Below the pieces are notes generated by a model. It made no database searches, had not been told where the DNA came from, and was given only the letters and a program-made list of their open reading frames with translations. From contig NC_087250.1 in NCBI RefSeq assembly GCF_037042905.1, positions 24,616,001-24,680,000 on the forward strand: 64,000 nucleotides of DNA. The letters are read 5' to 3'. Position 1 is the first letter of the stretch. Each line of letters opens with the position of its first letter. Position numbers and translations under genes: made by a program. Below are positions 1 through 64,000 of this stretch, in pieces. Source of the stretch: Lytechinus pictus. Its lineage: Eukaryota.

Positions 1-3000
1 AAACAGAAAACACTTGTTCTTAGTTCCGACGCCATTTTGATGACGTCACGATGTAATTAAGAGTCAAATGTGGCATGAAATCATATCTCCTATTCATACT
101 CTATTCGAATATGAAAAGAAAAATTGGGGTCAACGGACTCCCTGAAGAGCTACAGTGAATTTTATATAGGCATATTTTAGCCCATTTACGCGCGCGTAAT
201 GCAAATTTGAATGGACGCGCATTCCCGTATTATTGGTCGTAAGAGGCTGAATGAGGTATCAAATTAATCAGAAGATAATGAACAATGGAAAGACATGAAA
301 GAAATGATGACTCGAAGATGCATAACGATGGTAGGTGCAAGAACGCGCACGCATACCTGTGCGCGCGCAAATTCTTGACATGCTCAAAATGACCAGAAAC
401 GTACCCAAACTTGACCACGGTCGATTTGGGGAAATTTAAAATTTTGACGCGCGCGTACGTGCGCGTCGTGACCTTTGCATGACCTCTGATGATATGTCCT
501 GATGACCTGTCACCTGAACTTGATATGATGCAAATATGGATGATTTTTGATGATTAGTTGCGATGATATGATCAATCATTTAATTTTACAAAATGGCGCC
601 TAGATGACGTCATCATGATTTGATAACCTTGAAAAGTTTCCATTCCCATGTCCATAATGATGCCCATACATGACATGAAAATCAAGGAAATTGACATGCA
701 CGATTTTGAGATAGAGGTGGACAAAGATTTGGCAATAAAAATAAATAAAGTAAATTCTGACGAATATAATAGGTGATCTGTCATATTCATGACAGACCAC
801 CTAAAAAGGACCAAAAAAAAAAAAAAAAAAAAAAGGGGGTCCAGCGAGGTTTGAACCACCGAACCCTGGTATACCAGTCAGGTGTGTTATCCAGTCGGCC
901 ACAGTGTGTTCGACAAGCACAGAGAGCAAAATAGGAAACATATTGTCAACTTGACATTGAATGTACATTCTTGCAATTCCAAATTGGCATGATGACAAAA
1001 CTCTACAAATTCTAGTTTTGAGAATAGTACAAGCTTTAAAATGAAACAGTGGAGATATTGTCTAAAGGATACATTCTAAGCTAAAACATATTGAAAATTT
1101 GGCGAGAACAGACCAAGATTTACGGAATTAAAATCAATTTAAATGACTGTGGTGACATCATGAAACAGAAAACACTTGTTCTTAGTTCCGACGCCATTTT
1201 GATGACGTCACGATGTAATTAAGAGTCAAATGTGGCATGAAATCATATCTCCTATTCATACTCTATTCGAATATGAAAAGAAAAATTGGGGTCAACGGAC
1301 TCCCTGAAGAGCTACAGTGAATTTTATATAGGCATATTTTAGCCCATTTACGCGCGCGTAATGCAAATTTGAATGGACGCGCATTCCCGTATTATTGGTC
1401 GTAAGAGGCTGAATGAGGTATCAAATTAATCAGAAGATAATGAACAATGGAAAGACATGAAAGAAATGATGACTCGAAGATGCATAACGATGGTAGGTGC
1501 AAGAACGCGCACGCATACCTGTGCGCGCGCAAATTCTTGACATGCTCAAAATGACCAGAAACGTACCCAAACTTGACCACGGTCGATTTGGGGAAATTTA
1601 AAATTTTGACGCGCGCGTACGTGCGCGTCGTGACCTTTGCATGACCTCTGATGATATGTCCTGATGACCTGTCACCTGAACTTGATATGATGCAAATATG
1701 GATGATTTTTGATGATTAGTTGCGATGATATGATCAATCATTTAATTTTACAAAATGGCGCCTAGATGACGTCATCATGATTTGATAACCTTGAAAAGTT
1801 TCCATTCCCATGTCCATAATGATGCCCATACATGACATGAAAATCAAGGAAATTGACATGCACGATTTTGAGATAGAGGTGGACAAAGATTTGGCAATAA
1901 AAATAAATAAAGTAAATTCTGACGAATATAATAGGTGATCTGTCATATTCATGACAGACCACCTAAAAAGGACCAAAAAAAAAAAAAAAAAAAAAAGGGG
2001 GTCCAGCGAGGTTTGAACCACCGAACCCTGGTATACCAGTCAGGTGTGTTATCCAGTCGGCCACAGTGTGTTCGACAAGCACAGAGAGCAAAATAGGAAA
2101 CATATTGTCAACTTGACATTGAATGTACATTCTTGCAATTCCAAATTGGCATGATGACAAAACTCTACAAATTCTAGTTTTGAGAATAGTACAAGCTTTA
2201 AAATGAAACAGTGGAGATATTGTCTAAAGGATACATTCTAAGCTAAAACATATTGAAAATTTGGCGAGAACAGACCAAGATTTACGGAATTAAAATCAAT
2301 TTAAATGACTGTGGTGACATCATGAAACAGAAAACACTTGTTCTTAGTTCCGACGCCATTTTGATGACGTCACGATGTAATTAAGAGTCAAATGTGGCAT
2401 GAAATCATATCTCCTATTCATACTCTATTCGAATATGAAAAGAAAAATTGGGGTCAACGGACTCCCTGAAGAGCTACAGTGAATTTTATATAGGCATATT
2501 TTAGCCCATTTACGCGCGCGTAATGCAAATTTGAATGGACGCGCATTCCCGTATTATTGGTCGTAAGAGGCTGAATGAGGTATCAAATTAATCAGAAGAT
2601 AATGAACAATGGAAAGACATGAAAGAAATGATGACTCGAAGATGCATAACGATGGTAGGTGCAAGAACGCGCACGCATACCTGTGCGCGCGCAAATTCTT
2701 GACATGCTCAAAATGACCAGAAACGTACCCAAACTTGACCACGGTCGATTTGGGGAAATTTAAAATTTTGACGCGCGCGTACGTGCGCGTCGTGACCTTT
2801 GCATGACCTCTGATGATATGTCCTGATGACCTGTCACCTGAACTTGATATGATGCAAATATGGATGATTTTTGATGATTAGTTGCGATGATATGATCAAT
2901 CATTTAATTTTACAAAATGGCGCCTAGATGACGTCATCATGATTTGATAACCTTGAAAAGTTTCCATTCCCATGTCCATAATGATGCCCATACATGACAT

Positions 3001-6000
3001 GAAAATCAAGGAAATTGACATGCACGATTTTGAGATAGAGGTGGACAAAGATTTGGCAATAAAAATAAATAAAGTAAATTCTGACGAATATAATAGGTGA
3101 TCTGTCATATTCATGACAGACCACCTAAAAAGGACCAAAAAAAAAAAAAAAAAAAAAAGGGGGTCCAGCGAGGTTTGAACCACCGAACCCTGGTATACCA
3201 GTCAGGTGTGTTATCCAGTCGGCCACAGTGTGTTCGACAAGCACAGAGAGCAAAATAGGAAACATATTGTCAACTTGACATTGAATGTACATTCTTGCAA
3301 TTCCAAATTGGCATGATGACAAAACTCTACAAATTCTAGTTTTGAGAATAGTACAAGCTTTAAAATGAAACAGTGGAGATATTGTCTAAAGGATACATTC
3401 TAAGCTAAAACATATTGAAAATTTGGCGAGAACAGACCAAGATTTACGGAATTAAAATCAATTTAAATGACTGTGGTGACATCATGAAACAGAAAACACT
3501 TGTTCTTAGTTCCGACGCCATTTTGATGACGTCACGATGTAATTAAGAGTCAAATGTGGCATGAAATCATATCTCCTATTCATACTCTATTCGAATATGA
3601 AAAGAAAAATTGGGGTCAACGGACTCCCTGAAGAGCTACAGTGAATTTTATATAGGCATATTTTAGCCCATTTACGCGCGCGTAATGCAAATTTGAATGG
3701 ACGCGCATTCCCGTATTATTGGTCGTAAGAGGCTGAATGAGGTATCAAATTAATCAGAAGATAATGAACAATGGAAAGACATGAAAGAAATGATGACTCG
3801 AAGATGCATAACGATGGTAGGTGCAAGAACGCGCACGCATACCTGTGCGCGCGCAAATTCTTGACATGCTCAAAATGACCAGAAACGTACCCAAACTTGA
3901 CCACGGTCGATTTGGGGAAATTTAAAATTTTGACGCGCGCGTACGTGCGCGTCGTGACCTTTGCATGACCTCTGATGATATGTCCTGATGACCTGTCACC
4001 TGAACTTGATATGATGCAAATATGGATGATTTTTGATGATTAGTTGCGATGATATGATCAATCATTTAATTTTACAAAATGGCGCCTAGATGACGTCATC
4101 ATGATTTGATAACCTTGAAAAGTTTCCATTCCCATGTCCATAATGATGCCCATACATGACATGAAAATCAAGGAAATTGACATGCACGATTTTGAGATAG
4201 AGGTGGACAAAGATTTGGCAATAAAAATAAATAAAGTAAATTCTGACGAATATAATAGGTGATCTGTCATATTCATGACAGACCACCTAAAAAGGACCAA
4301 AAAAAAAAAAAAAAAAAAAAGGGGGTCCAGCGAGGTTTGAACCACCGAACCCTGGTATACCAGTCAGGTGTGTTATCCAGTCGGCCACAGTGTGTTCGAC
4401 AAGCACAGAGAGCAAAATAGGAAACATATTGTCAACTTGACATTGAATGTACATTCTTGCAATTCCAAATTGGCATGATGACAAAACTCTACAAATTCTA
4501 GTTTTGAGAATAGTACAAGCTTTAAAATGAAACAGTGGAGATATTGTCTAAAGGATACATTCTAAGCTAAAACATATTGAAAATTTGGCGAGAACAGACC
4601 AAGATTTACGGAATTAAAATCAATTTAAATGACTGTGGTGACATCATGAAACAGAAAACACTTGTTCTTAGTTCCGACGCCATTTTGATGACGTCACGAT
4701 GTAATTAAGAGTCAAATGTGGCATGAAATCATATCTCCTATTCATACTCTATTCGAATATGAAAAGAAAAATTGGGGTCAACGGACTCCCTGAAGAGCTA
4801 CAGTGAATTTTATATAGGCATATTTTAGCCCATTTACGCGCGCGTAATGCAAATTTGAATGGACGCGCATTCCCGTATTATTGGTCGTAAGAGGCTGAAT
4901 GAGGTATCAAATTAATCAGAAGATAATGAACAATGGAAAGACATGAAAGAAATGATGACTCGAAGATGCATAACGATGGTAGGTGCAAGAACGCGCACGC
5001 ATACCTGTGCGCGCGCAAATTCTTGACATGCTCAAAATGACCAGAAACGTACCCAAACTTGACCACGGTCGATTTGGGGAAATTTAAAATTTTGACGCGC
5101 GCGTACGTGCGCGTCGTGACCTTTGCATGACCTCTGATGATATGTCCTGATGACCTGTCACCTGAACTTGATATGATGCAAATATGGATGATTTTTGATG
5201 ATTAGTTGCGATGATATGATCAATCATTTAATTTTACAAAATGGCGCCTAGATGACGTCATCATGATTTGATAACCTTGAAAAGTTTCCATTCCCATGTC
5301 CATAATGATGCCCATACATGACATGAAAATCAAGGAAATTGACATGCACGATTTTGAGATAGAGGTGGACAAAGATTTGGCAATAAAAATAAATAAAGTA
5401 AATTCTGACGAATATAATAGGTGATCTGTCATATTCATGACAGACCACCTAAAAAGGACCAAAAAAAAAAAAAAAAAAAAAAGGGGGTCCAGCGAGGTTT
5501 GAACCACCGAACCCTGGTATACCAGTCAGGTGTGTTATCCAGTCGGCCACAGTGTGTTCGACAAGCACAGAGAGCAAAATAGGAAACATATTGTCAACTT
5601 GACATTGAATGTACATTCTTGCAATTCCAAATTGGCATGATGACAAAACTCTACAAATTCTAGTTTTGAGAATAGTACAAGCTTTAAAATGAAACAGTGG
5701 AGATATTGTCTAAAGGATACATTCTAAGCTAAAACATATTGAAAATTTGGCGAGAACAGACCAAGATTTACGGAATTAAAATCAATTTAAATGACTGTGG
5801 TGACATCATGAAACAGAAAACACTTGTTCTTAGTTCCGACGCCATTTTGATGACGTCACGATGTAATTAAGAGTCAAATGTGGCATGAAATCATATCTCC
5901 TATTCATACTCTATTCGAATATGAAAAGAAAAATTGGGGTCAACGGACTCCCTGAAGAGCTACAGTGAATTTTATATAGGCATATTTTAGCCCATTTACG

Positions 6001-6614
6001 CGCGCGTAATGCAAATTTGAATGGACGCGCATTCCCGTATTATTGGTCGTAAGAGGCTGAATGAGGTATCAAATTAATCAGAAGATAATGAACAATGGAA
6101 AGACATGAAAGAAATGATGACTCGAAGATGCATAACGATGGTAGGTGCAAGAACGCGCACGCATACCTGTGCGCGCGCAAATTCTTGACATGCTCAAAAT
6201 GACCAGAAACGTACCCAAACTTGACCACGGTCGATTTGGGGAAATTTAAAATTTTGACGCGCGCGTACGTGCGCGTCGTGACCTTTGCATGACCTCTGAT
6301 GATATGTCCTGATGACCTGTCACCTGAACTTGATATGATGCAAATATGGATGATTTTTGATGATTAGTTGCGATGATATGATCAATCATTTAATTTTACA
6401 AAATGGCGCCTAGATGACGTCATCATGATTTGATAACCTTGAAAAGTTTCCATTCCCATGTCCATAATGATGCCCATACATGACATGAAAATCAAGGAAA
6501 TTGACATGCACGATTTTGAGATAGAGGTGGACAAAGATTTGGCAATAAAAATAAATAAAGTAAATTCTGACGAATATAATAGGTGATCTGTCATATTCAT
6601 GACAGACCACCTAA
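1..6614. repeat. Tandem array of a 1162-bp unit (about 5.7 copies in the window, extends off the left edge)
   Basis: ORF track repeats at exactly +1162; units look identical by eye; array ends at ...gacagaccacctaa (6614). Confidence 0.97.
835..905 (-). ncRNA. tRNA-like / Pol III-type unit inside each 1162-bp repeat (also at +1162 multiples)
   Basis: Minus strand reads gTGGCCGACTGGataacacacctgactggtataccagggttcggtGGTTCAAACCtcgctggacccc (A box, B box), followed by a 22-T run. Confidence 0.55.
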
Positions 6615-7428
6615 TTACCCCAACTTAGACATGAGTATTGTGTGAAACCTGTCACGTGAAACCAAATTAGGCTTCTCCACAAGATCACCGTTTCATACAA
6701 TATCAATAAGAGATTAAAAGTTCTTGATACATTAATAACATTATTGTTATCAATCAACATTGTTGAAGACTCAAATGAAGATATATTTATAAGAATTGAG
6801 TGATTGCATGTTTATGATAGGCGGGGTGGCAGTGAATGATTAAATGTTACGTGCATTTCTTTTTATGAGAAATCTTGATGATAATATTCTTTTGTCATTA
6901 TGATCGTCCGAAGTTCAGTGTGAATCCCATGTTCACATTCTACGTTCTTTAATTAGTGACATGTACAGAACGAACTGAAAATAGTATTAGCATGAAGCCA
7001 CAGTCACGTTTGCTCTAATGACGGTGGCCGTATAGTCTGCTGTGCAAACCTATCACTCGAGTTAAGGTTCTGAATAGTGCAGCCTAATCATGCCTTGTGA
7101 ACTGAAGGCCGTGTATATGCTAGTCTTTGCGTAGAGACACACTTGCTGATAAAAGTTTCAATCAGGGTCGTGCCTGCAGACTAGTGGCCGTACGGCGAGG
7201 CGAAAACATCCGTTTTAACATTGTCTGTACGAGCTACATAATTATAGGTGGTTTGAATAAAAATGAATAAATGCAAACGTGACTGAGGTATTACAGTTAT
7301 CAAACACTTGTAATACCATTACTGCAGGCAGTTTGCTCGGTAGAGTTAACACTAATGCTCGATTTTATTAAAAGGTTATATATAGTTGCCTTGATTTTCA
7401 TGACTTTCACTGTATTAAAATGTTATCG

Positions 7429-7726
7429 TCATTCAGTACCTGAAAAAGATTCTTGTCCAGTTGTTGAATCTAATGATTTCATGAGTACGATGAGCTTGTT
7501 CTTTGCTTCAGGAACAGTCGGTTGCCTCTTTCTCCATATTACAAGCATGTCGTACATGGCCTGCTGTCTGTCTTTAATTCTTCTGTACTCAATGCGATCT
7601 AACTCAGTAATGGTGAAACCAAGAGCTACGCCCAAATCATAGAATTGGTTGACGGTCATTGTTTGGGCTATTGTAAGGACATCGGCGTCTGACTGTAAGT
7701 CACTGTGCTTGGCTTCTTCCACTGCC
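7429..7726 (-). CDS. Exon 10: death domain (DADVLTIAQTMTVNQFYDLGVALGFTITELDRIE...AMYDMLVIWRKRQ...KLIVLMKSL)
   Basis: Classic death-domain pattern LGxxLGFxxxELxxI...MLxxW; acceptor tttacag; TGA stop. Confidence 0.9.
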
Positions 7727-10700
7727 CTGTAAAATGTTAAGTGAATGTAACAGACCGAGCGAAGGCCAAGTGCCTAAACCAAATTCAGCATTATTCTGCA
7801 CGCCGTTGCCCCTCCCCTTACCACCCCCATATAATGCTTGTTAAATCATTCATATCCATCAAAGGCTTCATTCATTAATATAATAACAGGAACATGGCTT
7901 GGTCATAGCTTTTAGTGCACCACCATACGTGTGATCTAAGGCGAATTTAATAGAGAATTCTTGCGTTGCAAGCACGGATCAACACTATCTTTTGATTAAT
8001 CACAAGCAGTATGGGACGTCATGGTCTAGCGGTTATGTCCCTCGGCTTTCAACTCAGGGACGTGGGTTCGACTTACGAATCACAGATATTTGTTAATAGT
8101 TGATTGCAGGCTGTGATGTGCATGCGTGTAAAGCAAGACACCCACGAATAGCTGATGACCTCTCTTTTCCCGTTTCACTGCAAGATCCCCCATGTCAAAT
8201 TATGTCGATCCCTTGGCTAAAAGTATATTGATTCATACCACTTACCTGACGAACGATGTGGCCTCGGAAAGTAATTGGCGTGTCGGTCCTTCTGGCATAT
8301 CTGGGTATAAAAAAACACATCAAACGTCCCGTTTGAATTTATATGATCTTGATATTCTTGTGTTTGATGGACATTTCGCCTTATCATTTAATGGCAATAA
8401 AGGCATTCAGCATTATCGATTATTTTCATTCAAAAAAAAATGTCAGATTTTCCTTTTTGATAACCCACTGCAAAATTACTTGATCGAAAACCTATACCTA
8501 TTCCATGTGCCTTTTCATATCATTTTCAATCTATAAAAGTTGGAAAGTTGGCTTTTCCTACTATCTTCATGATTTTTTTGACGAAATTAATTATCTAACA
8601 ATAAACGATGATAAAAATACCTGTGTATCTGATGACGAAAACAATGGATTGTGACACTTCGAGCTTTCCCGCCTGTGTAATCGTGATGGCAATTCTTGTA
8701 AAGTCTTCATCATCCCCTTGAGGAGAAATGGCAAACATTACATTCTGACTCATCTTGGTTCGAATGTCCTTGGAAGGAAGGACCTGTTGTAAAAAAAATG
8801 TATTTATTCAGTTGAAGCAATAGATATCCGATTCGAGTGACTTGCGAGGTGCTGGTAGAACTGTCCGCATCAGTTTAAAATGACACGATTCCGGTATTTA
8901 ACATGTTTAAAAACAGCTTTCGGAAGACTTACCCGAGGGGCGAACGGACATTTTTTTTTTATTATTATGTTTTATCTCTCTCCAAGATAAAAATAAAAAC
9001 ATATATTATAGTACAATCAACAAAACATTTCATTTTTCATATACAAAAAAATACATCATTGATATTGGTCTAAACATAATGAACATGCAACATAATTCAA
9101 CTGAAGGACTGAGAGAACCACCACCCGACACCCCCCCCCCCCCACTCACACACCCTCACACACCCACGCAAGTACACAGCCCCAACGACAAGTTGACACT
9201 ATGCGATGATTATACAAATTTTCATGCCACAAATGCCTGAACAATGTTGATTATAAGTAGGAGTGGGCTATAAATGGGTGATTTTTGGTTTTACTGTAGC
9301 CAACAGTTTTTTTGTGTTCCTTTTACCTTATCTCAACATAAAAGGACAATATTTTTTTGTCTCGGGTCCGAGAAAAAAGTGTGCCGGGCCAAAATCCAAA
9401 ATGGCCGCCAACCCCCCCCCCCAAAAAAAAAAAAAAAAAAAACACACACATTTTTTGCCGCAATTTCTCTATTTGGTGGTCTTTTTTTCGGTTTAGGTGT
9501 CTATTCACATGTTTTGGGGGCAGGCAATTTGTTTTTCCTAAAATTACTATTTTTAAACCATTATATGTAGAGTTTAAGGATGATTTTACTTAAATTTACA
9601 CATTTTTAAAGCCTTTTTGAGACAAAACGTAGGTATCATCGTCCTGTGGTTCTTGGATATTAGACGATACCAGTTGAAGAGTAGCAAGCAGCTTTGTATA
9701 GCTATACTGATTTTATTCCTATAAATTGGGGTTTACGGATATTTGCGAAATATTTCAAATAAAAGAAAATGTCATTTATCCATAGGGGCTATACGGTATA
9801 CAAGGTACTGTACATACTACACTGCATATATCCATGCATTGACCACCATGACATGGAATACTTGCCAATAGTATCATTTTGTTCCCAATACTTGTTAAGG
9901 GTGGGGTTTCACACGCCAATACTTGTTAAGGGGTGCATTTGCAGAATATGGAAAATACGTGTTTAGGGTGCTTTTCGAGACCCCATAGTCGCGCATGGTA
10001 TCCACTCGTCAATGGAAGAGGCCCCTCCAGGCATAAACATCACATATCATATATACGTACATCACATTTTTAGCCATATATTCTTAAACTGGGTTTTTAT
10101 CTGGTTGTGGTGTATAAACATGGGGTCAGGTAACTACCATGGTAACGCTGATCAACAGCCAATCAGAATCAAGGATTCCATGCGAGTTACTATTGGTCGG
10201 CAAAGTTACCATAATGGTAACTTTTATGCAATGGGGCCCAGAATAGCTACAAGTACAGTGGAGCTAAAATGCCATAATGTGGGGTTGACTATAATCCATT
10301 GTTAATGGTATTTATCTCTCTCCGCCCCCTGAATTAGCATAATTGACAAAATATGTCCTCAATTTCTGAGACAAAGCATATCTTCACTTTCTTAGGCATC
10401 TAATTCTAAACGTAAGAGCTCATTTCTACGACACTATAGTTCATATACAGACCTTGTTATATGTCATGGTGGTCAATGCATGGGCATACATGTATTGCAG
10501 TGCAGTTTGTACAGTACATTGTATACTATAGCCCCTATGGACAAATGACATTTCTTTATTCAATAAGATATGTTTCGCAAATATCCGTAGAACCAATAGT
10601 AGAGGAGTAAAAGCAATATCTACATGTATATGAAACTGCTTGCTATTGTTGAACTCGCATTGTCTAATATCCAAGACCCACAAGACGATGAAACCTAATT

Positions 10701-13700
10701 TTGGGCTGAAAAAGGGTTATAAAAATTGGTAAATTTAGGTAAAATCACCTTTTAACTCTACAAATAATGGTTTAAAGGTAATAATTGAGGAAAAACAAAT
10801 TGCTTGCCCCCCAAAAAAATAAAACATATGAATAGACACCAAATAAAGAAATTGTGGCCAAAAATGTGATTTTGGGGTGTTTTGGTGGCCATTTTGGATT
10901 TTGGCCCGGTACACTTTTTTCTCGGACCCAGGACAAAAATTATTGTCAGTTCATGTTGAGGAATAGAAAAAAACTCACTGTTGCCATATCAAAATGACAA
11001 AAAGAATATTTTTGATCCATGTATAGCCCACTCCTATTATAAGAACAGGTTTTCAAAAAGGCCATTGTTTAAGAATGAATGCTATAGAAAATGACTAGAA
11101 CACAATAGAAAGCTAATCTACTCGCGAATCACACGTGTTACCTTTAATGCAGTTACATTGTAACCAAGAAATGTATGTGCATGCAATGTCAAAGAGCGCA
11201 TGGTAGCTCAAAATTTGCCTATAATGCTCATTATGTTAAATTGCTCTTTATAACTTTAGTATCTTGTCTCATTCTTATTTCTAACATTACTTCTTCCTTT
11301 GTATACATTTCTACATTTCTCTTTGTATCACCTTCCCTATATTATACATTGATATACGTTGTTGTGGCTGTTGTTGTTGTTGTTGTTTTACTGTTTCTTT
11401 ATCTGTTTGTATACTGAAATTTTACTCTGTATAAATTCATGTAATTCAGCCTTTGGATGCTAATTTAATTTCATCATAATGAATACCATTTATCTTTCTA
11501 TCTATAATTTACCATTAAGCCTAATAGTACTCTTCATCTTTTATACAAATTTGGTCCTCAATGGTAGCCAATTTTAAACCATTAGACTACGATTCATGTA
11601 CCATGACGCGCCATTCTTTTACCATTGATGTACCATTAATTTGCCAATGGTATGCAAATGAGGTCTACCATTTCTCTGTAAAATGCAAATTGGAATGAAT
11701 GGTACCCAATGGTAGATGGTCTGTGGTATTACAATGGTATTCTGATTAGTGTTTCAATGGTGAATGATTGGTTCCCAATCGTACATGGTCTATCATGTCT
11801 ATGGTATATCGATGGACCATTGTGAATGGTGTTTCAATGGTGCTCCCGAATGTTATTCCAATGGTATGCTATTGATTTTTTTTTTGACCGCCGTTGAAAA
11901 CATTGTTGGTCTGACGATGTATGTGCATGGACGTCTATCAACGATAAAACGTACGTTGGAAGAACAATTTCTTAACGTTGTTTCAACGTTTATCAAACGC
12001 TGTAATTCAGCCAACGTTGGAATCAGTGGCGTACCGTGGGTCATGGCATTGGGGGGCACCAGCAAAAATGTTGAGTCACTTAGTGGGCGCGCGAAGCGCG
12101 CTCATTTGCCAGGTATACTGACCTAATAGGGACATTTTAAGGACGGTGCCATTAAACGGATATGTGTCTCAATTATCAAATAATGCGAAAATTTTTGATA
12201 TTCAGGCCTAAAAAAGGATAATAAGCAAATTTTTGTAATCATGATACGTAACTCTCTCACCAAAAAATCAATACGAAGCGCGAGCTGACATTTTTGTATA
12301 TATTGACCCGAAAAAGGGTCATTTTAAGGACTGTTTTAGGGAATTCATAAAGAGCATACATATCTGACCATAATCATCTACTGCGAGCGCCATGCAAGCG
12401 CTTGCTGATTTGGTTAAAATTACACCTAACCCATGAAACATGAACATGTTACATATCTGACTACTCAACTATTGCGAGCGCGAAGTGCGAGCTGAAAATT
12501 TTTGAAATTCAGATCTGAAGAAGGGCATTCTAAGGCTTGTTTGTAGGAATTCACTAAGACCATACGTATTTCAATAACCAAATGATGCGAGCGTGAACCG
12601 CGAGCTGATTTGTTTTTATATGAAGAGCAGACATCTCGCCAGTCCACTAATGCGAACACAAACACGGACAGGAAATGTTTGATATCTAGACCTTAAAAGG
12701 GGGCAATCATGAAATAGTCATTAAAAAAAGCATATGTCACTACATAAAACAATAAATACTCGAAGTGCCAGGAAATGTATTTGGTGTATATTGACTTGAA
12801 AACGGGATGTTTTAGTACAACAGGATTATACATATATATTTATATATCTCATTACTCAGACAAATCAAACGCCAGAAATGATGAACACACTAGCCCTCTA
12901 TATACGCCCTAAGCCAATGTTTCATAAATTTATGAAAAAAATATTTCTTATGTAATATGATGTAAAATACAATAATTTCTTCTTCCCCACTACGTTTCCC
13001 TTTCTTCTTCTTTTTCTCCTTTTTCCCCGTTTTTTTTTGGGGGGGCCAGCCGATTGGGGGGGGGGGCGTGCCCCCCATGCCCCCCCCCTGTAGTTACGCC
13101 ACTGATTGGAATAGCGTTAACAGACAGTGTTGGTTCAACATTGTAAACTTTGTTAGACTGACGATATATGTGCGTGCATTTCCATCAATGCTTCAACGTT
13201 GGTCTGACGATGTACACGGATGCACTTCTATAGATGATGCAACGTTGCATGCCAACATTGAGGCAACAGGAAAAATACCTACGTTTGTTCCAACACTGTA
13301 CGTACTGTATTGTCACCTTGGAATCTTCAAATATAATCCTTGGCCAAAATGCAGACTTTCTATAGATCTATATCTCAACAAGTGTAGGTTTAGACTTTGC
13401 CTCAGGAATCACCCCTACTGTAACTGATATCTCACGCCTACCCGGGAGGTTTTTTTTAATTAGAGGAATCAATTAAGATATCCACATAGTCAAAAAAGGG
13501 GCAGGATAATGGCTTTGTAAATCAAATTTAAATTTATCTCATTAATAAAATAGCGGAGTCTACCCAAATATTTGACTAACTTACCAACCTTTCTACATAA
13601 GTTTTCAATATGGACATCCCACTTCAGTTAATTGTCAATTATAAATCCGAGATATTTAACATCAGAAGACTGTTGTATTAAATTTCAAAAGATTACTTTT

Positions 13701-16700
13701 ACTTAACATATGTCTCGAGCCTGTGAGTAAAGATACGGGTTTTTTTAAAATCTTTTATCGTCAACTTATTTACTGTAAAAAATGAAGTAATTTAGCACTT
13801 ACAGTGCTTGTATAGTGACTGCACCACGAGTGCTGATTTTCTAGTTCAAATTTAAACTAGAAAATCAGCACTCGTAGTGCAGTCACTATACAAGCACTGT
13901 AAGTGCTAAATTAGCACTTCTTTTTTTACAGTGTTATTGCACATCCATTTATAAATAAACGACAAATCATAATTTAGCTTATTTTCGACACTTTTAACAT
14001 TAAAATCAGAAAAATAAATAACAGTATCGTCCGCATAGATTTGAGCAGAAGAAATGTACAGATAGAGTTATATCATTAATAAAAAAATAATAAATAGCAA
14101 AGGTCCCAGAATAGAAACTTGAGGTACTGTCCCTGTATATTTCCCCCTGATCATTAATAAGAAATAATAAATAGCAAAGGTCCCAGAATAGAACCTTGAG
14201 GGACTGCCCCAGTATATTTTTCCTGATCAGCAGCGTGCATCCACTGATCTGTAATTCTAACTAAATAAGTTAAGGCGGAGTGTTTACTCCTAAACCAAAA
14301 CTGAACTGCAGATAAGAGTTCATTTTTTTTCTAAAAATGTGATATACAGTGCGTCCCACAAAAAACGAAACCAAGATTAAGCGATGATTTATCATAACTT
14401 AATCATAAATAATATAGATAAATAACCTACCATTGTAAAACTTAGAATCTCCTCTTTCATCTGAAATTATTTAGAATATTTCTCATTCACGCATGAGTGA
14501 GCAAAAACCATTTTAAGAGGGGATATCAAAAAGTCACTTGGTGGGCTGTATTTGGGTTTCAAAAAGAAAAACCACATTTTAAAAAAATTCAAAATCTGCT
14601 CTTTAATATGATACCTCAATTACAGAAAATGGTCAAGTAATGACAAAGTTCTGGTTATTTGAAATAAGGCTTAAATTTCAATAATCTCATAATATGAAGA
14701 GATTTTACAGGCTAGCGTTCAGCGTCACTCGACGATCAGCCAAGCATTAAAGGGATGGTCCGGGCTGAAAATATTCATATCTTAATACATAGAGTAGAAT
14801 TCACTGAGCAAAATGCCTTAAATTTCATTAAAATCGGATAACAAAAAATAAAGTTATTGAAGTTTAAATTTTAGCAATATTTTGAGAAAACAGTCGTCGT
14901 GAATATTCATTAGGTGGGCTGATGATGTCACATCCTCACTTTCCGTTTCCTTATGTTATTACATAAAATCATAATTTTTTTAGTATTTCTTCCTGTGTGA
15001 ATACTATGTCTCCCTAATAATGAAATAAGTTACAACAATAAATATCTAATGCACTAAATCAGTTGTCAATCCAATTTTTCTAGTTCTTGGAGGAAAAAAT
15101 TTGAATAAACCTAATTTCATATAATGAAATACAAACGAACAAGTGGGGATGTGACATCATCAGCCAACCTAATGAATATTCATGACGACTGTTTTCACAA
15201 AATATTGCTAAACTTTAAAATTCAATAACTTTTTTAGTTGTTATCCGATTTTGATGAAATTTTCGGTATTTTGCTTAGTGATTTCTACTCTATTTATTAA
15301 GCTATAAATAATTTTAGCCCGGACCATCCCTTTAAGTCTTTTGTTAACCGTGCGATAGCTTCTGCGGAAAACCGGTGAAAACACGTTTATTTAATGAAAT
15401 TATGGGAATACAAGCACTGTTTCGAGGGAACAGAACTTTTTTACTTCTTGACTATTTTCTGTGATTAAGGTATCAAATAAAAGAGCAGATATTGAACTTT
15501 TTAGCCATGCGGCTTTTCTTTTTTGACGATCAGACAATTATTAAAGGGGAATCCAGCCTTGGCCATAAAATGTTTTGCTGGGAAGGAGAAAAATAAATTA
15601 AACAGATTGGTGAAAGTTTGAAAGAAATCGGACAAGCAATAAGAAAGTTATAGCTGCTTTGAAATTGAGATCACTAATAGTATATACATTTCAAATTGGC
15701 AACTGGGTAAGTAAATTATGACAAGGGGCAAGGACAACTTTCCCATAGGCCATGTACTTTATTATCAGGGATTTGTGGTTTTCTCTTAAGTACCCATTCC
15801 CCTGAGGCAGTAATCTAATAATAACCCAGGTAGTGAAATTATAATTTGAAGTAAAACTTTTGGGAAAATGACATTTTAGCCATATATGAATTGGAGTGCA
15901 TGGAAGAGTAGTCCTTGCCTTACATCACTATGACATCCCATATGCAGCCAATTTGAAGTCTCCATGAGTATAGTGATTACCAATATTTACAACTTTTAAA
16001 AATTCATAACTTTATTGATGTTTGTCCAATATTGTTCAAACTTTCCCTTATCAACTTGTCTGATTTTTCTTTTTCTTATAAAAACAAGTTTTTATTTGGG
16101 TTGGATTCCCCTTGAAGTTTTGTGTTAACCGTGCGATAGCTTCTGCGGGAAACCGGTGAAAACACGTTTATTTAATGAAATTATGGAAATACAAGCATTG
16201 TTTCGAGGGAACAGAACTATTTTTAATTATTGACCATTTTCTGTGATTACGGTATCAAATAAAAGAGCAAATATTGATTTTTTTTAGCCATGTGGTTTTC
16301 TTTTTGAAATTCAGATACCCCCCCCCCCCACCAAATGAGTTGTTGGTATCCTTTCCTGAAATTGTTTTTGCTCACTCATGCGTGAATCAGGAATAATCCA
16401 AGTAATTTCAGATGAAAGAGTAGATTCTCAGCTTTGCATTGGTAGGTCATTTGTCTATTTTATTTATGATTAAGTTATGATTAATCATCGCTAAATCTTG
16501 GTTTCGTGTTTTGTGGGACGCACTGTATATATATATACATTCTAACGAAATGAAAGGGTTATTTAATGTTCAGCATGGTTTCGTAACAGTGAAGAGCGTA
16601 GAATAATTTTTGATCCACGTATATAGTTGCATAGGAAAATTCAGTAATCGTTTGTAATCGATTATGTAGGTATTTTCTTAAAAATGCGTTTAAGCACTAT

Positions 16701-19700
16701 TTGCTGAGAAATAACGATATTTACAACTATGACTATATTAAATATGTATCTCTAATTATTTTTTTACTGTTTGGGTATTATATAATAGAAGTGTCAATTG
16801 CCATTGCAGTTGCAAAAAGAATTTACTTTACAAAATTAACTTTTTTTTTTTAAAGTTCTAAGCTTACTGATTGACAAGCGGCCTCCTCAATCAAAGAGTA
16901 CAATCAAGCTCCGTGCTCAATTATGAGCCATGCAATATGCTTGGAAGAGACTGCTGAACGAAACTCCGTTCAAGTTTCATTGGAACCTGCAGCGACAGGA
17001 TGAACATGATTTTTTAGTACAGTTATAAGAATTGAATGCCTTGCTTCCTGTCTGTTATTTTGTTACAAGGAGCTACAAGTATACATGGTCGGAAAAGCAG
17101 AAGTACTGACTAGAAAAGGAGCGAGAATACTGACTTTACTGAAATACGGAAAATACTGAATTTATCGAGATACTGAAAATACTGAGATGAGTGAGGAAAC
17201 TGAAAGTACCGAAATTACTGAGATACCGAAATACTGAGATTACGTAGATACTCAATACTGGAATGATTGAGAAAATGGAGATAAGGAGTAACAGAGATTA
17301 ATTTTGAAAACTGCAACAGTCGGTACGGCTACAATTTATATGTATATGATGGATGTGTCTTTGAGGTAATTGTGTAATACTGTCAGATGAGCTGGATTAC
17401 CTTCATTTTCTGCCCCTTTCACTCCCTTTTTTTTTTACTTACGTCCTGTAACGTAAACATGGGTTATGTTTATTTTTTGTTGTAACATATTTACAGAACA
17501 TAATAGCGGTGATGAATAATTCTTGATCTGTTAATAATACCTCTCTTCCAATTTGTTCCTCCTCATGATAGCAAGTCAATATGACGTCATTAGAATTCGC
17601 TTCAACGCTGAATGGAACAGAGCGATGCCCTTTACGGAATGACTGCTGCATATTCTCCTTTTGTATGTCCTGTTGAAAGGAGATTATAATACCATTGTTT
17701 TATCTTTATGATAATGTAAATGACTACCTGTAATAGGAATTTAGGGTCACTTGTACATCAGATAAAGAAAATAATATCAAAAATAGAAAATAAAAATTAT
17801 ATGAAAAAACAGAATACAGCAACTAATTTTTTTTAATTCACGAATATCAACCCAGTCGAAATCCTCGTTCACAATCAAAGTATCTTCTATCTGAAATACT
17901 AGTAAAGTCCACTAATTTTGGTGATAGAGCTTTTGGTAAAATAGCATCAAAATTATGGAATAACCGACCTCGTAATGTAAGATCAATAACAGATTCAAAT
18001 CTGTTTTTATGTTTTAAAAACGTACCTTTTTTAACCCTAATAATGTACATGTTTAACTAGAGGGTTCATTCAGCCCCCCCCCCTCGACATTTTTTTACGA
18101 TAAATCCGCCGTGCAAAACTTTCTGACTGCGTCGCTAGCAGCTTTTTTTTTCAAAGTCTCGTGCAACTTTTGAGAACAAATTTCCGACCCCCGGGCAGGG
18201 GGTTTCGAAATTATGCAACATTTCGTAGTGCATGCAGACCCAAAATTGCTCGAAAACGTGAACTCGTGAACAAATCCACTGCAAATAGTGTTTTTAGCCA
18301 AAATTCATAATTGTATCATTATTTTTCCTTTTACTGATTAAAATCAATTAATTTAATCCTGTCTTTGGTCAAAATAAAGTCCCCGAAAATTTACATTGAA
18401 AAAAAAAAAATAATAAACAAAAAGTCTAAAAATAAAGAAATACATAAGAATTTTAGAGAACAATAAAATACATAAGAAAACAAATTGATGTTTTTTTAAT
18501 GCATTTAATCAGATTCCTATAAAGAGTATGCGAACTAAAAATTAGCAATTTAGGGGCATTAGTTAGTTAGTTAGCAAACGTTTGATTTGACGCATAAATT
18601 AGCATAATTGATTAGCAATGAAATTTTTCGCAGAATTTGATCCGATAGTTTTGTAGTTTATGCCATGGGTAATGCGCGAACCGATTTTAGTCCCGATCGC
18701 GCGATCGACGACCGAGTTCGGAGGGGAAAAGGGAGTGACTACATAAATTAGGGGGGGGGAATATTAAAAACTAGGGGGGAATTATAGACTACATGGTATC
18801 ATGTATCTCTAAGAACTGTATATTATTATTGCTTTTTATTCATGTTTGGTGATGTAAATATTAGTATACAATAGATATTGATATCCGTAATAGAGAGCTT
18901 ACTGACCATTTCAATGCCAGGAATGTCGGCATGCACATGAAGGCTAACCTCAAAGTCTTGCCCCCTGTGTATACTGTCTGGGATGTATGGAGTGCATAGA
19001 AGTCGATGTCGGATCACATGTTGTTTAAGAGGAATCAGAACCCACCACTCAGCACAGTGACCAATGTACAGCTCAAGATGACTCTTATAAACTTTAGAGT
19101 ACGGTGGTTGGTCTGGTGAACTGGATGACCTCATTCTGACAGTTTTGGGTAGGTCTTATTTAAAAAAAAAATATTAATTAAATATAGATTTGGGAGTATC
19201 ATGGCAGTACGCAAAGACTGACGACATTGTGACTGGTGTTGCTACTCTTTCCTTCAACACCATTCGTGTTGTGAACACATTGGCGGCGGAGCAGAGGATT
19301 CTCTTTTGTGTTTGGGGGACGCAACAATAGATATCTATTGTTGCGTCCCCCCCCCCCCCCCCACCACAAAAGATAATCCTCTGCTCCGCCGCCAATGTGT
19401 GAACAACATTATAATTTACCCCACACTGCCAACACTGATATCATCAACAAAACCACAACTGCATAATATGATGAGCAAAATGAACTTTTTCTTACAGGCT
19501 AGCAATGAAGTCGTTTCTGGATGCCCTGACTAGCACATTAATGGTGTGGAGCTCATCCGGCATCTTGCAACAAAATTTATCAAATTTATTTTATTTCAGC
19601 CCAGTTGAAACTGTAGTGAAGTATATTGGTGACATAAATTGAGGAAACAGAATTGAAAACGATGAAGAAATGACATAGAAGAAGCATTTTCTGTGATTTA

Positions 19701-22700
19701 AGAATAAATATCGTATAAATTAGCATAAATAATTTTTTAGTCAAAATTTATAAATTATGTGTAGAACCTTGTTGAGCTCTCAGATCGAACAACAAAGATC
19801 AAAATCATTCAACAAAAAATAAGAAGCATTTTATGTTAGTTTTGAAAAATATGCATAAATAAGCATATTTCACGAGTTTCAAAATTCTGTGTAAAAAAGC
19901 TACTCAAAAGTTTTAAAATTATTTGTAAAAGTTTTGTGAAACTCATGAAGCTCTAGATCTACCAGATGGAAGGAAAAAAAATCAAAATCGGTCAACAGAT
20001 AAAGTAGGAGAAGCGTTTTATGTGAATATTTAAAAATATGCATGAATTTTATCAACTTTTTCAAAAATCTTAGAAAAACTTGTGTATAGTAGTTTATTTT
20101 CCTTCTTGTCAAAAAGAGATATACTGTACCATAAACAATACGGGTTTAGACAGAACTACAGTACTTACATGGCTCTTTCAGATTTTACTAATATTGTTGC
20201 TAAATTATTTGAAAATAAAAGAGTTGTTTTAGGTATATTTTTAGATTTTACCAGGGCATTCGATTGCATAAGTCATGAAATACTTTTACAAAAATTGCAA
20301 TTTTATGGGATTAGGGGTACAGTACTTCAATGGTTTTCTAGTTACTTGAACAAAAGAACTCAGTATGTTTGTGTAAATAATGTATCTTCTGAAATCACAC
20401 ATAATACCTATGGTGTCCCTCAGGGATCAGTATTGGGTCCCTTATTATTTTTGCTGTTCATAAACGACATTCAATATGTAAGTAGTATATTACAATCAAT
20501 AATTTTTGCGGATGATACAAGTTTATTTCTATCTGGTGAAAATATTGATACATTGTGTTTTACTTTTAATACAGAACTTAAAAAATTTGATACTTGGTTT
20601 AAAGCAAATAAATAAAAATTTAATGCAGAAAAAACTTCCTGTATGTTATTTCAGCCAAAAAATCAAAATATCGATACTTCTTGTATAAAAATATATATCA
20701 ACCAACAAATTATATCGATTGTAAATTCTACAAATTTTTTTAGGAGTTAAAATTGACAATAAATTGACATGGAAAGAGCATGTATCTTATGTATCATGTC
20801 AAATATCTAAAGCTATTGGTGCAATGAATAGAATAAAGAAAATTGTTCCTTTTTATATCCTTCTTAAATTGTATAATAGCATGATCTTGCCATATCTTAA
20901 CTACTGTAATATAGTATGGGGTGGCTGTGCAAAGACCTATCTTAATAGAATTTTCATTCTTCAAAAACGAGCAATACGAATTATGTTTAATTTACATCCT
21001 TACTCACACAATGCTCCTGTCTTTAAAAAATTCAGTATATTAACAGTTTTTGATATACATAAACAACAGATTGGCATATTTATGTTTTCGTACTCCAAAA
21101 ATATACTTCCGAAGTTTTTAGAAAATTGTTTTGTATATAATAAAAATGTATGTAAATATGCGACTCGTCAATCAAATCTTTTCTATCTACCAGCGCTAAA
21201 TTATAATTTCTCAAGAACTACCATTTCTTATGCAGGTCCTAAGTTTTGGAACAAATTACCACAAGAAATCAAAATATGCCCAACTTTGAATATGTTTAAA
21301 AGAAAACTATAAAATACCTAGTTGAAAATGAATCCTAGAATAAAGTTAACAAAATCTTGCCGGGGGGGGGTCCAGGATGTCTGGTTGTCTTTTGTTATTT
21401 CATTTACACTTATATTTTTGAATTCCATGTGTGTCTATTTCTTTTTCTATTGTTTTGTGTTATACTTTGTATATATTGAAGAAACATTTTATGTAAATTT
21501 TTATTATCTTTGGGAATAACCCTGATAGGCCTTCCCACCACATTATGATTCTGAACTGAATATGTTTCTTTTTAATGTTTTTTTTTTATTGTATATATCT
21601 ATTTGCATATGAATTTGTACTTGTGTTTTTAATCAGATGTGGAAATAAAATTGAATTGAATTGAATTAATTTCGCATACATTAGTATAACATTTTTTCTA
21701 GTTAAAATGTCAAAATTCTTTGTATAAGTTTGGTGAACCTCACGAAGCTATACCAGATGGAAGGAAAAAAAACCGATTAACAAATAAAGAAGCATTTTTT
21801 TTTTGGGGGGGGGGGTGTTGGTGAATTTTGAAAAATGCGCATAAGATAGCATATTAAATGAGTTTCAAAATTCTGTGTAGAAGTTTTGAATCCCCCACCC
21901 AGTGCTATCAAAGCAAACGGAATTTAAATCGGACTTGAAATGACGAAGAAGAAGCATTTTGAAATGGTGGACAGACGACGGACGCCATGGCACGGCGTAA
22001 GCCCATCTGGCCCTTCGGGCCGGACGAGCTAAAAACCAGTCGATATAACCTGATAGAGACCAAGCATGCTCAGGGCAACGTGTCACCAATATTATCATCT
22101 GACAGGCTGTCTTCATCATCGGCTGTCATTTTTTTTATTATGATTCACTAACAAACAGAGGCCTGTGCAGTGGCAGACAGTATGGTAATTTTAGAGAGTC
22201 AGAACTTATCAGTGGTTACAAGATTAATGAATCGGTCCCATGAAGACACCCCAGTATCCTACATTTATTAACTTACCCCTCACAGAATCCCATACGCGGT
22301 ACACGATGTCTGGTTTCACCTGCTGTGGATTGATGACAAAGATAGAGTGTGGTATAGTTATTTTAACAGGTTGGTTGAAGATCACGGTTGGAGGGTCACA
22401 CCTGATCCCACAGCAGGCCATTGATTCACTTACTGGGATGTCAACACCGGGATTGTCTCTCATGACGGCCAGTGTGATCTGACAAGAGTCATCATGTGGA
22501 ACTGCTCCAGGAGGAATGTATATCGATATCCCATGGTCTTGTAGTTTGATTTCCTGACTGGTATTAGTTTTTACTTCTGCAGAAACCTCGGGAGAGGTGA
22601 ATGGCCTATTAGTGAGTTCTGAAGATACAGGAAGTGAGCAATTAGACCAATGGTGCATACATTCCAAACGAAATACATGCATTAATGTGTTTTGAATGAA

Positions 22701-25700
22701 TTAGAGCTCCAGAAGAATTACATTTTACATTAAATTCGTCTGCAGAGTTAATCTTCATCTTAAGAGTACATTCACCATTAGACTTACTCATGTATTTGTC
22801 ATTATCAAGTCCTCAAGTTTTTATCATCTTTAATAAATGTATATATAAACTATATATCCTTTATTACCTCGTCTTCATTTAAAATAATGCTGGTTGAAAG
22901 AAAAGAGCAACTAGATCCAATGCTAAAAGGGTGGAGAACCCGTTTTTCAACCAGCGAGATATCTACTAACTGTTGAACGGCACAAGGACAATCATGCCAC
23001 ATGACAAGAGAAGGAGAGGTCCTCTCTGTAAGCAATCGATTTAACTAACTAACTAACTGTACTTATTAACTACCTCCTCGACATCGAACTTGTCTCCTGA
23101 ACTGCCATTGCGATGGACTGACACAACGAAAGTAACAGCATATACCTAGCTGTAGGCATGGTAGGCCTCCCTCAAAGATGATGATTACGACAGTGACAAT
23201 GAAAGGAGATATGGAAATAGACCAAGAAGACATACAGAAGATGTGCCGTCCAGACGGAAGAAACAGATGGACGAATTAACAACGATCGCGAAACGACAAA
23301 CAACAGAGACAACACCTGGGGAGTGTTTCATAAAAGGACTTATCGGGCAATTTATCCTACAAGTCCTGTTATATCCGACAGTTAGCATAGTAGCAGTGCT
23401 TCTAAGCCAATCAAAATGAAGAAAAGTTTTCAGATCTGACAACTTGTCGGACAGAAATATTGATGAAATGCTCTCCAAATGACACATTGTACTCCGACAA
23501 AGGTAACGACGATGACGATAAATAGACTGATATGAACATGGAGTTGACAGAGAAACTGCAACCAACTATTATGACTTCCATGAACTTAACCATGTTGATG
23601 CCAGGATTGAACAGAAGGAATACTTTAAGACTGTGTTCAGACAGAGGAATATTTATGTTTCAGTTTCTTTGATGTTTCATGCCTGTTTAATATTCCTTTT
23701 GCTTTAAATTTACTTCTGATATTTGGATGGCTCTGGGAAGTCACACTGCTTTTTGTATTCTTTTGTGAAAGTGCGTGTATGATAGAACACAACAAAATTA
23801 TGGTACAATTAGAATTTCACTTATTTTAGATATTACAGGTTGTATGAATTGATAATTTTACCAAGAATCTTTTTTGTTAGCATAATAGTGTAAGAATGTA
23901 AAACTGATAACTGATCCTCTGTATATCCGTATGAATTAATTTTGTTTGAAGTCTCATGGTTCATTCACAACTGGTTTTAGTATTGCTGATATTTCCTCTC
24001 ATATATGTAAGTGTTATAGTTAATGCGAAATTATCAAAAATGTTCAAAGAGAATATAAATAAAAAATTTCGAAGGGTTGACAAGTCAAATAAGCTTGAAC
24101 TGCATTGATAAAAATGATAACATGCAAGAGTTGATCATCTGATATGATTCATGTTTCATTTGAATCGATAATTTCGGAAAAGATACATTATGGTATCATC
24201 AAAGTAGATATTACAAAAGATTAACTTAGGTATTTCAGTCGAATATATAATGTCAAATGATTACAATAAAAAGTTGATAAGAGTACACCTATGTAATAGT
24301 AGAGAGTACACCTATGTAATAGTAGAGAGTACACCTATGTAATAGTAGAGAGTACACCTATGTAATAGTAGGACCAATGGTCACTGGTGGCAGCAGTGGC
24401 GTAACTACGGGGGGGGGCATGGGGGGCACGTGCCCCCCCCCCCCCCCCCAATCGGCTGGAAGAAAAAAAAAACCGGGGAAAAGGAGAAAACGAGGGAGAA
24501 AGGAAGAGAAACGTAGTGGGAAAGAAGAAATTATTGTCCATTATAATGCTATATTATATTATGTTATGTTATATTACATAATGTTATGTTATATTACACA
24601 AGAAACATTTTTTTTCATAACTATATGAAACCTTATTTTGCTCAGGCCTATGTCTTCATTTTTTCTGGTGCTCGCATAGACTGTTTAACGAGATATATAA
24701 TTTTGTTGTACTAAAACCTCCCGTTTTCAAGTCGATATACACCAAATATATTTCCTCGCAATTCGATTTATTGTTGTTTGTACTGACATACAGCTGTATG
24801 CTTCTAACTACTTAAAGTGATTGCCCCATTTTAAGGTCTTAGTATAAAACATTTCCTGTCCGTGCTTACGTTTGCATTAGTGGATTGGTGAGATGTCTGC
24901 TCTTCATGAGTTCCTAAAATCAGTCCTTAAAATGTGCATTTTTTCTGATCTGAATACCAAAATTTTCAGCTCGGACTTCGCGCTCGCATCATTTGCTTAG
25001 TGAAATACATGCGGTCTTAGTGAATTCTTACAAACAAGCCTGAGAATGCCTCTCTTCAGGTCTGATTTTCCTAATTTTTAAGCTCGCACTTCGCGCTCGC
25101 AGTATTTGATGAGTGAGATGCGTATAATCATGATTATAATGACTTCAAAAAGTGCTTCATGTGTTTAGATGTAATTCTAACAAAATCAGCAATCACTTGG
25201 CACTCGCATTAGATCACTGTAGTTAGATATGTATACTCTTAATGGATTCCTAAAAATAGTCCTTAAAATATCCATGTTAGGGTCAATATATACACAAATT
25301 TCAGCTCGCGCTACGCGCTCGCATCATTTGGTTAGCGAAATACGTATGGTATTCATTAATTCCAACAAACAAACCTCAAAATGCTGGTCTGACTTTCCTA
25401 AATTTTCAACTAGCGCTCGCAATAATTGATTAGTGAGATGCGTATGTTAATCATGATTACAATGACTTCATGTATTTAGATGTAATTCTGACCAAATCAG
25501 CAAAACATGACACTAGCATTACATGACTATGGTGAGATATTTATACTCTTAATGGATTCCTAATATATAGTCCTTAAAATGTCCCTGTTTGGGGTCAATA
25601 TATACAAAATTTTCAGCTCGCGCTTCGCGCTCGCATTTTTGTTTAACGAGACAGGTACGTATATCATGACTACAAAAAATTTGCTTATAATGTCCCTTTT

Positions 25701-28700
25701 TCGGTCTGAATATCAAAAATTTTCAGCTCGCGCTTTGCGCTCGCATTATTTAACCAGTGAGATACATATCCGTTTAATGGCACTGCATGTCCGTAAAATG
25801 TTTCTATTAGGTCAGTTTACCTGGTCACTAAGACTAGTGACTCGAATGTTTTGCTGGTGCCCCCCCCCCCCATGCCGTGACCCACGGTACGCCACTGGGT
25901 GGCAGATACAAATACCAAGCCTTTTTGGAAGGATATTGTTTCCTTAATTACCCTAATTGTAAGTTTCATTCCGATAATATATCTGTCTCAATAACGTGTT
26001 ATTATGTTGGGTTAACGATTGATGTGATGTTTAAGAAATGTTCTTACCTCTTGTAGATTTTACCTCATCCAATGAAGATAACCTGCAAGTAATCACAAAC
26101 CAAAACCACTTTGTATATATTTTGTTTAATTAGTAGTATATGCCAGCTTTCCTCATTTGTAATTCTTTTTGGAAGTTAGAAGGATGAATGTAATCACACG
26201 TAAAGGATGTCACTGCAAAATGAAATGAACAAATGTGTACATCTCCTGTGTTTCGAATGTGAACTTGAAATAAAATGAAAAGTGATTTTTTTTGTTCTTC
26301 ATATTTACACAACGAAATATTCATTTGCACCCTAAATAGTGAAAGTGCTCTTACACCAAAAGAATACAAATCTACTCAGACTAACTTCACATTAATAATT
26401 CAGAAATCAGCAGCAATCCCGAGGGTTGGTAATTTCACCCCTACCTTTTTTTAGTTTGTGAAGAACATGGTGAATTTTGTCCATAAAACGTATTCCCAAC
26501 TTTTCCACGTAACGACGTGTGATATAACAACATATGAAACAGTCACCTTGACAATATCATCTGCCTGACTAGTTCATCCTTGGCATAGTGGATCGGTAGG
26601 TTGCCTGTGTCGTCCTTTACATCTAGCTTGGCGCCATTCTCAATGAGATAAAACACCAAGGACTCATTAGGAGATAACCCGCCATTGTAGTACTCGTTGG
26701 ATATCTGAAACAGAGAACAGCTTTCATTATTTACATGGAAAGTACAACCTGCTTTTACATGGGAATATTTTGTTTTAATAAATGATTACGCTAGCCAATG
26801 CGAATACATTTGTAGTGTCCCCTACAATCACTCAATTGGTTAGCTACATATACATATTATAATAATGTTAATATTCTGGGTCGTAAGTATATAGACGCCC
26901 GTCGCTGTAATGAAATGATAAAATGTTTCAAAGCAATTAGTTTGTTCCTTGGAAATAAATTTTGTTAACGTTAATGAAGGCATACTTTTCAGCAGAATGA
27001 TCTTCTATCATTAAGAGAATTTAATTCAAAGCTAAATGGTAAGTTGTAACCTTTGATATCTGGATTAAGAAAAGCTTTAGCCAGTTTTACAACCTATATT
27101 TTGATCATTTATGATGTCTCCTAGAACACTTGTATAAGTCCTATCAATATTGCAAACAATGTTATGGAGCCCCGTTCCTTTGAATAAATCACCTCTCTGA
27201 GTGTATCAGTGTTTTGAACTATCACGTTGTTCTTGTAGCATAATCTGATAGCTTTATGAAGACAGGTCTGGCCGTCAGACGACTGTAAATTGAGATCACA
27301 TCCATTGGATATCAACTTTTCGATGATAGCTGTATGGCCATGTATTATAGCAAGATGGATGGGTGCTGTATCGTCCTGGATGGAAAGACAAATAATCTCC
27401 GTATAACTAAAGCAAAAACATTTTTGCGGGCTAATTTTCCAATGTCACTGCCCTGCCTACAGCTTTAACATTAATAAGCGTTAACATAGTAATGAATGGG
27501 TATTTCCAGTGCTCCATTTTTAGTTTCCATGGCATTTCTGATCATTTTGAAGGTAAATACTAAGATAATCGTGTCTAGCCCATGTTTAATTTGTCCCGGC
27601 TCCTTTTGAAATTTAGCATCTTTGTCTTAAATGATGGTGGGTAAGTTATATGCTACAAAATAAATAATACAATCCTTTATCGAATGTACATTACAGAAAT
27701 TAGTCCTAATATAAATATAGTAATAGAACAATAAAGGAAAATTAAAGTACAGTTTATTTCCAAGAAAATTAAGTACCTTGGTATTCAACTTGTCTCGTGT
27801 TGCCTTATTCACCTCAGCTCCATCGCTGAGCAGATAGTCGGTGATATCAAGATGACCATGCATAACCGCAATGTGTAATGCAGTCGAACCAGTACCATCT
27901 CCTTTATTCACCTCAGCTCCTTTGCTAATCAGGTATTTAGTGATATCAAGATGACCATTCTGTACAGCGGTGTGTGATACAGTCCGACCATCATTATCAC
28001 CTTTATTAACCTCAGCTCCGTGACTGATCAGATATTTGATGACGTTAATAAGACCTTTGTCAACAGCTCTGTGTAATGCTGTAATTCCCTCATTATCCTC
28101 CTTATTAACCTCAGCTCCTTGACTGATCAGATACTTGATGACGTCAACATGACCATTGTAAGCAGCATTGTACAATGCAGTCTGACCATCATTAGCTCCC
28201 TTATTAACCTCAGCTCCTTGACTGATCAGATACTTGATGACGTCAACATGACCATTGTCAGCAGCACTGTGTAATGCAGTCCAACCATTACTATCTCCCT
28301 TATTAACCTCTGCTCCTTGACTGATCAGATACTTGATGACGTCAACATGACCATTGCCAGCAGCACTGCGTAATGCAGTCCGACCATTATTATCCTCCTT
28401 ATTAACCTGAGCTCCTTGACTGATCAGATATTTGATGACGTCAACATGACCATTGCCAGCAGCACTGCGTAATGCAGTCCGACCATTATTATCCTCCTTA
28501 TTAACCTGAGCTCCTTGACTGATCAGATATTTGATGACGTCAACATGACCATTGTAAGCAGCACAGTGTAATGCAGTCCGACCATCATCTCTACCCTTAT
28601 TTACCTCAGCTCCTTGACTGATCAGATATTTGATGACGTCAACATGACCATTGTTAGCAGCACAGTGTAATGCAGTCCAACCATCATTATCTCCCTTATT

Positions 28701-30575
28701 AACCTCAGCACCTTGACTGATCAGATATTTGATGACGTCAACATGACCATTGCCAGCAGCACTGCGTAATGCAGTCCGACCATTATTATCTCCCTTATTA
28801 ACCTCAGCACCTTGACTGATCAGATATTTGATGACGTCAACATGACCATTGCCAGCAGCACTGCGTAATGCAGTCCGACCATTATTATCTCCCTTATTAA
28901 CCTCAGCTCCTTGACTTATCAGATACTTGATGACATCAACATGACAATTGTAAGCAGCATTGTACAATGCAGTCTGACCATCATTAGTTCCCTTATTAAC
29001 CTCAGCACCTTGACTGATCAGATATTTGATGACGTCAACATGACCATAGTCAGCAGCACTGTGTAATGCAGTCCAACCATTATTATATCCCTTATTAACC
29101 TGAGCTCCTTGACTGATCAGATATTTGATGACGTCAACATGACCATTGTAAGTAGCACAGTGTAATGCAGTCCGACCATTATTATCTCCCTTATTTACCT
29201 CAGCTCCTTGACTGATCAGATATTTGATGACGTCAACATGACCATTGTAAGCAGCATTGTGTAATGCAGTCCAACCATTATTATCTCCCTTATTAACCTC
29301 AGCTCCTTGACTGATCAGATACTTGATGACGTCAACATGACCATTGTAAGCAGCATTGTACAATGCAGTCTTACCATCATTAGCTCCCTTATTAACCTTA
29401 GCACCTTGACTGATCAGATATTTGATGACGTCAACATGACCATTGTAAGCAGCACTGTGTAATGCAGTCCGACCAACATCTCTTCCCTTATTAACCTCAG
29501 CTCCTTGACTGATCAGATACTTGATGACGTCAACATGACCACTGTAAGCAGCATTGTGTAATGCAGTCCAACCATCATTATCTCCCTTATTAACCTCAGC
29601 TCCTTGACTGATCAGATATTTTATGACGTCAATATGATCTTTCAGAGCAGCAGTGCATAATGCAGTGAGACCTGTATCATTTATTTTGTTGACCTCAGCT
29701 TCTTGACTTATCAGAAACTTAGTGACGTCAATATAACCTTTGAAAGCAGCGAAGTGTAATGCAGTCCAACCATCGTCAGCCCTTTTATTAACCTCAGCTC
29801 CTTCACTGATCAGATACTTGGTAACATCAACATGACCAGTGCTAGCAGCACAGTGTAATGCAGTCCAAGCATATCTACCCCCTTTATTAACATCAGCTCC
29901 TTCACTGATCAGATATTTGGTGACGTCATTACGACCACTGCTAGCAGCAATGTGTAATGCAGTCGAGCCATCATCTCTTCCCTTATTAACCTCAGCTCCT
30001 TGACTGATCAGATATTTAGTAACATCAACATGACCAGTGCTAGCAGCACAGTGTAATGCAGTCCAACCATCGTTATCCCCTTTATTAACCTCAGCTCCTT
30101 CACTGATCAGATACTTGGTAACATCAATATGACCATTGACAGCAGCACTATGTAATGCAGTCGAACCATCTTTATCCCCTTTATTAACCTCAGCTCCTTC
30201 ACTGATCAGATACTTGGTAACATCAACATGACCACTGCTAGCAGCACTGTGTAATGCAGTCCAACCATCTTTATCCCCTTTATTAACCTCAGCTCCTTCA
30301 CTGATCAGATACTTCGTTACTTCGAGTTGATCATTCTGTACAGCGCTGTGTAATGCAGTCCGAGCGTTATTATCTTCTCTATTTACCTCAGCTCCTTGAC
30401 TAATCATATACTTCATGACTTCAATTTTACCATTTTTAGCAGCAATATGTAATGCAGTCCAACCTTCAAAAAAGCTACTTCCTCCATTTACCTCGGCTCC
30501 CTTACTTATCTGATATTTGACGTCTTCAAGATCATTGTTCATTACCGCAATTAATAATGCATGGTTGTTTCCCAT
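7429..30575 (-). CDS. Spliced gene: ankyrin-repeat / ZU5 / UPA-like / death-domain protein, ~1469 aa. Coding exons: 30575-27777, 27375-27193, 26704-26547, 26082-26048, 22618-22277, 19154-18907, 17669-17541, 8783-8621, 8300-8246, 7726-7429
   Basis: All introns are GT..AG and exon phases chain correctly (0,0,2,1,1,0,0,1,2). Total length 4410 nt is divisible by 3. An in-frame TGA lies 3 codons upstream of the ATG at 30575, and the stop TGA is at 7431-7429. Domains were recognised by eye. Confidence 0.85.
8012..8085 (+). mobile_element. tRNA-derived SINE head fragment
   Basis: A box tggtctagcgg, B box ggttcgact; no intact acceptor stem. Confidence 0.6.
8246..8300 (-). CDS. Exon 9: 55-nt linker (DMPEGPTRQLLSEATSFVR)
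   Basis: Acceptor tacccag, donor GTAAGT; repairs the phase 1->2 mismatch between exons 8 and 10. Confidence 0.75.
8621..8783 (-). CDS. Exon 8: UPA-like beta-rich region (VLPSKDIRTKMSQNVMFAISPQGDDEDFTRIAITITQAGKLEVSQSIVFVIRYT)
   Basis: Acceptor acaacag after a T-tract, donor GTATTT, open frame. Confidence 0.78.
9258..11036. mobile_element. Non-autonomous foldback DNA transposon (hAT-like) with ~600-bp imperfect inverted arms
   Basis: TIR taggagtgggctata / tatagcccactccta; flanking direct repeat (a)ttataag; ~9260-9860 is the inverse of ~10460-11036. Confidence 0.8.
12024..13104 (+). mobile_element. Non-autonomous hAT-like element, family A, copy 1
   Basis: TIR cagtggcgta / tacgccactg; 8-bp TSD gttggaat/attggaat; homologous to 24394-25897 and 58414-59525. 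Confidence 0.88.
13480..14250 (-). pseudogene. Decayed LINE (CR1/L2-group) reverse transcriptase fragment
   Basis: Minus strand encodes GAVPQGSILGPLLFII (~14210-14160, locally duplicated) and YADDTV (~14040-14020); frame broken. Confidence 0.75.
13772..13932. mobile_element. Near-perfect palindromic MITE (~160 bp) inserted in the LINE relic
   Basis: Ends actgtaaaaaa / ttttttacagt; ~60-bp near-perfect inverted arms around ttcaaatttaaa. Confidence 0.8.
14751..15331. mobile_element. Kolobok-like MITE (TTAA target)
   Basis: TTAA|agggatggtccgggct ... agcccggaccatccct|TTAA; foldback internal arms. Confidence 0.85.
15545..16112. mobile_element. Second Kolobok-like MITE (different family)
   Basis: TTAA|aggggaatccagcc ... 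ggttggattcccct|TGAA. Confidence 0.75.
17541..17669 (-). CDS. Exon 7: UPA-like region (DIQKENMQQSFRKGHRSVPFSVEANSNDVILTCYHEEEQIGRE)
   Basis: Acceptor tcaacag, donor GTATTA, 129 nt, phase 0/0. Confidence 0.75.
18030..18725 (+). mobile_element. DNA-transposon fragment (piggyBac-like end); related sequence at ~34260-34440
   Basis: ttaaccct start; shared cagcccccccccctcgacatttt...gaccccc block with 34260-34440. Confidence 0.5.
18907..19154 (-). CDS. Exon 6: ZU5 end / UPA-like start (HLELYIGHCAEWWVLIP...EVSLHVHADIPGIEM)
   Basis: Acceptor aaataag, donor GTCAGT, phase 1->0, open frame. Confidence 0.8.
19278..19397. mobile_element. 120-bp hairpin MITE (hAT-like)
   Basis: cattggcggcggagcagaggatt ... 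aatcctctgctccgccgccaatg; perfect 8-bp TSD tgtgaaca. Confidence 0.85.
20082..21668 (+). mobile_element. 5'-truncated LINE (CR1/L2-group) with disrupted RT ORF and (AATTG)n tail
   Basis: QYGFR, FLDFTRAFD, GVPQGSVLGPLLF and FADD motifs (ORF 20082-20615). After a stop and frameshift, the C-terminal part continues (20764-21312). aataaa plus (aattg)n at ~21643-21668. Confidence 0.92.
21670..22035 (+). mobile_element. 3' end of a Helentron/HINE-like element (body probably continues at ~19600-20080, split by the LINE)
   Basis: gacgacggacgcc then hairpin gcccatctggccc-ttc-gggccggacgagc-taaaa; accagatggaaggaaaaaa and gaagcatttt motifs occur on both sides of the LINE. Confidence 0.55.
22277..22618 (-). 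CDS. Exon 5: ZU5 domain (EIKLQDHGISIYIPPGAV...GIRCDPPTVIFNQPVKITIPHS)
   Basis: Matches the ZU5 hallmarks GxxLxIPxGA and xPxxxxFxxPVxITIPH; acceptor tcttcag, donor GTAAGT. Confidence 0.9.
24279..24370. repeat. 23-bp minisatellite (agagagtacacctatgtaatagt) x ~4
   Basis: Direct reading. Confidence 0.9.
24394..25897 (-). mobile_element. Non-autonomous hAT-like element, family A, copy 2 (opposite orientation, internal duplication)
   Basis: TIR cagtggcgta / tacgccactg; perfect 8-bp TSD ggtggcag. Confidence 0.92.
26048..26082 (-). CDS. Exon 4: 35-nt linker micro-exon (RLSSLDEVKSTR)
   Basis: Acceptor cttgcag, donor GTAAGA; converts phase 2 to phase 1 as the flanking exons require. Confidence 0.75.
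26547..26704 (-). CDS. Exon 3: terminal ankyrin repeat (LVFYLIENGAKLDVKDDTGNLPIHYAKDELVRQMILS)
   Basis: Acceptor gtttcag, donor GTGACT, open frame with ankyrin motif; absent from the ORF track. Confidence 0.88.
27193..27375 (-). CDS. Exon 2: divergent ankyrin repeats (DDTAPIHLAIIHGHTAIIEKLISNGCDLNLQSSDGQTCLHKAI...)
   Basis: 183 nt, acceptor ccatccag, donor GTGATT, phase 0/0, ankyrin consensus. Confidence 0.9.
27777..30575 (-). CDS. Exon 1 (933 codons): 28 tandem 33-aa ankyrin repeats (99-bp DNA period)
   Basis: 982-aa ORF with consensus DGxTALHxAAxxGHVDVIKYLISQGAEVNKGDN. Donor GTACTT follows ...DKLNTK; the ORF tail beyond it is intronic. Confidence 0.95.
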
Positions 30576-31178
30576 TTTGATTCAATTTGAGTAAACTTGT
30601 GAAATCTGTATAACCGCTTGACAATCTCCTCACCATACAGCATCATTTAACTCTAGCTCTCCTCTTGATCATTTTCCCAATGTAGTTCATCATTTTTTTT
30701 TAAATATCAGAAAGTTCCTATCACCACAGAGAGATGTCAATAGTCTTCCTTCCTGTGTACCTATTTGAAAATATATTTTCTCTCATTAAATTTATACAAT
30801 CGTACCTTGTGCGCAGCAAAATGTTTGTCGAATCGTTATCGATAACAAAATAGAGATAATTTCTTTAGATGGGACTTTAGCACTCTGCATACAAATATGT
30901 ATTACAGATATTATTTCTTATCTAGAGATGTATTTATTTGAAAACGCTGTAACTCCAATACTCATTATAGAGAATATGAGACTATACAAGAAAAAAAACC
31001 CAGTGGGGTGGCAAGATGCGTCAAGATTAGAAGAAACTTAAAGGCGAGGGGGCGAACTGACCGACCTAGCTTGTCATTGGTGCTATTTTTGGCTTCATTT
31101 TCTAAAGTGAAATTGAATGACTTCATGTTCAATCTCGGTAAATTCTGTGAAGATTTTCTTTAAAAAGTAAAAACAAAT

Positions 31179-31990
31179 GAAGAGCTCAGTCGCAAAAGGG
31201 GTCAGGTCAATTTTCATCAAATTTGATATTTTTTTTCCTTTTAGTCTCAATTTTTAGTAGCTCTATAAGAAAGAAAACTTGATATTCACATTAAAAAGTG
31301 AACAAAAATGGCAAAGAAAAGTCACCGTTTTTTTTTCAAAAGGGGTTAGGTCCATTTCAGTTTGGCTGAAAAAGGGGTTAGGCCCACATTTTTTTTTTTT
31401 TTTGGAAAAAAAATTTGAAAAAAAAAACATGAAGACAGGTACATTTCTCTTATACCCAATTTTATGTTCTCAGGTAGGGTATCATGAAAATTTATTTTCG
31501 CAAAAGAACATTGCAATATGAGAGAAATAAAAAATAATGATTTTCTTGGAGTGGACCTAACCCCTTTTGCAACCAAACTCTTCTGAAGAGCTCATTTGTC
31601 AAAAGGGGTTAAGTCCATTTTTCATGAATTTTATTGTTTTCTGTCTCAAAACCTATATCTATATAATTTTTAGTCGCTCTGATGATACCGAAGAAAATTT
31701 GAAATTTACATTTAATCGTGGATAAAAATGGCAAAGAAAAAGAGATTGGATTCATTTCAGTTTGCTTGCAAAAGGGGTTAGGTCCACAATGATAATTTTG
31801 GAAAAAATGTTGAGAAAAAAATGAAGACAGGTAAATTTCTCTTATGCCCAATTTTATGTTCACATGATAGGGTAGTACATTATGACAATTTAGTTTCTCA
31901 TAAGAATATTGCAATAAGTGAGAATAAAAAACATGATTTTTCTCGGAATGGTCCAAAGTGGACCTAACCCCATTTGCAACCAAACTCTTC
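31179..31990. mobile_element. Head-to-tail dimer of a ~405-bp MITE (31179-31583, 31585-31990)
   Basis: Each unit runs gaagagctca..aaaaggggt ... accccttttgcaaccaaactcttc; outer flanks aaat/aaat (4-bp, Sola-like). Confidence 0.75.
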
Positions 31991-32392
31991 AAATGTAAAC
32001 TGTCATTTATTTTTTCTTTGCTTTACCCTTTACAGAAAAAGGTACTTAGATTGAGCCTTTTTTAGATCGGAATATCAAATATTTTCAGCTCTCGCTCGCA
32101 TTATTGATCTTTATGATAAAAAATGTAGAATGCCCAGATTCTAGGTCTAAATTTCGAACACGCTCACGCATGTTTATTGAGATACACGGGTTATGCTTTA
32201 TTTAAAACGTGCTTAAATTATCCAGTTTCAGATAAGAATATCAAAAATTCTTCTCGCGCTTCGCGCTCGTATTATTTATCTAGGAAGATACCCAACTGCC
32301 CAGTTTTCATGATTTCCAAAGCATGACTAGAGTATCCCCTTTTTGGTCTAAATCTCAATTTTTCTTTGCTCGCGCCAAATCGGGCCCGAGGA

Positions 32393-32822
32393 GTAGATGT
32401 CCAGGGAGTAAATGTCCGCGGGGTAGATGTCCGGGCGGTAGATGTCCGCGGGTAGATGTCCAGGGGGTAGATGTTCAGGGGTTAGATGTCCAGGGGGTAG
32501 ATGTCCGGGGGTAGATGTCCGGGGGTAGATCTCCGTTGGGGTAGATGTTCGGGGGGATGTCCGGGGGTACATTTCCGGGGATAGATGTCCGGGGGGGGGG
32601 TAGATGTCCGATGGGGTAGATGTCCGTGGGGTAGATGTCCGGGGGTAGATGTCCGGAGGATAGATGTCCGGGGGGTAGATGTCCAGGAGTAGATGTCTTG
32701 GAGTGGATGTCCCGGGGGTAAAATGTCCTAAGGGGTGGATGTCCGGGGATAGATGTCCGGGGGTGGATGCCCAGGTGGTGGATGTCCGGGGATGGGGTGG
32801 AAGTCCAGGGGGTAGATGTCCT
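32393..32822. repeat. G-rich ~15-bp minisatellite (gggggtagatgtccg)n
   Basis: Over 25 degenerate copies; source of the low-complexity ORFs 32323-32965. Confidence 0.92.
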
Positions 32823-33063
32823 AGAAACGTGTATATAGAGAGAGAGAGAGGGGGGACGCCCTTGTTGGTCGATACCAAAAAAGAGCAAATTTTAAATGAG
32901 CCAGAGAGATAATAATAAACCTTTGGGGTTATTGTTTTAAAAAATATATGATAATACATCTTCAATTCAATTCAATTCAATTTATTTTTCTACTATTTTC
33001 TACAAATAAGTACAAGATAAATTGATTCAATAAAAGCATGAACAAAATTCAACATTGAATAAA

Positions 33064-33434
33064 TCGCATACATTCGTAATTCCGAAGCTTCGTTATTCCG
33101 AAGGTTCGGATATTCCGAAGGTTCGTTATTCCGAAGATTCGTTAGTCCGATGACGAAATGAGGTTCGTAATTCCGAAGGTTCGTTAGTCCGAAAACTAAA
33201 TGATTAACGAACCTTATTTCGTTTTCGGACTAACGAACACCTTATTTCGTTTTCGGATTAAAGAACCTTCGGAAAAACGAACCTTATTTCGTTTTCGGAT
33301 TATCGAACCTTCGGAATAACGCCACAAATGTTCTGATTAACGATCTCTTTTACGTTTTCGGATTAACGATCATCGAGGTATAGGCAATTTACGTGTTTCG
33401 GAATTACGAACCTTCTGAATTACGAAGTGTAACC
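33064..33434. mobile_element. Short foldback element built of (cgaaccttcggaatta)-type repeats
   Basis: Left half ttccgaaggttcg repeats, right half the inverse; same family as 38195-38550 and 41826-42140. Confidence 0.75.
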
Positions 33435-36109
33435 GAATAAATAATATGCATATTCAATAAGTGATTCAAATATAAATTATCATGCATGCCACATTGAAAT
33501 CAATATAATCAATATAATTAAATCAATATAATTATATATCATGAGAAGAATGGAGGGGTCCACTGAAAAGCAAAGCTTGTAGAATGTGGAATTCTTCTAG
33601 AGCACACGTATCCACATCAATTCAATAAAACTTTAAATATCTTGTTAGAAAACAGTCCGAGACCCGGATCTATACTAGATCCCAAGGCATATAGCGATTT
33701 AATAGCCTCAGATCTTGGTACAAGTTTATGAGCAACAAATCACTGTGAAAATCTCACCTTGAAATGAAAATATTGGATTTTAACTTTTGTCCAACGTTGT
33801 GTGATCATCGCAATCATGACCATATTTTCAATATCCCACCTACTCGTAACCAGCTCGCTTTTTCAACAACTCTCTAAGATGTCTAACAAACCGTTTTCAA
33901 ACATTGATCCAATGTGCCGTTTTTCAAAATCATCTTTTTATATATTTATTTTACAATTTACATCAAAACATGAAACATAATCATAGGCCTACGGAAGACG
34001 TTACAGGTAAGTCAGGTATTGCTAATAGTATTTAGAAACATTTTGAGGCCATGGGTGTGGGGGAGGGGGGAGGGGCTAGCTACTTGGTCAGATCCTATAG
34101 TCTCCCACGTATGCTGCCCGCGCTAGGCCATTTCCGTAGTACTGTATTGAATAAACCAACGTCGAAAATATCTCAAGTCTCCAGAAGCCCCATCAAAAAT
34201 GTAAGTGTTAAGTGAAGGCCCGCAACTGTTTGGTGACTATCGCAAACATGTTTTCAACTGTAATAAGACTGGAGGCTGATTCAGGCCCCCCCCCCCTCGA
34301 CATTTTTCCCGATAAGTCTGTCGCGCCGAATTTTTTGACCTCGTCACTCGCTGACTTATTACTTTCAAGTCCCGGGAAACTTTTGAGACCAAAATTGCGA
34401 CCCCCGAGTATGCACTTCTAAAATTACTCAACATTTCGTAATAGTCAGGTCCAGATTTTTAAAAATGTGCTCAGAAAAAGTGCTTTAGGCATTTTGTGTT
34501 AATGCTGATTTATCGATTGTTTTAAGGTAATTCAGGGGTGCTGAATCCAAAAATGCTGTTTGCCAAACTTGATTCCGACGTTTTCATCCTCAAATCGGCA
34601 AAAAACAAAATGGCGGCATTTTGAATGCAGTTTCCCATATAAAACTATTCGTATGGGTGTTTTTTTTTCAGAAATTGGGGTCTATGCCTTATTTTTGATA
34701 CCCTGGGTTGCAAACATAATGCATCCGATTGATTCGACAGCCATCTTTTTCCAAGATGGCTGCCATGATTCACAGCTGCTGATTGATAAATGATATGGCC
34801 AAATGTTTGATAATCTGGGGGCAATGCTGGCACAATCACATTGTGATATCTTTAACGTGTCTGTCATTTTTCCTCGCCTGCATAGCAGAAGCAAAACATA
34901 TGGACGTCGCTTTTCCGACGGCGGTGATGACCATGGCGCCGGCGAAATCAACATCAAATCTTAACTGAGGTTACGTTTTTTGAAATGTCATAACTTTTAG
35001 GGTATACATGTAGCTATTTCATGAAACTTGGGGTCAAACAAAGTCTTCTGAGACAGGTTATAGTTACAAAAGGTCGATCGTCCAGGGTACCTGGAAATCC
35101 AACCTAGCGTCCATAACGGCAGTCGTCGTACCATCAACTCAAAATATTAAAGTAAATCATCCAAAAGTTTCAAGGCAAATAACGAATTTGGAAATGTTTA
35201 CAAGATAGTCAGTGAGTGTGTCAGAGACCTTCCAAAATGGCGTCTATAATGGACGTTGTAACTTTGAAATGGTCCAAATTCATATAATATCCACCTGGTA
35301 GAAATAACTTTAGGGTCTACAGAGAAAAAAATAAAACATATAACAAATCATAGTTCCAAGGGGAAAAATTGCATTGGAAATTTTTCAAGGTTTATCAGTG
35401 GTGCAGTTTTACGAAAGAAAATCTTGATGGCTTAAGAATGATTGCTATTATTAAAAAATTTGGCCACAAAGTGAATATACTACATGTATCTGCCTAAACA
35501 CATATTTGTGTCTTTCTCATGATTTCAAGGGTCAAATAATATAGGTGAAGACGAATTACAGGAATACGCTGTTGTCCATTATGTCAAAAAAAAATGAAGA
35601 ACGCTCAAACATTGATACAAAAATGGCAATACTTCATATCCCACCTAGCGCCACTATTTTGGTGTGTCTGCTTTGTTTTAAGGCTCATAATTATATGTTT
35701 TATAAGAGTTAGTGACATAATTAGATGATGGTGCAACAATAAGTAAACAGGAAAAACAAACTTTAAAAAATGAGGTACAATTTCACCTAAAAAGTACAAT
35801 AATTCACTGATAAGTATTTCAAGACACAATATTTTAGTGCTTAGGACTATCCTATGGTTTCATGATTAGGGGACCGCAGTCATTTTTACGCAATTTTAGA
35901 AGTCGCTTTGGACTTTTTACGACGAAAAGGAAAACTGACCATCCTTGTTATTTGTCCCGATTTATTATTTTAGCCTTCAAACCACAACAGTGTAGATTTT
36001 GTTCACCTAATTATGACTATGTTTGAATAATGGAAATCTTTTTAGAATCGTTTTGAAAGCCATCTGTGAATATTAGGCAAAATGGACAGCTTCATAATAT
36101 TGTAACTAA

Positions 36110-36860
36110 TCCAAAAATATCATTTAACCCTTGAAACCATCGTGTAGACATCAAAATCTTATTTCCCAGGTGGATTCTAAATGGATTATGCCCATTTTAA
36201 AGTATCAACAGCCATTTTAGACTCCTTTATTGGATGCCATCTTGGATTTTTAGACATACAAGACCATTGATTGCCCTTGTAACTTATCCTAATGTATTCC
36301 TTGACCCTTTAAACCCAGGGTTAGACAACACAATATAACACAGGCGAATATTAAACAAACTATGTCAGTTTTTAGGTAACAATAACCATTTTAGACTCTA
36401 ATTTTTGAAGCCTTTTTGGATTCTTGGACATGCTGGACCTCTGAATGTCCTTGTAACTTGTCCTAATTTATTACTTGACCCTTTAAACCATGGATTAAAC
36501 ATCAAAATCACATAACCCAGGCTGATATTAAACAAACTATATCAGGTTTTTGGTAAGAACGGCCATTTTAGACTCCATGTTTGCAAACCATTTTGGATTT
36601 ATTTTACATGGAGGACCACTGATTGTCTTTGTTACTTGTCCCAACCTATTTCTTGACCCATTAAACCATGGGTTAGACACCAGCATCATATTCCCAAGGC
36701 GGATAGTAAGCAAACTATGTCGGGTTTTAGGTGTTTGTTTTTTTAGATAACAAAAGCTATTTTTTACTCCAATTTTGAAAGCCATCTTGGATTTTTGGAC
36801 ATAGTGACCGTTTAATGTCGTTGTAACTTGTCCCAGTGTACTACTTGACCCTTGAAATCA
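36110..36860. repeat. Degenerate ~175-185-bp tandem repeat (~4 units)
   Basis: Recurring cttgaccc(t)ttaaacc..tagacac..ccattttagactc..gccatcttggatttt blocks. Confidence 0.7.
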
Positions 36861-38194
36861 CCAATGAATAAAACCCAAATAAAAGACACTAAAATAGGTA
36901 ATAGATAAATTGTGAATTTTTGGGCCATGGCAGCCATTTTTACGCAAACAAAATTAGAAAACAATAGAATAAATTTAAAAAATAAATGTGATGTTAATTT
37001 TTTTTTTTATAGTACATCTATGAGGAGTTGGGAACAAAAAATACCATTATAGAGGCATTATAGAGGCATAAGTCTCTGGTCAATTCTTCAATTCTAGTAT
37101 CAGTAAAAATTTATGAGATTACTTTTTTTATGATTATTTCTCAATATGAAAATCTGATGCTTAATTTTTCACCCGTGTTATCACGCATTTATGCATAATT
37201 TCGTCAAGCCATGTTAGTACTTTCCTTGTCTCTGTAAAGCAACGAATAGTACTAATTACACTAATGTAGATGAAAGTCATTAAATAAAGTGTTTGTATAA
37301 TGTAAAACAAATGAAGAAAACTACAGAAGATGTTCAATTTCACTCTTGTCAAAGCAAAAACGAAAAAGAAATAAGATATTTCTTCCTCTTTTTTTTTTTG
37401 CCAAAAACCCCAACAAGTTAGAGAATGAAGTTTTAAATTGTCTTTATGCACAAAAATAGAAAAGATATTTATTTCAGAAAACGGTATGTTGAATGAAGTT
37501 TTGTTTTTCAAATAATGTTTGATTTTACATAATTCTTTCCTTATCCAAAATGATAAACGAGAAATTTCTGTTTGAAATCACTAGCACAATAAAACATTTG
37601 TTTAAAAGAAAAACAAGGCTGTATGAAGGATGTAAAGATCACAGGAAAACCAGAAGTCACTTGAATGGAAATCTCTTGATGAGAGAAGAGCTATCTCAAG
37701 ACTTACACTTTTCTATAAATATGTAAATCACATTATTTTCAATCAACGTAGGTCGATAGCCAACAACTCATCTTTCTCCCGATCAACGAAAAAGACTGCT
37801 TGAAGTACTCCTTCCTTCCAAGGGTAATGCCAAGGAAATTAGCATGTTTAGATAAAGTAAGACGAGTGTCATTTATATTATATAGCATCTAAATGATGTA
37901 ATTTTTTTTGTTTTTAGGTAAAATACCTACAGTTTGTCTTTTCAGAATTTACAAGGAGTTCATTTTGCTTTAAACCAGTCATCAATTTTGTTTAAGTTCT
38001 CGGTTGGTGATATCAATAATTAGATTTAGGAGATTGTACTCGGGTGCAACACTGTAGTGTCATCGGCAAATAATACCGTTTCAAAGAATTTGATACATTG
38101 CATAAATCATTTTTATACTATAATGGAAAAATCAAGAGACCTAAAATTTAATCTGGGGGAATTGCTGAAACACCCACTTCGTAATTCCGAAGCT

Positions 38195-38550
38195 TCGTAA
38201 TTCCGAAGGTTCTTTATTCCGATGGTTCGTAATTCCGAAACACGTAAATTGCCTATACCTCGATGTTCGTTAATCCGAAAACAAAAAAGGGTTCGTTAAT
38301 CCTAACATTTGTGGCGTTATTCCGACGGTTCGTTATTCCGAAGGTTCGTTAATCCGAAAACGAAATAAGGTTCGTTTTTCTGAAGGTTCGTTAATCCGAA
38401 AACGAAATAGGGTTCGTTAATCCGAAAACAAAATAAGGTTCGTAATTCCGAAGGTTCGTTAATCCGAAAACGAAATAAGGTTCGTTAATCCGAAAACGAA
38501 ATAAGGTTCGTTAATCCGAAAACAAAATAAGGTTCGTTAATCCGAAAAAT
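38195..38550. repeat. Repeat arm (aatccgaaaacgaaataaggttcg)n
   Basis: Direct reading; inverse of 41826-42140. Confidence 0.85.
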
Positions 38551-40149
38551 GAAAACCGGGAAAGCATAGGCAGAGGCAAGGGGGGCGGGGGACACTGTTG
38601 CTGTTCAATTGTTATGAGGATGGGAAGGCAAGGGCGGCCAAACGAATTTTCGTTCGGGGGGTAAAGCCAAAAAATGAAACTCATAGGTCAAAATGGGCAC
38701 TTTGGTGATATAATCACCTTAAGATTATCATCTGCTTGAAGTCATTGTGTGTTTGATCGTGATTAAGTAGAGAAAAACTTTTTTGAAGTGACTTCTTATT
38801 ATGGCAAAATGTATATTTAGGCTTTATTTTTCGGGAGAGAGTATAATGAGCGAGCGGCTTGGTAAAAAATAATTTAAAGGTGAAGTTGTAAAACTCGTTT
38901 AGGGGTCAATTATTCTTAAAATGCCATTATTACAAGGTGTTGCGAGCGTAAATCACAAGCTAAAACTTAAGGGTATTTCAATAAAAAATGAAAATAAGTT
39001 TTTAAAAATCCGAGCAGATTTCTGCTGTCATTAAAAAGATGTGCATCTAACTAAAGAATTAACACGAGCGCAAAACGCGAGCTTAAACATACTGACCAGA
39101 AAAGGAACCTGTTAAAGAAAGCATTTAGTGACCTCTTTAGGATACATATTTCTCCAACCGAATAATTGAGAGTGCGAAGCGCAAGCTGAAAATTTGCAAT
39201 ATTCCAGCCTGAAAATTTAACTTGTATACTCTAAAAAGAGTATTTTATTTCGAAAAACATGAAAAACAGCATATTTATTTTTGAAAAAGGAACTTTCCCA
39301 TTTTGGAAAAATATGCATTTCCCTGTTTTTTATTTCATTTTTGGGGTGCAAGTGCCCCCTGCCTCCCTCCCAGCGGATCCAACTTTTGTCAAATAGGGGG
39401 GGGCAAATTTTTTTTTCAGCCATATTTTCCTCGATCGGCAGCTTAAAGTTGATTTTTGTTTGTTTCTTTGAAAGGGTAGTCCTAACAGTCAATAATTAGC
39501 TTTATACTTATAAAATAAAGTAAATATGTAATAACATGATAAACCCTCTTTAAATAATGCGAGCGCGAGCTATATTTTTTTTTTAATATGATGGGCAATA
39601 TGTTTGTGATCTTCAAAACGAGATGCCTATGTAACTAGATAACTGCTAGCAAGAAGCGCGAACAGAAATTTAAAATATAAGCTCTGACCTGATCTAAAGG
39701 GGACATTTTAAGAACTTTGCAGTTAGCCATGAAGACGATGCGTGTTTTTAAACCAGTGGCGGCGGAACGTATTTTCCTTTTTTGGGGGGGGGGGGGCATA
39801 GCCAAAAAAGGGGCCAATAGAGGCATTTTGGTGCAAACTGATATTTTCGCCATAAGATTATCATCTGTGTAAAGAGGTTGTGTGTTTTGTAGTAATTAAG
39901 TTGAGCAAAATTTTTTAAGTGATCTCTGATTGATAAGTTATATATTTACGTTTCATTTCTGCGAGCGTAGCGAGCAAGCGGTTTGGGGAAAAAATCAAAT
40001 CTGAAGATGTAAAATTCACCTTTTTGGTCAATTACTGTTAAAAGGGCATCCTTGTGAGATGTTGCGAGCGGATCACGTGCTCAAACTTTTGGAAATTTCA
40101 TGTAGGCCGAAAATGATAATAATGATAATAATGATAATAATGATATGGA

Positions 40150-40410
40150 TATCCAGGAAAGCCACTTCAGTTCTGAAAACTGTTCTCCCAGCTATTATTA
40201 TTATCCCGGCTTTAGCTGGGCTGCCTAGGCGCCCAAAGGAAGGAATTAACGAATTTCTACCGGGTACCCATTCACCTCACCTGGGTTAAGTGCAGCACAG
40301 TGTGAATAATTTCTTGCTGAAGGAAATAATGCCATGACTTGGATTCGAACCTACGACCCTCTGCCTTAAAGTCAGAAAACTTATCCACTGGGCCAAAACG
40401 CCCCACATAA
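40150..40410 (-). mobile_element. tRNA-derived SINE with conserved core
   Basis: Minus strand: tggcccagtgg (A box), ggttcgaatcc (B box), then ...gcacttaacccaggtgaggtgaatgggtacc core. Confidence 0.8.
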
Positions 40411-41104
40411 AAAGTAAACGTTCCGATTTTATTTTGTAAACATGAAAAAAGGATGTGAATTTAACTAAAATATCAAACGCGAGCGCGAAGCGCGAGCTGA
40501 AATTTTTCATATACTGACCAGGAGAGGAACCTTTTGCATTTGGTGACTCATGAATGGGATATGTGCTAGGCCTACATATCTCACCAATCGATTAATGCAA
40601 GCGCGAAGCTCGAGCTGAAAATTTGTGATATTCTATCCATGAAACTGGACATTCTAGGAATTTTATTTCACCAGGATCAGAATGACTACCTTAATGAGCA
40701 ATACTAAGTGCGAGCGCAAAACGAGAACCAAAAATGTGTGATGTTCCAACATTAAAAGTGGACATTCTATGCATGTTTTGTTACCAAGAACTGGACGAAT
40801 ACCTTATACCAAATAAAAAACTGATGAGGAGCGAGCTTATTTTTTTTTCTTTTTTTTAATTTCATGATGGCCAATTTCTAGTCAATTTTAACAGATTATT
40901 GTGCTCACGATTCGATTTTTGTAGCTTTCAACGAGATACGCGATTACGCATTCTTTTCATGATTACAAAAGTACTGAATATGGAAAAAATGTTTAGCTTG
41001 CGCTACGAGCTGCTATTATTTGATTAGAGAGATTTATATCCCATTCCTGAACTCCAAGTAATAATCTTTGAAATATCCACTTTTCTTGCCACTCGGCCAC
41101 TCTG

Positions 41105-41106
<2 letters not shown>

Positions 41107-41186
<80 letters not shown>
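41107..41186. repeat. (TA)n microsatellite
   Basis: Direct reading. Confidence 0.97.
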
Positions 41187-41187
<1 letters not shown>

Positions 41188-41825
41188 TGTATATATTCAA
41201 ATATTTAGAACGCCTTGCATTCGCATTAATTGTTTTGTTTAGATGCTCACCCTATTCATGATTACAAAAGGAGTTTAAGTTGCTAGAGCTAAATCGCCCA
41301 TGCTCCAAAATCTTGCTCGCTTCACTCAGGGATGGCGGAACCGGGGACAGGGGGGGGGGGGTGGATACTTGCCCCAAAAAATCCCGTCGGAAAAAAAGTG
41401 ACATTTTTCAAAATGGAATACCCTTTTTGGCTCGCGCTTATTAGCACTTGTATCAATTATTTTTTTTACAAGAATGCTTAGAATGTCCAGTTTTCAGGTT
41501 GGAATATCACATTAGATATCACATATCATTATTAAAAATGACATCCCCTCCAATACAAATCCTATTATCTGGAGGTTACTCGCACGCGACCAACAAACTT
41601 AATCCCCTGCATGGCTGCATCCTTAAACCATTTGCTAAAGGCAGCAATTGCTCAGATAAAATCGAAATTAGCCTATGCTTGATCCGGGCGCCTATTCTTA
41701 ATGAAATACATGCTTTTGGCCACAACACACGCATGTATCATCGATCGTTATTACTATCATTGCATAATATCGTGTTATCTTGTAATGACAACACCGTGTT
41801 TGTGACCAAAATGAATAATTTTCAT

Positions 41826-42140
41826 TTTCGGAAATACGAACCTTATTTAATTTTCGGATTAACGAACCTTCGGAATTACGAACCTTATTTCGTTTTCGGA
41901 TTAACGAACCTTCGGAATTACGAACCTTATTTCGTTTTCGGATTGACGAACCTTCGGAATTACGAACCTTATTTCGTTTTCGGATTGACGAACCTTCGGA
42001 ATTACGAACCTTATTTCGTTTTCGGATTAACGAACCTTCGGAATTACGAACCTTCGGAATTACGAACCTTCGGAAATACGAACCTTCGGAATAACCGAAC
42101 CTTCGGAATTACGAAGCTTCGGAATTACGTATGTATGCGA
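41826..42140. repeat. Repeat arm, 42-bp and 16-bp units (cgaaccttatttcgttttcggattaacgaaccttcggaatta)n
   Basis: Direct reading; produces the NYEPYFVFGLTNLR repeats in ORF 41448-42185. Confidence 0.88.
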
Positions 42141-42667
42141 GATTTTCGGGGGGGGGGGGTGCTGCGTGTGTTATTTTCCATGTAAGCAGCACCCCCTAGA
42201 ATTATGGTGGGTGTGGCAAAATTGATAAATATTGCCGAAAGGGGTCTACATTTTTTAATTAATGACCCCCCCCCCTCCTTTTTTTTTTGCTTGTCAAATT
42301 TCTCGGGAGTGAAGCCTTTCTTTTAGCTTGTCAGGTTTACATCAGCGCCCCCTGTAAAAGTTAAATCGTTCCCAGGACCCTGCGGTAGCGGATGGAGGCG
42401 TGGAGCGGTCCCCCCCCCCCCCCCCCCCATTGATTCGCCTTCATCATAGACCCCCTCCCGAAGTAAGGACTTTGTGTAAAACGGGAATGAAACATAAATT
42501 TAAATTCACTGCGAACGACTAATCATAATGTATGAAAATTGTTCACTTACTAACTACGTGAGCAATAAAAAAAGGGTTTTTATTCGAAGTAAATTCAAGG
42601 AAATGAGAATGAAGATCGTTGATTGACGCAAGGTTACCATCTACAATAGATATTCTTGTAATATATA

Positions 42668-44722
42668 CACAACAAAAAAAAGTAAGTCCCCCTTTAAACA
42701 AACCAATGCGAGTTTTTAATATATTTTTACATGAGCGTGTAGGTAATTTTCTAAGCTACCCTCTGAGTAAATGTTACGGACGTATTTTTCGTCATGCTTC
42801 AGTGAGCACCGTCAGAAGGCAAAAATGTCACTTTTCAAAAGTCACAAGCCAAATATCACAACTTTGATTCCATTTTATTGGAACTAATTCCACATTCTTA
42901 TCATGAAAAATTGTCAGAAGGCTTGTAAAAGGTACTTTCTAATAGACGATACAACTTTTTTGGCTAAATTTCACGGTTGAATAAACACAAGTCAAAATTT
43001 GCTATAATTTGATTTTTACACATTTCTATCCATAAAAATGAAAGAAAATGATGACAGTTATTTTTGGGAAGAGTTTCTTCAAAAATATTCATCGTTTCAC
43101 GGTTCAATGAACATTTATTGAAAACAAAAAATACGATTTTCAAATATCATAGGCAAGTATTGTTTCATTTTGGTAACTGAAAATGATATTTTCTCAGCTT
43201 TTTCGTTATGTTCATGACCAATTAACATGCTTCAATGATTCAAAGGCGTTTATGTAAACATTCACGCTTGAGTGAACATGTGGAAAGTGATTAGCTCTTT
43301 TTTACGTTATTTAAAAAAGTGCAATTCGTAACTATGGATATCTGTCACAAACCTCCTTGCATAGTTCATTTTATTTGATTTTTATGAAAATCCCGATGTT
43401 TAATGCATCAGTGAGCACACAATATTCTAAAATTATGCAAATTAGAGGAAAGTTCTAGGCCTTGGCCCCACATTGTGCCGTATCGAATGGTTATTTTGGT
43501 GTGCGCGCCTTTTGGATAATGTTACTCTGAAGCCATGTGCGAAGTTTCATGAAATAACTGTTGGCAGAAGCAACAAAAACCGTCCATGAAACAAACCCTC
43601 ATTTCATATTTATTAAAATTTTGACTTCCTCATTCATAGACTTGTGTACATTATGGGTGCATTTGTTTAAGAATAAGTAACCTCTTATTCAATATGGTGG
43701 AACTTTTTTTCAAGGCTGTCTTTAGCAATGTCATTTGGCAGTAATGTTTATCAACCTATGGGCAGAATTCTGAGCAAAAATGAAATCGATTTGTTTATTT
43801 ATGGATGAGTGAGCACGCATCAAAGTGGGAAAATTGGTATTGTCAATGTCACAGACTCATTTTAAAGGGTAATTGGGGGCAAAATCGGTTTCAAATGTGA
43901 CTTTAATTGCTGTTGTTTTATCATCCATCATTTCTATCACTACACACTTTCCGAACTTTAAACATTTTCATGGTTGAGCGAGCACATTCGAAAGCTTAGA
44001 AATGAATACTCTTTATACTGCATAAATGTATTCTTTTCCTTACAATTTCTCATGATCAGTCTAATTTATGGACAAATCAGTGGTGGATCCAGAATTTTAA
44101 TATGGGGGAGGGGCCTATAATGGGGGGAGCCACCAACATTTTCAAATTTTAACATGATCTAACAAGTTGTAGAGGATACTTCCATAAACCCCTATGATGA
44201 TACGTCACAACACAGGCGCCGCGGAACGGTTTTCAAAGAGGGGGGGGGGCTGAGCCAAAAGTGTGTGGGGGTCTGACCATGCAAAAAGATCATAAACGTA
44301 TGGTCATTTTTACATTTTTGTAAATGCTTTTGGAAAAAAGTGGGGGGCTGAAGCCTCCCCCCCCCCCCGCTTCCGCGGCCCTTGCAATACATTGTGCTCA
44401 CTCAACCATGAACATACGATATCAAAATTGTATGTGGAGTGGCTAAATGATGGATAGTAAAACAGCATAACACCAAAAAATTCACCTAAAAACAATGTTT
44501 GCCCAACTTTGTATTTGCACAATCTGAAAAACGACTTTCAAAAATTGTCATTTTTAATTCAATCTTTAATTACTCATGCATGACTCACCCGATCAATCTC
44601 ATTTTCCTCCATGAGTTGCTTAATGAATGTAAAAAACCACCTACGAAATATCATATCTCAAAATAATTCTGTTCGAAAGTTACAGCAATTTGATTTAGGG
44701 GGGACTTACTTTTTTTGTTGTG
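42668..44722. mobile_element. Tc1/mariner-type non-autonomous element with a nested small G/C-tract MITE (~44213-44384)
   Basis: TA|cacaacaaaaaaaagtaagtcccc ... ggggacttacttttttgttgtg|TA. Confidence 0.85.
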
Positions 44723-44949
44723 TATATATTATTGTAACTTGCCCCGTCCCGTCTTTTCTTACAGACACATTAAAATATGTATCACAAGCATTGCAACACC
44801 ACCACCTCTACATTTCGTCCTATCATAATGAAAAAAGAATAACCATCAAAATTTAATAATGAAACAGGGGCATTGTTGTGAATCCATATTTCACTAAATC
44901 CATATACACACATTTTTTTTGTCTAATTGACAGATAAAATCATGGATAG

Positions 44950-45250
44950 AATCAATTTTTTTTTAATATATAGACTACGTGAGTTGAAATGGAGTTATTG
45001 CACATGTTACTGACTTGAAACTCTGGGCTTGCATTAAATTCATTTGGCAACCAATATTTATTACAGACATCAAATAGATTAGAGTTCCTATCAGGATCAA
45101 TATCATTAATAACATCATCATGGTCATAATATATGGAATCATCTTGAGGTAATTGGTTTGGCAAACAATGGAAAATTTGATCAGGTTTAAACATATTATT
45201 CAACTCTAAGTTAGAGAGAGATGAAAAAGGAAAATTGAAGTCATGCATCA
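44950..45250 (-). pseudogene. Possible LINE ORF2 N-terminal relic
   Basis: FPFSSLSNLEL...DIDPDRN...CNKYW resembles the pre-endonuclease leader of CR1/L2-group elements (recalled, not searched). Confidence 0.45.
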
Positions 45251-45545
45251 TCAACAGTGACACACACCACCAACAGATACACAATAAAAACAGGGATATT
45301 AATCAACACACATGTAAACAAGAAATAATTGTTGAAAATGTGCACATGCATGTAAAGTCCGCAAGTAGTCTATTATTATCATTATGTTCATTAATTTCAG
45401 TAGTTCCACTGCAAGGCAAAGACAGAAGAGCAGACTCTCTCAAGTAGTCAAGTGCATGTAATGTCCTGTTCACTGTAATAACAGTTTCGTAATATCCCTT
45501 TCAGATTTTACACGTTTCTTTTTTGGTCTACATCCAGGCTTTTTC

Positions 45546-45619
45546 CAGGGGCGTCGATCCATTTTTCAGATTGGGGGGGGGGCGAAGTCATTAACGTTCC
45601 AAAGGCGCTCGATCGTACA

Positions 45620-45661
<42 letters not shown>

Positions 45662-45696
45662 ACATACACATATATATATATATATATATATATTAT

Positions 45697-45755
<59 letters not shown>

Positions 45756-46367
45756 ACTCATGAGACACAGACACGTATCTCACTACACAGATAGTACGAG
45801 TGCCGAGAGTGAGCTCAAATTTCTTTATATTCTGAGCTGAAAACTTGATATTCTTAGCATTTTTGGTACCAATGATTAAGATTTTTATCTAAAAGAGAAT
45901 AGATGCGAACGCGAAGCGCGAGCTGAAAATTTTGATATTTCGATCTGAAAAAATGACAGTTTACTGGACGTTTTTGATAAAGAACAAGCTATATATCCAA
46001 GAAAAGATGATTGCAAATTGAAGCAGTTCTTTTGAGGCTTAGAACTGAAAATGGGACATTTACATTCACCAATTTAATCATGAAAAGTATGGGTTTTTGC
46101 TACAGAAATGATGCGAGCGCGAAGCGCGAGCTGAAAATTTTTATATTCCAATCTGAAAAGCTGACATTTTGAGCACGATTTTAAATAAAGAACGAGTTGT
46201 GTATCTCAATCTCGCTTGCTGAACATTACAATCTTGTTTTTTTTTTATGCATATCCGGAATTATTGGGGGGGGGGGCAAAATGATATGTTTGCCCCCCCA
46301 ATATTTTCATTGGCGGGGCGATCGCCCCCCCTGCCCCCCCCCCCCCCCCCCAGGATCGACGCCTCTG
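45546..46367. mobile_element. Non-autonomous hAT-like element containing (CA)n/(TA)n
   Basis: TIR caggggcgtcgatcc / ggatcgacgcctctg; perfect 8-bp TSD gctttttc. Confidence 0.9.
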
Positions 46368-47722
46368 GCTTTTTCACAAGGACGGTAATCTTCCCATCGA
46401 CAGACCACGCTGCTTCAAGATAGTCCTTGGTTTCAACAGCTTTCTTTACACGGGTCCCTATTTGTTTGTTTTAGTTGAAATTTTTGCAAGCAAGCACGAT
46501 CCATGTTTTATAACACAGTATACTGCATTTTATTGCCATGATAAAATATGGTTGAATATTTATGGGCTTTTATAATCTTGACAGATCCATCAATATGTTT
46601 ATTCACATTTGTTCAAACGACGTAAGTATTGATTATTTCAGATAATAGATGGGTTCAAAGAACAGCATTGTCTTGCAACTTTTGCCACTCCCATGCATAC
46701 ATGTTTATATTATTGTTCCAGATTCTCAGAGATATCAAATTTAAGGACAAGAATGGGTTGGGCTTTTGACTCGCTATTACAGGCAGCCATCAGAACTGTA
46801 ATTTACCAGTTCATCTACTGCCAACTCGTTCGCTCATCACACCGTCTACCATGATAATTTATTATAATGCCATTCCGTCCATCAACATGTCGTCTGTAAA
46901 CTATTTGGTCCAACCATCACTTCGTCTAATCACCAGTTCGTTCGTATCATAACCAATTGACCTAATACCCAATTTCTTTACATTAATTTGCCCAATTAAA
47001 ATTTAATGATATATGGACTAAATGGTTATTGGACCAACTGGTTATTAAACGAAATGGTGAGTGGACGAAATTGCAATTCGACCATATGGATAGTGGATGA
47101 ACTGATGGTAGACCAAATGGGAGCAGATTAGTTGATAATTGGACGAATCGGCATAAAAGCAATTGAAAATAAACCAGAATTGGTTATCTTTCTATATCAC
47201 CATGAACACAGACTTAGAGCCGCCAGCAAAATCATATTTATTATACATGTATTTGGAAAAAAATCTAACAAACTGCATGCACCTTCATTGTCAAGATTAA
47301 TTTCATTGTTCATGATCACGATACTGAACCAACCACGATGACGGTTGTTTCCTACCCGGGGGGGGGGTAATTGGTTTGGACGGGGGTGTGTGGCTGATGG
47401 TTCAAAACCCATACCCATATTTACGGGTCAATTGGCTAAAAAGGTACCCATTATTAAGGATTTATTAAAAATTGACAAGCCAAAAATAAATAAATAAAAA
47501 TTAAAAGGTTATCACCAAAAATTGAAGGAGAGTATGGACCCATGTTTAAGGCCAGTATCTAAAAATAGGGGCCATGTTTAGGAATTTTCCAGCATAAAAC
47601 TATACCCCATGTTTAGAGATTTCTTACCAAAAAGCGACCCATTCCAGCGGCACATCCCCATATGCCTTATTTCGTGAGCACCCAGGTGAGTAGCCAGGGG
47701 GGCGGACGCCCCCCCCCCCCCC

Positions 47723-47758
<36 letters not shown>

Positions 47759-49142
47759 GCTCCCAATAAGGAAAAAAGAAAGGGAAAAGGAGAAAAAGAA
47801 AAAGCGAAAGGAGAAAAGGGAAGAAAGGTATAGCTTAGTTGTTTTTTTTTCCTCCTTTTTTTGGGTCAAAAGAATGAAAACCTAAACAGAAGTTTTGCTT
47901 CCGCGCGGGAAACATATCAAAATTGATATTCCCTTTTATTCCCCATACCTTTTTCTACTCCGTTTTTCCCATTCCATGCTGTGGGAATCGTATATTCTTG
48001 CCAGAAATTATATAAAGTATACACGGGTGTAAAGAGTGTGAAGAGTATTTTTTATCGCATTGACACAAAATTTTGGCTCTTCTGTCGGAGCGGTTAAACA
48101 TAACCGTCACTCCCTAAATACTATTCCGCTTTTCAGCAATTATTTTTTTGGCAAAGCATGCATCTGCTCAAAGGGGGAGGCATTAAATTCGTGCCGTGCT
48201 ATATGCAAAAGTATGTACGATGTTAAAGTTTGAAGTTTCTTAATCAAAAAAAGGAAGCGCTTAATATGAGCGAAATTACATAATTTTTTTCTTCAAAATA
48301 AATCGCAGAGGTTTCGGTGCTTCGCGAGCATGGGAAAGGAAAAGTCCTTCTTCTAGCTTGCATCATTCATCCCTTTTCACATTTTGAGCTCCCCTCACTT
48401 CTTAATCGAGTTATATATATACTCTCGGAAATATCAAAATTAAAACAGGTTAAAGTTTCGGAGAAATTTCTAAAATTCTATCAGAGCTTCAACGCCATTC
48501 GTGAGAAGGAATAGGGTTTATTTCCCTCCACCGTCTTCTACTGTTTGGCGACTCGAGTTAACGAAATTTAATGTGGATAAACTTTTTACAATCAAATCTG
48601 ATGTGACCATTGTAGGCATAATTTTATCATTTCTGTTCTCTAGTTTTATCAAACGTTTTAAGCTTCCGCTCCCTTCGCACGGTAAGAGGAATTATTTCAA
48701 ATTCTTTAGTCTTTTCCCAATTTAGGGGCAATCATAATATTTCTTTTAAAAACATTTATATTTTAATCACAGTAAGTCAATATTCGAGTTGATAAGGGTA
48801 CTAGAGAAGCAAGAGAAGACCTTCTTTTGATTTAACTTTGATGAGATATCAAAAACTCCCTGCACCCTTCCCCCCCCCCCCCCACCCCCTAGGAAGCGAG
48901 CTTCGCGCGCTCGGTAAGCATTTGCGGCGGAAGCCCAACAATTTAGGGGGAACACAAAAAATTCTAAAAAGAAAGAAAAAAAGGGGTTATCAGCCTAAAT
49001 TTTTTGGGGGACCACCAAAAAAAATTTGACAAGCAAAAAAAAAAGGGGGGGTTATCAACAAAAAATGTCTGTAAGTGATGGCACCGCACGCTTCGCGTGC
49101 ACTTACCGCCCCCTCAAAAATCAAATCCTGGCTACGCAGTTG

Positions 49143-49292
49143 TGGGTACCCCCCGGTATCCAATTAGCACCTGAGGGTGAATAGCAACGGGGGTAAGATT
49201 CTTGCCAAAATAAATTAGTCTCGCGACTAGAATCGAACCCATATAACCCTGTGATTCTCAGTCTGAGAACTTGACCACTAGACCACGACTCA
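49143..49292 (-). mobile_element. Degenerate tRNA-derived SINE
   Basis: Minus strand gtcgtggtctagtgg (A box), ggttcgattc (B box), core ending in ggtaccc. Confidence 0.6.
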
Positions 49293-51900
49293 AACATATG
49301 ATCATGAATTCAGACAATAATATTCTAATTACTGATAGTGAGAGGGGCAAGATATAAAGTCACAGGCGGAAATTCTTAAAAGCAGTGAGAAAGTGAAGAG
49401 AGCGAGCGAGAAAAACGAAACGAGCGAGCAAAATTTTCACCTTTTGACCACAAAATCTTATAGATTTTGACATTACATTTAAAAAATGATTTCAATTATG
49501 TTTCTTCCCCTTTTTTCTTGATCTTGAAGATTTCGGGGTCCGAGGCCGCCAACTTGAGCCCCCTCCCCCATTGGTAGGCCCAACGCAAAACCAATAATAG
49601 TTTAATCATTGTAAGTTAGTTTAGTAAATTTCTTGTCCATTCTTCAATTCTAGTATCAGTAAACATTTATAAGATTACCTTTTTTTCATTTCTCCGAATC
49701 AAAATCTGATGCTTAATTTTTCAGCCGTGTTATCACGCATTTATGCTTAATTCCGTCAAGCCATGTTAATACTTTCCTTGTCTCTGTACAGCAACGAATA
49801 TTGCTAATTACACTAATGTAGATGGAAGTTTTCAAATATATGTTTGTCTAAATGTAACACAGATAAAGGAAACTACAACAGGTGTTCAGTTTTCACTCTT
49901 GTCAAAGCAAATACGAACAAGAAATAAAGTGTTTCTTTATCTTTTTTTGCCAAAAAAAACCCCCAACAAGTTAGAGAAGTTTTTAAATTGTCTTTATGCA
50001 CAGAAATAGAAAAGATATTTATGTCAGAAAACGGTATAGTGAAAAAAAAGTTTGTTTTTTAAATAATGTTAGATGTTTTTTAAGAGAGAAGAACTATCTC
50101 AAGACTTACACTTTAATATAAATCTGTAAATCATATTGCTTTAATGAACGTAGGGGGTGATTCCATACGTGTCGTATGGGACATTTAAAGAACATTTGAC
50201 AGTTTTTCGACAAGGAGAACAAAAAAAATTCCAGTAACTAAAGGTGAACATCAAGTACTACCAGAGTGTTTGGAAAACCAAAACTTAACATAACTTGAAT
50301 TCGCATCCTGTATAATACAGATTTAAAATAGCAGGGGCGGATCCAGCCTTCGCCAATAGGGGGGGGGGGGGCCGGAATTTTTTTCAGCCATATTTTCCCC
50401 GATCGGCCGCTCGAAGATGTTTTATGGTTTCTTTGAAGGGGTAATCCTAGTAGTCACTTTTTAGTTTTATTCTTATAAATCAACATAAGTATATAATATC
50501 ATAATCCTTATTTATATAATGCGAGCGCGAAGCGCAAGCTAATTTTTTTGGAAATCGTATGCATTTTTTCCTAAAATATGAACATTCTGGGCAATGTTTG
50601 GTATCCTGAAAAAGATGTGTATGCAACTAAATAATTACTACAAACGCGAAGCGCGAGCAGAAATGAACTGATGGAAAAGGTACTTGTTGAAGACTGTATG
50701 CAGTTAGCCATGAAGACGTTACATATTTTAGAAATCAAATAATGCGAGCGCGAAGCGCGAGCTGAATTTTTTTGAAATTTTTACCTAAAGAATGGAAATT
50801 CTAAGCACTGTTTGTAACTTAAACAGAACAGGTATATGATTAAACCATTGATGCGAGCGCGAAGCGCGAGCGGAAAATTTTCGAGATTTAGACCTACTGA
50901 ACGAGACACATGTTTTGTAACTCATTAAAAAAGGATGAGTAATTGGGGATCTTCCTTACATTAATAAAGCTCGCGCAAAGCGCAAGCAGAAAATTTTTAT
51001 ACACGTTTTGAACTGATCGAAAAAGTACCTAATAAGGACTGCTTGCACTTAGCCATGAAGACGTTACATATTTCAACAATAAAATAATGCGAGCGCAAAG
51101 CGCGAGCTGAAAATTTTTGACTTTTCTGCATTAGAATGGAAAATTTTAATCAATTTGTGTAATTGTGAACAGGATAGCTATATAACTAAACATTGATGCG
51201 AAGCGCGAGCGGAAAAAAATCAAGATTTAGACCCCAAAACGGGACACTCTATTCATGTTTTGTAAATCATGAAAAGAATGAGTCATAGGGGATCTCCCTA
51301 CATTAATAATGCGACACAAAGCGCGAGCAGAAAATTTTTGATATTGTGATCTGAAACTGGATAATGATTTAGATAGAGAGCAAGTTGAGTATCTGAATAA
51401 ACATGTGCGCGCGTGTTTCATATTTTGACCTAGAATCTAGGCATTCTAAATACATATTTTATCATGAAATTAAAAGCGAGCGCGAAGCGCGAGCTTAAAC
51501 TCTTTGATATTCCGATCTGAAAAAAAGAGTCAATTTAAGCTCTCTATTTCAAGCACTTTGTAGAAAAATTGTGAGGTGGATATGGATCGCACTTGATAAA
51601 GAGCTGATATTTTTCATTATAATTACTTTGAGTTTTGATATAGGACATAGGACACCGGATAGGACATCCTTAGGACATCCTTAGGACATGTCATCATAAT
51701 TATGAAAATGATGACTGTCTTCCTATTCATCTTGCTAAGCGTGAGATGAAACAAAAGGGACATTTCAATTATTAAATTGATACCTTATTTATTAATGCCT
51801 AATGAGGGCGCGAAATCTGATGATATTATGGCCTGAAAAATTGATATTTCAAGCACTTTTGTAATTATAAATAGGATGCATCAGTTAATATATTTTTAAC

Positions 51901-52148
51901 CAGGGGCGGAAATCTCTCCCAAAAGGTAGGGGGACAAGGGGCTGGAAAACGGAAAATTTGACAAGCAAAAAAAAAGAAAAAAAAGGTTATCATCCCTAAA
52001 ATATATGTTTTATTTCGATTTTGAATAATGTATTTCTTACCATCATAAAAGACCACAAATAGTAGGGGGGACATTTGATATTGTGTCCCCTACTATTTTG
52101 AGTAGGGGGGACACGTCCCCCCTGTCTCCCCTGGGATTTCCGCCCATG
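51901..52148. mobile_element. Nested hAT-like MITE
   Basis: caggggcggaaatc / gatttccgcccatg; perfect 8-bp TSD tttttaac. Confidence 0.88.
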
Positions 52149-52573
52149 TTTTTAACCATTAATGCGAGTGCAAATTGCGGGCCTAAGTTTTTTATACACT
52201 GTCATGAAAAGGGGATTTTAAGTAGTTTGTTATGTTATCAATATTGAGACATACATAACTCGACCATCAAAATGCGAGCGTGCAGCGCTAGCTGATACGT
52301 TGTGACAATCAAACCTGAAAAGGGATATTTTGACAACTTTATGGAATACACGAAAATAATAGGTACCTGATAAATCAAAATTTGCCAGTGCGCAGCGCGA
52401 GCAGAAAATGTTAATATTCAGACCATAAAAATGACATTTTTACAAAGCAGTTTTAAAAATAATTTAGTAAATCTCACAAAATAATGAAAGTTCGATTTTT
52501 AGAGATGAAATATGTTTTGTATATTGACTTCCAAACTTGATATTTAAACTCCATATTTAACAAGATAACTTAT

Positions 52574-52996
52574 TGTTTGAAGGTTTGCATGGTGGTATGT
52601 ACAATCGCTGATACGGTACACCATGTGAAGTGTTGTATAAACAGTGGGTAGGAGAAGAGAAGAAATGGATAGGCGAGAAAGTGGAGATTAGAGAGTAGAG
52701 TATTCTTTCTTGAAAGTAGTCCTGAAAGACGGACAGTCAACCTGCCCGAAACGTCGAGTCTCTCTACTACTCATCATCTCTACTCGCCGACTCAAGCCAG
52801 CATCTCCTCACTAGCTCTACTACTCAAGCTGTTCTCAACTCATCAATCTTTCCTGGTTTACAGTCCTTTTCAGGACTACTTTCAAGAAAGAATACTCTAC
52901 TCTCTAATCTCCACTTTCTCGCCTATCCATTTCTTCTCTTCTCCCATCCACTGTTTCTACAACACTTCACATGGTGTACCGTAAACCACATCAGCG
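52574..52996. mobile_element. Penelope-like retroelement remnant (inverted repeat plus hammerhead-like motif)
   Basis: 12-bp TSD aagataacttat; ~120-bp inverted arms (~52607-52728 vs ~52867-52996); ctgaaagac-ggacag-tcaac-ctgccc-gaaacgtc at 52722-52755. Confidence 0.65.
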
Positions 52997-54484
52997 AAGA
53001 TAACTTATATTGAACAAAATCACCTAACAGGCAATGCGAGCGCGAAGCGCGAGCGAATTTTTTTTATAGTGACATGAAAGATTCTTTTCATTTTCCAAGT
53101 CTTCCCCTCATCTTATTTTATTCACTCGTCTTCCTCCTTTCCTTTTTTCTCCTCTCTTTTCCCTCCTTTTTTTCTTTCTTTCCTTTTTTTCTTTTTTTGC
53201 TCCGCCAATGGGGGGGGGGGGGGGGCGGGCCCCTCGGGCCCCCCTGGATCCGCCTATGAATAGTAATGTGTCGTACGTACGGCACATGTCCTGTATCACA
53301 CACTCTGTCGTACGGGACAACTTTTAATAGGACAATTATTGAAAAATGAAGGGCAGTAATTAAATCCTTATAGGATAAATCGATCACCCATGGGTCAAAT
53401 ATAGAAAAACTCATATTGTAAGATTGCATCATCAAAAATAAAAGTGGAGGAAAAACTTTTGCATTTTCATGTGTCGTACGGGACATCGCCTAAAATAGGT
53501 TCGGAAAAATCAGGGCTGCCTCTATTATGGATCATGAAAATGTTGTAGATATTATATGGAACCATCAATGATACATTATTCCATTGACCTGCAATATTTT
53601 CAATCTTCTTGTGCTTTGCCAATAATGGTTTCAGGCAGTGTTTGTACTTGACTATTTAATCAGCAAAATTATTGAAAATCGAAAATTCCATTGTTTCCCC
53701 CTAAAAAAATATATCTGACTTCACTTTTTGTTCAAACTCATAATTTTCATAAAATCTAGGTATCATAGTAAAATACTATACTACTTATGACTTATTGAAA
53801 GCATGTTGAAATTTATGATATTTTTGAAGTTCTAGAGTGGAATCGCCCCTGGTCGATATTTTACAACTCCCCCTCAAAATTCTGTCAGGACACGGAAATT
53901 ATCTTTCTCCCGATCAACAACAACAAAAATAGACTGCTTCAAGTACTCTTTCATTCCAAGAACAAAGGGCGGATCCAGGATTTTCCAAAGGGGGGGGGGG
54001 CAAATTTTCTAGAGGAAATATATGATAACCCCTCCCCCCCCCCAAAAAAAAAAAAAAAAAGGGTTTTTTCTATCCCATTTCGTCAACGAAAAGTTTGACA
54101 AGCAAAATAAAAGGTCTTCACTTCAAAGGGGGGGGGGGGGGGGGCACACTGGTGTTTTCACGGAACCCCCCCCCCCCTCCCTGTTTCCGCCAATGCCAAG
54201 GACTATGGCAGAATTGAATATACAAGCAGCAGACACACGTAAAGTTAAATCGATTGATGGTTTTAAGACAAGGCTAAACAAAATTCAAATGTCTACTTTC
54301 ATCCAGGAGGGGGGGGGGGGGCACATCATATTACAGACGCCTGCATCAATTATATCCCGATTGAGGAGTATGCCTGCAGTAACAGGAAGAAGGAAAAAAA
54401 AGAAGTTTTAGTAGTTGTTCGAAAAAAAAATATTGGAATTTTTTTTACAACCGAGTGCACTCTTTTAGTATCAGGCCTATTTCT

Positions 54485-54608
54485 CTTTTTTTTTCTTTTC
54501 TTTTCTTTCTTTCTTTCTTTCTTTCTTTCTTTTTTTCTTAGTTTCTTTCTTTCTTCACTCCCTCCCTCCCTCCTTCCTTCCCTTCTCTCTCTCTTCCCTT
54601 CCCTTCTC

Positions 54609-54706
<98 letters not shown>

Positions 54707-54830
54707 TTCCTTCCTTCCTTCCTCCCTTCCCTCTCTCTATCCCTCTCTTTTTTCTGTCTTCTTTTCTTTCTTTCGTTCTTTCTTTGTTTTTTTCTTTCTT
54801 CCCTCCTTTTATTTTCATCTTCTTTCTTAT
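54485..54830. repeat. Polypyrimidine (TTTC)n/(TTCC)n microsatellite
   Basis: Direct reading. Confidence 0.95.
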
Positions 54831-54931
54831 TTTGTTCTGCTGGGACAACTGATTATGCTGAAGCTTACAACTAGTTTGAATATGTTATGTCGGGTTTTTA
54901 TAATAAACATTTTCCCCTATAAAGGCAAATA

Positions 54932-55133
54932 GGAGGCGCGATAGCTCAGTCGGTAGAGCGGGGGACTCACGATATTCCGGTGACCCGGGTTCGATTCCCA
55001 CTTGGTGCGCTAGTGCCCTTTGGTAAGGCATTAATCCTCAGTACCAGGTCCTTCGGAGAGGACCTTAAGCCGTCGGTCCTATGGTTGCTTGCTTACAAGC
55101 ATTCATGCTTTCTTAGCAATCAGGTAAAAAAAA
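54932..55133 (+). mobile_element. tRNA-derived SINE
   Basis: A box tagctcagtcgg, B box ggttcgattcc, body with aggtccttcggagaggacct hairpin, A-rich end. Confidence 0.8.
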
Positions 55134-55214
55134 ATCACCACCAAAAACAGTAAGGTGAGAGGAACTTGGATGAGTGACAGCATCTTTAGTTTAATTTAAT
55201 ACAAGAATTTTTTT

Positions 55215-56225
55215 GGCATAAACCAATTAGCAGTTCTAATGAATCTAAATATAAAAGAATCAGAAATGCTTTAAATACTACAATAAGGAATGTAAGGAAA
55301 CAATATTTTGAGAAGAAATTTGCTGCATTTAAAAGCAACATTAACGCAACATGGAATCTTGTAAACTTAAACTAAATAAAGGGGACAAAGGTTTTTGTGA
55401 CATTAAAATGAAGTGTATTGGCGAATTATAACTACTGACTTGATTTTAATTTCCAATGCATAAACCAAGCAGTTCTAATGAATCTAAATATAAAAGAATT
55501 AGAAAATGCTTTAAATACTACAATAACGAATGTAAAGAAACAATATTTTGACAAAAGAAATGCTGCATTTAAAAGTAACATTATAAAGCAACATGGAATC
55601 TTGTAGACTTAATAAAGGGGACACAGGTTTTTGTGATATTAAAATGAAGTGTAGCATTAATTCCTAAGGTTGAAAAAACAAAATTTATTGGTGTAAACAT
55701 TGATTCAAAATGACTTAGAAAATTTTCATACAAAATATAGAGATGAAAATATAAAAGAATATATATCCAGATTGTTACTTTTTACCAGCTAATATTGCGA
55801 ATGTTGTATTCCACACTTATATTGCCATTTTGTCTTAATTGTAACTTAATTAATTTGGAGTATAGTACTTTTCAATCTAACCTAAAGAAATTTGTTGCAA
55901 AACAAAATGAAATATTTAGAATCATAGCTGGAGCAAGCCCAATATCTAAAGTTAGCAAAAATATACTCAGAGTTTAAACTGCTTACTTTAGAAGATATTA
56001 CAACCTACCAGAAATGTATTTATATTTATCAGTGTATCAATCGGCTTATGCTTGTTAATTTTTCTCATTTGTTTAACAAGTCTGAATTTATATACACGCT
56101 CCTCTTCATTAATTAATTTGCCAAGACATATGACCTGTTCTTATTAACATAATATTCGTGGAACAATTTACCTACAGACATGAGAAATGCACCAACTTTG
56201 AATACTTAAAAAAAAAAAAAAACTT
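55215..56225 (+). pseudogene. Highly decayed LINE fragment with an internal ~200-bp tandem duplication
   Basis: 55217-55415 ~ 55458-55652; LYSTLILP..LN.C (ORF 55795) parallels LYNSMILPYLNYC of the 20764 ORF. Confidence 0.6.
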
Positions 56226-58413
56226 ACGCCTGTTCCCTAAATTTTGTAATTTGCTTTGCAGTTTTAGTTGTGGGATGATTGGGTTGACGATTTATTAAAA
56301 TGATATACCAATATTTTATATAAAGTTGCCTCCCCCATTTGTTTACCCCTTGTTTTGTATTGTATTCTGTTTAGATAGGTTTTTTTCATGTATTGTTTAT
56401 GTCACGGTGCACTCATCACAAGCGAGTCTTTCTAAGTTGCTACCTCCATTTTTTTGTTCAAGTTCTTAAAATGTATTGATGCTTCAATCGTTGGAAATAA
56501 ATGTACTTTCATTCATTCACTCAAGTTTTATTTCTTGATTTCATGCTTTCCTCCTAACAGGGGGGTGAAACTCCGCTTCTGCATCCGGTCAGAATTGAAG
56601 AAAATTTTGGAGGGTCAAAAGTGCACACTGCTCCCATTTTTCGTATACAAGCCTATGGACACCGCCACTGTTTTGGTACACCAGCGAAATGAAGGCGTGG
56701 TCACGGAACGTCCTTCGCGCATAGCGTAAAAATATGTAAATTAGTATTTTGTCACTAATTAGCATAATGCGCGACCTATTATTCATCTATTTTAATGATC
56801 TATTTGTTATTGCTTGTTACGATTAATATCGTTGGTGTCTGTCAGTGATTACATCATGTCAGATCATTCGTTTTTTTCCTCCTCAGAGTTTTATTATTCA
56901 TCTATTTTAATGATCTATATGTTATTGCTTGTTACGATTATTACTGCATCTTTGCTTTTGTTTTAGCTGCAAATGGCCAGGATCTTTGCTTAAAAATATT
57001 ACAGAGGAGTTCCCAAAGAAAATGTTGCCATATAAGATGACATCTCTTTAGGTTTCTGGAGCCCTTTTTTCTTTTTATTGCAGAAAACGAAATGAACCTT
57101 TTTTCATAATATAAACAAAGATAATAACAAATCAAAATTCTTTTCCATAATTGTAGTCTCCAATATAAGTCCTATTATGAATAGTAGTCCTCGGAGCACT
57201 TAATTTTAAATGGCGACTTCTATGTCAAACATCAATAATCATGACCTAGGTATATACCATATTTTAGGGGGGAGTGGGTTCTCAAAATTAAATAGGCAAG
57301 AGAGCAAACCGATCATAGGCTATTTCTTTTTTTATTTTCAACTGAAAATGAATCTGGTGTAATTTTCATATGGAAAGAAAAAATACATTTAATATGTAGG
57401 TTTCAAAAATTTGGAGAAATAATTAGCCCCCCCCCCCCCGTTATGAACAGTAAGGTCTTATAATTGCTTCTTTCAAAACAAACTGAACTTTCACCCCCCC
57501 CCCCATCTCTCTCTCTTTCTGTCTGTCTCTCTCTCTCTCAGAAACTGACATAACGATATGCATACAAGCAAATAATTCTCCTGTCATTTTACTTTCTTTC
57601 CCACTCTTATCCTTATTTTTCTTGAATAATATCTTAATTGACTGCTGTTTGATCTCATGTAACAGTGGCATCATCACATTTCAGTACAGTGCAACATCTT
57701 GTGCCATTTGTGTATAACAGCTCAGAAGCAATATATCATCACACTTAATTGATAAATGAAAATTACCAAGATCAAAAAATTCAATCAAAGTTAACATGTT
57801 TATTAAGGAATCCATTTTCTAAAACATTGACATTAACATAAAAATAATAATTAGCGTCTACCAAGAATTAAATTGTATTTTAAAAAATGAAGGCAATGCA
57901 TAGCTAAAAATGGCTGTTACTGGGTAGGGGTAGTATGGGGTGGGTATATAAATGTACAAAAATAGGATTAAGTACATTTTTCTACATTGTACAATGTTTG
58001 TTAAAATTTCATTCAAAGGATCTCGATGAGCCTATAGTTAATATTCCATAAAAGAGCATAAAAATCTTTGATATTCGTTTATTTTTTTCCACAAAAGTTT
58101 GTCACTCAAAAAAATTGGTAAATTCCTTTCAAATTTGCTGACAAGAAATAATCTACTGATGTGAGAGCACTCCTCATAAGGGGGGGGGGGACACAATGCC
58201 AGACTCTACCTAAAGAGTGCCTTCCCCAATCAATACATTTGCGAATCATTAACAAAATTTGATTTGTCTACTGTCACTGTGGTTAGAATTCAATCTATTT
58301 TTGAAATATAGTCTATTTATATATTCTTGCAGTGGTAACCCATTTCACATTTTTTTTTAATGAAGATAACAATAAATGCAACTTAATAACCCTACATAAT
58401 TTATGAAGACTTG

Positions 58414-59525
58414 CAGTGGCGTACCGTGGGTCACGGAATTGGGGGGCACCAGCAAAAATTTTGAGTCCCTTAGTGAGCACGCGAAGCGTGCTCAGTTGCC
58501 AGGTATATTGACCTAATAGAGACATTTTTAAAGACAGTGCCATTAAACAGATATGTATCTCACTGGTCAAATAATGATATTCAGACCTAAAAAGGGACAT
58601 TCTAATCAATTTTTTAATCATGATACGTATCTGTCTCGCTAAACAATGCGAGCGCGAAGCGCGATCTGAAATTTTTGTATATATTGAGCCCAAACAGGGA
58701 GATTTTAAGGACTATATTTTAGGAATCCATTAAGAGTATACATATTTCACCATATATAGTCATCTAATGCGAGTGCCAATTAAGCGCTTGCTGATTTTGT
58801 TAGAATTACATCTAAACACATGAAGCACTTGCAGTCATTTTAATCATGATTATTAACATACGCATCTCACTAATTAGATATTGCGTGCGCAAAGTGCGAG
58901 CTGAAAATTTAGGAAATTCAGACCTGAAGAGAGGCATTTTAAGGCTTGTTTGTAGAAATTCACGAAGATCATACGTATTTCACTAACCAAATGATGCGAG
59001 CGTGAAGCGCGATCTGAAAATGTTTGATATTCAGATCAGAAAAGGGGACATTTTAAGAACTGTCCAAGACATATCTCACCAATCCACTAATGCGAACGTA
59101 AGTACGGACAGGAAATATCTTATATTAAGACCTTAAAATGGGGCAATCACTTTAAGTAGACATGAAAAAGAAGCATACTATTTTACATAAAACAATAACT
59201 CGAAGTGCGATGAAATATATTTGGTACATATTGACTTGAAAACGGGAGGTTTTAGTACAACAGGATTATATATCTTGTTAAACAGACAGTGCGCGCACCA
59301 GGAACAATGAAGACATAGGCCATGAGCAAATTATGTTTCATAAAGTTATGAAAAAATGTTTCTTATGTAATATAACATAACATAATTATAATATAATATA
59401 ACATTATAATGAACAATAATTTCTTCTTTCCCACTACGTTTCTCTACCTCTCCTTTTCCTCGGTTTTTTTTGGTCAGCTGATCGGGGGGGGGGGGGGGCT
59501 CGTGCCCCCCATAGTTACTCCACTG
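58414..59525 (+). mobile_element. Non-autonomous hAT-like element, family A, copy 3
   Basis: TIR cagtggcgta / tactccactg; perfect 8-bp TSD aagacttg. Confidence 0.92.
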
Positions 59526-61522
59526 AAGACTTGTAATCATGGTAACTTTGCCCCCAGCCTGTTTTAGGTAACATAAAAACCTTAATTTCTTGCTCAGCCC
59601 GTTTACCATAATTGTCATAATGACAAGACTGCAATAGTAATAACTTGTTTATGAAATAAGGTCCAGGAGTGATACTAACATTATTTCTTAATCTTCTGAT
59701 CACCTTTATTATCATTTAGCTATGCATGATTTTTATTTCAAAATACAATATTTTTTGTCTTACAACCCTAAGTATGTCACTAAAAGAAGACCTATCCTAA
59801 TATTGAATAGGCCTTTAAACTGGAAAATAATATGTATTTTCATAAAAACTACTAAGAACTAGTAGAAGTACAAAATATCAATAAAAGGTGATACATTTGC
59901 CCGTTGGAAAAATATTTCTTTCTTGTATTTTGTGTGAAATTTTGTACCAAAACTTGTATACTTCAATGTCATTGCCCGGTGACGCAGGGGCCGCGGAAGT
60001 GGGGGGGGGGGGGGGGGGGTGGTGGAAGGCGGGCTTCAGCCCCGACTTTTTTCCAAAACCATGTACAAAAACGTAAAAATTATGTACGATTGTGATTTTT
60101 TGCATGGTCAGCCCCCACTTTGAAAACCGTTCCAAGGCCCCTGTGATGAACCTGAACTTGTACCGCACTCTTTTCTACAGATGTGTAGTTCAATTAACAT
60201 TCAATGCTTTATTAATATATTTATTTCAAATTAATTCATTTTTAATGTGTTATTGCAATAAAGTAACTACTTTTTAGTAACTTGGCCTTCATATCTCTTC
60301 TTGGCACTTATGTTGTGATACCAGTACTTGAACAGCTTGGGAAGTGGGAAACCTGCATGGTAAAAGAGAGAAAAGAACAAAATAAGCTGTAAATTATTCT
60401 TACTCATCTAGTCCAGTTTATTATAAAAAAAGATGTAAACTCTATTTTATACTCTTCAGTGATAAAACAATCCAGATAAATTCATATAGCAATATAACTA
60501 TCTACAGTATGTTTTGAAAATAAAGAGTGCAAATTAATTCAAATATTTATCAGAATTTTGTGATAACTGTTAATATCTTGGTTTTTTATGCAAATGCATG
60601 TACATGTATAAACTAGAGATATGGATAATTAGTATGCAGTGTTAAAAATGGAAATACTGGTAAACCTGAATTCAAACAAATATTAACTCACAATGGAACT
60701 TTAACATTACATGATATCGCATCATGTTTCAGCACAATTGGCCATAGCCCACCCCCTCCCAAAAAAGGGGGAATTTTTTTTTTTTTTTTTTTTTTTTTTG
60801 GGGGGGGGGTGATGAGCTTAGATACAGCCTGTATATTATCAAAACAGTAAGCATACCTTGCAATTTTTCCATTCAGATATCCTGTTCCTCATTAGATTGT
60901 AACTAACACTTGCTGATCGGCATGGTTCTCAATTTTGTACTTCTGACTAGGTGTGAACTGCTAAGAACTTGGTCCCATTGGATCTGCAATTGACAATTTA
61001 AATTTGAGAGTTTTAGAGATAAATAAATTACTCTTCTTAAACAATATTTTTGAAATTTCTAGCTGCCCATATCCCAGGTCTATGTATGAATATTCCAAAC
61101 TAGAACAAAAAAGTTATCTGGACCCGAAACTTCATTCTCTATCACATAGAGGCATAGGCCTACCTCACTCTGATTATAAAAGTACAATGATTCCAACCAC
61201 ATATTTCTACAGCTGTATATAGCTGAATCTGGTCTATGCTGGGCCTGTATAACTTAAGAATCACATCACATTTGAATGAAGTAAAAACTTAGAACGTTTT
61301 CAAATTACCACCCCAGGCCAGGCCCAGGGTATCCTGTTCAAATAGACTTGATTTAGGTCAAGGACAAGGGTAGGCTACGCCATTTCATTCAAATCTAACT
61401 AAGACTAAGTAACACTAACAGACACTGACTAATGCCAAGTCAATCGTATTTCAACACTGATTATTCTGAAGTAAAACGTTCCTGAATAAAAGAAAATTCT
61501 GAGAATACTTATTCATATGAAG

Positions 61523-61604
61523 ATGAAATAGCGGGGACGGACTAGGCCTAAACTTCAACTTTCAAGCTTGAAGTTTGGGCCTAGTCCGTCCCCGCTATTT
61601 TCAT
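61523..61604. other. Isolated near-perfect hairpin (~34-bp stem)
   Basis: aaatagcggggacggactaggcctaaacttcaa ... ttgaagtttgggcctagtccgtccccgctattt. Confidence 0.8.
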
Positions 61605-62199
61605 ACCCCATGACTACATCGACAATCTCGCTAGCCGGCTAGCACCGGCGATATCAAAGGCCGGATCCCGCTCTGACCATATCCCTACATTGACCTAAAT
61701 GTGAATAGGCCTAAAATCGACAGTTTGTCGTTACTAAAAACAGGAGGTCGGAAACAAGTCCACATCTACCCCTGATAATTGTCTAATCACAATGAAACTG
61801 AAATACACCTTTTTTATTTTGGACCTACATGAAACATTCCGATGAATGTCTAGATCTACGACAAACTATAGACCCCTAGATATAGTATTTTTGAGAAACT
61901 CAATGATCACACTTATTTGGAAGTCAGGCAAAAGAAATATTGAAATTGAGGTTTACATATTACGTACGGTAATACAGGATGAGCCCCGAACCCCGGCAAA
62001 CATATTACAATTTGCAAGTGAGATCATAACATGAAAATGAGCGTAACTTACTTTTATTCCTATGGAATGTCATTAGAATAGTATTGATGTTCCCTCCAAG
62101 ATTTTCTGCTCCAATGAAGTTCACTCAGATACCATGATTTCGAACATCAATTCTATAAACAGATAATTAGTCTAGCTATTTCGTTTCAGAAACTTGAAA

Positions 62200-62900
62200 T
62201 TCGCAGAGTCCAAAAGAACGACACTCCGCACAGATATCGTAGGGAATTGTGGGACGGAAAAAATGTTTAATGCATGAGTACATGAATAAAACATTAGCGT
62301 TTTATCCAATCATACAAGTGCATTATGCGTATTTTGACGTCATTCTCATGAATAAAACATTGACCCTCCAAAATCAACCTTCAAATTGTCCGCCGGCAGC
62401 CATGTTTGTTATGTACAAAACCTATGGGAAATAAAAACGCGCGGAAAGAGTTACCTCTCTAGCTCCCTTCGGGAGCTTATACGTAAGATTGTATCTCTGT
62501 GCCTCCTAATTGGTCTGGCGCCATCTGCGACAAATTATGCAGTCTGCTTTCCAGATTCGTACCGCAAAAAAAATGTGAGCATCTCTTGTATTTTCTACTT
62601 TAATTTAAATTTTGACGAAAACTGGTAAGTGTGACTGTGAAACTATGTTGCATGTATATATATTTTAAGAGCGATGTCATTGTATGATTTATTATTAGAG
62701 GGATAAGTGCAGGTACGTCAGAGATATGATAAACGAAGTGTGACCCTTTTGAGCACCGGAACCCACCACACCAGCACCACGAGTATCGCGGATGATTCTT
62801 CCCGAAACTTCCCGGGAGGCATTCTTCATTGCGCTGTCGGGGGGCGGGCGCGGATCTCGAAACTGATCTGATTGAACACTCACACTCATAGCATTACGAA
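62200..62900. promoter_or_regulatory. Candidate divergent promoter region
   Basis: Locally CpG-enriched unique DNA; CCAAT, TGACGTCA, YY1-like cggcagccatgttt and GC box ggggcggg; outward-facing GTAAGT donors at 62051 (-) and ~62625 (+). Confidence 0.45.
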
Positions 62901-63387
62901 TATTACGAATTACGAATTCAACAAATCCCCTCCTTTGGGCCTAAGACCGTCACCGCTAATCATTTTATATTAACATAGACCAAAAGCTTCAGTCTCTGTA
63001 TTTTGGTTGTTCCGCTGAACTACGTTGGCTCCACTCACCATACATAGACTGAAGGGGATGGGGCCCTGTACCTACAGCCAACGTATAGTGAACTAGCGTT
63101 TTATAGATCGCGATTTAAAACTGTTTTTTAAGCAAAATTGAAAGTTTCATGGTTTCCATTATCAAGGAAATATAAATAACTTAAGTAATTGCATACCTTG
63201 GGCCGGAGTTATTGAAAAAAATCCTCTGGATGATTGAGAAATCTGTCATCTAAGACATTTTCACCTGACCTGACGGTTTTTGTCGGGAAATAATAAGATG
63301 GCAAATATAGCGATCTTCAACGCTTATATATAAGCGTCGAAATTTGTAGCCATCTCCTTGTATTAGTCTATAATATACGACGTGTCA

Positions 63388-64000
63388 AATTGTAGCGAAC
63401 TAGTTCGCCATTTCCAGATCTCCTCTATATATATATATACGAGGGGAAATTGTAGCGAACTAGTTCGCTATTTTCCAGATCTCCTCTATATACAAACGAC
63501 GGGAAATTGTAGCGAACTAGTTCGCTATTTTTCGGATCTCCTCGATATATACACGAGGGGAATTGTAGCGAACTAGTTCGCTATTTTCCAGATCTCCTCT
63601 ATAAACAAACGACGGGAAATTGTAGCGAACTAGTTCGCTATTTTTCGGATCTCCTCGATATATACACGAGGGGAATTGTAGCGAACTATAGTTCGCTATT
63701 TTCCAGATCTCCTCTATATACATACTACGGGATTTGTAGCGAACTAGTTCGCTATTTTTCGGATCTCCTCGATATGTACACGAGGGGGAATTGTAGCGAA
63801 CTAGTTCGCTATTTTTTATTTTTCCAGATCTCCTCTATATACATACGACGGGATTTGTAGCGAACTATATACGAGGGGGCATTGTAGCGAACTAGTTCGC
63901 TATTTTTTTGGATCTCCTCTATATATACACCAGGGAGGAATTGTAGCAAACTAGTTCGCTATTTTTCGGATCTCCTCTACATGTATACGACAGGAAATTG
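63388..64000. repeat. ~57-bp minisatellite with an 18-bp perfect palindrome tagcgaactagttcgcta; runs off the right edge
   Basis: About 11 units; alternating ttccagatc/ttcggatc variants. Confidence 0.92.

Follow-up and report, generated by a model that had tools for sequence, protein, structure and literature searches.

A clustered sea-urchin family of ankyrin, ZU5, UPA and death-domain genes: evidence for diversifying selection on the predicted binding face of the repeats under concerted evolution

Gene organization at the locus

The window, which is the whole 64 000-nucleotide stretch of Lytechinus pictus DNA analysed here, contains ten exons of a gene on the minus strand (Table 1). All ten have AG/GT ends and matching phases, and the frame is free of stop codons from the ankyrin (ANK) repeats through to the first death domain. 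Exon 1 is a single stop-free exon of 2799 nt (933 codons) in the window, running from an ATG at 30575 to a GT donor just past 27777 on the minus strand, which is exactly the interval that an earlier note on this DNA had assigned to the repeats. That note had counted 28 units. An array of 99-bp units is indeed present (26.9 copies according to TRF), and consists of 27 full units and a degenerate N-cap, the inclusion of which accounts for the count of 28.

Table 1. Exons of the minus-strand gene identified within the window (window coordinates)
Feature	Position	Strand	Evidence or remark
Exon 1 (first coding exon), N-cap and 27 ankyrin units of 99 bp	27777..30575	-	Pfam, TRF, reading frame
Exon 2, degenerate ankyrin repeats	27193..27375	-	Pfam Ank; AG/GT, phase 0-0
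Exon 3, last ankyrin-like repeat and linker, family-diagnostic	26547..26704	-	Genome matches
35-nt micro-exon, bridging phase 2 to phase 1	26048..26082	-	AG/GT; same micro-exon in paralogues
ZU5 domain, first part	22277..22618	-	Pfam ZU5 E=1.7e-12
End of ZU5, with H-C-A replacing H-F-S; start of UPA	18907..19154	-	Motif stretch begins at 19077
UPA exon	17541..17669	-	
UPA exon	8621..8783	-	
Linker exon	8246..8300	-	
Death domain 1	7440..7726	-	Pfam Death E=1.4e-5; gene continues left of window

The phases of exon 3 and the first ZU5 exon appear to conflict, and the possibility of a broken gene was rejected since this conflict is only apparent, being resolved by the 35-nt micro-exon. The micro-exon was also found for six paralogues (L011, L013, L029, L031, L033 and L045). 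The region between the ZU5 and death domains is, on structural modelling, a UPA domain: a close homologue, P0004 (38-row alignment, pLDDT 88.9), is predicted to fold like the cytoplasmic ZU5-UPA of UNC5b (TM 0.72, E=3.9e-11). To the left of the window the gene continues, the candidate exons being a second death domain in L052 and, in L070, a weak death-domain match (the third), a further conserved helical exon and a second ZU5.

An origin of the array as an assembly artefact was also rejected, as the frame is open and 23 distinct site signatures occur among 26 units. A short-read contig spanning 27193–27800 shows 17 differences in 609 letters. Short-read contigs from four runs, compared with 17300–27800, matched chiefly at repeat elements and revealed no splice joints, and in the comparison with 30276–31000 the 5' end was almost uncovered. 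The predicted protein begins Met-Gly (30573–30575, minus strand). Neighbouring genes L011, L013 and L031 have a longer and different N terminus, so lipid modification is not a trait of the family.

Other sequence features are present in and around the gene. A perfect 1162-bp tandem repeat of approximately 7.5 identical copies occupies window positions 1–6614 and L052:7795–10000, within the intron that separates the first two death domains; either it expanded very recently or it is an artefact of assembly. Pieces of a LINE-type element with reverse-transcriptase-like frames, recognized by eye, lie on the opposite (plus) strand at 20046–21312, in the intron between the ZU5 and UPA exons. Upstream of the gene there are short minisatellites with units of 15–16, 26, 42 and 57 bp (32393–32821, 33072–33321, 38177–38548, 41827–42129 and 63387–63979).

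Distribution of variation within the ankyrin array

The array is not uniform along its length. Units 10–24 (28098–29582) form a homogeneous core, in which pairs of units differ at 0–17 of 99 nt; units 3–7 constitute a block of a second sub-type, units 8–9 and the array ends are divergent, and the terminal units 25–27 are conserved. The earlier note described a nearly invariant framework across repeats 4–25 or so. This is accurate for units 10–24, where 70 of 99 nucleotide columns are invariant, but overstated for units 3–24, where the figure is 46 of 99, because of the second sub-type in units 3–7 and the divergence of units 8–9.

A single-sequence structure prediction of the array gives helical repeats (pLDDT 78) with a structural match to the repeats of ankyrin-B. 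The hairpins and coordinates of this model are unusable, and the location of variable sites on a binding face was taken instead from published work. Units were numbered such that the T of the TAL motif is position 6. In one designed ankyrin (DARPin) library, positions 2, 3, 5, 10, 13 and 14 are randomized and are said to point outwards on one surface (PMC3308923). A second library randomizes positions 2, 3, 5, 10, 13 and 33, and the same report gives positions 2, 3, 5, 10 and 13 as those of highest entropy in natural ankyrin repeats (PMC4308713). An auxiliary set, 2, 3, 5, 13, 14 and 33, was used in some tests; our conclusions rest on the two library sets from these papers. Core and outer-face site sets come from general ankyrin geometry.

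The substitutions in units 3–24 are concentrated, as had been noted, in the beta-turn, around TAL and after the AA pair. The nine sites named in the earlier note, which had been picked with the data in view, hold 91 of 118 non-majority residues. Library sites 2, 3, 5, 10, 13 and 14 account for 68 of these 118 (p=4.5e-6 among all possible choices of 6 from 33). The proposed overlap with DARPin library positions applies to 2, 3, 5, 10, 13 and 14; positions 1 and 9 also vary and are randomized in neither of these two libraries. Since clustering of this kind is generic for ankyrin repeats (PMC4308713), dN/dS becomes the deciding question.

Selection at the binding face

For dN/dS we used a recombination-tolerant codon likelihood, in our own implementation of a Dirichlet–multinomial approximation, checked against our own simulation alone. 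At the library face sites of units 3–24, dN/dS is 5.6 (grid interval 4–11, LR 23.2), and 4.0 (LR 15.4) with a fivefold CpG term. The more homogeneous units 10–24 give 4.0 (LR 9.4; LR 7.4 with the fivefold CpG term). When kappa and the CpG rate are both left free, the auxiliary site set gives values of 2.7–5.5, with a fitted CpG multiplier of 4–11, and for units 10–24 that six-site set is marginal (p=0.03). By uncorrected counting, pN at the face sites is 1.8–2.1 times pS. The variable codons thus have dN/dS well above 1 (4–5.6 at the sites defined by the papers), and variation is not spread evenly over buried and exposed sites, with values of 0.06 for core and 0.33 for outer-face positions (both sets from general ankyrin geometry). 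The framework and the ZU5 domain are under purifying selection; for ZU5, dN/dS is 0.15–0.46 in 19 of 22 paralogue comparisons, is 1.17 for one near-identical paralogue and is saturated in two.

Relaxed constraint combined with mutation bias could in principle generate such a pattern, if face residues drift and CpG-rich codons decay rapidly while conversion homogenizes the remainder. The generic entropy profile of natural ankyrin repeats, already highest at the shared library positions (PMC4308713), fits this explanation, as do the codons found at position 5 (CGG/TGG/CAG) and position 9 (CGC/CAC/TAC), the high fitted CpG multiplier, and the fall of these two positions in the window gene to 1.4 and 0.7, respectively, once CpG is modelled. 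Variation at position 9, the histidine of TALH, is largely CpG decay. Positions 1, 10 and 13 remain significant, and are the only ones to stay above 1 individually in the window gene with CpG modelled. Moreover, a framework CpG at codons 18–19 is intact in 14 of the 15 core units, and outer-face positions are not elevated in the window gene, though they are variable in the divergent P0007 array. In neutral gene-conversion simulations with and without CpG hypermutation, LR exceeded 2.71 in 56 of 1018 runs, corresponding to the 5% level, and the observed LR was reached in 0 of 367 and 0 of 651 runs, with or without eightfold CpG mutation. The counting statistic (observed pN) was reached in just 2 of 141 and 8 of 610 kept neutral runs. 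Drift with mutation bias is therefore considered improbable.

A targeted, deaminase-like mutator, or short-patch conversion from divergent donors, might also create face variation without selection. Many of the face changes are transitions, and repeats are exchanged between genes. Mutated or imported patches should nevertheless bring silent changes with them, and in units 10–24 all 41 non-majority bases of the six library codons fall at codon positions 1–2, leaving position 3 unchanged. In the framework (24 codons) of these units there are 6 at positions 1–2 and 18 at position 3, and framework codons adjacent to the face are almost invariant. On these counts, such a process is very improbable.

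Synonymous diversity is uneven within the unit, pS being 0.05 beside the face codons and 0.15–0.26 further off. Use of the distal pS alone as the denominator gives uncorrected ratios of approximately 1.35–1.6; constraint on synonymous sites, if there is any, would inflate dN/dS.

The signal extends to other members of the family. In a pooled analysis of 21 distant genes, dN/dS is above 1 at positions 1, 2, 3, 5, 10 and 13 and not at positions 9, 14 and 33, with 14 and 33 near 1. The face set exceeds 1 at p<0.05 in 20 of 26 homogenized family arrays (19 with CpG), which are not independent tests because the family genes are related. Uncorrected counting over whole arrays, caps included, with the auxiliary set is weaker, with an interval that excludes 1 in 8 of 19 paralogue reading frames.

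Gene family and concerted evolution

Exon 3, which encodes the linker, has 44 matches on ten contigs of the genome. Of these, 38 cover its full length at 59% or above, so that at least 38 loci share this diagnostic exon. The ZU5 exon has 26 close matches among 77 in the genome, and an ankyrin array was present in the adjoining 10 kb at 18 of 19 close ZU5 loci and at 0 of 10 weaker ones; the latter ten were left out of the family. Some 30 more distant ZU5 genes are clustered at G000 C8 39.8–42.3 Mb and on C37, and those sampled lack an ankyrin array within 10 kb upstream. They are a separate expanded family.

Array size ranges from 8 to more than 100 units per gene, with 98 in one gene. The unit sample comprised 1111 units from 37 arrays, among which there are 697 distinct eight-site signatures. 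Selection tests used the 26 arrays with at least eight homogenized units; the other 11 of the 37 are too divergent or too short, so homogenization is not family-wide. Several arrays have unusual structures. The longest, of approximately 155 units spread over 16 kb (L033, L085 and L086; G000 C6 18.147–18.163 Mb), is broken, with stops and a change of frame near its 5' end. In the neighbouring gene L011 there is an in-frame stop in mid-array (L011:5279–5283), which is likely to mark a broken copy or allele. The next gene leftward (L029:4738–7326, minus strand) has a divergent array with insertions, one of which is a Ser-Tyr-Arg run in a loop.

Framework pS between the window gene and its neighbours (0.104 for L011, 0.118 for L031, 0.128 for L013 and 0.148 for L012) is similar to that within the gene (0.111). 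It rises to 0.21–0.23 in comparison with a cluster 6.5 Mb away and to 0.39–0.43 with genes on another contig. The stalks of the neighbouring genes are far more diverged, with pS of 0.29–0.69 for stalk exons compared with L011, 0.30 for ZU5 compared with L031 and 0.46 for exon 3 compared with L012. Low framework pS alongside high stalk pS indicates that neighbouring genes share a single pool of repeats even though their stalks diverged much earlier.

Exchange is also visible at a finer scale. Of the 190 informative site pairs in units 10–24, 88 fail the four-gamete test, which is indicative of either intra-unit shuffling or recurrent change. L013, the nearest paralogue, has 94–98% identity to the window gene over approximately 10 kb downstream, and 14 scored units compared with 26 in the window gene. 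The 5' end of the window gene differs from that of L013, and is best matched by another neighbour (67%). Such a pattern would result from a crossover within the array, in either direction, that exchanged the ends. The tree of units has little resolution, with 9 of 164 branches starred, and labels still cluster by gene, so that it gives no more than a hint of interleaving of repeats across genes.

The background of concerted evolution proposed in the earlier note is thus supported both within the gene and across the cluster, and its proposal of diversifying selection on a ligand-binding face is supported by dN/dS above 1 at the library sites and by the failure of a neutral gene-conversion model to reproduce the signal. 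Taken from these sequence comparisons, diversifying selection on the ankyrin binding face under concerted evolution is a highly probable reading.

Alternative output domains within the family

PIDD and related proteins self-cleave at H-F-S at the end of the ZU5 domain (PMC3210808). The window gene and the neighbouring L050 and L053 have H-C-A in place of H-F-S and therefore lack the nucleophile, so self-cleavage is not predicted for the window gene. The H-F-S motif is kept in L084, P0021 and P0114. In the gene covered by L083 and L084:2139 (G000 C8), an array of at least 65 units precedes a ZU5 with H-F-S, and this is possibly a self-cleaving branch of the family.

A sister gene on G000 C12 (L078:202–4686 and L079:2172–8653, minus strand; protein P0101) has an ankyrin array and linker exons followed by a TIR-like domain. 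Its array is of the same type as that of the window gene and two linker exons are shared; the ZU5-UPA-death portion is replaced, and the exons are genomic and lie on one strand. The TIR-like domain matches Pfam TIR_2 with E=8.2e-6 at 26.8 bits, just under the 28-bit cut-off, and its language-model neighbours are TIR clusters (0.91–0.92). A comparison of the domain with solved structures matched no TIR.

Comparison with known systems

The closest named homologues of the array gene are sea-urchin proteins from Lytechinus and Strongylocentrotus; the search with the array was dominated by unrelated ankyrin proteins and recovered no allele. The closest known system is the concertedly evolving ANK repeats of fungal NLRs (PMC4986451). 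Podospora Pa_3_8560 and the HNWD family have near-identical ANK, TPR or WD repeats in which the concave face and beta-hairpin are under positive selection, together with variation in repeat number, proposed exchange within and between loci, and alternative effector domains. High internal repeat conservation is defined there as more than 85% identity over 100 residues (PMC4986451), and units 10–24 of the window gene fall within this definition. Positive selection at concave-face positions is likewise shared, the face location being that given in PMC3308923. In the sea-urchin genes, repeat number differs between close paralogues, and proposed exchange within and between loci and alternative effector domains are further common features. 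In contrast to the fungal NLRs, the family is animal, its repeats are N-terminal and encoded in one giant exon with up to more than 100 units, and the output is ZU5-UPA with death domains or, in one sister gene, a TIR-like domain. No NACHT or NB-ARC domain was found in Pfam scans of homologues P0002, P0003 and P0007, and there is no room for one between the in-frame ANK and death domain 1 exons. Without a nucleotide-binding domain, the window gene is not an NLR.

The window gene resembles UNC5b (PDB 3g5b) in its predicted ZU5-UPA fold, as modelled through P0004, and in the absence of a cleavage serine. Unlike UNC5b, it has an ankyrin stack preceding the stalk, extra death-fold modules and a second ZU5, and the exons and homologues scanned gave no Pfam match to a UNC5-type Ig or thrombospondin ectodomain or membrane helix. 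As in PIDD1, NLRP1 and CARD8 (PMC3210808), a repeat region is followed by ZU5-UPA and a death-fold domain, and sister genes keep H-F-S. It differs from PIDD1 and the FIIND sensors in having ANK repeats rather than LRRs (Pfam detects only ankyrin repeats in the window gene, and no leucine-rich repeats), in its H-C-A motif, and in belonging to a hypervariable multigene family.

The order ANK stack, ZU5, UPA and death domain is shared with ankyrin-R/B/G. A lineage-specific, ankyrin-like cytoskeletal adaptor, with repeats growing by unequal crossing-over, would account for this likeness to ankyrin-B in domain order, for the top profile match (ankyrin-2, E=1.2e-10) and for the name 'ankyrin-1-like' given to homologues in databases. 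It would not account for the presence of one ZU5 before UPA in place of the tandem ZU5-ZU5 of the ankyrins, with the second ZU5 following the death-fold modules, nor for near-identical, homogenized single-exon repeats of widely variable number in a large clustered family, nor for a binding-face dN/dS above 1. An adaptor of this kind is thus very improbable, and the window gene is not a PIDD, an ankyrin or a UNC5.

The constant framework is shared with DARPins, and five of the six positions selected family-wide (2, 3, 5, 10 and 13) are randomized in both libraries (PMC3308923; PMC4308713). The arrays differ from these libraries in being natural and far longer, in selection at position 1 also, and in the near-neutrality of positions 14 and 33 family-wide.

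Possible function and significance

The preferred interpretation is that the locus contains an intact ankyrin-ZU5-UPA-death-domain gene, the product of which is likely to be an intracellular sensor signalling via death domains (probability approximately 0.58). In the intron-free array, the framework would be homogenized and the face residues reshuffled through gene conversion and unequal crossing-over, both inside a gene and from one neighbour to another, and selection would retain new face residues. The protein would be cytosolic, with the repeat stack binding a variable ligand; candidates are microbial or altered-self proteins. On binding, the ZU5-UPA-death-domain stalk might be freed or clustered with no self-cleavage step (cf. 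UNC5-type autoinhibition), and could then recruit death-domain adaptors and signal by death-domain assembly.

Selection may be real and the function non-immune, if the targets of the arrays are fast-evolving proteins of the host or of selfish elements in germ-line conflict, allorecognition, or interactions with gamete or developmental partners. Nothing in the sequence signal identifies the ligand, the stalk fold is closest to that of UNC5b, a developmental receptor, and the stalk lacks the cleavage serine of PIDD-type sensors. Several death-fold modules and the TIR-like sister gene point instead to innate-immune or cell-death signalling, and expansion in clusters, some copies being broken, is in keeping with immune families. 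A non-immune role is therefore unlikely, though it deserves more weight than the alternatives discussed above.

Returning to an intracellular sensor, a wider and more tentative picture would be that of an undescribed 'natural DARPin library' in the germ line. The clustered genes, numbering in the dozens, would encode intracellular receptors whose intron-free ankyrin stacks trade repeats between neighbours, a convergence with fungal NLRs in the absence of a nucleotide-binding domain. The three outputs of the library, which we propose with the same reserve, might be a non-cleaving death-domain stalk, a self-cleaving PIDD-like stalk and TIR.

Searches of the open literature aimed at the family or its regime found no title or abstract that describes it, and the family is not described in passages of four papers (PMC10855541, PMC8195603, PMC8260672 and PMC8683736). 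We regard the sea-urchin ankyrin death-domain family as uncharacterized, and its signal as real and well supported. Immune diversity in sea urchins is usually framed in terms of TLRs, NLRs, scavenger receptors and the Transformer family. If the interpretation is correct, these genes would represent an additional class of intracellular sensors in animals, and a fungal regime of repeat diversification would be present in an animal.
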